NCBI GenBank assembly: GCA_002633005.1
Contig: NMRA01000291.1
Location: forward strand, 199,109 to 263,108
DNA length: 64,000 nt
From: Phoronis australis
Lineage: Eukaryota; Animalia; Phoronida
Reading direction: 5' to 3'
The stretch's first letter is position 1. Each line of letters begins with the position of its first letter. Positions 1 through 64,000 of this stretch are shown piece by piece. The translations under genes were made by a program, and so were the position numbers. The notes below the pieces were generated by a model that saw only the letters and a list, made by a program, of their open reading frames with translations, had not been told where the DNA came from and made no database searches.

Positions 1-2395
1 CGTTAGGGTTTGAATGATCACCTGGTGGCAGTTCCTCTTTTGTGTTCGAAATATCATTCATACGAAGTCGAAGGAGTGAACACTAAAGTCGTCGATGATG
101 TGTAAATGTGAACGATGGAGAAGAATTTGAAGATTATTTATTACGCAACGGTCATCCCACGCGTTATAAAATGTTTGAATACGATGGCATTTTATTTATA
201 GTTGATAAATTTTTAATGAGATCTATGCTTCTCAAACTGTTTGACGTGTAGCACAAACTACAAAAGAAAAGTGAAGTGTTTTCACAGACAGCGTTAGAAC
301 TTAAACTGAACGAAGCGTATGGTAAATACGCCAAGCTGGCAAAGGGTACATTCCAAAAACCGAGTATATCGATAGAAGTGTTCTGCATGCAAACTCTGTT
401 GACGATGATCACAGCTGAGATGTTGATTTAGGTTGTGTCTAAGGTAGATTACTTTATATAAGAAATATCTTTAATGGAAGTGAAGGGTTTATATTTTGGG
501 CCACAAATGCATAATTTCTTTTGGAACCATTTAAAGTTGTACTTCGCACAACACCCGTAAAATTTATTGAATATCTCTTCAGCAGATTGCTTTCTCGTAC
601 AAACTTACATTAATGTTAGTAGAAAAAAAGTTACCTGGGCTTTCTAGAATTTGATCAGCATCATGTTCCACATACCTCATCCAAATCAGTGTAATTAAAA
701 AAGTACCTCCGACGTCGTGTGCGCTGCTTGACACAGGACACTTTGGGAGAGTGGTGCATTGTGGAAAGTACAGGAAACTGTGCACATTGACACGAAGCAG
801 GGGTAGTCGACAAGACTTATTTTGCACCAAAACATGAAATATGGTGTCCACAGACAATTTAAAATTGCAAATTGTATCTGTGAAAGCATTATGTTTCTGT
901 TCATCGTGAATTGAAACCCATTATCGCTTAGGTAATTATACAAAAAGGTCTCCAGGAGTGTCACTTAATCATTTTCAAGGAAACTTGTTTTCTTCTGCGT
1001 TCTTGCCCATGCAATTTAAATGTTCAGTCCGGTCCCTTGGGTAAAGTCTGCCGTCCGTTAGAGTGACGTAGTCGGACCCCACAGTTTTTCCTGGAGGTCT
1101 ACCGGACTGAAGTAAACCAAACGACAGGCTTGTTTTCCTCGTACGCATTCACATATGTGTAGGGCTTGCAATGTTTACTTTGGCACAGACTTATGAGATT
1201 TGTAACAGCTTTTGAAAATAAAATAATTTCAACGATTGTACAGTTAGTTCATTCTGTCGACCACAGATTGGAGTTAAAACACTCGTGACTATTCTTTTTA
1301 CAGAATGAAGTGCTACATTATAAGGGAATGTGTGATACCGGTGACCCATAACAAAATGAAACCAAACAATGAAAACAGCTGAACGTACACCGTCAGGTGG
1401 CATGAGTGACGATTATTCCACTAATCACAAACCGTGAAAGGGTCAATGAAATGGAACTGATTATAACATGCCAAAAAATAATTACATATGAACCCACTTG
1501 GAATGCGTGGCATTTTCCGAGATTGACAAAAATTGATTGTTTGATTAACTACGGGACTGACGGCTTAATAGGGAGCACGCCCCTGGGAATCGTCTAAAAT
1601 TCAATACAGTAAGTTACAGATTTAAAAGAAGTTCTGCGCCTTAACAACGTGCAGTAAACTCAAAACGCGCGCTGTGTGTTCCTTAAATTATTGCATTGGC
1701 GATTTTGCTAAACTCACATCCGTATTTAAAGATTTTGAACCCTCGTAAAACGTTATCTTCTTAAATAAAGCTCGTTGGACCGGTAAATTCGGTGCAGTGG
1801 CACATTTTTATGCGATTGAAATTATTTAATTAATAAATTTCACAAACAAAAACGTTAAATAAGTATCTTTTACATTTGAGAATACTTTATATAATTTGTG
1901 TATAAATACGTTTTTTGGAATTTTGTTGGTACAGCAACCATGAATCCCAAACTGTTCGGAGTAAGAAATGCAAGCAGACGGTAAAATCAGACAGCGCTAC
2001 AGTTTGAGTTGGCAATTGAGCGCTCTGAAGCATTGCCAAAAGTACAATACATGAAGTGTAACCTTGTAGAGGTGCTGTGGTTACCGAGTGGCATCAGCTT
2101 GATGTTAGAAGTAACGGAAGCGATCTCGCTGTCCTCTAGTTGGATTTACCAGTCTTCGTTAGGTGGTATGCTACTTCAGGTCATGTGACGAATCACGAGT
2201 CAAAGGAGATCGGAGTAGCCCATTCCCTAGGCCATGTAATAAAACGGTGATTTCAACGTAAGTCACCGGACTACATCAGAACAAGCAACAAATAGGCATA
2301 CACACAGATGATCCCAGAAACAGCTCTTAGTTCATATAATGAGATAGCCAAGCCTCAAAACTTTCCTATTCCAAGCAGCCACAAAAATGACTTCG

Positions 2396-2447
2396 GTGTG
2401 TGTTTGTGTGTGTGTGCGTCTTTGTGTGTGCGCGTGCTTGTATGTGT
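2396..2447. repeat. Degenerate (GT)n tract
   Basis: GTGTGTGTTTGTGTGTGTGTGCGTC... Confidence 0.75.
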
Positions 2448-2699
2448 CCTGTTGTCGTGCATTCCGTCATACCTATTTATCATTGTGTGTTATTACCGGC
2501 AAAAACAAATAAAAAAGTGTGTGGAAGATGCGATATCAACGAGACATATAGATTATTACATGGCGAAGTCGTTAACACCCGTTATCCAGAGCCCGAGTGG
2601 ATTTTGGAGAATTATCGCCCGAGGATAAGGTATTTTGTTAAACACGTGAAATATTGTAAAAATGGCCAATTTTTATAAATAAGGTTTGAGATAACCTTA

Positions 2700-2836
2700 A
2701 TACCAGCAAAAACAAATTTTGCTGCTGCAAAGCTGTCGTCATCTCCTGAGAAATGTCGCAAAAATTCAGGAAACCGCGCTTGCGCGTGTCACGAGCGTAC
2801 TATTTTCAAAACGATGACAGACTTTTCTTTGTTACA
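2700..2836 (+). repeat. Dispersed repeat fragment, second copy at about 31777-31912
   Basis: Shared AAGCTGTC(G/A)TCATCTCC...AGGAAAC...CGTGTCACGAGCGTA...CAAAACGA...TTTTCTTTGTTACAA. Confidence 0.65.
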
Positions 2837-2938
2837 AGCAAACGGGTTTGGTGTTTTTTTTAGATATTTATTATCATTTATAAACAAGTACAAAAACAAA
2901 CAAACAAACAAAGAAGTATATCCATTATCTCGTATAAA

Positions 2939-5900
2939 CATAGATTATAGACAACAGATTCGCAACTCCGGCATTTTCTTACGTGCTAGCCAAGAGGCGC
3001 CGCCACACTCCTGACATTTCAGGTACAGTTTCCGGTTAGTGTATTTTGACGAAAAATATTTGCATCTACTTTACTGTCCAAAACAGCGAAAAAAAATTAA
3101 TTTCGGCATTGAAACGCTTTTCAAAGTCTTTCAATGGTAGAAGTGTTGGTATTGTGAGTACTTTTGGCAATGCTACTGGTAATTAATTACAAAATTGAAA
3201 CGTCGGTGTCGACTGATTATGTCGTCTGCTTGCCCAATAGCAGCATAGTTATCGGACAGTTTTTGATTGATTTATGGTTCACATAGGCCTACTGAGAAAA
3301 CTACGAACGTATGTTTGTGCACAAGTTCCAAGGAGTACCTGTGAGAGCAAAAGATACTTATATAACGTTTTTGGTTTAGAAAAATATTAATTTTGTTCGA
3401 ATTAAAAATGCGCCTCTGCAACGATCGACTAGTTTAACCTTTGCATGTTTATAAATCAACATTCTCAAGTGAGCAGTTCTTCTGGGAAGTGTTGAGTGGC
3501 CCTTAAAAGGGCCGTTGGTTGCACTGTGCATCAGCCTTAGGTATAGCGTGAAATGGTTCTTAAAAGAACTGTTGAATAATTCAACATAGATCACACAGTA
3601 TACCGTGCTCACTCAAGTACTGAAGGTCCTCTTCATTCAGGTTTTCATCAGGGAAGTCTGGATGAAAACAGAGGAGATTACAATATCGATGGCAGTTGTA
3701 ACACCTTATATAAATGTTACCGCTCTCCAACGTTATCACGAACCCTCTTTCAGTTCTTGTTCCTGGATTCAGAAGTAACCCTGAACCGTAGGGAAAAAAT
3801 ACATACAACAAAAACGAATCAAATTTTGAAAATCATCGCCTTCGTACGATTTCGTGTTGCTGTCGCCAGACTGATGTTCCTCCCCAACATCAATGTCGAA
3901 AATCGACGTTACAAGTGATGGAAACTTGTGTCCCTTGTTTCTAACTTTTAACCCATTTTTTAAAAAAGGGGTGTACTGATTTTGTCTAATGTTGATAGAG
4001 CATAACTTTTGGTTTTTACTATGCATTAATTGTGTTGAATGCATTTATATTAAGTGGCTTCATTGAGTTGAACAGAAAATAAATTAAATGTAACACAATA
4101 AAGTTTTGAAAGTAAATAGAGCAGTAACAGGACTCCCTAAGAATCGAGCTGTTTTCGAAAACTTTGCGCTATTGGTGATCTGATTGGTTCATGCATTTAT
4201 GGCGGGAAAATAATAGACCAAGTATCTTGCACTTGTCCACTGCAGCAACACTTTGTATCTTACTCTTATTTGGCCAATCTGTTGATACAGTAAATTTCCT
4301 TATTGATGTCCATCTTGATTTGACTGCAACTTGAGCTTGTTGGGTTCTATCATATATTGGGATGGCATTGGGACCCACATGGTGCTTACTCGAATGGGCT
4401 TCATTTTACCAAGTGTTTCAAATTGAGGTGAAGTAAATAAACAAAGTGGGTGAATATCATCACCAGAATTTCATCATTAGTATCTTTTGTCGGATGCTCA
4501 AATTTTCTGAGACTAGGGATTGTCAGATTTGTAAGGTAGAAGAGTTTCGCTGGATTTCCAGGTCTGTGGCGTTATTTATACCGGACCAAAATTAAAAAAA
4601 ACAGACCTTTGTTTAAATCAGGAGCTGCATGATACACGTTTTACCAGACGTGCGCAGGCAGCGCATGTGGGCCCATTGCACTGATCACTTGGAACCATTT
4701 TTATGGTTTTTAGTTAAACCAAGCTGACGAGCTTGAAACCTGATTCACGGCAATTTTTGGCAGTGGGATTTTCTGAAAAATGCTAGTACGTTGACAACAA
4801 AGTTTGATAGCAATGCACTGAAGTTTTGTAGAAACTCTGTCATAGGTTGCAGATGCGTCACAAAGCGTAAATTTGATGAATTCTAGCTTACGATTTTACC
4901 TGTTTCAGAGACCGTGTTTCAACCACTTTTGACCTATAATATGCGCCCCCTTCCTGAAGCGGATTTTTCTAATCGCCCTGGCCGCTTATTAGGGCGAATA
5001 CGGTAATATTTCAGGAGGGCAATACTTAGTATCCTGTATGCACGGGACCCTTTTGTTACATTAGGAGTGGGATTGGTTCATTATGTATCCTACAGGTGGC
5101 ATAGGATTTTACAAAACTGGTTGAAGAATTTTGTTTTCGTTTGGAAATGATAGGACTTAAGGCGGAAATTTCAAAACCATTTGTCCGCTTACAAAAATTT
5201 AACATTGAAGAATATAAACAACCTTCACACCCCTCTGGTGCAATTTCCTGTTCCATGTTTTCAAAGAAGTTGGTTGAATTTTCATAGACTGCAGTTGAGA
5301 GATTTTGTGCGGCATATATTCCACACGATGAATGTGTAACCTGCTGTTGAATTGCGAGGTAGATTTTGACTGGTCCAGGTGGTTATTTCTGAAGTATTAA
5401 TGTAATCTTTAATTTTATTTATGTTAAAGGTTTCACCAGCGTTCTATTTATTTGTACACGAATGTGAATTTGTTGAAATCGCTGATCCAAATCCTGGCCA
5501 AATGTGCGCGTCCTGCTGAGACCAACCTTCTGATCAGGGGCAGCGAAGAGTAATTTGGTTAAAGGAGCATGCCACCCAAAAAACAACCTAATTTGTATCA
5601 ATTTAGATCGAGTAGTTCTACTCCATAACCACACGTACGGTTGCGTTACCTGACACCTGACGGCAGACGGAGGTGTTGAAATTATCCAACGACGTCATCG
5701 GTTTCACACGCAGTCTGTTCAGCAGTTCACAACACGGGTTACTGGTGTCAGCTTATCGCTTGAAGTCATCGTTTAACACTAATAAATCATCAAATTTCGA
5801 TATAAAACCCTTGAAAATACACCGAGTTCTTATAAAAACGTGTTGTTTTATTTCGCTCTTACGGAAACATTGGTACTTGGAAACACCGTAGCTTACAAAG

Positions 5901-7688
5901 TTCGACAGGCCAATAAGGTCCGTAGCAGGAGTTTGGGGTCTGTTCGGAGATAATTTCGAAGTATTTTCCGTAAGATACACACAGGAGAGCTTAGATCTGT
6001 GTTGTTTAGACTAGTGATTTTTTGAGTTCTAAACACAAAACGCTTGTTCAGTATCCCGGCCAGTGGCTCGGAAACTGATCAGACATCACGAAAATAAACC
6101 AGCCAAAGTTCAGTGGAAACTAAACTTCCAGTCAAGAAAATACTATACTAGTGAGCCAAAGTAATGCGCACGTGATTATAATGGTGAATTAGCCACGAAA
6201 CTGCAAATCTACTTACTCTTCGGGGGCCGCGAATTCAGGTTCCGCTTTGGCCACAGCACCGTCAGGGCAGAAGTTGTACATTGACAATCATTATTTGAGT
6301 AATGTAAATGTAAATAAAGATTCCCCTAACACCTGGCCGTGGGATGGAAATCGAGTTATTTCACAACAGTTTCTGCCAGCAAACACTAAATTAGCATGTC
6401 CCGTCAATTAGTTTTATTGCACCTAAAGCCGGTAACGCAGTGATTTATTCATTGCTGGCTTCTCAAATCATTTGCACTCACGAACACTCCAAAGGCATTA
6501 CAAATTGTATCTAATGAGACAGACTTTGTTTCAGTTTTATGTAAGCATTGGTTAGGGTGAAAATAATTCATTTTGAAACAGAACGCTCAGTAATAAACGC
6601 CAACATGGCAGCTTGCAATCCCGACTTAGGACGAGCTAGCTAGCTCATCAGTCCCGACTTCGCAGGTGGATCGTTAAGTTTTACAGGCTATCAGTTCGAA
6701 CAGGAATACAGTGATGAAGAAATACTAGAGAGGCGCCGTGTGAACAAGCTCAGACAACGGAACGTATGGAGTTATTTGGTAAGGTGGCATTAGTTCGTCA
6801 GGCACTATCGACGTCTGCAGGCCACAGACACGGAGATGTTTCACGGCCTCAGCGTACATTTCATTCTTCACTACCATGAGCCACTTCCTAAGCATTTCGT
6901 ACTCTCGAGGAAGTAAAAAAACGAAATATCCGCTTTCCTCGCAGGTGCTTAGTTCGGACCATCGGGAACGATGCACCGCAACATAGCGGCATTCACTCTA
7001 CATATGAACCACTGACGTCGCTAGCGTCGTTTCTCAGCGTCCTCACAGATTAACGCGACATCTCTTGGCAAGGTAAGGTTGACCGTATGCGAGGCGATGT
7101 AGATATAGACCGATTATGACGGCAAAAAAGACTACTTAAATCGGGTGGCATTCTCCTTTAATTCGCTCACTAGACTATGGCTGAAGTTCCTCGTAAGGAC
7201 AGGAGTTCATGAGTCACTACCTTTGGAAGAAATTTAGCGGACAATTTTCGTCAAAAAGTTTACCAGATAGTTTTCATCAAAACGGAGAAAACAAAAATGG
7301 ATTTGTGAAGTCAGGATTAAGTAGTAGGCCTACCAGTCTCTTAAAAACGTTCATCTTCAAAGGGCGTTTCAGAACAAATGTATGAAGTCTTATTGCTGAA
7401 ACAACTGCCATTCACGTTGACACAAGAAGTAAGGTTTTCTTCCCACAGACGATTATGGGGTCTTCGGATGGTATGGAAGCTAATTCCTTTGCATTTCTCC
7501 TGTGTGGCCAAACAACCGGCCACACAAAAGCCGACCATGATTAGCAGACGACGTACTTGCCGGAAATTGCACCAGAAAATTTAGCCAGGTGTCGCCAGTG
7601 AACAATGACGTAAGGGCTTGTGCGTAAGATGACAGATTTCGTCCATTGAAAGTATACGTAGTTTGCGGTCCATGTACTATAGTCTATG
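2939..7688 (-). mobile_element. Decayed THAP-domain DNA transposon (P-element-like), copy 1, interrupted by a Kolobok insertion
   Basis: Imperfect TIRs CATAGA(T/C)TATAG... at 2939 and ...CTATAGTCTATG at 7688; THAP remnant MVGFCVAGC...GISFH...LW...YICSE..FED at 7538-7341; Cys-rich remnant at 3811-3581; second copy at 17940-21004; no clean TSD. Confidence 0.7.
5563..7157. mobile_element. Non-autonomous Kolobok-type DNA transposon (1595 bp)
   Basis: TTAA target duplication (5559-5562, 7158-7161); TIR AGGAGCATGCCACCC / GGGTGGCATTCTCCT; empty site GGTTAATTCG at 20486-20495; broken THAP on minus strand (MLRCIVP..., FLLPRE..LRKWL...LRVCGL) and a GYQFEQEYSDEE remnant on plus strand. Confidence 0.85.
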
Positions 7689-7935
7689 GTTTCATTGACT
7701 ATATCTGTAGATGAAAACAAAGGGTAGACATTATTTTGTTGTCCTGAGAATGGAAACATACGATTGGGGAAATTTTGTATCCTACCTGGTTTGTGTTAAT
7801 GATCGTGTAACTTTGTCACAAACGAGCTGTGGCAAACGTCACCCTTTAATGACTGTCGATCATATTGTTTAGTAGGTGACTTTTTAATTTCACATTGAAA
7901 ACAAAATACGGCAAATGTTCATTAGCTTTGCACTA

Positions 7936-8130
7936 GGGAAGCACCCTTATCCCACTGACCCCTGGGAAGCACACTACTCCCACTGACCCCTGGGAAGCAC
8001 CTTAATCCCACTGACCCCTAGGAAGCACCCTAATCTCACTGACCCCTAGGACGCACCCTAATCCCACTGACCCCTAGGAAGCACCCCAATCCCATTGATC
8101 CCTAGGAAACACCCTAATCTCATTGACACC
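7936..8130 (+). repeat. Minisatellite, 7 x 28 bp (consensus RGGAAGCACCCTAATCCCACTGACCCCT)
   Basis: Units start at about 7936, 7964, 7992, 8020, 8048, 8076, 8104. Confidence 0.92.
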
Positions 8131-8399
8131 ACGTGAATTTGCCTACAGGATGAAAGCACTTGAGCAATATTAGTTCAATTTTGTTCCTGCGTTTTCTGAG
8201 CTTTTCAGGGCTTGGAATTCTCTTCTTTTAAGAGGATTTCTTCTTTTTTGGTTTCGATTTCCTCTTATTTGATTTCCAATTTCCTCTTTTTGTCTCTTTT
8301 GTATCATTATTTTGACTTTATTCGTTCAAAAACGTTTATTTCAGTTAACAGTACAGTTCACGCTGAACTTAAGCTCCCGTGTTTTTCATGATTTCTGTC

Positions 8400-11290
8400 A
8401 AAAATTAGTCGTGTCTGCAGTGAAGTGTACATTGCAAGAGACGGTGATCATCTTAGACTAATTGAATCGTAATAATTGAATCATAAGTGTGTGTTGAATA
8501 ATGCAGTAAAGTGACTATTTGAACTGCAAACCCGACGTACTGTAACAACTAGTTAACATGCGTGCAAAATCTCTTACGTAACGATGCAAAGAGGTGCGGC
8601 CAGGGCAACAAGAAAGGAACTTCCGCGGGTATCAGACCAGTGACAAGGGATATAACGTCATACATGTCAAGAGACGAACAGATCCCATACATCACAAACC
8701 GTGAACTTTAAAGCTTATGAATGATAAATTAGAAAGTATGTGAAACGACTTCTTTTAACCAACTGGAGGGTCTACGAAGCGACTTTGAGACAATGAGATA
8801 AGAAAATGTCCACTTGCGAAATGAAATCGTACACCTAAGCAGCAAAGTTGACGATCTTGAAAATAGATCAGGGCGTGATCTTCCATGGTCTGTGTGAACA
8901 ACCACATGAAACATGAGAAGTATCCGAGAAGCTAGTAGAAAGCCTCATAAGAGAGAAGGATGATATCTGCATCGAAAGAGCTCACAGATTCTCTGGTCGC
9001 CAAACAGAGCAATACAAGACCAATAATAGCCAAACTTAACTCGAAAACCAAATAAAAAGTTCTGAAGAAACGAAAGGAGATTACCGAGCCAGGACAATAC
9101 ATCACAGAAGATTTCTCCACCAAAGTCAGACAAGCTCGCAGGAAACACTATGCATTTTCACGGGAAAAATTTGGATAACGCCAAAATGTCTTACAATAAA
9201 CTGTTATGGAACAGAAAGGTCTTCATTTTCGATGAAGGAAAAGACAAGACAGAGAAGTAATGAAACCACCGGCGATTAGCAGTTAGGCCATGGTTCACAG
9301 ATGATGTAGACTTCTATCTCGTTTTTGTGCTGGAATCTTGAAGGTCCGAAAAGTATGCTGCAGACAAACAACGGTGTTCTTCCAAAGGAAATTGGTATTC
9401 ACCACATGATAGGTTTTGTTAAAACTTTTCGAAAGTATGAAAATGAATACAAAGGGTTTTCCCGGGATATTTAGTTTTGCAATAGACGTAGAGGTTGTGC
9501 ATTGAAAGCATCGGGAGGTGTTTGTGTTTTAATAGAATGGCTAAAATATGCAAAATTATAGTCAACGATAAGGACGAGATGATTTGGTTAAGATTAGATT
9601 TGGAAAAGTTCGGTTATAAACAAAATTTATTGGTTTGCAGCTTATAATGCCCACCAGAAGGTTTTAGTTTTTATGCGGACCGAGATCACTCGTCTTATAC
9701 TGAAAATGTAGAAAATGTCTTATTTTAAGCCAGAGAATTGTATCCGAATGACAGTGTATTGATTGTGGGTGACATGAATGCTCGCACTGGTGAGCTACCA
9801 CATCAGCTGGAAGAATAACCTAGTGGTAATAACAAGAACATAGATTTGTATTATCAAGAACAAGATAAACTAGTTATTGGTGGTAAAAAAACAAAATAGG
9901 TATCCTAAAGTTAACAATTTTGGTAAGGACTTGGTGAATATGTGAATTGTCAATAACCTTGTGATATCAAACGGGAGAAAAGTTCCGGATGCTGCGGGTG
10001 AATATACGTATCTAACGAATAATGGCAAAAGCACAAAGTTAGAAGACAAAGGGATCTTCTACGAAGTAACATGTCTAAATCGTGGAAAACATTTTCCAAT
10101 ACGGTGTGAATTTAAATTAAATGGTTACATCATTGAATTTACGAACAACCTCCTAAATATTTCTGGATAGGTCACAAAAAGCAGAATTTATAACATATGT
10201 TACAAGTGACTACTTTGAGTCACGAGTTAACCACTTAACAATCAAAAAAGAAAACGACGTAGACCTGGCTATAACGGAATTTGAACGGTTATTCAGTGAT
10301 GTTGCGGTAAATCCATCTATGGTAAAAAAGATGAATGAAAATGTAAAAGAGCTAAACACATGGTTTGACACTGAATTAAAAACAATCAAAGAAAAGAGAA
10401 ATGGTCTTCTTAAACTTTTTCGTCGTTCTAGAAATGATGATATACTAAGCGAATATCTTTGCATTAAAAGAGTTTTTAAACTCTTAAAAGAGGTATGCAA
10501 ACTGAAGAAAAGTAATAAGAATAAAGAAACGCATAATTTAATTTTAAAGGCGTGTGAGTCGAATGATGCCAGAACGTTTTGGCACTTAATAAAAACTCAG
10601 TCTAGAAAGACCTCTGTAAACAAAAACATTACTGGCAGACAATGGGTAGAACATTTCAGCTCTATTTTAAATATAGACCAATTAGTGTCGAACACGCTCA
10701 GCAAACCAGTGCGGATTTGACAATAACATTGCAATGAATGAAGACATCCTTAGAGAAGAAGAAATTGTAGCAATTAATAGTATGTAAAATGGAAAATCCC
10801 CTTTGGAGGAAGGAATTCTGGTTGAATTTTTTAAGTTTTCAATTGATAAAATTAAGAAATTGCTTTGTAATTTATTAAATAACATCTTGCAGACCGGGGA
10901 ATTCCCAGAAAAGTGGGCTACTGGTATAACACTACCATTATTCAAAAAGATGATGCATCTGATCCAACTAATATAAGGGCATTGCGTTGTCAGTAAAGTC
11001 TTTACTTCAGTTCTAAATAAACGGTTGACTTCATGGTTTGACGAAAATGATTTTCTTGCTGAAGAACGAGCCGGGTTCAGAAAATACCACTCAACCGTCG
11101 ATAACATTTTTCTTGCCAACGGCTTGATACAAAAATAGTTGTTGAAAAGTAAATTCAAACCATTTTATTGTACAATTATTGACTTCAGTAAAGCTTTCGA
11201 TTCTATAAATAGGGACCATTTTTTACATCTTAATACCGAAAGACGTCGTAGGTTCTACTTTTTAAAGTTTTACAAGATATGTATTCAAAT
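8400..11290 (+). mobile_element. Decayed non-LTR retrotransposon (LINE): ORF1, APE endonuclease and 5' part of reverse transcriptase
   Basis: ORF1 remnants (coiled coil, KVDDLENRS, IERAHRF, RPIIAKL, YITEDFS); APE remnants (CWNLEG, SGGVCVLI, IVGDMNARTG, NNFGK, NGR..GEYTY); WFD linker; RT remnants (FPEKWATG, AGFRKYHSTVDNIF, IIDFSKAFDSINR); many stops and frameshifts; truncated at about 11290. Confidence 0.88.
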
Positions 11291-11655
11291 GGTAACTATA
11301 ATATCAAATATTGTTGTTATTTAACTATTTTCAGGAAATGTTACAAGTCAATGCACAGTACGGTTGTTTTCATCTTTGTTATCTCTTTTCAAGTAATAAA
11401 TCGTTACCTATAAAACTGTTAATTTTCTTTTACTAGAGAAAACTTGAAACCTAAAGAGCAAAGTACATACATACATTGGATGCGATCCGGCACGTGAACT
11501 GTCTGGGTTAAGTATCTAAAAAAAATCTGCCGAAAAAAAGAAAGAAACGTGAGAATTCGACGCGTATGTGATAAATATAAAACGTAGGACCTCGATTGAC
11601 GTAAAGTAATATATTACTTCATCTACGCCACTCTCGGTACGTTTTGTGTATTTAT
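11288..11655 (+). mobile_element. Dispersed repeat family A, partial copy (3' half)
   Basis: Shares ATATTGTTGTTATTTAACTATTTTCAGG...GGTACGTTTTGTGTA with the copies at 26477, 34680, 45022. Confidence 0.8.
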
Positions 11656-12984
11656 TCTACTAAATAGGCTTGATATCCCTAATTCAGTATAGCAGCAGTG
11701 TAGAGACAGGAGTATCTTGTTTACCTGAGCCATCCTTTCCTGTCATTTCTGCGCAAACTGGATACATACAAGATTGGATTGTAAAGGTTAGAATTTGACA
11801 GTTTTTAAATTAGAAGACAAAGTCGTGCTTCAAATCCAGCCTGTCCCTCCTTTATCTGAGACTCTGGTGCTCATAGAGTAAAAATATACATTCACTGTTA
11901 GTAAACCGAATGTGTCACAGCTGTGCTTGATGCTTTTCCATGAATGAGATGATAACTTTTTGGGTTAAAAAGACATTTTTACACTTCCCTGGCATTATAT
12001 CGATATCCTACTTACTTTGATTACTTTAGGTGTTCTCAACATGGCATGCTGATAATGGTATCTGTTGAGTGTGACGGCATGACATTTTAGACTCAGTGAA
12101 ATATAGTTAAAATGCGAAAATCAAAAACGATAACTATAATTAGTACTGATTTACTAAGCACTGTAAATTACTAAGCACTTCGAAAATTATTTGTCTTTGA
12201 GCCTTGTCAATCTCAATGCTTCTCAATCTCAACTCCTTGGGCACACAATAGGTGCAACCAGTGTAGGAGCACACCAATTAACTCAAACACATAATTTTGT
12301 CAAAAATGTCATGCTTGTTGTTCTTGTGGCTACCTGAATCAAAAAACCAAGACCTGCAACATTTTTGAAAATGTTATGTAGCTGTGCATTCTGTTCCCAT
12401 TTGTTGGTCCAAATCAATACATATCTGCTACATTATCACTAAACGTGCGAACTATGAGTCTGTGGATACCAAAATTGTTGTCCTTAGAGTACCTGTAGTG
12501 ATTGCATCATGCGAAACAGTATATTTTTGTGTCCCCGAGTCGTTTGTTGCTTCTTCCTGAATGGAATCTCGTGTGTACAGAGGAAGATTTCGGTATCCCT
12601 GTCCAATTCTAAATAAGCATGGTTGACCTTCACAGGTTGCTTGTCTCATGGTGATGGCTCGACATCATCCGGGTTAATTGCGAATGTTCTAATTAGATGT
12701 CGATTAACCCATAAGTCTGTAAGTAACGCGAAGGCCAATGTGTGAGTGTGAGTGTGCTTGTGTTAGGAACAACTTGCGTTATAACGTAGCACCTATCAGT
12801 AGTATGTACATTTATAACAAAGGAACATCGTGCCCTGTGATCTCTGTCCAACACTGAATCTCAGTGTTTTGATTGGAGGAACCTCACTGGATAACCTCTT
12901 GTCTAGATAAATTCTTGTGGTGAAGACTTCAAATAATCGTAGTTAGTCACCACCTTGAAAGCATTTTTTCTTGAAAGGTTTTAA

Positions 12985-12992
12985 TGACGTCA
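12985..12992. promoter_or_regulatory. Perfect palindromic CRE (TGACGTCA) upstream of the insulin-like gene
   Basis: Exact 8-mer about 710 nt upstream of ATG 13704; CREs are common in neuropeptide promoters, but an 8-mer can occur by chance. Confidence 0.3.
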
Positions 12993-13229
12993 CGACAGCC
13001 ACCAAACAGCGCGCAGAATGTATATCTCTTCACCAAACCTAAGCAACCGATCAGTGCCGTCTTAAAGCTTAGGCACGAGGCTGGTCGCCTAAGGCCATGA
13101 GCTTACTCTCGAAACACTACCCTTTCTCTCGCGTCATTTTGCGTTGTCTCGCGACCTCTCTTACGTTGCAAGAAACTCCCGCAACAGAACGCACCCATTG
13201 AATACTCAATGAGACATCTCGTTAGTATA

Positions 13230-13631
13230 AGTGCCGTTTACACTACAAAAGTTGACACGGATCAGCTGACACGGAACGAGTTGTTCCAGCGCAAGTATGT
13301 GTGTAAACGGGACTGAACTGGAGCAAATTGACACCGCGGTGACAACTTTTGCCACCCGTTTGTGAGGTAGAACAATTTGCGCTAGAACATCTTGCTCCGT
13401 GTCAATTATAGAAAGGATCCTATCTACTGCGCGTGTGTAATGACCTAAATACAGGTTCTCTGTCTCTTCAACTCCCGCCAATTGTAAACCTGCTCATGTG
13501 TGATCCACTCTCCAGCCTACAATTTCCGTCTTGCCACAGTTAGTGAGTTGTGTGTGTAAACGGACACTTGACACCGATCAGTTTGCTCCGTGTCAGTTAC
13601 GCCGCCCAAAAGTTGATGTGTAAACGGGACT
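13230..13631. mobile_element. MITE (PIF/Harbinger-like) just upstream of the insulin-like ATG
   Basis: TIR AGTGCCGTTTACAC / GTGTAAACGGGACT with internal repeats of TGACACGG and GTGTAAACGG; flanks ATA/TTA (imperfect TWA TSD). Confidence 0.7.
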
Positions 13632-13703
13632 TTAGACCCTAACTTATTTCACTAGCGAGTTCCCCTTTCAGTTCTGTATAATTGGCATTACGTAATCTTA
13701 TAG

Positions 13704-13890
13704 ATGGCCAGGTTTTCTTCGATGTTTGCTACATTGGTAGTGGTGGGGGCTTCAACAGCTTTAGTGACAGAAGCTCTGGCCAACTGCGTAACGAATATTC
13801 GGAGGCAAATCATGAGGGCTTGTACCATTCCGCGTAGGAGATCAGTCTGGAATCCATTTGACAAGCTTTTGCGAACTAAAAGAGACCTTT
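13704..13890 (+). CDS. Insulin-like peptide coding exon 1 (signal peptide, B chain, start of C peptide)
   Basis: ATG 13704; CVTNIRRQIMRAC; RRR and RTKR sites; GTGAGT donor at 13891. Confidence 0.87.
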
Positions 13891-16314
13891 GTGAGTAAAT
13901 TTTGGTTGTTTATTGTTAGTGCTTGGCCTTTAGCAAATTTTATTTCCATTTCAGTGACAGTTATAAGAACGGTTATGAAATCACCCTGAGACTACCACGC
14001 TTTGCAATTTCCTCCTCAGTATACTGGCGCCATGTGCGAAATCACAGCCGCCATGTTCATTACAAATATGCATAGTGTTGTATTACTGGACAACGTTAAA
14101 AAATTAACAATATTGTGTAGTTGTTGAGACTCTGTTACCCAAAATTTCAGGTAATATTTTACACACCACGGTCGTGCACTCTTCCGGTGTGGACTCAGTT
14201 CGCCTTCCTCCAAACAGCAACGCTTCCCCACACTTTACACGATGATAATCGACGTATGACAGTACATATGTATTAAGTAGCAGGACCAACTGAGAGTATT
14301 ATTTGGGTATCATTTCCTTGAGTCGGTTCAGCTGTATGAGAATATTTTAAAGACACTGAGCAATTTGACAATCAGCATTTGTCAAACGTGCAAACGTTAT
14401 GGCCCGGGAGATCCTCGAGCCTGACACTAAGCGGTGCCTATCACGAGGTCACGTGATAATCAGTGGCTCGCTGGTACCCTGCGTGCTTATAGCCCAGCTA
14501 TCACGCTGGTATCACGCAATGGCACGCGCTTTAGCATTGGTCGATGTAACCTCGGCAGTCATTGGTTAGCTTCACAACACCGTGAAAAAATGACGGATTG
14601 TGAACGATTTTTAGCCTTCTCATACAAGTGGCGTCGCAGCAACTATTTTGTTTCTGCAATGATGTTTAATAGCCACGTGCTTGAAGCACATATATGTACA
14701 ATAAACACATATCTGGCCGCGGATTTAACCGGTGTGTTATTCATACTGTATGAATACTGGACATTATCGCCGTAAACAAAAGTCATGGACAGTAGAAAGA
14801 TTCATTCAGAAAGGGTGCAATCACAATTTCTAGGCTTCACATTTCCTGAACATAAATTTTAAGCACCGATTTGTTTGTACAACAGACCACAATAATTACA
14901 CTTCAGTCCATCAGTCATGCCAGTTTGTTTGCGTAAAGCGCTCCCTGTTGACGAATCGACTAGCCAATCAGGAACGCCGGTGTAAAAAATTTGCCGAGGA
15001 AAATTAAGTGATACCTGCGTGCTGGAGCGGCTACCGCCCCACCTAGCGGCACGCAGGGAACCAGCGAGCATCAGTGGCGGTAACTGATGCATTCCGTAAA
15101 TCTAAAATACTCAATCGCGAAGCCCTTACGTTGAGAAATCTCCGTTTATGGAACAGAAGCAGCGAATTCTATCACAGTCAGTCAACACTCAAACCTAACC
15201 GTCCAGTCACTTCAGTGGCCGCTGTTTTCTAGGGTCCCTTTAAAAGCCCCCAGGCACATTCGCGAAACATTCGCCATTCGTTTGCGTGATTTTGTTTTGT
15301 CGTGAGATGCGTGCGCCTACGGAACTCATCATTGTAGTTTGGCTATACTGCCCTGTGGTCGTTACAAGGTAATAAGTGTGTTGATTGCAGACAATGGACA
15401 TGCGTACTAATTTGGTGACTAGCATAAACTGATACTGGTGACAACGCTGGGGATTTCATTTGCAGTGCTGCATGGTGTCGTTTTTCAAATGTGTTATGGG
15501 GCTGTTGTCGGCTCGTAAGCACCCGATGACATCACAGACAAGTGTTGCTCATGTAAACTGACGTGCATTATGTAGACGCGAGAACCTCGGCGCGAAAATG
15601 CGAGATCGCTGAAGACTTCGCAATACTCTTCATGTACTGCAAGCGAAACACGTGAACACATACACATTAGCTAATTTCGCGATATTCTTGCGTGTACGCA
15701 ACCCAGAAACAGATATAAATTTTTGTTTCAGGCAATGAGATTTAACTTCAGCGTGGTCCTCTCAGATGGCGCGTGCCTTTAGAATCGTAGCTCAAACAAC
15801 TTTGTTATATGAGGCTCACAACCAATCTTTTTAAAACTATTCTATGATGATTGGTTTGTCACACTCGCATCAAAAAGCATGTCGCAGTGGACCCACGGTT
15901 TCAATGCTGGCGCACAAATCATGTTTTCCATCATGTGATTACACATCCATACTTATCTTTGATGTCACAGCCGTCCCACAATGCATTCAAAAATAGAACA
16001 GCAGCGTCGTAAAAATGAAATATCCAGCATTGAAGAGAGTAAATACCAAAAGCAAAGTTTCACAAATAGAGAGTAGTTTTACACTGCGGCTTTAAAACAA
16101 CGAAAATATGTTTGCACAATATTTTCTATCGAACATTTGTGTTGTAGCATTACAAGAACTGATGCTACTCCGTGATCAGGACACACAGTTTGAAACTACA
16201 GGAGCTGTTTCAAAATCTATTCGGTCTACGACGGTAAAGCAACTTCTGCATATGTGTTGCCGACGACCAGTCCAGAACCCGTGTACAGCGTACGACTTGA
16301 GGGGTCTCTGTTAA
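13704..16314 (+). CDS. Insulin/relaxin-superfamily preprohormone (divergent insulin-like peptide), 2 coding exons: 13704-13890, 16148-16314; 117 aa
   Basis: Donor T|GTGAGT at 13890/1 (phase 1) and acceptor TTGTAG|CA at 16147/8 join in frame: MARFSSMFATLVVVGASTALVTEALA-NCVTNIRRQIMRACTIP-RRR-SVWNPFDKLLRT-KR-DLSLQELMLLRDQDTQFETTGAVSKSIR-STTVKQLLHMCCRRPVQNPCTAYDLRGLC*. It has a hydrophobic signal peptide, B-chain C-x11-C, basic cleavage sites, and an A-chain CC..C-x8-C ending at the stop. The phase-1 intron in the C-peptide is typical of insulin-family genes. The ATG is directly preceded by TTATAG, a possible acceptor of a 5'UTR intron. Confidence 0.88.
16148..16314 (+). CDS. Insulin-like peptide coding exon 2 (C peptide end, A chain)
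   Basis: TGTGTTGTAG acceptor; CCRRPVQNPCTAYDLRGLC-TAA. Confidence 0.87.
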
Positions 16315-16373
16315 TAGGCGGCGTTGCTCGCGTTTATCTGACGTTTGAACAGAGTACAATTTCCTAAGGAGTT

Positions 16374-16481
16374 TGTGTACTTTTTATTTAGAAAAAATGT
16401 ATTACATTTATCTTCCTAGTTATTCATTGTGTACTTTTTATTTACAAAAATTGTATTAAATTTATCTTCCTAGTTATTCAT
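16374..16481 (+). repeat. Tandem duplication of about 54 bp in the presumptive 3'UTR of the insulin-like gene
   Basis: TGTGTACTTTTTATT...TTTATCTTCCTAGTTATTCAT twice; the second copy contains ATTAAA (16455-16460). Confidence 0.8.
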
Positions 16482-17567
16482 TTCAAAACCATCAACATAA
16501 TTATATCCATAGTAATGTCTAATTGATTAATTAGATTATTTAAAGCGGCAAACACTCCTTACGTCAAAGAAGTGATGGTGATTTAAACCACCTGCCGCTG
16601 TAAAATAGGTCTCAACGTGTTCCTTAGTCAGAAGAGAAGTGATTTCTGGTCTTGTATAAGAAGTGGCAGTTGAAACCATGCACGGCGCATGCCAGGCCAA
16701 CTTGCAGAGGCTGGTGTCAAGCCATAATGAAATCATACAATCTCTAGTTTGACTAAGAAAGAATTTGAGATCAATTTCATAATCGTATGTGATACAAATC
16801 AAAGGTTGATTTTGTGATGTAGGGCGAGTTTATAACAGCTTTTATAAGAGAAATGATAAGCGCTCGGTGAATTTGAATCGTGTAATTTCCGGTGGTTTAT
16901 TACGCATGCTTTCCATGAGCGTCACTGAAATTGTCCGTGGCGAGAACAGCATTCTTTTTACCAAGAATAGCTGATGAAGGATTTAGCAAAACGAGTATTT
17001 TATGTACTCGACAGAAATCAGTATCGGAGTACCGGAATTTTCTACAGAAAAGCCCGTGACGTACATTCGGAAATAGTTCAAGGACTAAAAGTTCGGGCTG
17101 GTATTTGGAAAATGACAAGAATACGCTCGCTTGTACCCAAAGTCACCCCAACTGGTGAAATTGAAACCAAGAAAGAAAATGCACAACATTGCCGATGTAT
17201 GATTGTCTCCACAGAGAGGAGTTTGTTGTTGAAAGTTTTACTTTTTACAGTTTGGTTTCCATTTGCTATGAAACTGGTAAAAGTTTAACCATGCATAGTT
17301 TTTCAAATATACGACCAAGGGGTATCTGCGGAACATTTTCCTTATAAACAGCCACTGACCCTATCTAAAGATGGGTGATGTGGAAGAGCAAGCTCCACAA
17401 TTGGAAGGGCGACAACGCGTATGAAGATAAGGAACTCAGTTTTATCGACGGCATTCAAATGAATGTATTTTGTCTGATACGCTACCGATCAGTGCTGGGC
17501 CCGGGTGCACGAGGCATTATCACGCGTCATATTGCTACTGTTAAACAATGCATTTGAAACCATACAT

Positions 17568-17716
17568 CATGGGCGGCGCAACACTGAAAAAAGTGGGGGC
17601 TAAAGCCCCCTCACCCCCCTTTGGTGCATCGCTTGTTGACCATGTGCGGCGTAGCACTGAAAAAAGTGGGGAGGGGGGCTATAGCCTGTCCAGCCCCCTA
17701 TGGTGCGCCACCCATG
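17568..17716. mobile_element. Short GC-rich MITE
   Basis: TIR CATGGGCGGCGCA / TGCGCCACCCATG with internal duplication CACTGAAAAAAGTGGGG. Confidence 0.6.
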
Positions 17717-17939
17717 TACAACAATCTAACTTAAGTCTTGACGTTTTATACATCCCAGCCCAGGGCCCGGGGTCTAACGTTTTTACTCGATATCGAAGTA
17801 GAAAATATTTTGGGCATTTTCCGTTCTACTTTTGTGCAACCTTAAAATGGGTGTCTAGTACGCGAATCCTGTTTTGCACTTGATGACCCCAGGATTGAGG
17901 CTAAATGTTCGTATCTCAACTCGAAATTTCGAATTGTCT

Positions 17940-20900
17940 AACGTGCTAGCCAAGAGGCGCCGCCACTCTCCTGACCTTTCTGGTACAGTTTCCGGTTAGT
18001 GCATTTTGACGAGAAATATTTGCATCTACTTTACTGTCCAAAGCAACGAAAAAATATTAATTTCGGCATTGAAATGCATTTCAAAGTCTTTCAATAGTAG
18101 AAGTGTTGGTATTGTGAGTACTTTTGGCAATGCTACTGGTAATTAATTACAAAATTGAAACTTCGGTGTCGACTGATTATGTCGTCTGTTTGCCCAATAG
18201 CAGCATAGTTAACGGACAGTTTTTGATTTATGGTTCACATGGGCCTACTGAGAAAACTACGAAAGCATGTTTGTGCACAAATTCCAAGGAGTACCTGTGA
18301 ATGCAAAAGATACTTATATAACGTTTTTGGTTTAGAAAAATATTAATTTTGTTCGAATTAAAGAATGCGCCTCTGCAAAGATTCGACTATGTTTATAATT
18401 CAACATTCTCAACTGAGCAGTTCTTCTGGGAAGTGTTGAGTGGCCTTTAAAAGGGCCGTTGGTTGTAGGTATAGCGTGAAATGGTTCTTAAAAGAACCGT
18501 TGAATAATTCAACATAAATCGCACAGTTTAACATGCTCACTCAAGTACAGAAGGTTGGATGAAAACAGAGGAGATGACAATATCGTTGACAGTTGTAACA
18601 CATTATATAAATGTTACCGTTCTCCAACGTTATCACGAACCCTGCCTTTTTCAGTTCTTGTTCCTGGATTCAGAAGTAACCCTGAACCATAGGGAAAAAA
18701 GACATACAACGAAAACGAATAAAAAAATTTGGAACATCATCGCCTTCGTACGATTCCGTGTTGCTGTCGCCAGACAGATGTTCCTCTCCAACATCAATGT
18801 CGAAAATCGACGTTACAAGTGATGGAAACTTGTGTCCTTCGTTTCTAACTTTTAACCCATTTTTTAAGAAAGTGGTGTACTGATTTTGTCTAATGTTGAT
18901 AGAGCATAACTTTTGGTTTTTACAATGCATTAATTGTGTTGAATGCATTCATATTAGGTGCTTCATTGAGTTGAACAGAAAATAAACTAAATGTAACACA
19001 ATAAAGTTTTGAAAATAAATAGAACTTTAAAACAGGACTCCCTAAGAATCGAGCTGTTTTCGAAAACTTTGCGCTATTGGTGATCTGATTGGTTCATGCA
19101 TTTACGGCGGGAAAATAATAGACCAAGTATCGTGCACGTGTGCACTGTAGCAACACTTTATATCGTATTCTTATTTGGCCAATCTGTTGATACAGTAAAT
19201 TTCCTTATTTATGCCCATCCTGATTTAACTGCAACTTGAGCTTGTTGGGTTCTATCATATATTGGGTTGGCATTGGGGCCCACATGATGCTTACTCGAAT
19301 GGGCTTCATTTTACCAAGTATTTCAAATTGAGGTGAAGTAAATAAACAAAGTGGGTGAATATTATCACCAGAATTTCATCATTAGTATCTTTTGTCGGAT
19401 GCTCAAATTTTCTGAGACTAGGGATTGTCAGATTTGTAAGGTAGAAGTGTTTTACTGGATTTTCAGGTCTGTGGCGTTATTTATACCGGACCAAAATTAA
19501 AAAAAAAACAGACCTTTTTTTAAATCAGGAGCTGCATGATGTATGATAATACACATTTATTAGACGTGCGCAAGCATTGCATTGATCACTTGGAACCATT
19601 TTTATGGTTTATTAATATATAGTTAAACCAAGCTGAGGAGCTTGAAACCTGATTCACGGCAATTTTTGGCAGTGGGATTTTCTGAAAAATGCTCGTAAGT
19701 TGACAAAAATTTTTGATAGCAATGCACTGCAGTTTTGTAGAAACTGTTCATAGGTTACAGATGCGTCACAGAGCGTAACTTTGATGAATTCTAGCTTACG
19801 ATTTCACCTGTTTCGGAGACCGGGTTTCAACCACTTTTGGGCTATAATAAGCGCCCCTTCCTGAAGCGGATTTTTCTAAGCACCCTGACCGCTTATTAGG
19901 GCGGATACGGTAATATTTCAGAAGGGCAATACTTAGTATCCTTTATGCACGGGACCCTTTTGTTACATTAGGAGTGGGATTGGCTCATTATGAACCCTAC
20001 AGGTGGCATAGGACTTTACAAAACTGGTTGAAGAATTTTGTTTTCGTCATAAACGTTCGTTTGAAAGGCTTAAATTTAGATATGTTAGGACTTAAGACGG
20101 AAATTTAAAAAAAACACATATCCGCTTACAAAAATTTAACATTGAAGAATAAAAACAACCTTTACACCCCTCTGGCGTTCCTGTTCCATGTTTTCAAAGA
20201 AGTTGGTTGCATTTTCATAGACTGCAGTCGAGAGATTTTGTGCGGCATATATTCGACATGAAATGAGTGTGTAACCTGCTGTTGAATTGCGAGATAGATT
20301 TGGACTGATCCAGGTGGTTATTTCTGAAGTATTAATGCAATCTTTATTGATGTTAAAGGTTTTACCAGCGTTCTATTTATTTGTACACGAATGTGACTTT
20401 GTTGAAATCGCTGATCCAAATTCTGGCCAAATGTGCGCATTCTGTTGAGACCAACTGTCTGATCAGAGCCAGCGAAGAGTAATTTGGTTAATTCGCTCAC
20501 TAGGCTATGGCTGAACTTCCTCGTAAGGACAAGAGTTTACGAGTCACTACCTTTGGAAGAAATTTAGTGGACAATTTTCGTCAAAAAGTTTACCAGATAG
20601 TTGTCATCAAAACGGAGAAAACAAAAATGGATTTGTGAAGACAGGATTAAGTAGTAGTCTCTTAAAAACATTCATCTTTGAGGTGCCTTGAACAAATGTA
20701 TAAAGTCTTATTGCTGAAACAACTGCCATTCACGTTGACACAAGAAGTAAGCTTTTCTTCCCACAGCCGATTATGGGGTCTTCGGATGGTGTATGGAAGC
20801 TAATTCCTTTGCATTCGCGTGTGTGGCCGAACAACCAGCCACACAGTAGCCCATGATTAACAGATGACGTACTCGTCGGAAATTGCACCAGAAAATTTAG

Positions 20901-21004
20901 CCAGGTGTCGCCAGTGAATAATGACGTAAGGGGTTATGCGTAAGATCACAGATTTCGTCCATTGAAAGTATACGGAGTTGGCGGTCCATGTACTATAGTC
21001 TATG
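17940..21004 (-). mobile_element. Decayed THAP-domain DNA transposon (P-element-like), copy 2, lacking left TIR and lacking the Kolobok insertion
   Basis: Colinear with 2981-5562 plus 7162-7688 (e.g. ACGTGCTAGCCAAGAGGCGCCGCCAC at 2981 and 17941; identical end GCGGTCCATGTACTATAGTCTATG). Confidence 0.75.
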
Positions 21005-21121
21005 CTGTTGACCTAGTGTGACGAATTAATCGTGATTGATATTGCGTTTTCAGTCTTTTATATTTCGCCCAGCAAGCTCTTACATTGCAGGAATCATAAT
21101 GGGAATCTTTCAGCAGCACGT

Positions 21122-21307
21122 GATCACGTGGGACCAGATACTAGAAGTTCGCAGAGCACGAAGAGGTATTTTTTGTTTACGGCGCATCACGTCTAATCAC
21201 ATACAGTGTAAACGAGTCTTTTCAAGATCTTATGTTCGCCCATGAGACTGAGAAGAAGAACCTCCAGTTAGAGCCAGGTGGCGATGAGTCACTGGTCCCA
21301 CGTGATC
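21122..21307. repeat. Short inverted repeat / MITE remnant
   Basis: GATCACGTGGGACCAG (21122) and CTGGTCCCACGTGATC (21292). Confidence 0.55.
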
Positions 21308-21942
21308 GACTTCAATTACTTTACGAAAGCCTCCCATTGAACTGAATTAAGACGCAAGAGGAAAGCGTCAACCAACTAGGGTTCTGTGCACCCGCGACTG
21401 AAACTCAAGCGTTTGGTTTTTAAAGTACGTTTCCACTGTATTTTGCCATTTGCAGATACAATCTATACGCTACGAATATATTCTAACAAACCTAACATTG
21501 ACAAAGTAACATGAAAGCTGGTGAATCTTTTGGGAACTTCTAGTAATTTACATGCTGCCTCGTGTTGAAACGACAGGCATTAACAACATTTAATGACTTT
21601 TCATATAGCACCAAAAATTACACCTAATCCTCCTATTGTACTCCGCTCGCAGTAGAACCGTTTCAGGGAAAATTGATACACAAGCTTGTAGGAATGCAAT
21701 TTGGCATCTGTTCTGCGGTCAGACATCGCGGTAACCCACGTACAACGAAAACAGCAGGTGTGTTGAAGATATGTTACTTTGCGAACAATAAAACACTATT
21801 ACAAGTTACCATAAAACAAACAAAACAAATCAAAATAGTTGATTAAATTAGACAAAAATAAAGAAAAGTGTCACCGGCTGCAGTGTGAAGGCTATAATTG
21901 CACACTGCCTATAACAAATCAACGACAATTTCAACGTAAAGA

Positions 21943-22696
21943 GGCCAAGTGAGACCACAAACCGTGGCAACCGCACAAACTGTGGCAAACCTCAAATTGC
22001 AACAGTTTGTGCGGACATGTGACGCACAAATTGTAGCTATGTAATCGAAGCGCAACTGGCCAAAATGACAGCTTGTGCACGTCCTCCCAGTCCTGTGGTA
22101 TGGATGGTACAAGAGAACGCCCAGAGGAGTGGGAAGCTCAAGATGGCCAGAGAGACAAGATCACATCATTTCCCCCTACATGCAACGAGAATGGACGTAA
22201 TGACAATTCAACTGTGTCATCAGTGAAGAAGACAAGGAAAGACAAGAGTGCCAAGGTGGACTGAATGACGAGGTTGGCGAAGATTGGGATATTGACGGGA
22301 ATGACTTCAATATCAAGACATGGACATGACATAAGGTATGAAAATAGTCTAAAACAAATGGACAATGACACTGAACACCGATAGACCTGGGAACCAATAT
22401 GAGAGACAGGTTCCTAGACGGGATGCAAGAGATTGTCGTATTGCCGTCTCTTAGTGAAGTTATAAGGTTAGTACCGCTGTATTTATTCATGCACCATCAA
22501 TTCGTTGTTTTTGACGTCGTTGCACATTGTTCTCCAAATTTGTTCTTGAATGGTCAGTACAAACTGTAGCACTCTTGTGCAAAACCATAAACCGTCGCAT
22601 GAAAAATTAAACAGTTTCTGATTCGAAGGTCTGCACAAACAATTGGAGGATTACAACAGTTTGCGCAGTTGCGACAGTTTGTGGACTAATTCGGCC
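21943..22696. mobile_element. Degenerate inverted-repeat element (Harbinger-like termini)
   Basis: GGCCAAGTGAGACCACAAACCGTGGCAACCGCACAAACTGT vs reverse complement of ACAGTTTGCGCAGTTGCGACAGTTTGTGGACTAATTCGGCC. Confidence 0.55.
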
Positions 22697-23495
22697 ATTT
22701 TTTTGCAAAAATGATCTCTGACATAAGCGACAAAATAACCGATCATATGATTGATGACGAATTCTAAAAGAACTCATAGAAGTCTGAAGAAAAAATGTTT
22801 TGAATGCTGTCATAGCTACAAACACTGACATTGATGGAAACCAAAAATTTCTTAGCACTATTTTGGCGTAATAGCTCCCTGATCGTACAACTTTCATAAT
22901 ATTCTTACCGGCAATCTAACTTTGGAGGTTATTTCCGCAAAACTTTCCATGTTCAGGCTGAAGTTCAAATAGTTATCTCCGACATTAAATAAGTGCGGAT
23001 TTTTACAACAGAGCGACGATTTTTGTAGAGGCACTACTTAGGCAACTTAAAAAACGTGGCTACCACATCCATGAACTTGGTTCCTTCACGGGCCCCATCA
23101 ACTCACTTAACCGACTCATAATTTAGTCACAAACACGGCACACCGACCGCCTAACGCGACTCACTGACTGCCAAACACGGTATCGCGTCGCCCCCCATCA
23201 AAATTGGCACATGGACTCACAAACACGACTTACGGACTCCATCTCCGTGCGCCTTGTTGGTTGGTCACTGAGCCATGTTTATGAGTCCCTAAGTCGTGTT
23301 TACAATTGAAGGAACAATGTTTATGAGTGTGGCAGGCCTGTTTTTCGGGTCGCCTGTTGCTTGTGCAGCAGTGCGAGCTCTAACCCGAACAATCAACCCG
23401 ACCGATCACTACGTATAGCCGGTTGCGGCACCAACGCTATTAATACACGTTAGAGTACATCAGCTCAGTAACGAATATTAAAATATAAAACGTGA

Positions 23496-23501
23496 TTTAT
23501 T
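23496..23501 (-). terminator. Candidate polyadenylation signal (AATAAA) of TPH
   Basis: TTTATT on + strand about 470 nt past the TPH stop. Confidence 0.45.
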
Positions 23502-23969
23502 CACTAAGAAATTGTGTGTTTGTAGTTTCAATGGTTTCGAATTGCATTCTACAGTCAACGATTGCCGGGTTATGGGGCTATTTCCACCAGTGCGGCGACA
23601 TCTCTCTAGGGTATAGTATATGGTTCTGTATTGGTACATGGTGGTCTACTGCCTCCTCTATTAACCTACCATTCGCCGCCAATAACGGATTTAAATGTAA
23701 TCTGGAACATTTTGAATTTTCTAACCCACGAGTCAGCAATTTATGCCTAGCGAGGTCCTGTGTTGCAGTCAAACCAAAGACAAGGAAAACCCTATCTACA
23801 TTTCTATCTGAGTTATTAACGAACTGAGAAAATAGCGGCACCTTTTGCTAAAAAATCCTAATCCTTGCTCAGTTGCGAATCGGAATTCTGGTTTACACCT
23901 CTTGCACTATTCGATCATCGTTATCCCGATGCGCCGTGTCGATCGTCCTGGTTGGTCGTTAGTCCTTCT

Positions 23970-24147
23970 CTACAACATTTTGTCCAGACTTTGGAGCTTG
24001 CGGAGAGCTTCACTAATGATACACAAGTCTCCCTTCAGCTCACTAACCACCGTAGCTATCTGCTTGTGGGTACTAAGTGTTTCCACAGTTTGCGTATACG
24101 GGTTATACCGCGTAGCAAATGGCTTTTTTATCGTACATGCAAACTCC
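23970..24147 (-). CDS. TPH: TPH exon 10 (tetramerisation helix, stop)
   Basis: [24 protein letters not shown]...[14 protein letters not shown]. Confidence 0.95.
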
Positions 24148-27100
24148 CTGTAAATATCAGTTTTTCCAGTTAGTTTCAATTTCATACAATTTCGTATTAA
24201 AACAGCACCAATCACCCCCTACAAAGGAAATTTCTGATAAAGGGAGTAGGCCTATCTACCAAAAGCTTCTATCGTGACAAGCTACCAGTCATGCGGGTCG
24301 CCTCAACAGTGCGCGACTTGCTTATTACTAAATCTTGTTTTGGCGATTTCGCTCAAAGCTGGTTATTCTTCCCCCTGTTGATGCGTTATTGGTTCCTGTT
24401 AATGCATTATTGTTACCTCCTCTGAGTGATGAAGGTATTATTCAGCTAAGACAATTCCTTAATACGTCCTGACGTTCCCCCTGTGGTTTTAAATGAGTGC
24501 TGATTTCCCTCATTCGCCGTGTAACCTTCGTAAAGCGTTAGACACGCTTGATGATCGAAGGTGTTTTCAAACTTGCTCCAAGATTGTGAGCGTTGACGAG
24601 CATCAGGGCACTATTGTGTTTCAAAGTTGACAGGTCGTAATATCTATGAATAGGCTAAAAATATTTTTAGTGTCATTTTAAGATAAAGCTAAACCATCTG
24701 CACTAACTTTCAATAAAGGCCATGTATTCTCATAAGACGGTCTCATCTTGTTCCTTACTCAGACCAGAACGATTTTTAGGCTTGATAAGAAGTGATGGGT
24801 TACAAACCAATCAGATGTTTTAGCTTTTGACCCAGGTGAACCGTCGAAGTGAATCAATTGCCTTCAATGTGAAATGCATGTTCTTACATTTTAGGGAAAA
24901 TGGCGTATTCAAGATGTCGGTTGGTCAATTAGCAGAGGTAATTTGTAATTATACTCTGAGAACAGAAGAATACATTGTTGCTGGACCCTATACTTATACT
25001 TACCTCATTCGTTCTTTAGCTTCCTCAAAGCTCTCTGTGTAGTAGTACGAATCTTGGTAGGAAGTGATTATGCACGTTTGTTGACAAACGGTAATTGGGT
25101 CAAACGGTCTGACGACGGCTTTCTCCGAAAGCACGTGCTACAAGAGAAGTTTCGCTTGATAGTAACCACTTTACTTGTGCCCTTGATTAGAAATGGTGTG
25201 CAAGAGTGCGTTTTAAGGTAAACAAGCACCCAAAGTGACTTAAGACTGAATTAGTCCGAAATTTTGTCTTGCGCCCCCATTTCGCTGATACTGAATTTTG
25301 TGTTTGTGATGTAATTGTCAGCGTGCCAATTTCAAGATGAAGATTACCCCATTGCATTTCACTAGATGCCGATGATATCATGTTGTTAGCATACTATCTA
25401 AGTGATCAACCAAGGCCCGGGGTTTATAATCTTTGTACGAAATTATTTTTGACATTTTCCGTTCTATTTTTGTGCGGACGCAAGATACGTGTCTATTATC
25501 ATATGCTATGGCATGTTATGTTCCAGGTGGACGACTGTCTATGAAGTTCCCGCTTGATTATCCTTAGGTTCAAGTTACAAAATCCAGTAAAAACACGAGA
25601 TTTCGAGTAAAAACTCAATATCTGGAATAAAAAATCGAAATTACGAGTTCAGACTCGACCCAGCGTTAAAGGTATAAGTTCATCAAGTACAACCTAAGGA
25701 CAGACAATCGAAAACACATATTCTACAACAATGGCGAATATTCTAATTTTAACAATAGATGGACTCCCGTGGATCTTTTACTGATTGATTAACGTTTAAC
25801 TCAGTAAGCCTTGGGAGGCCCCATGAAAAAGACGAATAGAGTGTCACCCACGTAAACCATAATGTACACTAGCACAGAATAGTGACACATGTCTCGAGTT
25901 CGCACAAAAGTAGAACGCAAATGCCAAAAATAACGTCCATTTCGAGTACAATGATTAGCTCCTGGTTTCAGGTATATCACTTGGACATAGCTGTGCATAA
26001 CTTACTAATAGGTAAAAGCAGTACTACCATTCACTATTATCGAGTATCTATGATAGATTACTACTCTTGCAACAGCTGATACTACTACTGCTACTGCTAC
26101 TGTTACTGCGACTGTTACTGTGACTGCGACTGCTATTGCAACTGCTACCACTAAACTCACAAATGGATACATTTGCAAAGAGACGTACTTTCAGTTCACT
26201 GATAGATGACAGCAGGCCAGCACCGTAGACTCTCAATTCCGAGTTCTCTTTACAAAGACCAAATTCCACCGTGAAGAAATAGCACTGATAGAAAGAAAGA
26301 CAAATACACCGTGAGAACTTTATGATTTGTCGTGTCCAGGGAAAAGTAGCTTACAGACATACTAAATAACATCCAAGAGGATGAATTACAGAACGATCAT
26401 TGGTGAAGACCAAAACGTGTATTTTCCTCAAAGGACCATGTTTTCCCATCGAAAGGAAACAATGACACATCATTTTTTTATCCCATACGCCTTGAATCTG
26501 TCGAGGGAAATACGACCATGTAATAATTTTTCCATATTCACCTCCCGCATTACTTCAACAGTGACCTCTGACATGGAAAGTTCAAAAGGTAGGGCAATGT
26601 CGACTCGACGTCGTTAGCCGGTTAGATCATCAAACTTTCGGAAATAGTTTAAGTAATACAATTTAACAGTGTAAATAACACTCAACAAGCAATCAGGTCT
26701 CAATGGTAACATCTGGAACAGGACTGTTGATTATATGACAGTTCTGTCTCAGTTTTCATTTGCTAAATATTGTATCGTCTGCAACTCAGGCCCCAATTCC
26801 ACGGTAACTACAATATCTAATATTGTTGTTATTTAATTATTTTCAGGAGATGTTACAAGTTCAGTGCAAAGTTACCGTTGTTTTCATCTCTTTTCAAGTA
26901 ATGAATCGTTACATTTAAAACTGTTTCTATTACTAGAGAAAACTTGCAACCTAACGCGCGAGTACATACATATAGGATGTGATCCGCCACGTGAACAGTC
27001 TGAGTGAAGTATTAAAAAAATCTGCGGAATTTTTTTTTTAAAACTCACAAATTCGAAGTGTATGGGATTTTTCGGTCGTGGTCTGTGCGCGGAATAATGT

Positions 27101-29701
27101 CGCGTGGAACATTATTTCGTGTACGCCAGTCGCGGTACGTTTTGTGTATATCTACCACTCATAGTGAAAAATCAAACATTTGAAAAGCGTAATTTTTACC
27201 ACACGTTTGTCAACGCAAGTAAAGTAACTTACTGTAGCTAGTTTTTGTATTTCGTCATCCGACGCTCCGAGTGAACAGAGTCCTATTTCTTGAGAGAACT
27301 GAGCGAAACTGTGATCGGCCAACAATGGAATGTGACCCAGAAGTTCGTGACACGTATCTCTAGAATTGTCCAATAGAAATACACTGACAACAGACAATAA
27401 TAAGCAGAAAATGCCTTATTTTCTTGGAAATAGAATTACGTTGAGTTTTTATGAAAAATACACAAAACACCTGTCCGAAAGTATGCATGTACAATAATTT
27501 AAAAGTGGACATATTTCGAAGTTTATTATCAGATGTCCTATTGTTACTCATACTGGTGACGTGAGGAAAATTGAAACGCGTCAAGTTTTTTAAGTGCCGT
27601 TGTTTTCACCAACATCATAAAACCTATGAAGGTTGTCCCGCGTTTAGATGTGCAACTTCTGAGAGAAGGCACAAACAGACATCTGATCATAAGGGAGATC
27701 AGAGCTAAAACGTTTACAAAGGTGTACTATCTGCATGTTCTCTTGCAAGTAATTCGCATAACATAATGAGCAGATAGGAATTAATCGTCTTAATAGCATT
27801 TAGCATAACAATTAAGTGCAAAAATACTGATATTCTGGCTAATCACGTGCGATCACCATGGACGACCAAACCACAAGTTACGTCACTGAGTCTGGGCTGA
27901 GTTCCGAAGACGTAAGAATGTCGCGAAGGAAACTAGTGTGATCGCGTGCTTCATTTGTATCCCGTGAAGTCTTGCGTGATCTTGTGTTCACGCGAGGCTC
28001 TCGCGTCCACTAACACACGCCTGGTCTCGCGGAACAAAGGCAGAGAATAGAAAATGAGTTCGATTTCGAGTGGAAAGATCTGACTCCGGGCCCAGACGTA
28101 TGACGAGCGTTTGCATGTGGAATTTGTTTTCAGCCGGCGAATCCGAAACGTCCGATTTACCTTCCGAATGCTGTATAACGTTGACCACAACAGTACACAT
28201 AACAGTAACCGTATCCGAATTTTCTATAGGCAGAACCGTCTTTAGATACGCCCAGAGGGCGTATTTAAGGACACTCAGTTTTTTTCACAAAAACCCACAA
28301 AGGCACCGGCGGGGAGTATAATTGGGAAACAACGTATGGTTGAAAACTAAAGCTTTTCTCAGTTTCATAGGAAATACACACCAACAAAGTGTTCAACAAT
28401 GACCTCCTATCTGTGGCCATAATGTGACTTTATCATTGTACTCGCTATGCTTTGATTTCTTATATGAACGCAAAGCAGTCGTCTATTTTCTAGTCGATTG
28501 CCCAAGTTTTTATAGTACTACTGCACACAACACGATAAGATTACGACGGCATCTTTTCGAAGAAATGGCGATCGGTCTACCAATGTGTTCAGAGTACGGT
28601 AGAGCAGAACTAACAGAATTAAATTAAGAAAATATAAATCACGTTGACACTCACGGCTCAGGTGTGTAAAAGGGATCGGAACTGTGTCGTACATATTGCG
28701 TGCAGTGGAACACACGAAATGCCAAACCGGCCAGGAAATCACGTGCAGATAAATATCCAGCGACTGGCCGCAGTTGGAACCCTGTACGCGAGGACAGGAA
28801 TTTAGAGACGTCATCCAGTTGAGGGATATTGTCTTCCCTGGAAGAAAAAAAAATGAAAAATAACCTCCTGATTAGTGTGCACGCAGCTGCATCTGTTATC
28901 ATAACAAGGTTACTAAATTGTGGAATTGTGTTGACCAATGTAGCAACTTTCCTCATTGGTGAAGGATACACTACGTGGCATACACGTTGGAGGAGGGAGT
29001 CGGACATCAGTGCTACTCACGTGTGTTGGCTCATCTTGTTGTTTTTGCGAACGGCGGTTTTCAAAGAAATTTGGAATGTCCTACTTTACAGTTGTTTCAA
29101 AACATGCCTGGATTATAACATAATCATCCTCTGTTCTGTTCACGTTACCTTCACAAAAATTAAAGAAATTGGTCATTAAAAAGGCCAGTTACAAAACACG
29201 ACTCCTTGGTCTGTTTCTGCTTCCTACAGGAGAAAGCCTCGAAGACAACTCTTGTTTCCAAATGGCATACAAGTAAAAACTAAGCCAATGGGTTGACTTT
29301 TGACGTCTTTTCTAAAATCACGACATCAACTTCACTGTACTGGTACTGTTGATGAAATGGCGTAGGGAATAAGACATTTGTTTGGAAAATGCTGACATTT
29401 CCGCATATGCTACCGACTTCTTTCAACAAGTGACTTTTTCTGTGTTTGTTAGCACCTGGTACTGTATTTTGGTTAATTTAAGCCTCGCAACTACAACAAG
29501 GAACGTCGTTTTAATTTGCAATATCTAGACAAATATGTGTTCCAAGGGCAAACCACCTTGTGGAGCGTGTCTTTAAATACTTATTTACAGACGGGTTACG
29601 TGTCTAGGGGACCTCCTTCGACATGTAAGTTTACGACGGTTTCAAATTACCTCTCCAGTGTGTTGATTGCAAGAGCAGATGTACCTAATTAACTATCATT
29701 G

Positions 29702-29771
<70 letters not shown>

Positions 29772-32700
29772 CATTTTCATTATCGTGATCATTATCATTA
29801 TCATTATCATTGTTGATACTAGTATCACCATGGTATCACTGATGTTATCGTTATCAATTTTATGAGAAGTTTTCAAATGGGGAACTCACGGCGCTTCGCA
29901 ATATATGTCAAAAATGAGAGAATTAAATTGGCCAGAATGTTGAAAATACAAGAAATAAAATAAGTGACAGTACAATAAAGCGCGTGAAAGAGAAAGTGAG
30001 ACAGATAACTAGGAGGGTCTGGAAAATTGTGGTCTTAGAGGTACAAAAAGATATTATAATAATGGAGAAAACCGCTGCCCCAATCAAAAGACATTGGTAT
30101 AAACACGGTTATTAAGTATTTCTTTTGAGTGACTCATTACATCGCATTGATTTTATGACAATAAAACACTGTGTGTTAATAAAACCAAAAAAGGTTATAA
30201 GCATGTGAGGTGGTTTCAGGAATAAAACATGGCGCACGGCTAAAGTGAAAGTCACGGGATGCATTCAATATCTTGTAAGTTTAGCGAGATCACGCATGCC
30301 TTCTCGATATACAATCGAAGCACGTGATCTCACAAGATTTCGCGATCAGCATACGCCTACCCACCTGTAGCCGCAGTGTTCTGACAAAAGCGGAAGATTA
30401 ACAAGGTGCTCTCTGCACGAATGCGTAGGATACAGTTTCATCAGTTCTCGATAGACGGTGCCCCAAGTCTGAATTTCTTCATCAGTGTAGTCCGCTCTCG
30501 GAATGGGTTGACCACTGAATGCCAAATAAACATGTTAATGAAACGCAAAAGGGAATTTTGATCCAGATAAAAATTGAAAGAAAATTTACACGTTGATACA
30601 TGCAAACATTTAGCTTCAGTGTCATCTCTGCGTTCTTCGCTATAATTTGTGTCCCCAACATGCTCGCTTGATAGAAAATGTCAACAACCTTCGTAACTGA
30701 CCTTATTCTAAATAAAACTTTTAATAATCTTTTAAGTATCACAACCGATTCTGGGCGTTGCACTTTTCACGGCTTAGAAAAGTATTCGATTGTGAACTTT
30801 TTGTCTTTATATATAGTAAAATTGAAAAACACCAAAGCCATTTCGCACTCTATAAAAACACTTTTGCATGACAGGTATCAGAAAATATAGAGTTTACTCA
30901 CTGCTTATAATTCATGGCTAAACCACAGAAATATTTCCTTCGTTCGCGGTATACTTTATCTTTAAATCCAGGATGGTCCGCGTCGAGTTCAGCGCCATAC
31001 ATTAGCACGTGGTTAGCGGTTTTGTCCAAATCGCTGATCTTGCGCGGGAACCAAGGAATTTCCTTCTCTTCAAATGCTGAAAAAAGGGTTCCATATTTTC
31101 TACAGTTATAAATACACGTATCCATACTTCTCATTAAAAATCATTGCCAGAACTAATTCTTCACTTTTCAAAAAGCTCACTGCATTGATAATAATGTTCA
31201 CAACTTTACAATGTGTTTGTTGTTGTTTAGTCAGGGATTGTTCTAAACTGTAGAAACTTAACCTTAACTTAATAGCGTTTGTTATAAGTCAGCGTGTGGA
31301 TATGGTATAAGTAAAAATTATATAAGCCTTCTTAAACGACATTCTACCGCAAGTGTTGCTTAAAAGTTGTTTAACAAAATAAGCGCATGCACATTAGAAG
31401 GTTAGCTCATGAACTTATCTAATCCCTGTGTGCTTATGTCCCAAAAACGTCTGCTCAAGTGCATCGCAATTAATAGCTGCAAGCGTCTAGGCAAAAGCGG
31501 TTTTCCGTCATTAAAAACCACACTCTTCCTTGAGTAAACTAAATTATTTACCAGTGTTGTTAAAACGGGGTTCTATAGTTATTCTGCTGCTAAAATTGTG
31601 GCGCGATCTTTTGCGTCTGCTTTCGGCGTCATGACATAAATTTTTGCGTCACCTATTGACCAGTTTCTTTTTTCGCCGATTCTTCAATCATCTGTTGTTA
31701 TTTCACGAGGTTGCGTACACGTCACAACAAATTACCGGAAGTGGTTTCACCTCATTATAAGTTTTTAGAATTTTGGTGCCAGCAAACCGAATTTCAGGAC
31801 AAAATTTTTTGCTGCTAAGCTGTCATCATCTCCCACAAATTTTAGGAAACGGCGCAAGCTCGTGTCACGAGCGTAATGTTCCAAAACGACGACATATTTT
31901 TCTTTGTTACAAAAGGGGAGAATTAAGCAGAAGGATACGTTTATTGGATTGTAATTCACTTAAACGGCTGTAACGGGCAAGGTGACTGTCAATTGACTCC
32001 CAGGTTTACATGCATCCTCGCACTGCATGTTGATACAAGTTTCACGGCGAGGTGACGAGCAGAATTATCTAGGCTGTGTTAAATTTTGAGATTTGTCGGA
32101 GCTCAATACAAAGTGGTACCTGGCTTTATTTTGACGATAGCTGGCTGGCTTCAGTTCACCCTGGTTAGCTGGCCAAAAATCAAAAAATCGGTTTCGGACT
32201 CATAATATTCTTTACCATGAGAGGATTCTGTTTCCGTAATCAACAAGGACATTGACACCATCAGCGACTCAAGAAAACGCTTCAGAGTTTATTTGGATTG
32301 GTCAATCTCAAAATTGTAAGTCGAAAATGGCACTAGTAGGTATTGCCTGTGACTTGGTAACAGAAATGTAATCCTATCACGATAAGGTCTGGAATATCAT
32401 GAGACCTACTTTGTAAGACTAAAATGTTCAATTCAGTTTTCGTTTTTTATCCATATCAACATGTAGAAATGCAGCTTCAAAAACTGGCTGAATTGTTTCG
32501 CATGTATACCGATGTGCTAGTGATCTTTTTACGGATAGCGAAAATCGTGCACATACTAGAGTGCAGGTTTGTGGGATACAAGGCCTCCTAATCCAGAATC
32601 TAAAAATTTCTAGGAAGGCGATCGTCTGCTCGATAAGCGGGCAGTTCACTCTTGATTTCTACAAGTTGTTTTCTTCTACTAGCGGTGCTGTTTTGGATGA

Positions 32701-35700
32701 CCCCTTTTGCACAAACCTTTTGAATATGACGTCTCACGCTAAAAATGACGTTAGTAACAATCTTAATGCAATATCAGTTGTACACGTGAACATTAATTGC
32801 TTGATTTTTTAACACATTAGATACCGGTATATTCCATTACCAGATTCATCCGACTGTTCCTGACAATCGACGTCCTCCAACACAATGTTAGCCACCTGAT
32901 TCTTCAAGAGGGTAACTAGTTCGTCCAGTCTCGTCGTGTTGCCAGGTTCAATGTCCACGTGAATCTCTACAGCCGAGTCAGTTCGACGAGATTGTCGAGA
33001 CTCAATGTGGACAACATTCATCTTCTTTTCCTGCAGGCGGCCAATATAAAGACTTAGAAACGAGTTTGACGGGAGAGTAGAGTAGGGCTTAACGCACCAC
33101 TAAGAACAAGTCCAAACGCAATTGCGGGGCCTAGAGTGATGGGTGATCGTCTGCTGCCTTCATTTAAATTTTAACCATTTTTATTACAAATAGTGGTAGC
33201 AACAGTCAGTGGAGGGTTATTGATGAATGTAACTAAGTTGTAGCTTAAAAGGATGCCACACCCGGTTTTGACCTATCAAAACAGATACTATTAAAAACGA
33301 CTATCCTATCCAGTTCTCTGAAACAAAATAATGCTCTGAAACTCTCGACAACCTTCAAAAGTTTGGAGCAAAATTAAGTCTGCTAAACGGGCAAGCGCGA
33401 CCCAGGCTTTTCATTAGCGAATTACACGGCAACTGCTTTGTATGACACGTGACGCCACCCTAGCATTGCTATCCGCAATAAGTTGCATGGCCCAGTACTT
33501 CCTCCGGCGACAGGGGTAGGGATTGCGCTGATTCATTTGAGGCAGTATTTTCAATCAATTAAGGTGACTAATTGTAGAAGAGTAGACAAGTCACTTCTTT
33601 TAAAAGCCGGCTTGGGAGGCGCAGGCTTCAAGATAAGTCGGGACTCAGACCAGAATCAAACATGCTTCCGATACTCCCATATAATCTCGTATTTGAGCGG
33701 ATATTGCAGTATAGCTGTATCACCTGTGCCCAGTATTCGATATCAAAAATCGAACTTCAGTTTGTTTATTGTATTGTCCGCTCTATTTCTTGAACTCAAG
33801 ATAAGCTTGTGATTTCAAAATAAACTTTAGTTCATTAAATGCAAACTTGGACTATGTACTTGATCTGTGTACACCAAGATTTTCAGACGGTTAACTAGAA
33901 TTTAAACCTGAAGAGGCACTAAATCCAGTTTTATCCAAGAGACCGGACCATTAGTTAATTTCATTCAACCCTATCAGAAATGCTCTGATGATATTTATGT
34001 CACGCGTTGCTCCCATTCAAGTTAATGATCTAGTCTGTCAACTATTTTTTCTTGATATTTAGTCCAAGAGCAGAATATCCAAAATCAGACTCAGACTCGA
34101 ATCTCAAATTTGTAAGTTTACTCGAACCTTACTAAGCATTAATCAATCTTCGAATCGCATGCTGAGATTAGACTCCGGGTTCTAATGTCGCGTATTACGC
34201 GATACCCGAAACTCCATCGCGACAAATACACAAAAACGTGTAGTATACGGATGAAAATTTTAAGAAATAGAACTTTATTATTAGTAACCCTTTTTACACG
34301 AAGTGTCAACTTCATCTATTGGCTATACAGGTCATTTATTGACTACATGGGTCATTTATTGGCTGTATAGGTCATTTATCATCTCATTCGTATTTAGAAA
34401 AGCATATTGAACGTACCTGGAAAATTTGCAACGCTCTTGCCAACCCTCCTATCTGATTCCTTAAGGAGAAAACGACAGATGTTGTTTTGTTGAAATTACT
34501 ATCCGTACTGCACGTTGACAGGCTTCTGAGTTTGTGCTGAAATAAAATTAAACGGTTAATACATCAAACAACAATAAGTAATTAGAAATAAATTTCTGAA
34601 CGTCTAAGAACATTAAAAATAAATGCAATGAAAGGGGTTACAGAAGTCGGGCAATCCTATACAATTCAGCATGAATATGTTTTATCCCATACGCTTTGAA
34701 TCAGTCAAGTGCAATACGACCATGTAATAATGTTTTCCGTATTCACCTCCCGCACTACTTAAGCAGTGACCTCTGCCATCAAAAGTTCAAAAGGTAGGTC
34801 AAAGTCAACTCGACTTCGTTCGCCGGTTCGATCATCGAACTTTCCGAAAATAGTATAAAGTAATACAATTGCAGGAGTGTAAATAACTCTCAACATGCAA
34901 TCAGGACCGTAACATCTGGAATAGGACGGTTACTTATATGACAGTTCTGTCTCAGTTTTCAATGTCTAAACATTATTATATAACTCAGGCGCCGATTCCT
35001 CGGTAACTGTTGTTATTTAACTATTTTCAGGAGATGTTACAATTTCAATGCACAGTTACCGTTGTTTTCATCTTTGTTATCTCTTTTCAAGTAATAAATC
35101 GTTACATTTAAAACTGCTTCTTTTTCTAGAGAAAATTTGCAACCTAACGCGTAAGAACATACATATAGGATGTGATCCACCACGATAACAGTCTGGGTGA
35201 AGTATTTAAAAAATCTACCGAAAAAATGAAAACTTAGAAATTCAAAGTGTAAGGGATAAATAGAAAACGTACCTCGATTGGCGTACATGAAATAATATCC
35301 TGCTCGCCATTATTCCGCGTGTCCACCTCAACCTTCAGTCTCGGCCAATACGCGGAATAATGTCTCGTGGGATATTACTTCATCTACGCCACCGATTCTC
35401 GGTACGTTTTGTGTGTCTATATTGTACTCGCGATAACTCAGATTAATTGCGTTTCATCTACGTATATCATTACGGAAATTTCAAATGAATTCATGAAATG
35501 TTCTATCAAATAGACCTTGTAGAATTTTACATAACTTAAAAGCATTTAGAATCTAATTACAGAATTCAAGACCCCGCAATAATATTTATCGAAAATTAAG
35601 TGTCGTGCATCAATTTGCTGAATCTGTTTCATTGGCTGCATTTTCTGGGTCATCCGGCCAAGACATTTGATTGGTTTGTGAGCAAAATGCCGTCATCAAG

Positions 35701-38700
35701 AAATTATCAGGCGTAAATCGGGAGAAACAACTGATAATTTCAGGACACATTGCAAAGTAACGACTTTCAGACTTTGGCATAATTGTATTGTCGTATTGAA
35801 CTGGCCGTTCATTACGGCGTTTACCCGTTGCTCCCAACTTGTTCGATTCTATAGCCCAACAACAAGTTGGGAAGTTAACCCCTGTAGCCAATATCTTACA
35901 CGACTGATTAACTCCATTCTGGCATTGATGGTTGGAGGGTCAGCTCTCTGTTGTTCGATAATTGCTCTAATATCCAATAAGATCGTATCTACCCTGGCTG
36001 GGCTAAGGTGTTAAAAATAAAAGTTAAGTTCTAACATATTTGAACATAAACCAATAGGATTTCTGAAATCTTCGTCCAATGGTGAACATGTTTAGTTTTT
36101 GAATCGCCAAAATCGCCCAACTGCAACCGAAGTTACAACAATCTATTCTTTCCGAATACACCAATTCACTTTGAGTTTGTGTTCACACTTGGTCTGTAAT
36201 AAGCCTGGTAGATAGGTGGCCTGCTTGTTATCATAGCAGACAAAAGAGTGTGCTTGGCAGCTAAGGACGAAGCTAGGTGTTATCACACGCTCAGAACCCC
36301 CTACGTCTGGTAAAGCCAATGAACGGGAAAACGCTGTCATGTCCAAAGACCAAACCTTCAAATAATGTTATCAAATCAAGTGTGGATTTTAGATAAACGT
36401 ACAATAGTGAAGACACATGAAACGAAAAGGGAGTTTAAGAAGGATGTGTTTTATAGATATATTCAAATATATAATAGTGCGTGTAAAACTCGTGACACAT
36501 AACAGAGAACAAACTTTAACCTACTTAGCCAATGATTGGAAAATATATCAGCTTCAAACTAGTAACAATTAGTTAGGTTTTACTCATCGTGGTTCAACTA
36601 AGACGCCACATTCGATATGGATAGACAACAGAAATCGATCGGAATATTTTATTTATTAATAAGTTTTTTACAGACAACTCTCTGTTGACGTTGCGGTCAA
36701 TAGAGAGCTCGGAGGTGTATTTTAACAAAAATATTTAGTTTTGTGGTTACGTCCTTTATGGGTGTCTTGAAAACAACTACATCATCACGTTCAATAGAAT
36801 GTGGTAGAACAATTCGTCTTTGGTCAGCGTTTCAAACAAATATCCGCTGCTGGAGTTTATAAATATCGCACCGTAGATTCCACACGTGTTGATTGTAGCT
36901 TGGCGGACTTACCTAACCGATGTTTTCAGATGGCCTTTTGCCCATACGCTACTAGCGAAACGCCAAGTTTAAGTTGAGCGTTCGCTTTAGCTTCGGTAGT
37001 AAACGAACATCACAGTCACCACTAGGTGACGCTATCGTCATCGAAAGTTATAGTGGTCATTGTACAATTAGACTATAGCCACGGCCGATCATCTTTGCCT
37101 AAAAACTATTTGGGATAGACTAGGTTTGGGGGCAGTTTTGATATAGGCATCACTATTAGGTTCAGTTAATCTGGTTTACTTGTATTTGTAATTATGTTTG
37201 GAAAGAAAAAAGCCTACAAATTCGACTACAGATAGGCATTTCTTCAAAATCCGGAATATGCACGAAATTTGCTGTCAGAATTTAGTTTTTTTTTTCGGTT
37301 ATGTTCACGCTGCATTGCCGGGCACGGAAGTACTGGTTGGAGGCTGAAAACTGTCAATTCTACTTTTTTGCAATTCTTCCTGCTCTTTTGCCGGGTGGAA
37401 ATAAAATCGACGAGGCAGATAAAAATTTCTGTTTTCATGCGTAGCAATAGCATGGTTTGATGAAAGGACTGCACTGTCAGGTAAAACCCAGTGAGAACTG
37501 TACAGTGCCTCCTATAGCAAGGTGCAAGGCATAATATGATCTACACAAGTGCCACAAAAGTGACCCCTGTCGATAGCTTTGAGGAACTGTGTGTTCCCAC
37601 AATAGCGACGCGTATGCGCTTCGCTGTTAAATCCGAATGTTTAATTCGAACCAACACCGAATTGAATCGTTCCTTCTGACCGACGCTCCCCTAAACTATG
37701 AAGAGTCGATGTTAGTGGGAAAAGCCTTTCAAAATTTGCAACGTTCTACCTTTAGTGTTGTTAAACATACCTGGGTTATAAAGTATTAGTCCTCCACGTG
37801 AACTCCACAAATATTCGCAATCCCGAACTATAGAAATCTGCCTTTCAATGACGCCATTTAAAAACAACAGACATTCTTCTTTTAGTAATTGACGTTTATG
37901 CGTGTCACTTGAACCCTATGCTAATTTGTTTCATTTAACTGTTCCAGTCAGTTACTGGCTAAAATTCACACTGGACTCACTAATTGAAAACGACAGAAAT
38001 TGATATGGAGTGATTGTGAAAATACAAAAGTGTACTCACTAGGTAAATATTGCATTGAATCGTCCATGATGAAAGATACACGCATTATCTTTTATTTCTT
38101 TGTGTATTGCAACCGTGGCATACCACAGGTAACAATTTGTTTTGCAAGATTCATGTCGAGTAACAAGTTGTGTTGCACGGGGTTGGTACCTGTAGCACCA
38201 CGTACCTATAAATATCATCTGAAGGCAACAACGCGGCTATTATCTTGTCATGACAAGCAATTAGCTGATATTGGCGGACTGTGCACGATGCGGAGTGGGT
38301 TCTTCTAAGAATTGGAAATTACGGAAATCTAATGACATTAATCAGAGCAAAGACGGCATTACTGATTTCCCTCATTGTGACTCAAATCGTCTACAAAATA
38401 AAACATATGCTACTGCTGACAGTAATGTAATGGTGATAATGCGAAACCCGTTGCATAAAAGCACCATGCACCAAGGAGCTTATACTTGCTTTGAAAACGA
38501 AAGAACCGTGCTTCTACTAACGCATGTAAACCATGGACGCCAGCTTCCGATGGTTTGAGGATATTTCCAACAAAAAGATCATCTTTGGTGAAAACCGGAG
38601 TGGGTTCTATAAAAATTTTAGCCCACGCACGCGAGTCGAACATTTGGCAGCAAAGTTTTGTTGAAACGTTTTCGACAAACATTTGCATGTTTGATAGTAT

Positions 38701-41700
38701 TACACAAAATAAGGAATTGGCTTCTTGCGCGAAGACAATTAACTTTTTTTCGCTGCTTGGAGCCTGTTGTTGACAGCACTCATGCATGACTATTTTTGAG
38801 CGAATTATTCGTTTCATGTACTAACCAATTTAGTGAAATATCATCACCGTCGAATTTAAGAAATTAGGTGTGCACGCAACCAATTTAGCAGAAAATTCCT
38901 CATTAAAATTTCCCACAAAGGTTTCTACTCGTATGCTGCTTTTCCACAACTTGAGGTCCCAGAGAAAAAGGATGCAGAGGCGCTGCGAAACGATGTGATG
39001 ACCTACCGTTACGACAGAGCTTGGAGAAATTAGCCTGTCATGGGGCAAAATACAACTATCCATGTAAACATAGAGGCCGAGGTGACGCCTTATGACCAAG
39101 TAATGTAAAATGCGATAAAATCACGACTCTACCGTAATCGTTCGGGTTAACGCCCATGCTCAGTTAACCGCCCACCCCTACTTTAGGTGGATTTTCGATT
39201 TAACCGCCCACTGCTCGGTTAACCGCCCCCCTGCTATTTTTGAAGATTTCCAATTAAGCGCCCACCTCTCGGTTAAGCGCCCATCCCCTACTTTTGACGA
39301 TTGGTGATTACCGCCCTGTGCTAATAGGAAACGCGAATCCCCGACCTTTTAGATTAAGATCGATGATAACATTGAGTGCAACGACGGCCTCAGAGACCGC
39401 GGTTTAGCAATGTGAATTATGATACCAGTAACAAATTATTGTAACGGGTCATCGATTAACTTCAAAATGTAATACTTGAACACTTTGTCACTTTCTTTTC
39501 TTCTCATGTTCGCAAACTTTAGGAACCGCGCTGGCGTCTACACCTCCACTTTCAGCCACAATCTCTGCCGCACTGAGTNNNNNNNNNNNNNNNNNNNNNN
39601 NNNNNNNNNNNNNNNNNNNNNNNNNNNNNNNNNNNNNNNNNNNNNNNNNNNNNNNNNNNNNNNNNNNNNNNNNNNNNNNNNNNNNNNNNNNNNNNNNNNN
39701 NNNNNNNNNNNNNNNNNNNNNNNNNNNNNNNNNNNNNNNNNNNNNNNNNNNNNNNNNNNNNNNNNNNNNNNNNNNNNNNNNNNNNNNNNNNNNNNNNNNN
39801 NNNNNNNNNNNNNNNNNNNNNNNNNNNNNNNNNNNNNNNNNNNNNNNNNNNNNNNNNNNNNNNNNNNNNNNNNNNNNNNNNNNNNNNNNNNNNNNNNNNN
39901 NNNNNNNNNNNNNNNNNNNNNNNNNNNNNNNNNNNNNNNNNNNNNNNNNNNNNNNNNNNNNAGCAAACTTTCTATGCAAGCGTTCGGAGTTTGACCACAC
40001 TCTACATTTTCGAAACTATTTGTTAATTAGAGTGCGCAGAGTACGCACTTGGTGGCGATAAAGTTCTTTTCAAAGTGTTAGGCGATCCCAGTATGTGGCT
40101 TAGTACGTGTGGTGACTCAGATCATAAGGTAAGATTAACCGCCCAGGGCGGTTGCCTGTCGTAATAAGCGCCCATGTTCAGTTAACCGCCCCCCCGATTT
40201 CTTGAAATTTCACGTTTAAGCGCCCATGTCTGGTTAACCGCCCACCCCCGATTTTTTGGGTTCGCCAATTTAACCGCCCAGGGCGTTAACCCGAACGATT
40301 ACGGTAATTGTGCGGCGTTGTGATCTTCGCGACTTTCATGTTTTAAATTTGCTTTCCAAGGGAGACGTACCAAGTGCGACACAACCTGAAGTGCGTCTCT
40401 ACGAAAAATTTCTTTCGAATTTGGCGAAATCTCACAAAATTCCACAAGCAATTTTGGTAAATTAGTACAAAATGAGACGTACATGTACCGTGAATGCACA
40501 TACTCTTGTGTGAAACTGTGCCTATATACAAAATTACGTGCATGCTCGCATATGTGAAACACTTCAAGGAAATAAGGGAACACACATTTTAAATATGATG
40601 TTTGTGGAGCTTGAATTATCACCTTAAAGATCGGATGAATATTGGCATGCATTGACTTAAACACTAACGGGAAATGTACAAAGAAGAGACAAAGCCAGTG
40701 TAGGATTAACAACGTAGCAGAAGTAGCCTATGCTACGGGCCCGCGTTTTTTTGGGGCCCAGCGCTTTTTGAGCTCCACGTTGACGTCGGCGGAGGGCGAT
40801 TACGTCATCAACCGAACACCACCACGGCAGTTGCCAGTGGAAGTCCACGCGATGAGGAGACATCGTTGCTCAGTTGAAATGAAAGACCAGTTTTAGTTTT
40901 GCTGATATTTATCGACTGAGTGTCTAATATTCACCTACGGCTTCGCGTTTCAATTTCGCTATTGCGAAATGCAGAAAATGTCTATGGTAAGCCAAACAAA
41001 CACAGACATAAGGGCCACCGCAGACAAATAGCAGCGAGCTGAACTGCCTGTCTCAAGTAAACGGTAGCCGAGCCGATAATTCACGTCAAGACTTTTAAGG
41101 CAGCACTGAACAGTTAGGCTGCAGTTACGGGCATTTTGTAGATTTGACGGCTGTTTTGAGGAACGTGTTGAAAATAATTTCAAGAAAACTGATTTACTTG
41201 TGCTTTTGAATTCGTCATGAATCAGAAAAGCCAATTTTTTAATCGTGACCTATTTTTGATGCAAAATAGTGGCTGCAGTTTGCTTTTAACTCTTGTGCAT
41301 TCTGTCTGAGAAACCGGGTGCGATTTCAGGTAGCTGTAACAGTTCAAAATTGCCAAGAGGACATCTGGTAAAGAGCGTACTGTGGCCACATTTTTAGAAT
41401 CTAGAGAGAACAAGCATTCTGAATGTGTTGTCAGATTTTTTCTAACACTCGCAGGAAAGTGGTAAATTTGGGGAGAAGACTTTCAAATTCGGGGTTTTGG
41501 TCCTATTTTTTATGCCGAGGTCTTTTTCGATGTGAATTAATCGATTGGAAATGTGCAGCATGATTAAGTTTCAGTTATCATGAGTAGTGCTTGTGAGTTG
41601 GGAATGCTACATAACCTTTTGTTCTTTCTTTCAGAGGACATGAGGTCCTTTCATCTCCTCTTAGGTTTGCGTTGGTAATCAAAACCCTGTAATAACTGTA

Positions 41701-44700
41701 ATGTGCCACCAAACGACTGAATGAACCAGTTCACCCAATTGTTACCGTATTTTTACGTATTTTCGTGAGCTGTCAGCTCACCTATCGTCCACTTGAAACA
41801 GACAGCTTAGCCGAGTCGTCAGTACCTTATCGTTTGCGTTGGATAATGGGTTTTAAAACTTTGTGAAATCGATGTAGAAGCCGTCTCGATGGCTTTCCTT
41901 CTCAAAAGTGAAAATTACACCTATTTTGCTTATGCTTCACATAACAGTTGTATGAGCACTCGCCCGGCGCTTCGACTTATACCACGGGCCCCGCAATTTC
42001 CCTGGGCAAAGCAAGTAATACGTATATATACGGGGAGTCCAAATATGCAAAACAATTGAGCAAAAAATTTTGAAACAAAATTGTTCTATTTCCGTAGCAT
42101 GCGCACGAGCGCAAATACAAGTATGTACGGTCGACTGAAACATGTGTAAAAGGTGTGTAATACTCAGACATCTTCCTCCCTACGAATGGTTGGGAGGCGT
42201 TAGATTGTAATTTTCTCTTATCGTCAATATCAACATATGCGCCTATTTAAGTTCACACGCCTACATGGCTGGGCCTACAGTGACGAGTCGGAATTGGGCG
42301 CGTTGGCCTATGTATGAAACACTTGAGTAAAACCGAGGGAACATAATGTGAGTGAACTCCGTTATAAAACGGTAGAAGTTGGCATGGAACTCGAAAACTC
42401 GTCAAAAATAGTTTTTAAACAATTCCTGACGAAAGTACCATCTCGTAACACTTAGTACAGATCAGTACACTGTGAGGAAATTCCAGAAAAAATCACAAAA
42501 GTTCCATGTATGATAATTGCACACATGCGCTCATAGTCAGTTGCTTGAAGTCGCTTGAGGTCAAAGGTCACATTTTCCTTATCAGAGAAATGTGCAACGT
42601 CTACGTCTTGCCATACCAAATGAAGAGACTTCTTTGCCTTGTGGGAGAAAAATCAACGAAGTGGCGAGCAGTTGATAGATCGTTTTTTTTTAATTTGAAA
42701 CTAAAAGGAAAAGGTTCTTTTTTTCAACAGAAATTAAAATCTTTGCGAACAAACCCTAAAATACCCGGTGATCAGGTTAAATGCTGTTTCAGTGGCAGAG
42801 AACTACTTTCAATATTGCAATTTAGTTTGTTTATCGCCTTCCAAACCTCTAACACTAACTATAAAATAGGCAAAAACACAAATAACATCGAATTTGAGAC
42901 ATGCATATATGGCATAGGATATTAGATGCTTGTTTCTTCAAGTAAAGCTTAGGCTTGAGCCACTGGAATAAAAAGATATAGGGGCAATGGTTTAAATGCG
43001 CGCACTTTTTACACTAGACATTTAATGTAAATAACGCCTACACCCGTCTAAACTCATAATACCTTTGAACTTTTACCCGATTTACTACTGAATGCGTTTA
43101 AGTCAAATGAATTCTGTTCAATGTCCGCCTTGGTGCGCACCTTAGACATACAACAGTCAACGCCAGCCAAGACAACAACTAATCGATTCCTTCTAAGAAT
43201 CTAGTCGCACTAATTACTACAATTACAGTTATCATTTTAATATAATAAGAGGCCGTTTGTCTTAGGGCATGTTTAGTAATGAGTAATAATGACGAAGATT
43301 CTGTCAAAACTCAGCTCAATTGGGTTGATAATATCCAGTCAGTTTCCGCCGATGAATGAGCACTGCTAAATGTATTGGACGTCAAATGAAGTCTTAACTT
43401 TGTATAATTCGTAGAAAACCCTGAAACCATGCACTTTTTTCAGATAACATTTCATAACCGTTTTCCAAAGTGAAAGTCGCTTTCGATATTATTTAAATCA
43501 CGTGCTGTCAGGTATTAGTACAAGGCGGGCGTAAATTTTATTTCAATTTCGCGCCGTTATTCTCACGGTTGTGGTCGTAGCGATCCGCCCCTCCCGCCCC
43601 AAAACTACATGTGCGCCACTGCTGTGATGTTTCCACCGACGTATTGGTGCTTTCGTGGCTTAGTTGGAAAGTCACGTGAGTTGATACACGGGCTCTGAGA
43701 TTTTTGGGCTACCGTTACCCAACGGGCATCAACATAGAATAAAAACTACATGTAAAGGGGACCAACCTGTTCCCTTGTAAGTGCTGGGAGGACTAGCTTT
43801 TGCTATATTATTCGACGTTACTTCTATGGCCATTCATAAAAAAGAAAAGGTCGGAGTCATCTAGTCTCCCCGGCCTTTGCCATGCAATGGAGTATAGGAT
43901 AAAACTCACCAAGTGAAGTCTACTTTGCCGATGTGAAATTATGCCGACCTTAGCCCCTTACTCTTCGTAGCATATACAAATTGTAGTGGTCAGTATGTTT
44001 TAAAGTCGTGTTTTGTAGGCCTTCAGCCTTAAAGTTTTACGTAACCGAAAGATGGTCTCGTGATCCATGGTCAGTGATAGTCCTGAGGTGATAAATTTAC
44101 TTTGCGATAATGGTACCTGTCCAAATAACAGCATCTTAACTGCACATGCCCAGATAACAATCATGTGAGAACTGAGTTCATACGTACTCTCGTTGCTTAT
44201 TTAAAGGTCTCCGTACTCTTCTGGTTGCACTTGACAATAACACGTGAACAAGGCCCTAACAACTCATGTTACGTGAACAAATTTAAACTATGGCTGTTCT
44301 ATGGCGGCCGTGTCACTTTTAAGTGATTGGTCGGCGATGTTGGAATGTTGAATTTTGGTCAAAGAATCCATAAGCGAAGATTTTCACCGCAAGTGAAAGC
44401 TAATGTATTTTCAAAGTGTATGGAACCGGGGTGGCGTTCTATAGACGCAAGAATCTTTGGAGACGTAAAACACGCGATTACCGATATCTCGCGAAGTCTT
44501 GCGTGACCTCAAGCTGTGTTTTTTGCGAGATTCTCGTGTCTAGGGAACGCTGCCTGCCAGCTCAACCGACTAATCGACCACCGTCCCGGCTTACAAAGCA
44601 GTCATATATATCAAGTGTCAAAGTCGGTTGACCCGGCTGAACTGGCGGAGTGAATAAAGTGCAGCGCTAAACTTCGGAGGTTACTGAAGGATTACCCAAA

Positions 44701-47700
44701 TTTAGAAAACATATAATATTGATCATATCATATCGACAAACTGAGCGGAAAAGATATAACCTGTCACCTAAAATAACGTTTGACATTAATCGTGAATCTG
44801 TTTCGACATTGAGCAAAGGTTGTTAACTTCAAGCACCCTAACCACATCAGGGGCGGATCCAGGATTTTGAGTTAGGGGGGGGGCAGGGCAGAGTATTGGT
44901 CAGGATTTTGCCCTTCAGACATTTTCACTCCCGAACTGCCAAATGGAAATTGGGAGAATTTTAGGGGTGGCATGACCCCCTTACCCCCCCCCCCCCCTAA
45001 ATCCGCCACTGCACATACATCTTTATCCCATACGCGTTGAATCAAAGGAGCGCAATACGGCCATGTGATATTGGTTTCCGTATTCACCCTCCGCACTACA
45101 TCAACAGTGCCCTCTGACATGGAAAGTTCAAAAGGTGGGTCAATGTCGACGCGACTTCGATAGCCGGTTCGATCATCAAACTTTCCGAATATAGTTCAAA
45201 GTAATAGAATTGCAGCAGTATACATAACACTCGACATGCAATCAGGTCCCAAACGTAAAATTTTTTACAAAACTGTTAATTATATATGACACTTTTGTCT
45301 CAGTTTTCACTTGCTAAATCTTATATCGTCTGCAACTCCGGCGCCAATTCCTTGGTAACTGCAATATGAAATATTGTTGTTATTTAACTATTTTCAGGAA
45401 ATGTTACAAGTTCTATGCACAGTTACCGTTCTTTTCATCTTTGATTATCTCTTTTCAAGTAAGAAACCGTTATATCTAAAACTTTTTCTTTCACTAGATA
45501 AAACTTGTAACCTAATGCGCATGTATGTACATATTGGATGTGATCCGCCACGTGAACAGTCTGGGTGAAGTATTTAAAAAATCTGCCGAAAAATCAAAGA
45601 AACTTAGGAAATCGAAGCGTATGGGAAAAATACAAAACACGCTTCTATTGGCGTATTCAGTCTCGGTCGATACGCGGAATAATGTCTCGGGGGATATTAC
45701 TTCATCTACGCCACTCTCGGTATGTTTTGTGTACACATTCACAGAACATTGTCTGAAAAAAATACACAGGGCGTGTGTGAAGAGAAATTTGATGTTCTCG
45801 TGCAAAATCGCTATTAGCGACAAATACTGATGACGTAAATACAAGTCAACTTTAAGCAGTGGTAGAGACACTGTATCAACAAATTAACACGGCAATTGTT
45901 TTCAAGTGAAAAACTTGCGATCAAGCTTGTTTCTCTTACTTATGGTGTCACTATCTATCAATACTATTTAATTCATAATAGCCCAATTTGCCCGCACGCC
46001 TAATCAAGTGATTGTTTACGTGCTGAGTTGCACACCTCTCATTAAGACCCATTGTCATGTGAACTCCCACAACAATTGACAGTGTCGCTGTTTCCATCTG
46101 TTTCCGGAATATTATACAGGTCTTTGACCCTTGTTTACTGATTGATTACAGACAAAATTCAGTTTAGTTAAACTGAAGGGCCAGTATTTCTAGGAGAAGG
46201 TCTTTCATGAAGCATGAGATGAACATTTGATTGTAATATTTTTACTCGATTGATAATGTATCTTAAATCATATTCCTACCTTATGGTTACCTGACACCAT
46301 ATAGAACACATTGTGTTTGAGTTATTTTGGGATCGGAGTTTCCTTGATTGCATAGATAAGAGAGTGTTTAAATTTAATGGTCCCACTCTGAATTGAGCAC
46401 CTCCCTGTAGTGGAGAAAAAAATACGTTGCAAGACCGACCTACTTTTCAAAATGTCATGCATTCTTGAGTTGATTAACAAGTGTTGCACAACCACCACTG
46501 ATATTTGCCCCTTTTTGTCCTTTTATTGGTGTCAGTCATGATTGCAACTATATTTCCACAATCCAAGTTTCCCTGCGTTACACAAAAAGAATGATATGAG
46601 ACAGTGACTAGCTCATTTGCATGTGACGAAGCAGGACAAAGTGTTGAATTGTTTGTAAATACCTTGAAATAAAAGAAGTGTAGTGCTATTTCAATCAAAA
46701 GCAAGGCCACAGCGCTTGAATACATGGTGAGTTTTGAATAAATTACGTTAAAAAATTTCGACAGTTGTTCGCGTCATCGTCAGCATAAATAATGAATGTT
46801 ATTTCCAGCTAACCTTGACTGGCACCAAAACGCCTATTTGGCGCTATACAAAGTCTGGAACATGAAACTTCGTGGATGCACGTTCTTTAATTGTTCATCG
46901 CGGGACATATGTCGAACACAAATGAACATTAACCCGCATACATGTGCAGCCAAGCTTGCAGCATCACACTGTCCCAATATCTAGTTGTACAGTCAGTATT
47001 ACTGCTGTACGAATAACTAAAACAATAACGTGCAGCTTAATAACGTTTCGACAAAGTCTTCATCATCTTCAGAATGATAGCGAAAATAAGTTATTATGAA
47101 TTATAGCATCTAAGCTTACCCTAAATCTGTTTCCATTTGTTTAAATATGTAAAGTTGCAATGTCTCTTCCCATTTCTTGTAGCATTTAATTTAAACTACC
47201 CGAAACGTTTACCGTAAATGTAGTGTTTTATACTGACTAAAATTTCTTTGCTTTTATGCGGGCGTATGTTCATAATCTAATTGCAAATAATTTAAAGACA
47301 ACTGTGGAAAAACCTCATAATTTAGTTGTTTGAGTTAATACAACACGCCCAGAAAAGAATTGAAAGGGTATTCTAAAATCACAAGAGTTATTGTAAGTTT
47401 CAAGCACAACATTAAAAGCATATTTTGTAACCAAATACTAATAAAACACACAACCTAGCTCCCATTTTAACACAGTGAATATTTCGCGTACTAACTAAAA
47501 TTCCAAATAAACGCTGTAGGTAATGTTCTTATAATGAAAATCCAGAAGTTTATTTAAATTCTACGTTTCAGTTTTATAGAAATACCAAATACAATACAGA
47601 CGATGACTTAAGAACGTAGGTCACAAAATACTGTTATTACAATTCCGGTACTATTTTGCCGGAAGCCGCATCTATTTTACTTCCACTTAGACTCATTGAA

Positions 47701-48722
47701 GATAATCTATCGAATAAACACAGAAAAATCAGGAACATCAACTGGAAATCGAGCCACAGGTCTCTACATTGCCGATCTAGTGCTCTTACTACTGAGCTTC
47801 TGAGGACCCGATATCTGTGCAATTACTGTTTACAGCCAACTGTAACGTCACACATCCCATGAGCAGCGTTTCGCCTTTTCCCACAAGATTTGGACAATTA
47901 TATACAGTCAGCAACCTGTGGTTCGATTCTTAGTTGGAGTTCCGGATTTTTCTGTGTTTATTTGATACATTTCATTACTGACCAACTTCAGCGTCTACAT
48001 GCATATATTAAGATAGTCTGCAATTTTGTCACGACGTGTATTTAGAGAGTGTACTATTGAAGCTAACTCTAGCTGTTCAAACCCTTTGCATTTAATTTTA
48101 GAAACAAGTTTTATTACAGTAGACTTACAGTAATGGACAATATGTTAACGCTAGCATGAAAACTCATTCAACCAATTTCGTGATCAGAGAATCAATATTT
48201 TTGTAAAGTCAATTTTAAAAACAGTAAACGCGAGCTTTAGACTCGTTTCACTATAACAATGGCGAAGTAAGTAAATGAATATCGAATAAGTAAATAAAAA
48301 ACTAAAATGTTTCATTGCAAATTGCATAATTTGAAAATTGTTCGAGGAACAAAAAAGAACAACATAGGATATGCAAGTTGGCTGCAGCTAAATGTATTAA
48401 ATATTTTACGTGTACAAAAAATAATTTACATGTAGCCTATGTGGTCTCTTATGGTTGCGTGTGTTACGTTCTAAAGTAGGCCTATATAAAAACCATGTTT
48501 TAAGACAATACATGGAAAACAGTAGAGCGTATTTTGGAGCATTGTTTAATAATTCAGAGTTCACAACCGTTACCTCCAATAACAATTTTTGAGTGATTTT
48601 GAAAAAATTACCTCAAGAGTCGCTAACTCGAGATCAGCATCGTTAATGGAGGCCGTACTTCGGCATCGTTTCTTGGTAACGACTATTTTTTCGTTCCGTT
48701 CGAGGTCTCTTTTTTCCTCCAT
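23970..48722 (-). CDS. TPH: Tryptophan 5-hydroxylase (biopterin-dependent aromatic amino acid hydroxylase), 10 coding exons, 487 aa
   Basis: Exons (minus): 48722-48612, 34536-34417, 33030-32841, 31076-30902, 30514-30365, 28837-28655, 27359-27233, 26284-26189, 25137-25004, 24147-23970. All are GT-AG with matching phases and total 1464 nt. Motifs: ACT domain ([21 protein letters not shown]...VHIESR), [15 protein letters not shown]-diagnostic VAGYLS and [39 protein letters not shown], and a C-terminal tetramerisation helix. Exons 2-10 are secure; exon 1 is inferred. Confidence 0.95.
25004..25137 (-). CDS. TPH: TPH exon 9
   Basis: [44 protein letters not shown]; not in ORF track. Confidence 0.94.
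26081..26150. repeat. Degenerate (ACTGCT)n microsatellite in TPH intron 8
   Basis: ACTACTACTGCTACTGCTACTGTTACTGCG... Confidence 0.85.
26189..26284 (-). CDS. TPH: TPH exon 8 (iron-ligand Glu)
   Basis: [32 protein letters not shown]. Confidence 0.96.
26477..27151 (+). mobile_element. Dispersed repeat family A (Helentron-like non-autonomous element), in TPH intron 7
   Basis: Starts TTTATCCCATACGC, ends GGTACGTTTTGTGTATA; colinear with other copies. Confidence 0.8.
27233..27359 (-). CDS. TPH: TPH exon 7 (iron-ligand His residues)
   Basis: [42 protein letters not shown]. Confidence 0.96.
28655..28837 (-). CDS. TPH: TPH exon 6
   Basis: [14 protein letters not shown]...[37 protein letters not shown]. 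Confidence 0.96.
29704..29810. repeat. (ATT)n/(ATC)n microsatellite in TPH intron 5
   Basis: About 22 perfect ATT units followed by degenerate ATC/ATT. Confidence 0.95.
30365..30514 (-). CDS. TPH: TPH exon 5
   Basis: [49 protein letters not shown]; not in ORF track. Confidence 0.95.
30902..31076 (-). CDS. TPH: TPH exon 4
   Basis: [42 protein letters not shown]. Confidence 0.95.
32841..33030 (-). CDS. TPH: TPH exon 3 (ACT domain)
   Basis: [16 protein letters not shown]...; CAG acceptor, G|GTAAT phase-1 donor. Confidence 0.9.
34417..34536 (-). CDS. TPH: TPH exon 2 (start of ACT domain)
   Basis: TTTATTTCAG|CAC...[22 protein letters not shown]|GTACGT; not in ORF track. Confidence 0.92.
34680..35420 (+). 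mobile_element. Dispersed repeat family A copy, in TPH intron 1
   Basis: Same ends and body as 26477-27151. Confidence 0.8.
39132..40304. mobile_element. TA-targeted TIR element (Tc1/mariner/pogo-type MITE) spanning the assembly gap
   Basis: Perfect 24-bp TIR CCGTAATCGTTCGGGTTAACGCCC, TA on both sides, subterminal TTAA(C/G)CGCCC repeats. Confidence 0.85.
39579..39961. other. Assembly gap (N run)
   Basis: 383 N bases. Confidence 1.
42370..42850 (+). repeat. Dispersed repeat; inverted second copy at about 49765-50089 plus 51050-51190
   Basis: e.g. TTGAAGTCGCTTGAGGTCA (42545) is the reverse complement of TGACCTCAAGCGACTTCAA (50034). Confidence 0.75.
44848..45011. mobile_element. GC-rich MITE
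   Basis: TIR CAGGGGCGGAT / ATCCGCCACTG; CACAT directly on both sides. Confidence 0.7.
45022..45740 (+). mobile_element. Dispersed repeat family A copy, in TPH intron 1
   Basis: TTTATCCCATACGC at 45022, inverted GCGTATGGGAAAAA at 45617-45630, 3' hairpin region. Confidence 0.8.
47690..47809 (-). mobile_element. tRNA-derived SINE fragment, with a partial inverted copy at 47914-47971
   Basis: Minus strand GGGTCCTCAGAAGCTCAGTAGTAAGAGCAC (A box-like)...GTGGCTCGATTTCC (B box-like); no complete cloverleaf. Confidence 0.65.
48612..48722 (-). CDS. TPH: TPH putative coding exon 1 ([37 protein letters not shown])
   Basis: Good Kozak context GAAGATGG, open 37 codons, GAG|GTAATT phase-0 donor matching the phase-0 acceptor at 34536, TATA-like run about 250 nt upstream; no strong homology evidence. 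Confidence 0.65.
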
Positions 48723-48936
48723 CTTCGCCAGGCGACCACACTTAAGACTTTCGAACTAAAAATGGTTGTTCCAAGACCACGAAACGCTCCGAGTTCTCGT
48801 GCCAGTGTGGACTGTGAGAACTGTCCCAAGAATTAAGAACTTTTTCTTTGTGTAGGCTGAAGTCCTTGTCCTTATGGAGATAAGAAATCGATGACACGTA
48901 CTCGTGAATTAAGCAAATCGTGAATGGTCGCTTAGA

Positions 48937-48976
48937 TTATATACGAACAAATCAGACGAAATTACCATATATATAG
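48937..48976 (-). promoter_or_regulatory. Candidate TATA-like elements upstream of TPH exon 1
   Basis: TATATATA run at about 48968-48975 and TATAT at about 48938, 220-250 nt upstream of the inferred ATG. Confidence 0.3.
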
Positions 48977-50089
48977 ATATTCGTCCGCGTCGTTTACGAA
49001 GATATATTTTTGATCCTAGTTAATCCGCAGGTCGAAATAATTCGATGAATTCTTCATTAAGAAACGGTTGACATACGTAAAACGCGCGCACGTTTCTTCA
49101 TTTCCATTCAATGTGCTGATTAGATGAGCGTATTAACACGCTATCGAATATTTCCAAAGAAAGCAATTCGAGGTGATTGGCGGTAATTATACAGACACTT
49201 CCGATGGAATGACATGTATTAATTTTCGCCGACACAAAACGGGATTACCGCACGTAGACACAAATCTAGGGAAACGCTGTTTCTTGAAAATTCGTGAACT
49301 TAGGGGGACAGAGATATTCAACTTCCGATCAATTACTAAACTGTTCCCAATCAACAACTCAAGTGCCCCTGACAATGTTATACTCAACTTCGTCAAAGTC
49401 TTTAAATGTACCGTTAAGGCTTTCCAGTCGCCACCTTCCACCATTTTTGCCTCCCGGTCTGTCAAAACTTCAAAATCACCCGGTCGCCCGTTCTGTCGGT
49501 CTAGCACTTCTTTATTTTGTCATGCGCTGGAAATGTATGAGCGGATTACCACGAAACAGAAAACTACATTTATATTGTAAATATGGCGAATAAATTCAAT
49601 TTCCAACAAGATGGCTACGATTTTTGTCGATAAATAAACGTTTAAATTGGGTGTCCCCAAACACTTGTTCTAAGACGCTTGTAAGCATTACGACTGAATG
49701 GAAATATTAATTTGGAAGGAACTTTTAGTGGGGTTATTTGCTACTATATCTGCTTTTCTTGTTAAAGAGGGCTGGAACGCAATAAATTAAATTGCAATAT
49801 TGAAAGTCGTTCTCTGCCGCTGAAACAGAATTCAACCTGATCACCAGGTATTTTTAAGGTTTGTTCGTGAAGATTTTTAATTTATGTTGTTATCAAAGCA
49901 TTTTCTTTTAGTTTCAAATTTCAAAAAAAAAACGATCTGTCAACTACTCGCCACTTCGTCGATTTTCTCCCACAATACAAAGCACATCTCCTTATTTGGT
50001 ATGGCAAGACATAGACGTGGAAAATGTGACCTATGACCTCAAGCGACTTCAAGGAACTGTCTGTGAGTGCATACGCACATTTATCTTAA

Positions 50090-50992
50090 AGGGGAAGGCA
50101 ACCTTTTTTCATGTCATTTTTAGCAAAAATAAGGTTCATTGATTATCCCAGGCATATTTTTCACTTAATTACAGCTTTTCGCAATTGAATTAATAATTCG
50201 TCCTCTACTCTGGAAGTGCCGTTTTGGGAGGCAAGAATTTCGCGCTTATCTCTTTTCATATAGTTCGACTGTGAGAGCTGTGGAGTCAGTCATTGTTCTA
50301 CCGCGGTTGTGGTAATTTCGGTCGTCGTTTGCGTTTGTTTACAAGTCAGTCAACATGCCATGCTGTTGCTGCTTACCCGGCCGGGGTGTACTCATTATCG
50401 CCCAGAGCCTGTAAGCAGCCCTGCTGCGATGATGAGTAGTGGGAGTGAATACAGACCCAGTTAGACACCGAAGTGAAGGGGACAGTTCGTCGTCTAATAA
50501 ACTGATCGGTGAGCCAAACGTTGATAAGTTTATTATGGAGTTGTCCAAAGTATTGGAGCTATTTAGAAAGTGGCAGGTGTGTGACGAGGGAGTCACACTG
50601 CGGGATGTAAGCAGTTTGTGTGCTCAGGTAACCATCCAGTCGGAGTCTGTCGCGGTACACTCGGGCAAGTGGGACATTTGTTCCTCTGTCCTTGAGACGA
50701 TAATGAGTACATCCCTGCATGCAGCAACAGTTAGACATGTTGACTGACTCGTAAACAAAAGTAAACGACGACCGAACGTATCACAACCGAGGTATAGCGA
50801 TGACTGACTCGGCAGCTTTCACAGTCGGTCTACATGAAAAGAAATTGGCGCGAAATTCTTGCCACCCAAAAGGTCACTTCCGGAGTAGCAGACGAGTAAT
50901 TGTTTAAATTACAAAAAAGCTGTAATTAAGTGAAAAATATGTCTGGGATAATTAACTAACCTTATTTTTGCTAAAAATGACATGGAAAAGGT
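50090..50992. mobile_element. Foldback/Kolobok-type MITE with about 310-bp inverted arms, nested in an older repeat
   Basis: TTAA|AGGGGAAGGCAACC left end; 50100-50407 is the reverse complement of 50692-50992; right tip lost; second copy starts at 63848. Confidence 0.8.
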
Positions 50993-52270
50993 GGGAGGGA
51001 GAATAGAAACTGTAGTAACCACAAGTTTTTCCTTCGCGGGTATTTCAAACATCGTGAATTTTGTGATTTTTTTCTGGAAATTTCCTCACAGGTGAAAATT
51101 AATTACTATGTACTAGACGTTGCGAGATGGTACTTTCATCAGGAATTGTTTGAAAGATATTTTAACGAGATTTCGCGTTCCATCATGCCTCTTCAATAAA
51201 AAAGAATCAGTGTACCCCCTCCCCTTCTCATGGCCACTCGCCTATTTTATCGACACTTTTAAAATATGATCTCTTGGCCATCCAATGAGGCGTGAGAAGA
51301 TCTTCTGCTTCGATAATCTTCCAGAAACAGCAAAGGTAGGTTATCTACAGATGGACATTGTCGGTTTTACCGCCGTAAAATGCATTTGTGGGATTACTTT
51401 GAGTTAACGTTAATTTTCCTTGTAGTACAAAAGCCTCCAGCTCATATGCATAGTATTGCAATACTAAGTTACGTATTTACATCGTCTTTTCTACCAGCAG
51501 CCAACAAGTATTTTCGAGCTAGTGTGAACAGAGGTCACATTTGTAAAAAGATGAATGATATAATGTGGTTCTCGACAACTTAAAAGAAATTTGGGGTGAG
51601 ATTGTCTTTAAAAGGGAAAATATAGAAGCTGTTCGTAGTAGGAAATTATTCAGTTCTTATGGGTATTTATAAAGAGCATAAAATTTGTTAAATGTCATAG
51701 TGGGCATGGTTGCGACGTTATGCTTTCACATGCGGGATATCAATGAAGAGCCACACAAATAGAGTTATCTTTGTAATAACGAAATTTGCTTCAACGTTTT
51801 CACCAATAAATGGCTTTTTCGTTTGAGGCACCAAAACTGAACGACCTCAAAAACAAATTCTCAGTCGCAATGCAAGTTAAACACCACAAGGCTAATTTTA
51901 CACAGCAAAACTCAATGCCTATTCATAACGTCTTCAAAACTATCCCCGCATAAGCGGAGATGCCTCGGTTTCTCTACCCGAGCTAGCCCCGGTAGCCCAC
52001 CTCATCCAAGTCATTTTTTCACTCCTGTCAGCTCACAGCTATAGTTCACTTGAGGCAGACATCCAGTTATCCGTCTGCGCCTGTCCTAATTTTCACTTTC
52101 TGTGAAATTTTATTGAAATGAGCATGTACGTTCTGAGGGCTACCTCCAGCTATGAAAAACGTTGAGGTCGGTAAAACTGACGACCTATGACGGATATCAC
52201 TAAATAGTTCCAACAGCCGTTGGTAGAGTTGATGAGTAGTATTTTCTTTTTTCACAACCAATAAGAACAT

Positions 52271-52378
52271 ACCCTTGACAGTTTCGTCTCCTATCAGCAG
52301 CCATCTTCCGAAGGAAGTTATTTACTCTTGACACCTAGCGTTCGGAAGACGGCTGCTGATAGGATCCGAAACTAGGGT
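52271..52378. mobile_element. Inverted repeat with Penelope-like/hammerhead signature
   Basis: 32-bp arms GTTTCGTCTCCTATCAGCAGCCATCTTCCGAA / TTCGGAAGACGGCTGCTGATAGGATCCGAAAC. Confidence 0.55.
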
Positions 52379-54390
52379 AAATACTTCCTTACTGGCCAAT
52401 GAGATGAATTATATAAGGTAACTCATTGCTGGCGACATCTTTAGATAGGGAGAGCGGGAACAGGGGTGGTGTGACGATAGGAAGGGGTTGGGTAGCAAAA
52501 GTTTAGCGAAGACCGGGGCTGGTTTGTCTCATTACCCACCCGCAATAATTTTAAAATTCGGTTCATACGCCTAACCCAGTCAAGCTCAATGTCACTGATC
52601 TCTGTCCAAGCGTGCAACCAAAAAGGGACTGAAGTCTACGATTATATCTACCTGGTTGAGTGCAAACTTATCACCTGAGCAATGAGCTCGTCAAAGCGGC
52701 GTTTTCGGAGAAAATTATGCCAAGAATTGAACTACGACATTTAGCTTAACTCAAAATCCAACTGCTGTCTGTGGTGGTTTGGACAGTGATTGGCCCAATT
52801 CGTTGCACTCCCAGCAGAATCAATGAGGAAAATGGCAACATTGTACAAACGTTTTAGGTTGTAAAAGTAGCATTTTTGTCCGATTTTCCAATTTCAGAAA
52901 CCTATTCACGCGTACTTTTCACGAACCACTCAAATATGCTATTTTAAAACTTTCAAAACGAAAGTTTAAATTCTGACTGTTGTCGTCTCCAGTCTTGTAT
53001 TTATAATGGGTCTGATTATCTAGACAACGAAATCAGCAGCCTAGCTGAGGCTATGCAGTTAACTACACCAGCATGGTGTTTTTGATCACAAAGTGCGGCA
53101 GATCTCGAGGCACGCAAACCGATCGAGTTGCCCAATCTCGACCCGGCCCATGAGACTGTCAACGGAGGATTCTTTCATGACCAGGTTCCGTGGATGTGGA
53201 CAGGCGCTCTTCAACAAACAGGTTTTGTGGAAAATGATCCTCACTGCTCGCCTATGAATGGCCTCGGTTAATTCAGGGAAATATGACGGAGAAGTTTCAC
53301 CAGTCAATTTTTGAATTGGCAATTTTTTTCACTGCCGGGCGGGGGGTGACCGGGGATGAGCGTTCTTCAAAATATGTAACCTATGGCATATTTTATAAAA
53401 TGTTATATTTCAAAGTACTAATGTCTATACAAATCCGTCTACACAATTAAAATGTCATAGTAGCTTAAGGTTCAAACAGACGATCGTTAGGCATGACTCG
53501 CATGCCTCAGACGGTATGCCGAGTCGTAAACAGGTCTACTGTGCCGTAAACTTGGAATCCTGCTTAATCTCAAGATGGCGTTTGCGTGAACTTGGAATTG
53601 AATATTCATTTGGGCAATCAGGTGAAATTTTTTGTTCGGTGTAAAGAGTTTTTGTAATTATTGGCCTCATGATCGCCCATTTTCTCTTTTACCGTAACTT
53701 GTGTCAAAGAATCGGAGCAAGGAATATGTGAATGCCTTAATCACTGTTTGGGTGAAACGCCAGTAGGTGAAAACAAATTAGTTAAAATTTACGTTATTCT
53801 ATTAGCATAAATAGGTAAATAAAACAACAAGAATGGATCAACTGAAAGTTTTGGATGTAATAACGTCCTTTGTCAACAGAAACACTGGAAATAAAGTAAT
53901 ATCAAACACTTGACAATTGACATTTAAGATATGGTGTAATGAATATGATACATTTTTGCGTAAAAAATTCATGTAATTTAGTTTAGTGCCGTACAAATTT
54001 TAATCAACATGAATGTGATTATTTGAGTGAACTTGTCAAGTTTCCTCGTGTATGCCAAATTCACGCATACCGATCTTTAGTTACTAAGAGCAAGATTTCA
54101 AGTTCACGCCGACTCGCACATTCATCCGCTAGGGGCGCTACTGTCTTACTATTTTCACGGATGAGTTCCGTGGACATAATAATCTCGCGAAGACAGCTCT
54201 CACAATCACGTGATTAACTAGTATCGTATGGCAATGCCTCGCCAAGTCTTGCGTAATCGTACAGTTATGCTATGTTCTGGCATCTACAGGCCGCACACCG
54301 GAACTTGCAGTTGTTCAATGGGATATTGACGACCGGTTGCTTGATTTCGTGAATGTTTCGCCATGTTTGGACTTCTTGCTTTTAACTAAA

Positions 54391-54690
54391 ATGCTTTTGA
54401 CTGTGACGTATGTGTGTAGCTGTTTAGTGACCAAAATTTTATCATGGCGTAGAAACATGCGTTTTTTGTCTTGCATTCGTTCGTTTCTATTGAACCACAA
54501 GGGAAGCATCGTCCTGCGAAAGGTGTCCTATCGATCCGACGTTGCTGCAGTCAATGGCGCATTTAATTCGTCCTGTGGTTCAGGAGTTCATAAGCTATCG
54601 CCATTAGTCGATGGCACACAATCACTCCTTTTTCACTCGGAGGAAATGTTACGCTTTGGTAGAAAGGTTGTCATTGGAGTCCAACCACAG
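54391..54690 (+). CDS. HLCS: HLCS exon 1
   Basis: AAAATG start, MLLTVTYVCSCLVTKILSWRR (resembles the long-isoform HLCS N-terminus as recalled); CAG|GTGTGC donor. Confidence 0.75.
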
Positions 54691-57600
54691 GTGTGCATGC
54701 CAAAGAGCTCGTACAATTCATGGCACTGTGCCACAGTCTGTGGTTGGATAATAGCGGTCCCTGATTTAGAGAACCAGGCAATCACTGACTAAAGGACCCG
54801 GTATTTATTGGGTAGAACTGATGCTATAAATCAGGGATCGCTATATCCAACCAGTTCCATAATCCATTTTGGTCATGAATTCTGCAATTGCTGTCAATGT
54901 TTTTACATCATCCCCATTCCTTATAAAAGTGGTCTTAAATTGTTTCTCATGCTGACTGACCTGCTCATGAGGAATTATTCATGGACTATGGAAAAACTGA
55001 CAGATGAAACTCATAAAATTTCATGTCATGGCATATATTGACTTGAAATCTTGTGAGCTTGTTCTGAAGAAATAAAAAATGCCAACTCTTCCCAAGCCTA
55101 CTAGTTACCATTTCTAAAATGAGTAAAGGGCAAGTGAAGACCACTCGGGGTGATCTTTGCCAATTAAAGGGTAGGGGGTGCGGCAACCCATTCAATGCAA
55201 TATCTTTGACACCAAGAAAATTGCCCACAAGACAATACTGAAATGATGAAAAACACCACCCACAAAATGCGCTTTTGTCAACTGGATTGGCATGCCTTTG
55301 CTTTGTTTTAAGCCAAGGGATAATCGTACTGTAGAAATTTTAGACAAATGCTGCATGCTGCTATTCCCACTAAACCTGAAGTGTGTGGAACTCTTAAAAG
55401 ATGAGATTCTTATGCTGCACTCTGTTGTCACGATACAACACTAGTCATTTTAAAGCACCAATAGAGGGCACATTCCAAAAGTGAACTCGGTACATATTTT
55501 GAATGTTCCAGATTTACTTACATTAATCTAAGTTTAGGTAGTACATGTTCACATTAACCACCAATTTCTATCTGGCTGCTATATGCTTGGTTTCTGTTTC
55601 AGCAAACTGTAGACCTATCAAAGTGGACAGCATATCTATCGGCCCAGAATCTCCTTGGTAGAGATAGCCCTAATGATAATGAATGCCGAGTTCTTCTTGA
55701 GGTGTTAAGGCCAGAGGATGAAGAAAGTTTCCTGGAAAGATCCTTCAGCATCCCTTCTTCGCAAAAAATCAAGGTATACTGAGGCAAAGTGCTATTGGTC
55801 CACTTACTACCATTGTTTGGGAATTGTACGACATAAAGTTGGTTCCGCTGTATTGTTAATCATATAATGATTGCTGCTTCAGTAATATGATTACTACTTT
55901 GGAAATTCCGTTTCACTCGGTAGTAAGTGTTGATGGTTTGATTTTTTGCGAAGCATCACAAAAATCATGAAGTAAGGCAAGTGAACACTTTGCGTGACGA
56001 TATCTGATTATAATGCAACTCATGCATGCTACTTTTAACTAAAAGAGTCATTTCATTCTTATTTTACCAAGTACTTTCAAGTTGGCCATTTTTGACCCTT
56101 GAAAGCAGCACTCGGTTATCATCTTCCGCACGACAACACATGCACAAATTCAGTATGTCATATCTATAAATCTGAAGACCAGTTGGTAGTCGTCAGGTTC
56201 ATGATCATCATGTTCGTGCATCCCTCAAAGAGCTGTGGTAAAACATTCCCCAGTTCAGGATAGTGAGTGAAAAAAATTTGCTCAAGGCTACAGCTTGTAC
56301 CAGATTTTAGATATGGGCAACATTAGCTTTCCCAAATTCATTACATTCTAAGGGGACACGTCAAAGTGTTGCATTTGTCGTTATTTTCACCGATTTTATG
56401 ATTCAACTACCAAGTCTGTTTTCAAAATGATCCTTTCTCCAACCTTTCAAAATGATCCTTTCTCCAACCTTTCAAAATGGAGGAAATTCAATTTCAGATA
56501 GAATTTAAGTATTCTAAATTTTAGAGACTGTTTAAAACTGGGAAATTGTTACCGTATCGACAGAGACTAAAAACTTTAGTACGATCAGAGCTCTTGATGC
56601 CTTAATTCTGGGGCCAAATTTCTGCCCCATTCCTGTCCGCAAAGTATTCAAAATTCAAATGAAATTCCCCTCATCAAGCCCCAAGATCCTATATCCAATG
56701 ATTTAAACATTCCCGTCAAGCTCCCTTTTCATTCTCATTGACCCTCGGCTTCAGATCGCTTTCGCTATCAACTTGAAATATGTTCATTTCATTGCTATCT
56801 GCGGTGACCCGGGAGAGTAAATTTTCTCCTCACCTGAAAAAATCCCCTTCTCAGAAGGCACAGACATCTTTCCTCTCAAGTTAAGCTTGAGCCTTAATGG
56901 TTCATTTGTTTGTGCATTCTCATCTTTGCAGGTGACTGACATTTCTACACCGCTGGCTTGGAAGAGTGGTGTTAATCCATTTGGTATTGTGTTGTCCTGC
57001 ACAGAAGATAATTTTGTCAAGTTATACACTGCTTTCTTCCATGGCTACTTGGTTATGGATGAAATTTTGGAAATTCAGGAAATGATCTGTAAGTTTGCTT
57101 AGAAAATATCTATGGATGAGATCATTAGGTGTTGAAGAAGCATTATTAAACTAACCATCGAAGCTTATGATAAAACTAGCTAAAAGTTTGTTTCTGAGTT
57201 GTTTTTCGTGTTTTTTAATATATCCTGTAGTGAACAGTCTTCAGCTCAACTCTTGGCAAGTCTCACAAACAGCTGACAATTACTTGGTATACAGGATTCA
57301 TATGCCATCCAATTGGGATGGAGATCAAAAGTTTAACTTGCTACATGTGAAAAATTTCACATGTGAATGCCTTCTTATCATCTGCAGCCAAGCCAGAAGG
57401 TAGAACTGCCTTCTTATAAGGAGGAGGCTTCATTCCACTAACACAACTTGTGGGTGGACTCAGTTCTTCAGTGTTGATTGGCCAGAGTGTTAGCATTTTA
57501 CATATTAATGATATGTTAATTGCTCATAAGACAGCTGATAGGATGCTTTTGTGAAGGCATGTTTTTAGTGGCTAAAGGGCAAATTATGAGACATCCTATC

Positions 57601-60600
57601 TGCCTTCTCATAAAAATTCCACATCTCAATACAGCATTAGTTAAGGTCGGTGTAGTGAACTTGTAATGAGTTGATTATTGAAAATGATAGGTTTAACTGA
57701 GGAGCTTCTAATATTATTTTAGCAATAACGACAACCAATAAGCCTCAGTCGTTGATTGAGCCTCGAGGCAAGGTGAATACCACTTTTGATGGCTTGGACA
57801 GCAAAGCAGACATGAAGCCTCCAAATGTACTAATTTATTGCGGAAAGAGGGATTCAAGCAGGAGTTTCCTGGATGTCAAACAAATTATGTCTCAGTGTGT
57901 GGACACTAGTCGCTATGCTTTGTATCATCTCCCGCATGATCAAGTGAAATCCACTCCATGGATTGATAATACAGCTTTGCTGGTAATCGCCTGTGAACGA
58001 TTGTACGATGGTGTTGATGAAACTTTTTTCAACTTCTACAAAACTGGGGGAAAAGTGTTGAACTTTGGTAGCACATTGGAAAGTTTGTTTCTGGATGTTG
58101 GTGTGTTGAAAAAAGAGGGGTTGCCAGTGGCATCTGTTGTAACTGAATGTGGTGATACCATAATGGCATTACGTAGTCAGCGATACTTTACCAGTTTGAA
58201 ACCTTTGATAGATAATTGCTCAGTTTCTGTCTTAACCAAAGACTCTTCCGGGGAAACACCAGTTGTTGTTGCTGTGTCTTCCGATCATTGCCATGGGAAG
58301 GCCATTTTATCTCAGGTATGTAAGTTCATGTAGATAATGTCTTTATTTACATTACATTCATAACTAGACACTTACTAACGCAATGGTTGGGTGGTCTCGA
58401 TAAAATTAATTGGTATTTGCTACTGCTTGCTCATTTCTAATCACGCAAAGTCTACTTATAGCCTTCATTATTTGGCCAAATAAACATTCTCATAGTTTAC
58501 ACCTTCGAGAGAGAATTTCAGGCATACTTGGATACCTTTCCATGGGCATTCTTAGTTGTGATCCCATTATGCCAAGTGGTTTTGACTGATTGAAGTACTA
58601 TCATTGGCAATGGAAATCATTAGCATTGAGAGTATTTATCTACCATTTATTAACTTTAGTTACTACAATACTCCTAGTTGGTGCCCATTCCTTTTTTAGT
58701 TGTGGTGACTCTGTTAGTAAACTTGCATGGTCACTCGCCGCACACTTGTGTGATCTCACCAAATTTACTTTTCACTTTCCAAATAATAGATGGTCACTGT
58801 TCATATGCTAATCTCTTTATCAATACAGATTTTGTTGGAGAAAGAAGCTAAAGACATGGCAATATCTGCTGAAATGTACACCAAAATGCAGAGTTCCAGT
58901 GAGGGTCGCAGGTTACTCCTAACGTGTTTTCTGCAGGAACTTGGAATCGCCTGTGACAATCCGGAGCCAGTCACACTAACTCCTGCTTATATGTTTGCAG
59001 TCACCGAGGTATTAGACTACAGATGACACGCAATTTTGATGTAATGGTTTTGCTGCAGTTGGACAGGTTAATGCCGAAGGCGTTGCAATGGACTATTAAA
59101 AGTTAAGGTGGTTGATGTGAAGGCGAGCACAAGTGTCTTCATTTCATAGTTGGCCCTAACTACAGAACTTAGAGGAATACAAAAGCTTTTGGTGTTGCAT
59201 TTGGTTTTTGTTTTTCTGTGTTAATCACTGGTCTCTTGGCAAGCATGCACTATCCATGGAAGAAAAGAAAGTGATGTAAACGTCCCAACAAAGGCCCATC
59301 ATTTTGGTTCTGCCTCTTTTTATGCTCAATATATACATGGATGATCTGTACACACTGTTTGATAGGGAGTTGGATATTGTGTTTCCTCAATGGAACTGAA
59401 TTCTGTACCAAGGTGTGGAACCCTTGTGCCATTTACGTCACTTTTTGTTGCAAGACTAGTAAATTCATGGCAAGAAAACTAGTAATTAACACAGGAAGTT
59501 TACAAGATAAGACTAAAAAAGTATAGTTGGTTCTGGTTCATGTTTGTTGAAAATCCAGTCAGTGGTGTGGTGTTTTTGTTGAGGCTCTCTTGTTCAAAAT
59601 CCACCTGACATGAGCAAAAGTGATGCGTGATTCTTTTTCTCATTGCTCTGTAAATTATAGCCTTTCAAACTTTGTTCACCCTTGCTTACGTGCCTTTGTG
59701 CTGCTTTTCAAGAAACACAAGACCTCTGCTGAAGTTGCTGAGGGCCAGCGTTTTTTCTTTTTGTAGTCTTGTCTCGAACTAAATTGTGATACCAGTGTGA
59801 GAACTAACTTTGCTTTTTTGGTGTAACTGGTCTTCTTTATTTTTACTAGAAAACATCAAAATTGGTTGATTTTTACCTGTTCGAAAATCCAATATGGCCT
59901 GCATCTGTAGTTTGACTTCAAGACTTTGTCATTTTGGTCTTCTACAGCTTTTTTATCTTTTGGTGTTCACTTTGGATTTGTTTCCAAAAGTTAAATAGCC
60001 AGTTCCCAGAATACTGTAGTGCCCTCTGGGATTGTGCAATAGTTACCCACAATGCTGCATGTCTGTAAGGCACTTGCCTCACAGATGTTGAATGCTGCCA
60101 TACTCATCACTGTTTTACTTTGAAATTAATTTATCAAGTAATATTTTGGTGACAAGAAAGTTTTGTTGATGCATAGTGAGTTGCAATGCTGATATCATTA
60201 AAATTTGAGAATTTGATAGGGGCGTGACAAATGATTCTTTACTTGTCTGACTTGGCTTAGAAGTGTGTTACCTGAGAAAACTAGGTCAAACTTAGAATGC
60301 ATTATTCTACTTCTGCAAAGAGGAGAGTTGAATTAAGGATGTGGGAATAAAGTAACAACTGAAGCAAGTGGAAATGTTTACTGTAACCCTACACATTTAT
60401 CTTATTTCAGGCAAAACGTCAACACTTCATCAACGAGGTGTTACAGAGAAGAGGTTCCCCACGATCGTCTATATTTAAATCGACCAACCTCACCATACAG
60501 TTTGGCAATCAACTTTCAGAGTGTGATAAGGACGTGTCATCTCAGTTTTTACCTGTGATAATAGGTAAAGGTGTTGAATTATTACAAATCACTGTGGTTA

Positions 60601-63600
60601 TAATCATTTGTCAGGCTGGCATGTGCATGTGGAAAATTGCCGTTTCTTATTTTAGAAAAGAGGATTTACTTATTTAGCATAGATATGCATAACTATCAAT
60701 TTTGGTTGTGTAAGTTTTACGAAGTTTGTACAAGAGTGCTCACAATCTAGCAACACCTGGTCACCCAATTGCCACTCTGTTCAAAGGATAACTCATACTT
60801 GTTACCTATCAACTTTTTGTTCTTTTTCAGAAAATGAGCACTTGTCAACAAATTTCAACATGACCACTTATGCACAGCATCTTAGTACTCATACTTTAGG
60901 ACAGGTGGTGCTGTATTCTGATGTCGTACCCAGTACTATGAATATCACTGACACGTAGGTAGTGTGTGGTGCCATCTATTGGATGGTTTGTTCTTCATTG
61001 AGCTTTTCATGGATGGATGAAATTTTACATACACATCCGAGAATTGACATTTATGAGAAAAGTCAGTTGTGCTATTTCTGGTAAATGTTATGCCATGAGT
61101 AAACTGTAATTACACTCAAGTCATGCATTTCTGAAAGTAGAGACTTGTGGTTTGGATGCGTGAAGATTTCTGTATGCTGGAAACAGACAGTTTTCGTCTA
61201 GATGGCATTTCATATGGTTTCCTGCTAATTGCATGCCACGCAGTAAAGATCCATTATTTCTCATGTTGAGTTGACCAATGACTGCATTTAAGTTACACTG
61301 CACAAAGGTAATTGAATATTTCTTTCACATGATTCACCTACATTCAGAGTGATGTAAGGCACTGAATTAGGCTTAACAAATTTTCTCCTCTTCTAGCCTG
61401 TTATTTGCTGTGCCAAGTTCATTTGGTTTGGTCGTGATTGCTGACAGACAGACGAGAGGCAAAGGTAGTGCAATGGGTTGTCCTTAACCTCTTTAACACA
61501 GCCTAAGTTGTGGGATTAACTTCATGCCTACTTTGGCCAACTTGGAATAGAATGCTTTGGAAGTATAAAAGCAGTTTCTTTGAAAACTGTCATATCTTAC
61601 AAAACATTAAAATACTTGCAAAATTCGTCAAGCAGGGTGGTCGATTTGCTGAGTATTAGCAGTGAAATTATAGCTCAGTGTATGTTGCAATGGGCCTGTA
61701 GATGGCCTAAGTAATGTGTCGGCTTTTCTGTTTTGCATACTTTATTTTGCAAAATTCCTGCCCCACTATCTTGTTATTAATGCTATAGGTTGTCCTTAAC
61801 CTCTTTAACACAGCTGGAGGGATAAAATTTGCACCTACTTAGACCAAACTGATTTGTGATTGCGAAATTATTTTTCTTCATTAAGTAAACTTGTAATTTG
61901 TGGGAGAGGCAGTGGGAATTCTTTTGAATTAGTGTCACCAGTTGTCAGTAATTCATGGTCTAATGTCTGCTAAGGTAGTTTCTATTATTTGCAGGTCGTG
62001 GGGGCAATGCCTGGCTAAGTCCAAAAGGCTGTGCCCAGTTCACAGTCAATGTTCACATACCACTAACCACCAGGCTTGGATCTCGTGCCTCCTTACTGCA
62101 ACATTTAGCAGGACTGGCTGTGGTCAAAGCGGTTCGATCTCTCGATGGATATGAGGTGTGCCGCTGTTAATATTTGTTTGTATATGTTTAATATTTAATT
62201 CTACACATTTTCATGTCCCATGATCGTTTTATTTTTCTTGCTTTTTGTTATTATTGGTGTTATTATTATTATAGGAACATCTCTCTTAAGTGCTCATTTA
62301 GCTGCTTACTTCAAAGGCACTATAAGTCTGTCAACAGTACTTTAAGTCTGTCAAAGGTACTATAAGTGTGTCAAAGATTGTACTTTAGACCACTTACCAT
62401 CAATAGAAGAGTCTTAACTAGATCCTGTCTCGTATTAAGAGTGATTTCTGGGCATGACAAAAACTGGCTGTTTGTTATTGCTTGAGACGAGGCTCTGAAA
62501 GTTGGCTTGACCCAGCGACTTGTTTGTATTACAAGGAGGAACTCGTCAATTTCCCCAAGTGCAGAAACCACTTCTAATCTGAGAAAGGACAAGCCGAGAC
62601 CAGTTTCATTATGCTGAAAACCTTAATTAAAAAAGTTGTTTCTTTACCAAAGGTAGGTTTATGGTAGTTTTGAATAACTGTAATATAAAAGATGGTTTGA
62701 ATACTTTACTTACATTATGACTCATAACATTGCAGGACATTCACATTAGACAGAAGTGGCCTAACGACATCTACTTCAGCGATCAGATTAAAATTGGTGG
62801 CATTCTGGTGAAGGCAACAGTCTTTCAAGGCAATCTCATCGCTCAAATAGGTAAGTCGTATATCAACAAGACTGAGAATCACATTACGGCTGTACAACAG
62901 AGGGACTTATCTACCACAACTATTATGTTGGTACAGGAATGTGTTTCAGCAGTTGGGGATGTTTTAATTGCCAAAAGAAATAATTTATGTTTTAAAATTG
63001 ATGAGTTAAAAGTTCTAGTTTTCCACACTTATTGTACTGTGTCGGCTGTGAAACGCAACAAAAGTCTCAAAGTTGTTTTATCCTAGGTGGAAATTTATGC
63101 TCCTCAGTCAGGGCACTTAATATAACATTAATTTTTAAACAACTTAAAATATCAAATTTTACATCTACTTGGCGCTCATTATTTACTGTTATGAAAGTCA
63201 TAGATTCCGTTTTGTACACTGTTTTCATTTCGTCCTGTCATGTCTCTATTTTGCATAGAGTAACTTTTTACCAGTACTTATAATTGATTCCTGGTGAAAC
63301 ATTTGTTTCTTTTAATGCACTTAAGAATGTCTAGTAAGCTTCACCATGTGTAACTGAGGTCACCTGCTTGATGAGTAGGGTGAAGAAGCCTAGCTCACAA
63401 CTACATCTTGGACTCTTGGGTCAGAGAACTAAGTGAGAACTCTGTCAAGTGATACATTGGAAAGCTAGAGTCTCTCATTCAAGTCGCTCTAAGTTCAATT
63501 ATTCACCAAGATAATGGATATTTTTGCTAAAGTTTGTCCATGTTGTTATAGGAATTGGAGTCAATGTTAGCAATAGTTTGCCGACAACGTGTCTCAATGA

Positions 63601-63765
63601 CATCATTGCTGAGTACAGTCAGTGCCATGGGATCAAACTGCAGTCACTGACCAGTGAACAAGTTATCGCTAGAACTCTCTCTTGTCTAGAGCAACTCATT
63701 GACGGATATGAGGCAGATGGGGGCCAGGCGTTCTTGGAAGAATACTACAGATACTGGCTGCACAG
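54391..63765 (+). CDS. HLCS: Holocarboxylase synthetase / biotin--protein ligase, 11 exons in window, 3' end beyond window
   Basis: Exons: 54391-54690, 55603-55773, 56932-57088, 57723-58315, 58829-59008, 60411-60564, 60831-60954, 61397-61464, 61995-62155, 62736-62850, 63552-63765. All are GT-AG with consistent phases (745 codons + 2 nt). Motifs: KPPNVLIYCG, TPWIDNTALLVIA, YAQHLSTHTLGQVVLYSDVVPSTM, QTRGKGRGGNAWLSPKG, KWPNDIY, KIGGILV, IGIGVNVSN, YYRYWLH. Confidence 0.95.
55603..55773 (+). CDS. HLCS: HLCS exon 2
   Basis: TTTCAG|QTVDLSKWTAYLS...KIK|GTATAC. Confidence 0.75.
56421..56479 (+). repeat. 25-bp tandem duplication in HLCS intron 2
   Basis: TTCAAAATGATCCTTTCTCCAACCT x2. Confidence 0.85.
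56932..57088 (+). CDS. HLCS: HLCS exon 3
   Basis: TTTGCAG|VTDISTPLAWK...EMI|GTAAGT. Confidence 0.78.
57723..58315 (+). CDS. HLCS: HLCS exon 4 (N-terminal BPL domain)
   Basis: KPPNVLIYCG...GGKVL...GKAILSQ|GTATGT. Confidence 0.92.
58829..59008 (+). CDS. HLCS: HLCS exon 5
   Basis: ILLEKEAKD...RRLLLTCFLQELGIAC...LTPAYMFAVTE. Confidence 0.88.
60411..60564 (+). CDS. HLCS: HLCS exon 6
   Basis: TTTCAG|AKRQHFINE...FLPVII-G|GTAAAG. Confidence 0.82.
60831..60954 (+). CDS. HLCS: HLCS exon 7
   Basis: FNMTTYAQHLSTHTLGQVVLYSDVVPSTM. Confidence 0.92.
61397..61464 (+). CDS. HLCS: HLCS exon 8
   Basis: GLVVIADRQTRGK. Confidence 0.92.
61995..62155 (+). CDS. HLCS: HLCS exon 9 (biotin-binding GRGG loop)
   Basis: GRGGNAWLSPKGCAQF...LQHLAGLAVVKAVRSLDGYE. 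Confidence 0.95.
62736..62850 (+). CDS. HLCS: HLCS exon 10
   Basis: KWPNDIYFSDQIKIGGILV. Confidence 0.95.
63552..63765 (+). CDS. HLCS: HLCS exon 11
   Basis: IGVNVSNSLPTTCLND...FLEEYYRYWLH; phase-2 donor, gene continues out of window. Confidence 0.94.
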
Positions 63766-63847
63766 GTCTGTAATGTTCACCCTTACTCCGATTCAAAAGG
63801 ACTCCTTGATAGAAATGTAGGGAAATACCACCCACCAAGAACCTTAA

Positions 63848-64000
63848 AGGCGAAGGCAACCTTTTTTCATGTCATTTTGAGCTAAAATAAGGTTGGTTGA
63901 TTATCCTAGACATATTTTCCACTTAATTACAGCGTTTCGTAATTTTATTAATTACTCGTCCTCTACTCCGGAAGTGACGTTTTAGGAGGCAAGCGTTTCC
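63848..64000 (+). mobile_element. Second copy (left arm) of the Kolobok-type foldback MITE, in HLCS intron 11
   Basis: TTAA|AGGCGAAGGCAACCTTTTTTCATGTCATTTT..., matches 50090 onward. Confidence 0.8.

What the first reader, a model, noticed from the sequence alone, without database searches (positions are those of the whole stretch)
13704..16314. Hidden two-exon insulin-superfamily hormone with an expanded A-chain loop (CC-x7-C-x8-C) and a minimal B chain
Seen: two small ORFs 2.2 kb apart splice in frame through a phase-1 GT-AG intron. The product is a 117-aa precursor with a signal peptide, B chain C-x11-C, RRR and RTKR sites, and an A chain ending in Cys-stop, with exactly six Cys. Established: insulin/IGF/relaxin A chains are normally CC-x3-C-x8-C and most B chains carry Cys-Gly. 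Here the loop is seven residues (RRPVQNP), and the B chain has no Gly and no aromatic tail, with possibly just one residue before the first Cys. Inference: a fast-evolving, lineage-specific hormone. It resembles the divergent gonadulin/dilp8/GSS-type peptides that signal through LGR-family GPCRs more than insulin-receptor ligands, and automated annotation could easily miss it.
Basis: partly seen in the sequence, partly recalled or inferred. Interest (0 to 1): 0.85.

Follow-up and report, generated by a model that had tools for sequence, protein, structure and literature searches.

The report
Hidden relaxin-type hormone gene in invertebrate
This is a real, spliced gene of a marine-type invertebrate that encodes an insulin-family hormone precursor, likely the counterpart of the relaxin/gonadulin reproductive hormones already known from lamp shells, worms, starfish and insects, and its odd cysteine spacing, though rare, is already in print for three insect members of that family.

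Summary
Observation confirmed. RNA reads join 13890 to 16148 exactly (4 reads, one run), giving a 117-aa precursor with six Cys, C-x11-C and CC-x7-C-x8-C. Two corrections. Reads point to a further upstream exon spliced onto the ATG. RRR and RTKR both follow the B chain, so the A chain is likely freed at a single Arg (R88).

The gonadulin/LGR reading is supported; "lineage-specific" and "novel spacing" are not. By eye, the closest published peptides are brachiopod, nemertean and Owenia relaxin-type precursors and cockroach gonadulin. They share the B-chain helix residues, a B chain placed right after the signal peptide, a phase-1 C-domain intron and no C-terminal tail. Of 43 published arthropod gonadulins, 3 have exactly CC-x7-C-x8-C and 36 lack Cys-Gly.

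The host is likely a lophotrochozoan outside gastropods and bivalves; its phylum is unresolved. No close homologue was found in the databases searched. Receptor, tissue and fold are untested.

Verdict: new member of a known kind; modest interest.

The parts
13702..13703 (+). AG acceptor of an inferred upstream intron, directly before the ATG; the upstream exon was not located
   Evidence: Read depth begins at 13702-13704 and those reads run on unlike the window. An in-frame TAG lies at 13701. Inferred.
13704..13781 (+). Predicted signal peptide, residues 1-26
   Evidence: Hydropathy peaks at 2.4 over residues 6-15, and a small-residue -1/-3 site follows residue 26; other sites (16, 19, 24) also fit. 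SignalP was not available.
13782..13832 (+). Predicted B chain, residues 27-43, with C28-x11-C40
   Evidence: Sequence; single-sequence AlphaFold2 gives a helix over residues 26-40, pLDDT 63-76.
13833..13841 (+). RRR, predicted convertase site ending the B chain
   Evidence: Sequence; cleavage inferred.
13872..13883 (+). RTKR, a furin-consensus site inside the C domain
   Evidence: Sequence; furin consensus as given in PMC8286064. Novocrania has a KR-D-[IL]-S site at a similar place.
13891..16147 (+). Phase-1 GT-AG intron in the C domain, 2257 nt; it holds a repeat element at about 14466-15069
   Evidence: 4 junction reads; repeat shown by read pile-up and inverted arms.
16213..16224 (+). K-x-x-R (residues 85-88), predicted monobasic site that frees the A chain
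   Evidence: Sequence; Terebratalia and Laqueus relaxin-type precursors also have a lone R-S at this place. Inferred.
16225..16311 (+). Predicted A chain, residues 89-117, CC-x7-C-x8-C, ending on the last Cys
   Evidence: Sequence; nearest ESM Atlas clusters are Insulin/Relaxin at 0.89 and 0.84, a lead only.
16261..16281 (+). Seven-residue loop between Cys100 and Cys108, four residues longer than the usual three
   Evidence: Sequence; compared with published sets.
16312..16545 (+). Stop codon and 3' UTR, with a 54-nt tandem duplication and a candidate ATTAAA at 16455
   Evidence: (X1 contig).

Best explanation
This spliced, weakly expressed gene encodes an insulin-superfamily precursor that is likely this animal's relaxin/Dilp8/gonadulin-type hormone, predicted to be secreted as a disulfide-linked two-chain peptide that would activate an RXFP/LGR3-type G-protein-coupled receptor and likely acts in reproduction. 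Shown: the exons, the junction, six cysteines in insulin order, a B chain directly behind the hydrophobic leader, and no tail after the last Cys. Inferred: the signal peptide is cut near residue 26; convertases cut at RRR (44-46) and RTKR (57-60) and at the single Arg88; this leaves a 17-residue B chain and a 29-residue A chain joined by Cys28-Cys100 and Cys40-Cys117, with Cys99-Cys108 closing an enlarged, proline-containing loop. The RR in that loop is followed by Pro and is likely not cut. The four extra loop residues likely arose in this lineage, in parallel with sawflies and lice. My odds by step: insulin superfamily 0.97, relaxin/Dilp8-type orthologue 0.85, LGR3-type receptor 0.7, reproductive role 0.55.
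For: Junction reads. [quoted passage not shown] By-eye likeness: 5 of the 11 residues between the B-chain cysteines are identical to Terebratalia and Laqueus precursors (plus two conservative changes), and 5 of 11 to Blattella gonadulin. 4 of the 8 residues before the last Cys are identical to a Novocrania precursor, which also ends LRGLC-stop. Per-comparison chance is 3e-4 to 5e-3, before allowing for about 140 sequences looked at. The A chain ends in (L/F)-x-G-x-C as in Owenia, nemertean and Blattella peptides. LGR3 genes are listed for Lingula, five annelids and Bombus, whose gonadulin has a five-residue loop. Starfish RGP1/2 activate RXFP/LGR3 and trigger spawning, and Dilp8 acts on LGR3 (PMC11863921). 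Insect gonadulins are strongly expressed in ovaries (PMC7357564).
Against: The family assignment rests on eye comparison with short published sequences; no profile score or tree was computed. Pfam gave no Insulin hit for either exon alone, and PDB sequence searches with the A and B parts found no insulin-family chain. All nine spiralian relaxin-type entries seen in PMC8557429 and the Owenia peptide have a three-residue loop ending in Gly; this peptide lost that Gly. The first Arg of the vertebrate relaxin cassette (R-x3-R-x2-I/V, recalled; visible) is Thr here, although brachiopod orthologues keep it; starfish RGP1 lacks it too. No receptor from this genome was seen, and LGR3 is reported lost in molluscs, bryozoans and flatworms; a non-gastropod, non-bivalve mollusc host is not excluded. 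Expression is very low: 6, 2 and 0 reads on exon 1 in 11-13 million records each, tissue unknown.
Confidence: 0.68

Rival explanations
1. It is the relaxin/Dilp8-type orthologue, but it has lost its LGR3 partner and signals through LGR4 or a GRL101-type receptor; the longer loop marks that switch.
For: LGR3 is reported lost in molluscs, while mollusc precursors still fall in the relaxin clade on long branches (PMC11863921). A non-gastropod, non-bivalve mollusc host is not excluded. The loop Gly and the first cassette Arg differ from brachiopod orthologues.
Against: TPH does not reject grouping with Lingula (p-AU 0.34), and Lingula has LGR3. Bombus keeps LGR3 together with a lengthened loop, so the insertion does not by itself imply a receptor change.
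Confidence: 0.13
2. It is an independently diverged, lineage-specific insulin-like peptide (for example a tailless IGF paralogue) that acts on the insulin receptor tyrosine kinase, and the likeness to relaxin-type peptides is convergent.
For: No homologue was found by sequence search; the chains are short, so shared residues are few.
Against: [quoted passage not shown] Its matches in B chain, A chain and processing sites all point to the same group.
Confidence: 0.1
3. Processing variant, compatible with the best explanation: Arg88 is not cut, so the mature hormone carries a long A chain starting at residue 61, after the furin site.
For: No dibasic site lies before the A chain; the only full furin consensus is RTKR at 57-60. 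PMC7357564 argues gonadulins may not meet neuroendocrine convertases.
Against: A lone Arg-Ser sits at the same place in Terebratalia and Laqueus, where nemertean and Novocrania peptides have KR or RRR; this suggests a conserved cut.
Confidence: 0.25
4. It is a decaying copy: still transcribed, but the loop insertion stops it from folding.
For: Low read counts; no close relative available to show purifying selection.
Against: Open frame, all six Cys, intact splice sites and leader; the same spacing occurs in three published insect gonadulins.
Confidence: 0.04

Closest known systems
Brachiopod 'insulin-like peptide' entries Terebratalia Ttra.rna.tri.21852.1, Laqueus comp24991 and Novocrania Nano.rna.tri2.31125.1 (PMC8557429 supplement; listed there without a subtype)
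   Same: B chain close behind the signal peptide and without Cys-Gly; 5 of 11 inner B-chain residues identical (Terebratalia, Laqueus); lone Arg-Ser before the A chain; Novocrania ends in the same five residues and stop (by eye).
   Different: Their loop is CC-x3-C with Gly before the third Cys, against x7 with Pro here; they keep the first cassette Arg.
Owenia fusiformis ILP2/RLP (OFUSG19272.1) and nemertean RLP (PMC11863921; PMC8557429)
   Same: Phase-1 C-domain intron in Owenia, B chain ending x-A-C, A chain ending L-x-G-x-C, no tail.
   Different: Cys-Gly kept, x3 loop, dibasic KR before the A chain; the Owenia C domain is much longer.
Arthropod gonadulins / Drosophila Dilp8 (PMC7357564), ligands of LGR3
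   Same: Blattella shares IRRQI in the B chain and T-x-x-Q-L before CC; Athalia, Neodiprion and Pediculus share CC-x7-C-x8-C; 36 of 43 lack Cys-Gly (by eye).
   Different: Different phylum; no shared sequence in the C domain; 34 of 43 have the x3 loop. No IGF- or Dilp7-type A chain lies beside the gene in this window, unlike the triplet of cockroach and stick insect.
Starfish RGP1/RGP2 (GSS), ligands of RXFP/LGR3
   Same: Six Cys, short B chain, a single phase-1 coding intron, ends on the last Cys.
   Different: x3 loop, KR sites on both sides of the C peptide, little residue identity.

Membership tests
Insulin/IGF/relaxin superfamily | Six Cys: two in B (C-x11-C), four in A (CC-xn-C-x8-C) | tested here: met
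   n = 7 rather than 3, as in 3 of 43 published gonadulins.
Insulin/IGF/relaxin superfamily | Signal peptide - B - C - A order with a phase-1 intron in the C domain | tested here: met
   criterion from PMC8286064. Signal peptide judged by hydropathy only.
Insulin/IGF/relaxin superfamily | Match to the Pfam Insulin profile (PF00049) | tested here: inconclusive
   No hit for either exon scanned alone; the spliced precursor was not scanned. ESM Atlas nearest clusters for exon 2 carry PF00049 at 41% and 90% of members, scores under 0.9.
Insulin/IGF/relaxin superfamily | Three-helix fold with two interchain and one intrachain disulfide | tested here: inconclusive
   Separate single-sequence models show the B helix and the first A helix at low confidence (mean pLDDT 64 and 55); the disulfides were not modelled.
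Relaxin/Dilp8/gonadulin type | B chain directly after the signal peptide, no phase-2 intron between them | tested here: met
   One exon carries both, and reads cover it without a gap; criterion from PMC11863921.
Relaxin/Dilp8/gonadulin type | Sequence likeness to, and clade placement with, known members | tested here: inconclusive
   Likeness seen by eye; no tree or profile was computed because these sequences were available only as supplement text.
Relaxin/Dilp8/gonadulin type | Activates an RXFP/LGR3-type receptor | not testable with these tools
   No genome is held for this window; needs a cell assay.
Relaxin/Dilp8/gonadulin type | Gonad-linked expression or action | not testable with these tools
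   The tissue of runs X2-X4 is not given.
Vertebrate relaxins (RXFP1 ligands) | R-x3-R-x2-I/V cassette on the B helix (recalled; visible) | tested here: not met
   The equivalent positions are Thr30, Arg34 and Met37.
Dilp7 type (LGR4 ligands) | F domain, phase-2 intron, CC-x4-C and conserved WEE motif | tested here: not met
   None present.
IGF type | D/E extension after the sixth Cys, Cys-Gly, GIVxECC | tested here: not met
   The stop follows Cys117 directly; the motifs are absent. A spliced-on tail was not seen but read depth there is low.
Molluscan insulin-related peptide / octinsulin type | Eight Cys, four disulfides | tested here: not met
   Six Cys.

The most novel reading that the evidence does not exclude
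The host is an early-branching mollusc (outside gastropods and bivalves) that kept a relaxin/gonadulin hormone although its phylum is reported to have lost the LGR3 receptor. Either LGR3 survives at the base of molluscs, or this ligand, with its enlarged A-chain loop and lost cassette Arg, has moved to another receptor such as orphan GRL101, which would then become directly testable.
Probability: 0.12. Interest if true: 0.62.

Novelty: new member of a known kind. Interest (0 to 1): 0.33.

Why it matters
It fills a gap in the relaxin/Dilp8 family among spiralians. It gives a concrete, synthesisable candidate spawning or gonad hormone for an animal whose gene was in none of the protein collections searched. 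If the host is a phoronid, it would be the first relaxin-type peptide I could find for that phylum: 0 of 8 phoronid entries in PMC8557429 are of this type. The seven-residue loop, reached separately in sawflies, a louse and this lineage, suggests that LGR3 ligands tolerate large changes in the A-chain loop, unlike insulin-receptor ligands. That is a testable structure-function point, not a new kind of system.

Tried and rejected
No whole genome is held, so receptor, paralogues and wider synteny were not searched. Run search: no indexed RNA holder was listed; raw-read runs of the same species label were laid instead.

Homologue searches found nothing. The word search with the exon-2 frame covered 39-126 aa only. 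phmmer with exon 2 against 1.84 billion representatives gave 1 hit, a repeated bacterial-type protein, rejected as chance. In metagenome contigs, 0 of 597 candidate stretches were confirmed. PDB sequence searches gave 1 chance hit at E 1.4 and 0 hits. The ESM Atlas with exon 1 returned only scores under 0.8. Exon 1 was not used for the large protein searches.

The two-chain model of A and B pieces gave 'no answer', score 0.04, controls not folded; it is not used as evidence either way. The single-chain models were too weak for a fold search, so none was run.

Neighbouring insulin-like genes: only 1 A-chain pattern and 1 leader + B-chain pattern occur in six frames. Pfam scans of 245 of the 248 ORFs of 60 aa or more (the other 3 were this gene's two exon frames and one HLCS frame, covered) showed only the hydroxylase and biotin ligase as credible genes.

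Host phylum: the HLCS tree is unresolved and 2 of its 3 clade tests did not finish. The 38-row TPH tree is a quick tree only. No annelid, phoronid, nemertean or chiton TPH was among the rows used.

The IGF1-PAH / INS-TH neighbourhood of vertebrates (recalled) was considered as a synteny clue and dropped, because the neighbour is TPH-like and no relative's locus was available. The upstream exon was not located; zero depth at 12552-13103 argues against that stretch.

Full report
Observation. The two exons splice in frame through a phase-1 GT-AG intron to give 117 residues with exactly six cysteines, C-x11-C and CC-x7-C-x8-C. On pattern alone this was only suggestive: 13 of 100 simulated windows held an A-chain-like pattern by a stop, 15 of 100 a leader + B-chain pattern, and 2 of 100 both. 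RNA settles it. In run X2, 4 of 6 reads laid on 13645-14390 stop at 13890 and continue with the first 30 letters of exon 2. All 8 reads in X2 and X3 (4 pairs) have the first mate on the minus strand, which fits a plus-strand RNA. X4 had none, so expression is low. Exon 2 is covered thinly in X2 and X3, and an X1 contig covers the last codons and 3' UTR. Depth begins at 13702-13704 behind an AG, with reads running on unlike the window, so an upstream exon is inferred; whether it is untranslated is open.

Anatomy. A hydrophobic leader probably ends at residue 26, leaving one residue before Cys28, though other cut sites fit. RRR and RTKR both follow the B chain. Before the A chain there is only K-x-x-R at 85-88. 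Separate single-sequence models give a helix across Cys28-Cys40 and a helix leading into the CC, both at low confidence.

Surroundings and host. The neighbours are a tryptophan hydroxylase gene (minus strand, about 23980-34550) and a biotin-protein ligase gene (plus strand, from about 56920). No second insulin-like A or B chain was found in the window. In a quick 38-row TPH tree the window's gene fell with Lingula and the gastropod + bivalve group (SH-aLRT 89) but outside the latter. In a careful 16-row tree that wider grouping was unresolved; placement with bivalves (p-AU 0.005) or gastropods (0.015) was rejected and with Lingula was not (0.34). The best named HLCS hits are a chiton and a clam at 40-44%, and that tree is unresolved. 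The host is thus likely a lophotrochozoan other than a gastropod or bivalve. Earlier AI notes on this genome disagree between mollusc and phoronid.

Relatives. Sequence searches found none; the ESM Atlas gave insulin/relaxin clusters as a lead. Published supplements, compared by eye, were decisive. Among the 68 insulin-like entries of PMC8557429 (8 phoronid, 30 brachiopod, 30 nemertean), this peptide is absent (motif search), and 0 of 68 have a seven-residue loop. But 3 brachiopod and 6 nemertean entries form a relaxin-type group with the Owenia RLP of PMC11863921, and this peptide fits that group. It shares 5 of 11 inner B-chain residues with Terebratalia and Laqueus, a lone Arg-Ser before the A chain, and the last five residues with Novocrania. 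Cockroach gonadulin also shares 5 of 11 B-chain residues. Each match has a chance of 3e-4 to 5e-3, weakened by about 140 comparisons; the weight comes from B chain, A chain and processing sites all pointing to one group. The gene structure meets the published criteria for relaxin/Dilp8 against Dilp7, and IGF and eight-Cys types are excluded by the missing tail and the Cys count.

Is the spacing new? No. Of the 49 'Gonadulin' rows in spreadsheet S1 of PMC7357564, 6 say 'not found'. Of the 43 sequences, 34 have CC-x3-C, 6 have x5 and 3 have x7: Athalia XP_012255959.1, Neodiprion XP_015513023.1 and Pediculus XP_002423397 (corrected). 36 of 43 lack Cys-Gly (counted by eye). Since the spiralian relatives seen all have x3, the long loop here is most simply a parallel gain.

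Mechanism. By family, the peptide would be secreted, cut into A and B chains and act on an RXFP/LGR3-type receptor. Starfish RGPs and fly Dilp8 do so, LGR3 is listed for Lingula and annelids, and insect gonadulins are mostly gonadal. None of this was shown for this animal. Against it: the first Arg of the relaxin cassette and the loop Gly are lost, no receptor was seen, and LGR3 is reported lost in molluscs. The two source papers also disagree on where starfish GSS/RGP belongs, so subtype labels in this family are themselves unsettled.

What I read. PMC7357564: passages, section 8 and all gonadulin rows of S1. PMC8286064: parts 2-4 of 8 and passages, no supplement. PMC11863921: sections 5 and 13, passages, two supplements whole and rows of two more; its FASTA datasets could not be read and may hold a closer relative. 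PMC8557429: passages and the whole ILP section of the supplement. PMC6321970: first half; its A-chain motif table is external and unseen. PMC12343078: passages. The decapod gonadulin preprint was seen as a listing only. Seven library searches showed no description of this gene or of a phoronid relaxin-type peptide; subscription journals are mostly not covered.

Verdict. A real gene, correctly spotted and correctly assigned to the gonadulin/relaxin side, but an expected orthologue whose two striking features already occur within that family. New member of a known kind; interest 0.33.

Noticed in passing
window 23982-34551, minus strand: Tryptophan hydroxylase gene, nine exon pieces found by tblastn, open in all pieces, tail to tail with the hormone gene about 7.7 kb away.
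   Followed up: yes
window 56920-63763, plus strand: Biotin-protein ligase (HLCS) gene, at least eight exon pieces; its end probably lies beyond the last piece found.
   Followed up: partly
window 16373-16480: 54-nt tandem duplication (94% alike) in the 3' UTR; the X1 contig carries one copy only, so it is polymorphic or specific to this assembly.
   Followed up: partly
window 14466-15069: About 600-nt intronic repeat with 21-nt terminal inverted arms and deep coverage by divergent reads from other copies; MITE-like.
   Followed up: no
window 13229-13632: About 400-nt repeat just upstream of the ATG with nested inverted arms, also multi-copy by reads; MITE-like.
   Followed up: no
window 15312-15679: Faint same-strand read depth inside the intron in X2 and X3 (0.1-0.2): pre-mRNA or a rare extra exon.
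   Followed up: no
window 10157-11321, plus strand: Broken reading frames that look by eye like the region upstream of a LINE reverse transcriptase; no Pfam hit at E 0.01.
   Followed up: no
window 39579-39961: Assembly gap of 383 N.
   Followed up: no
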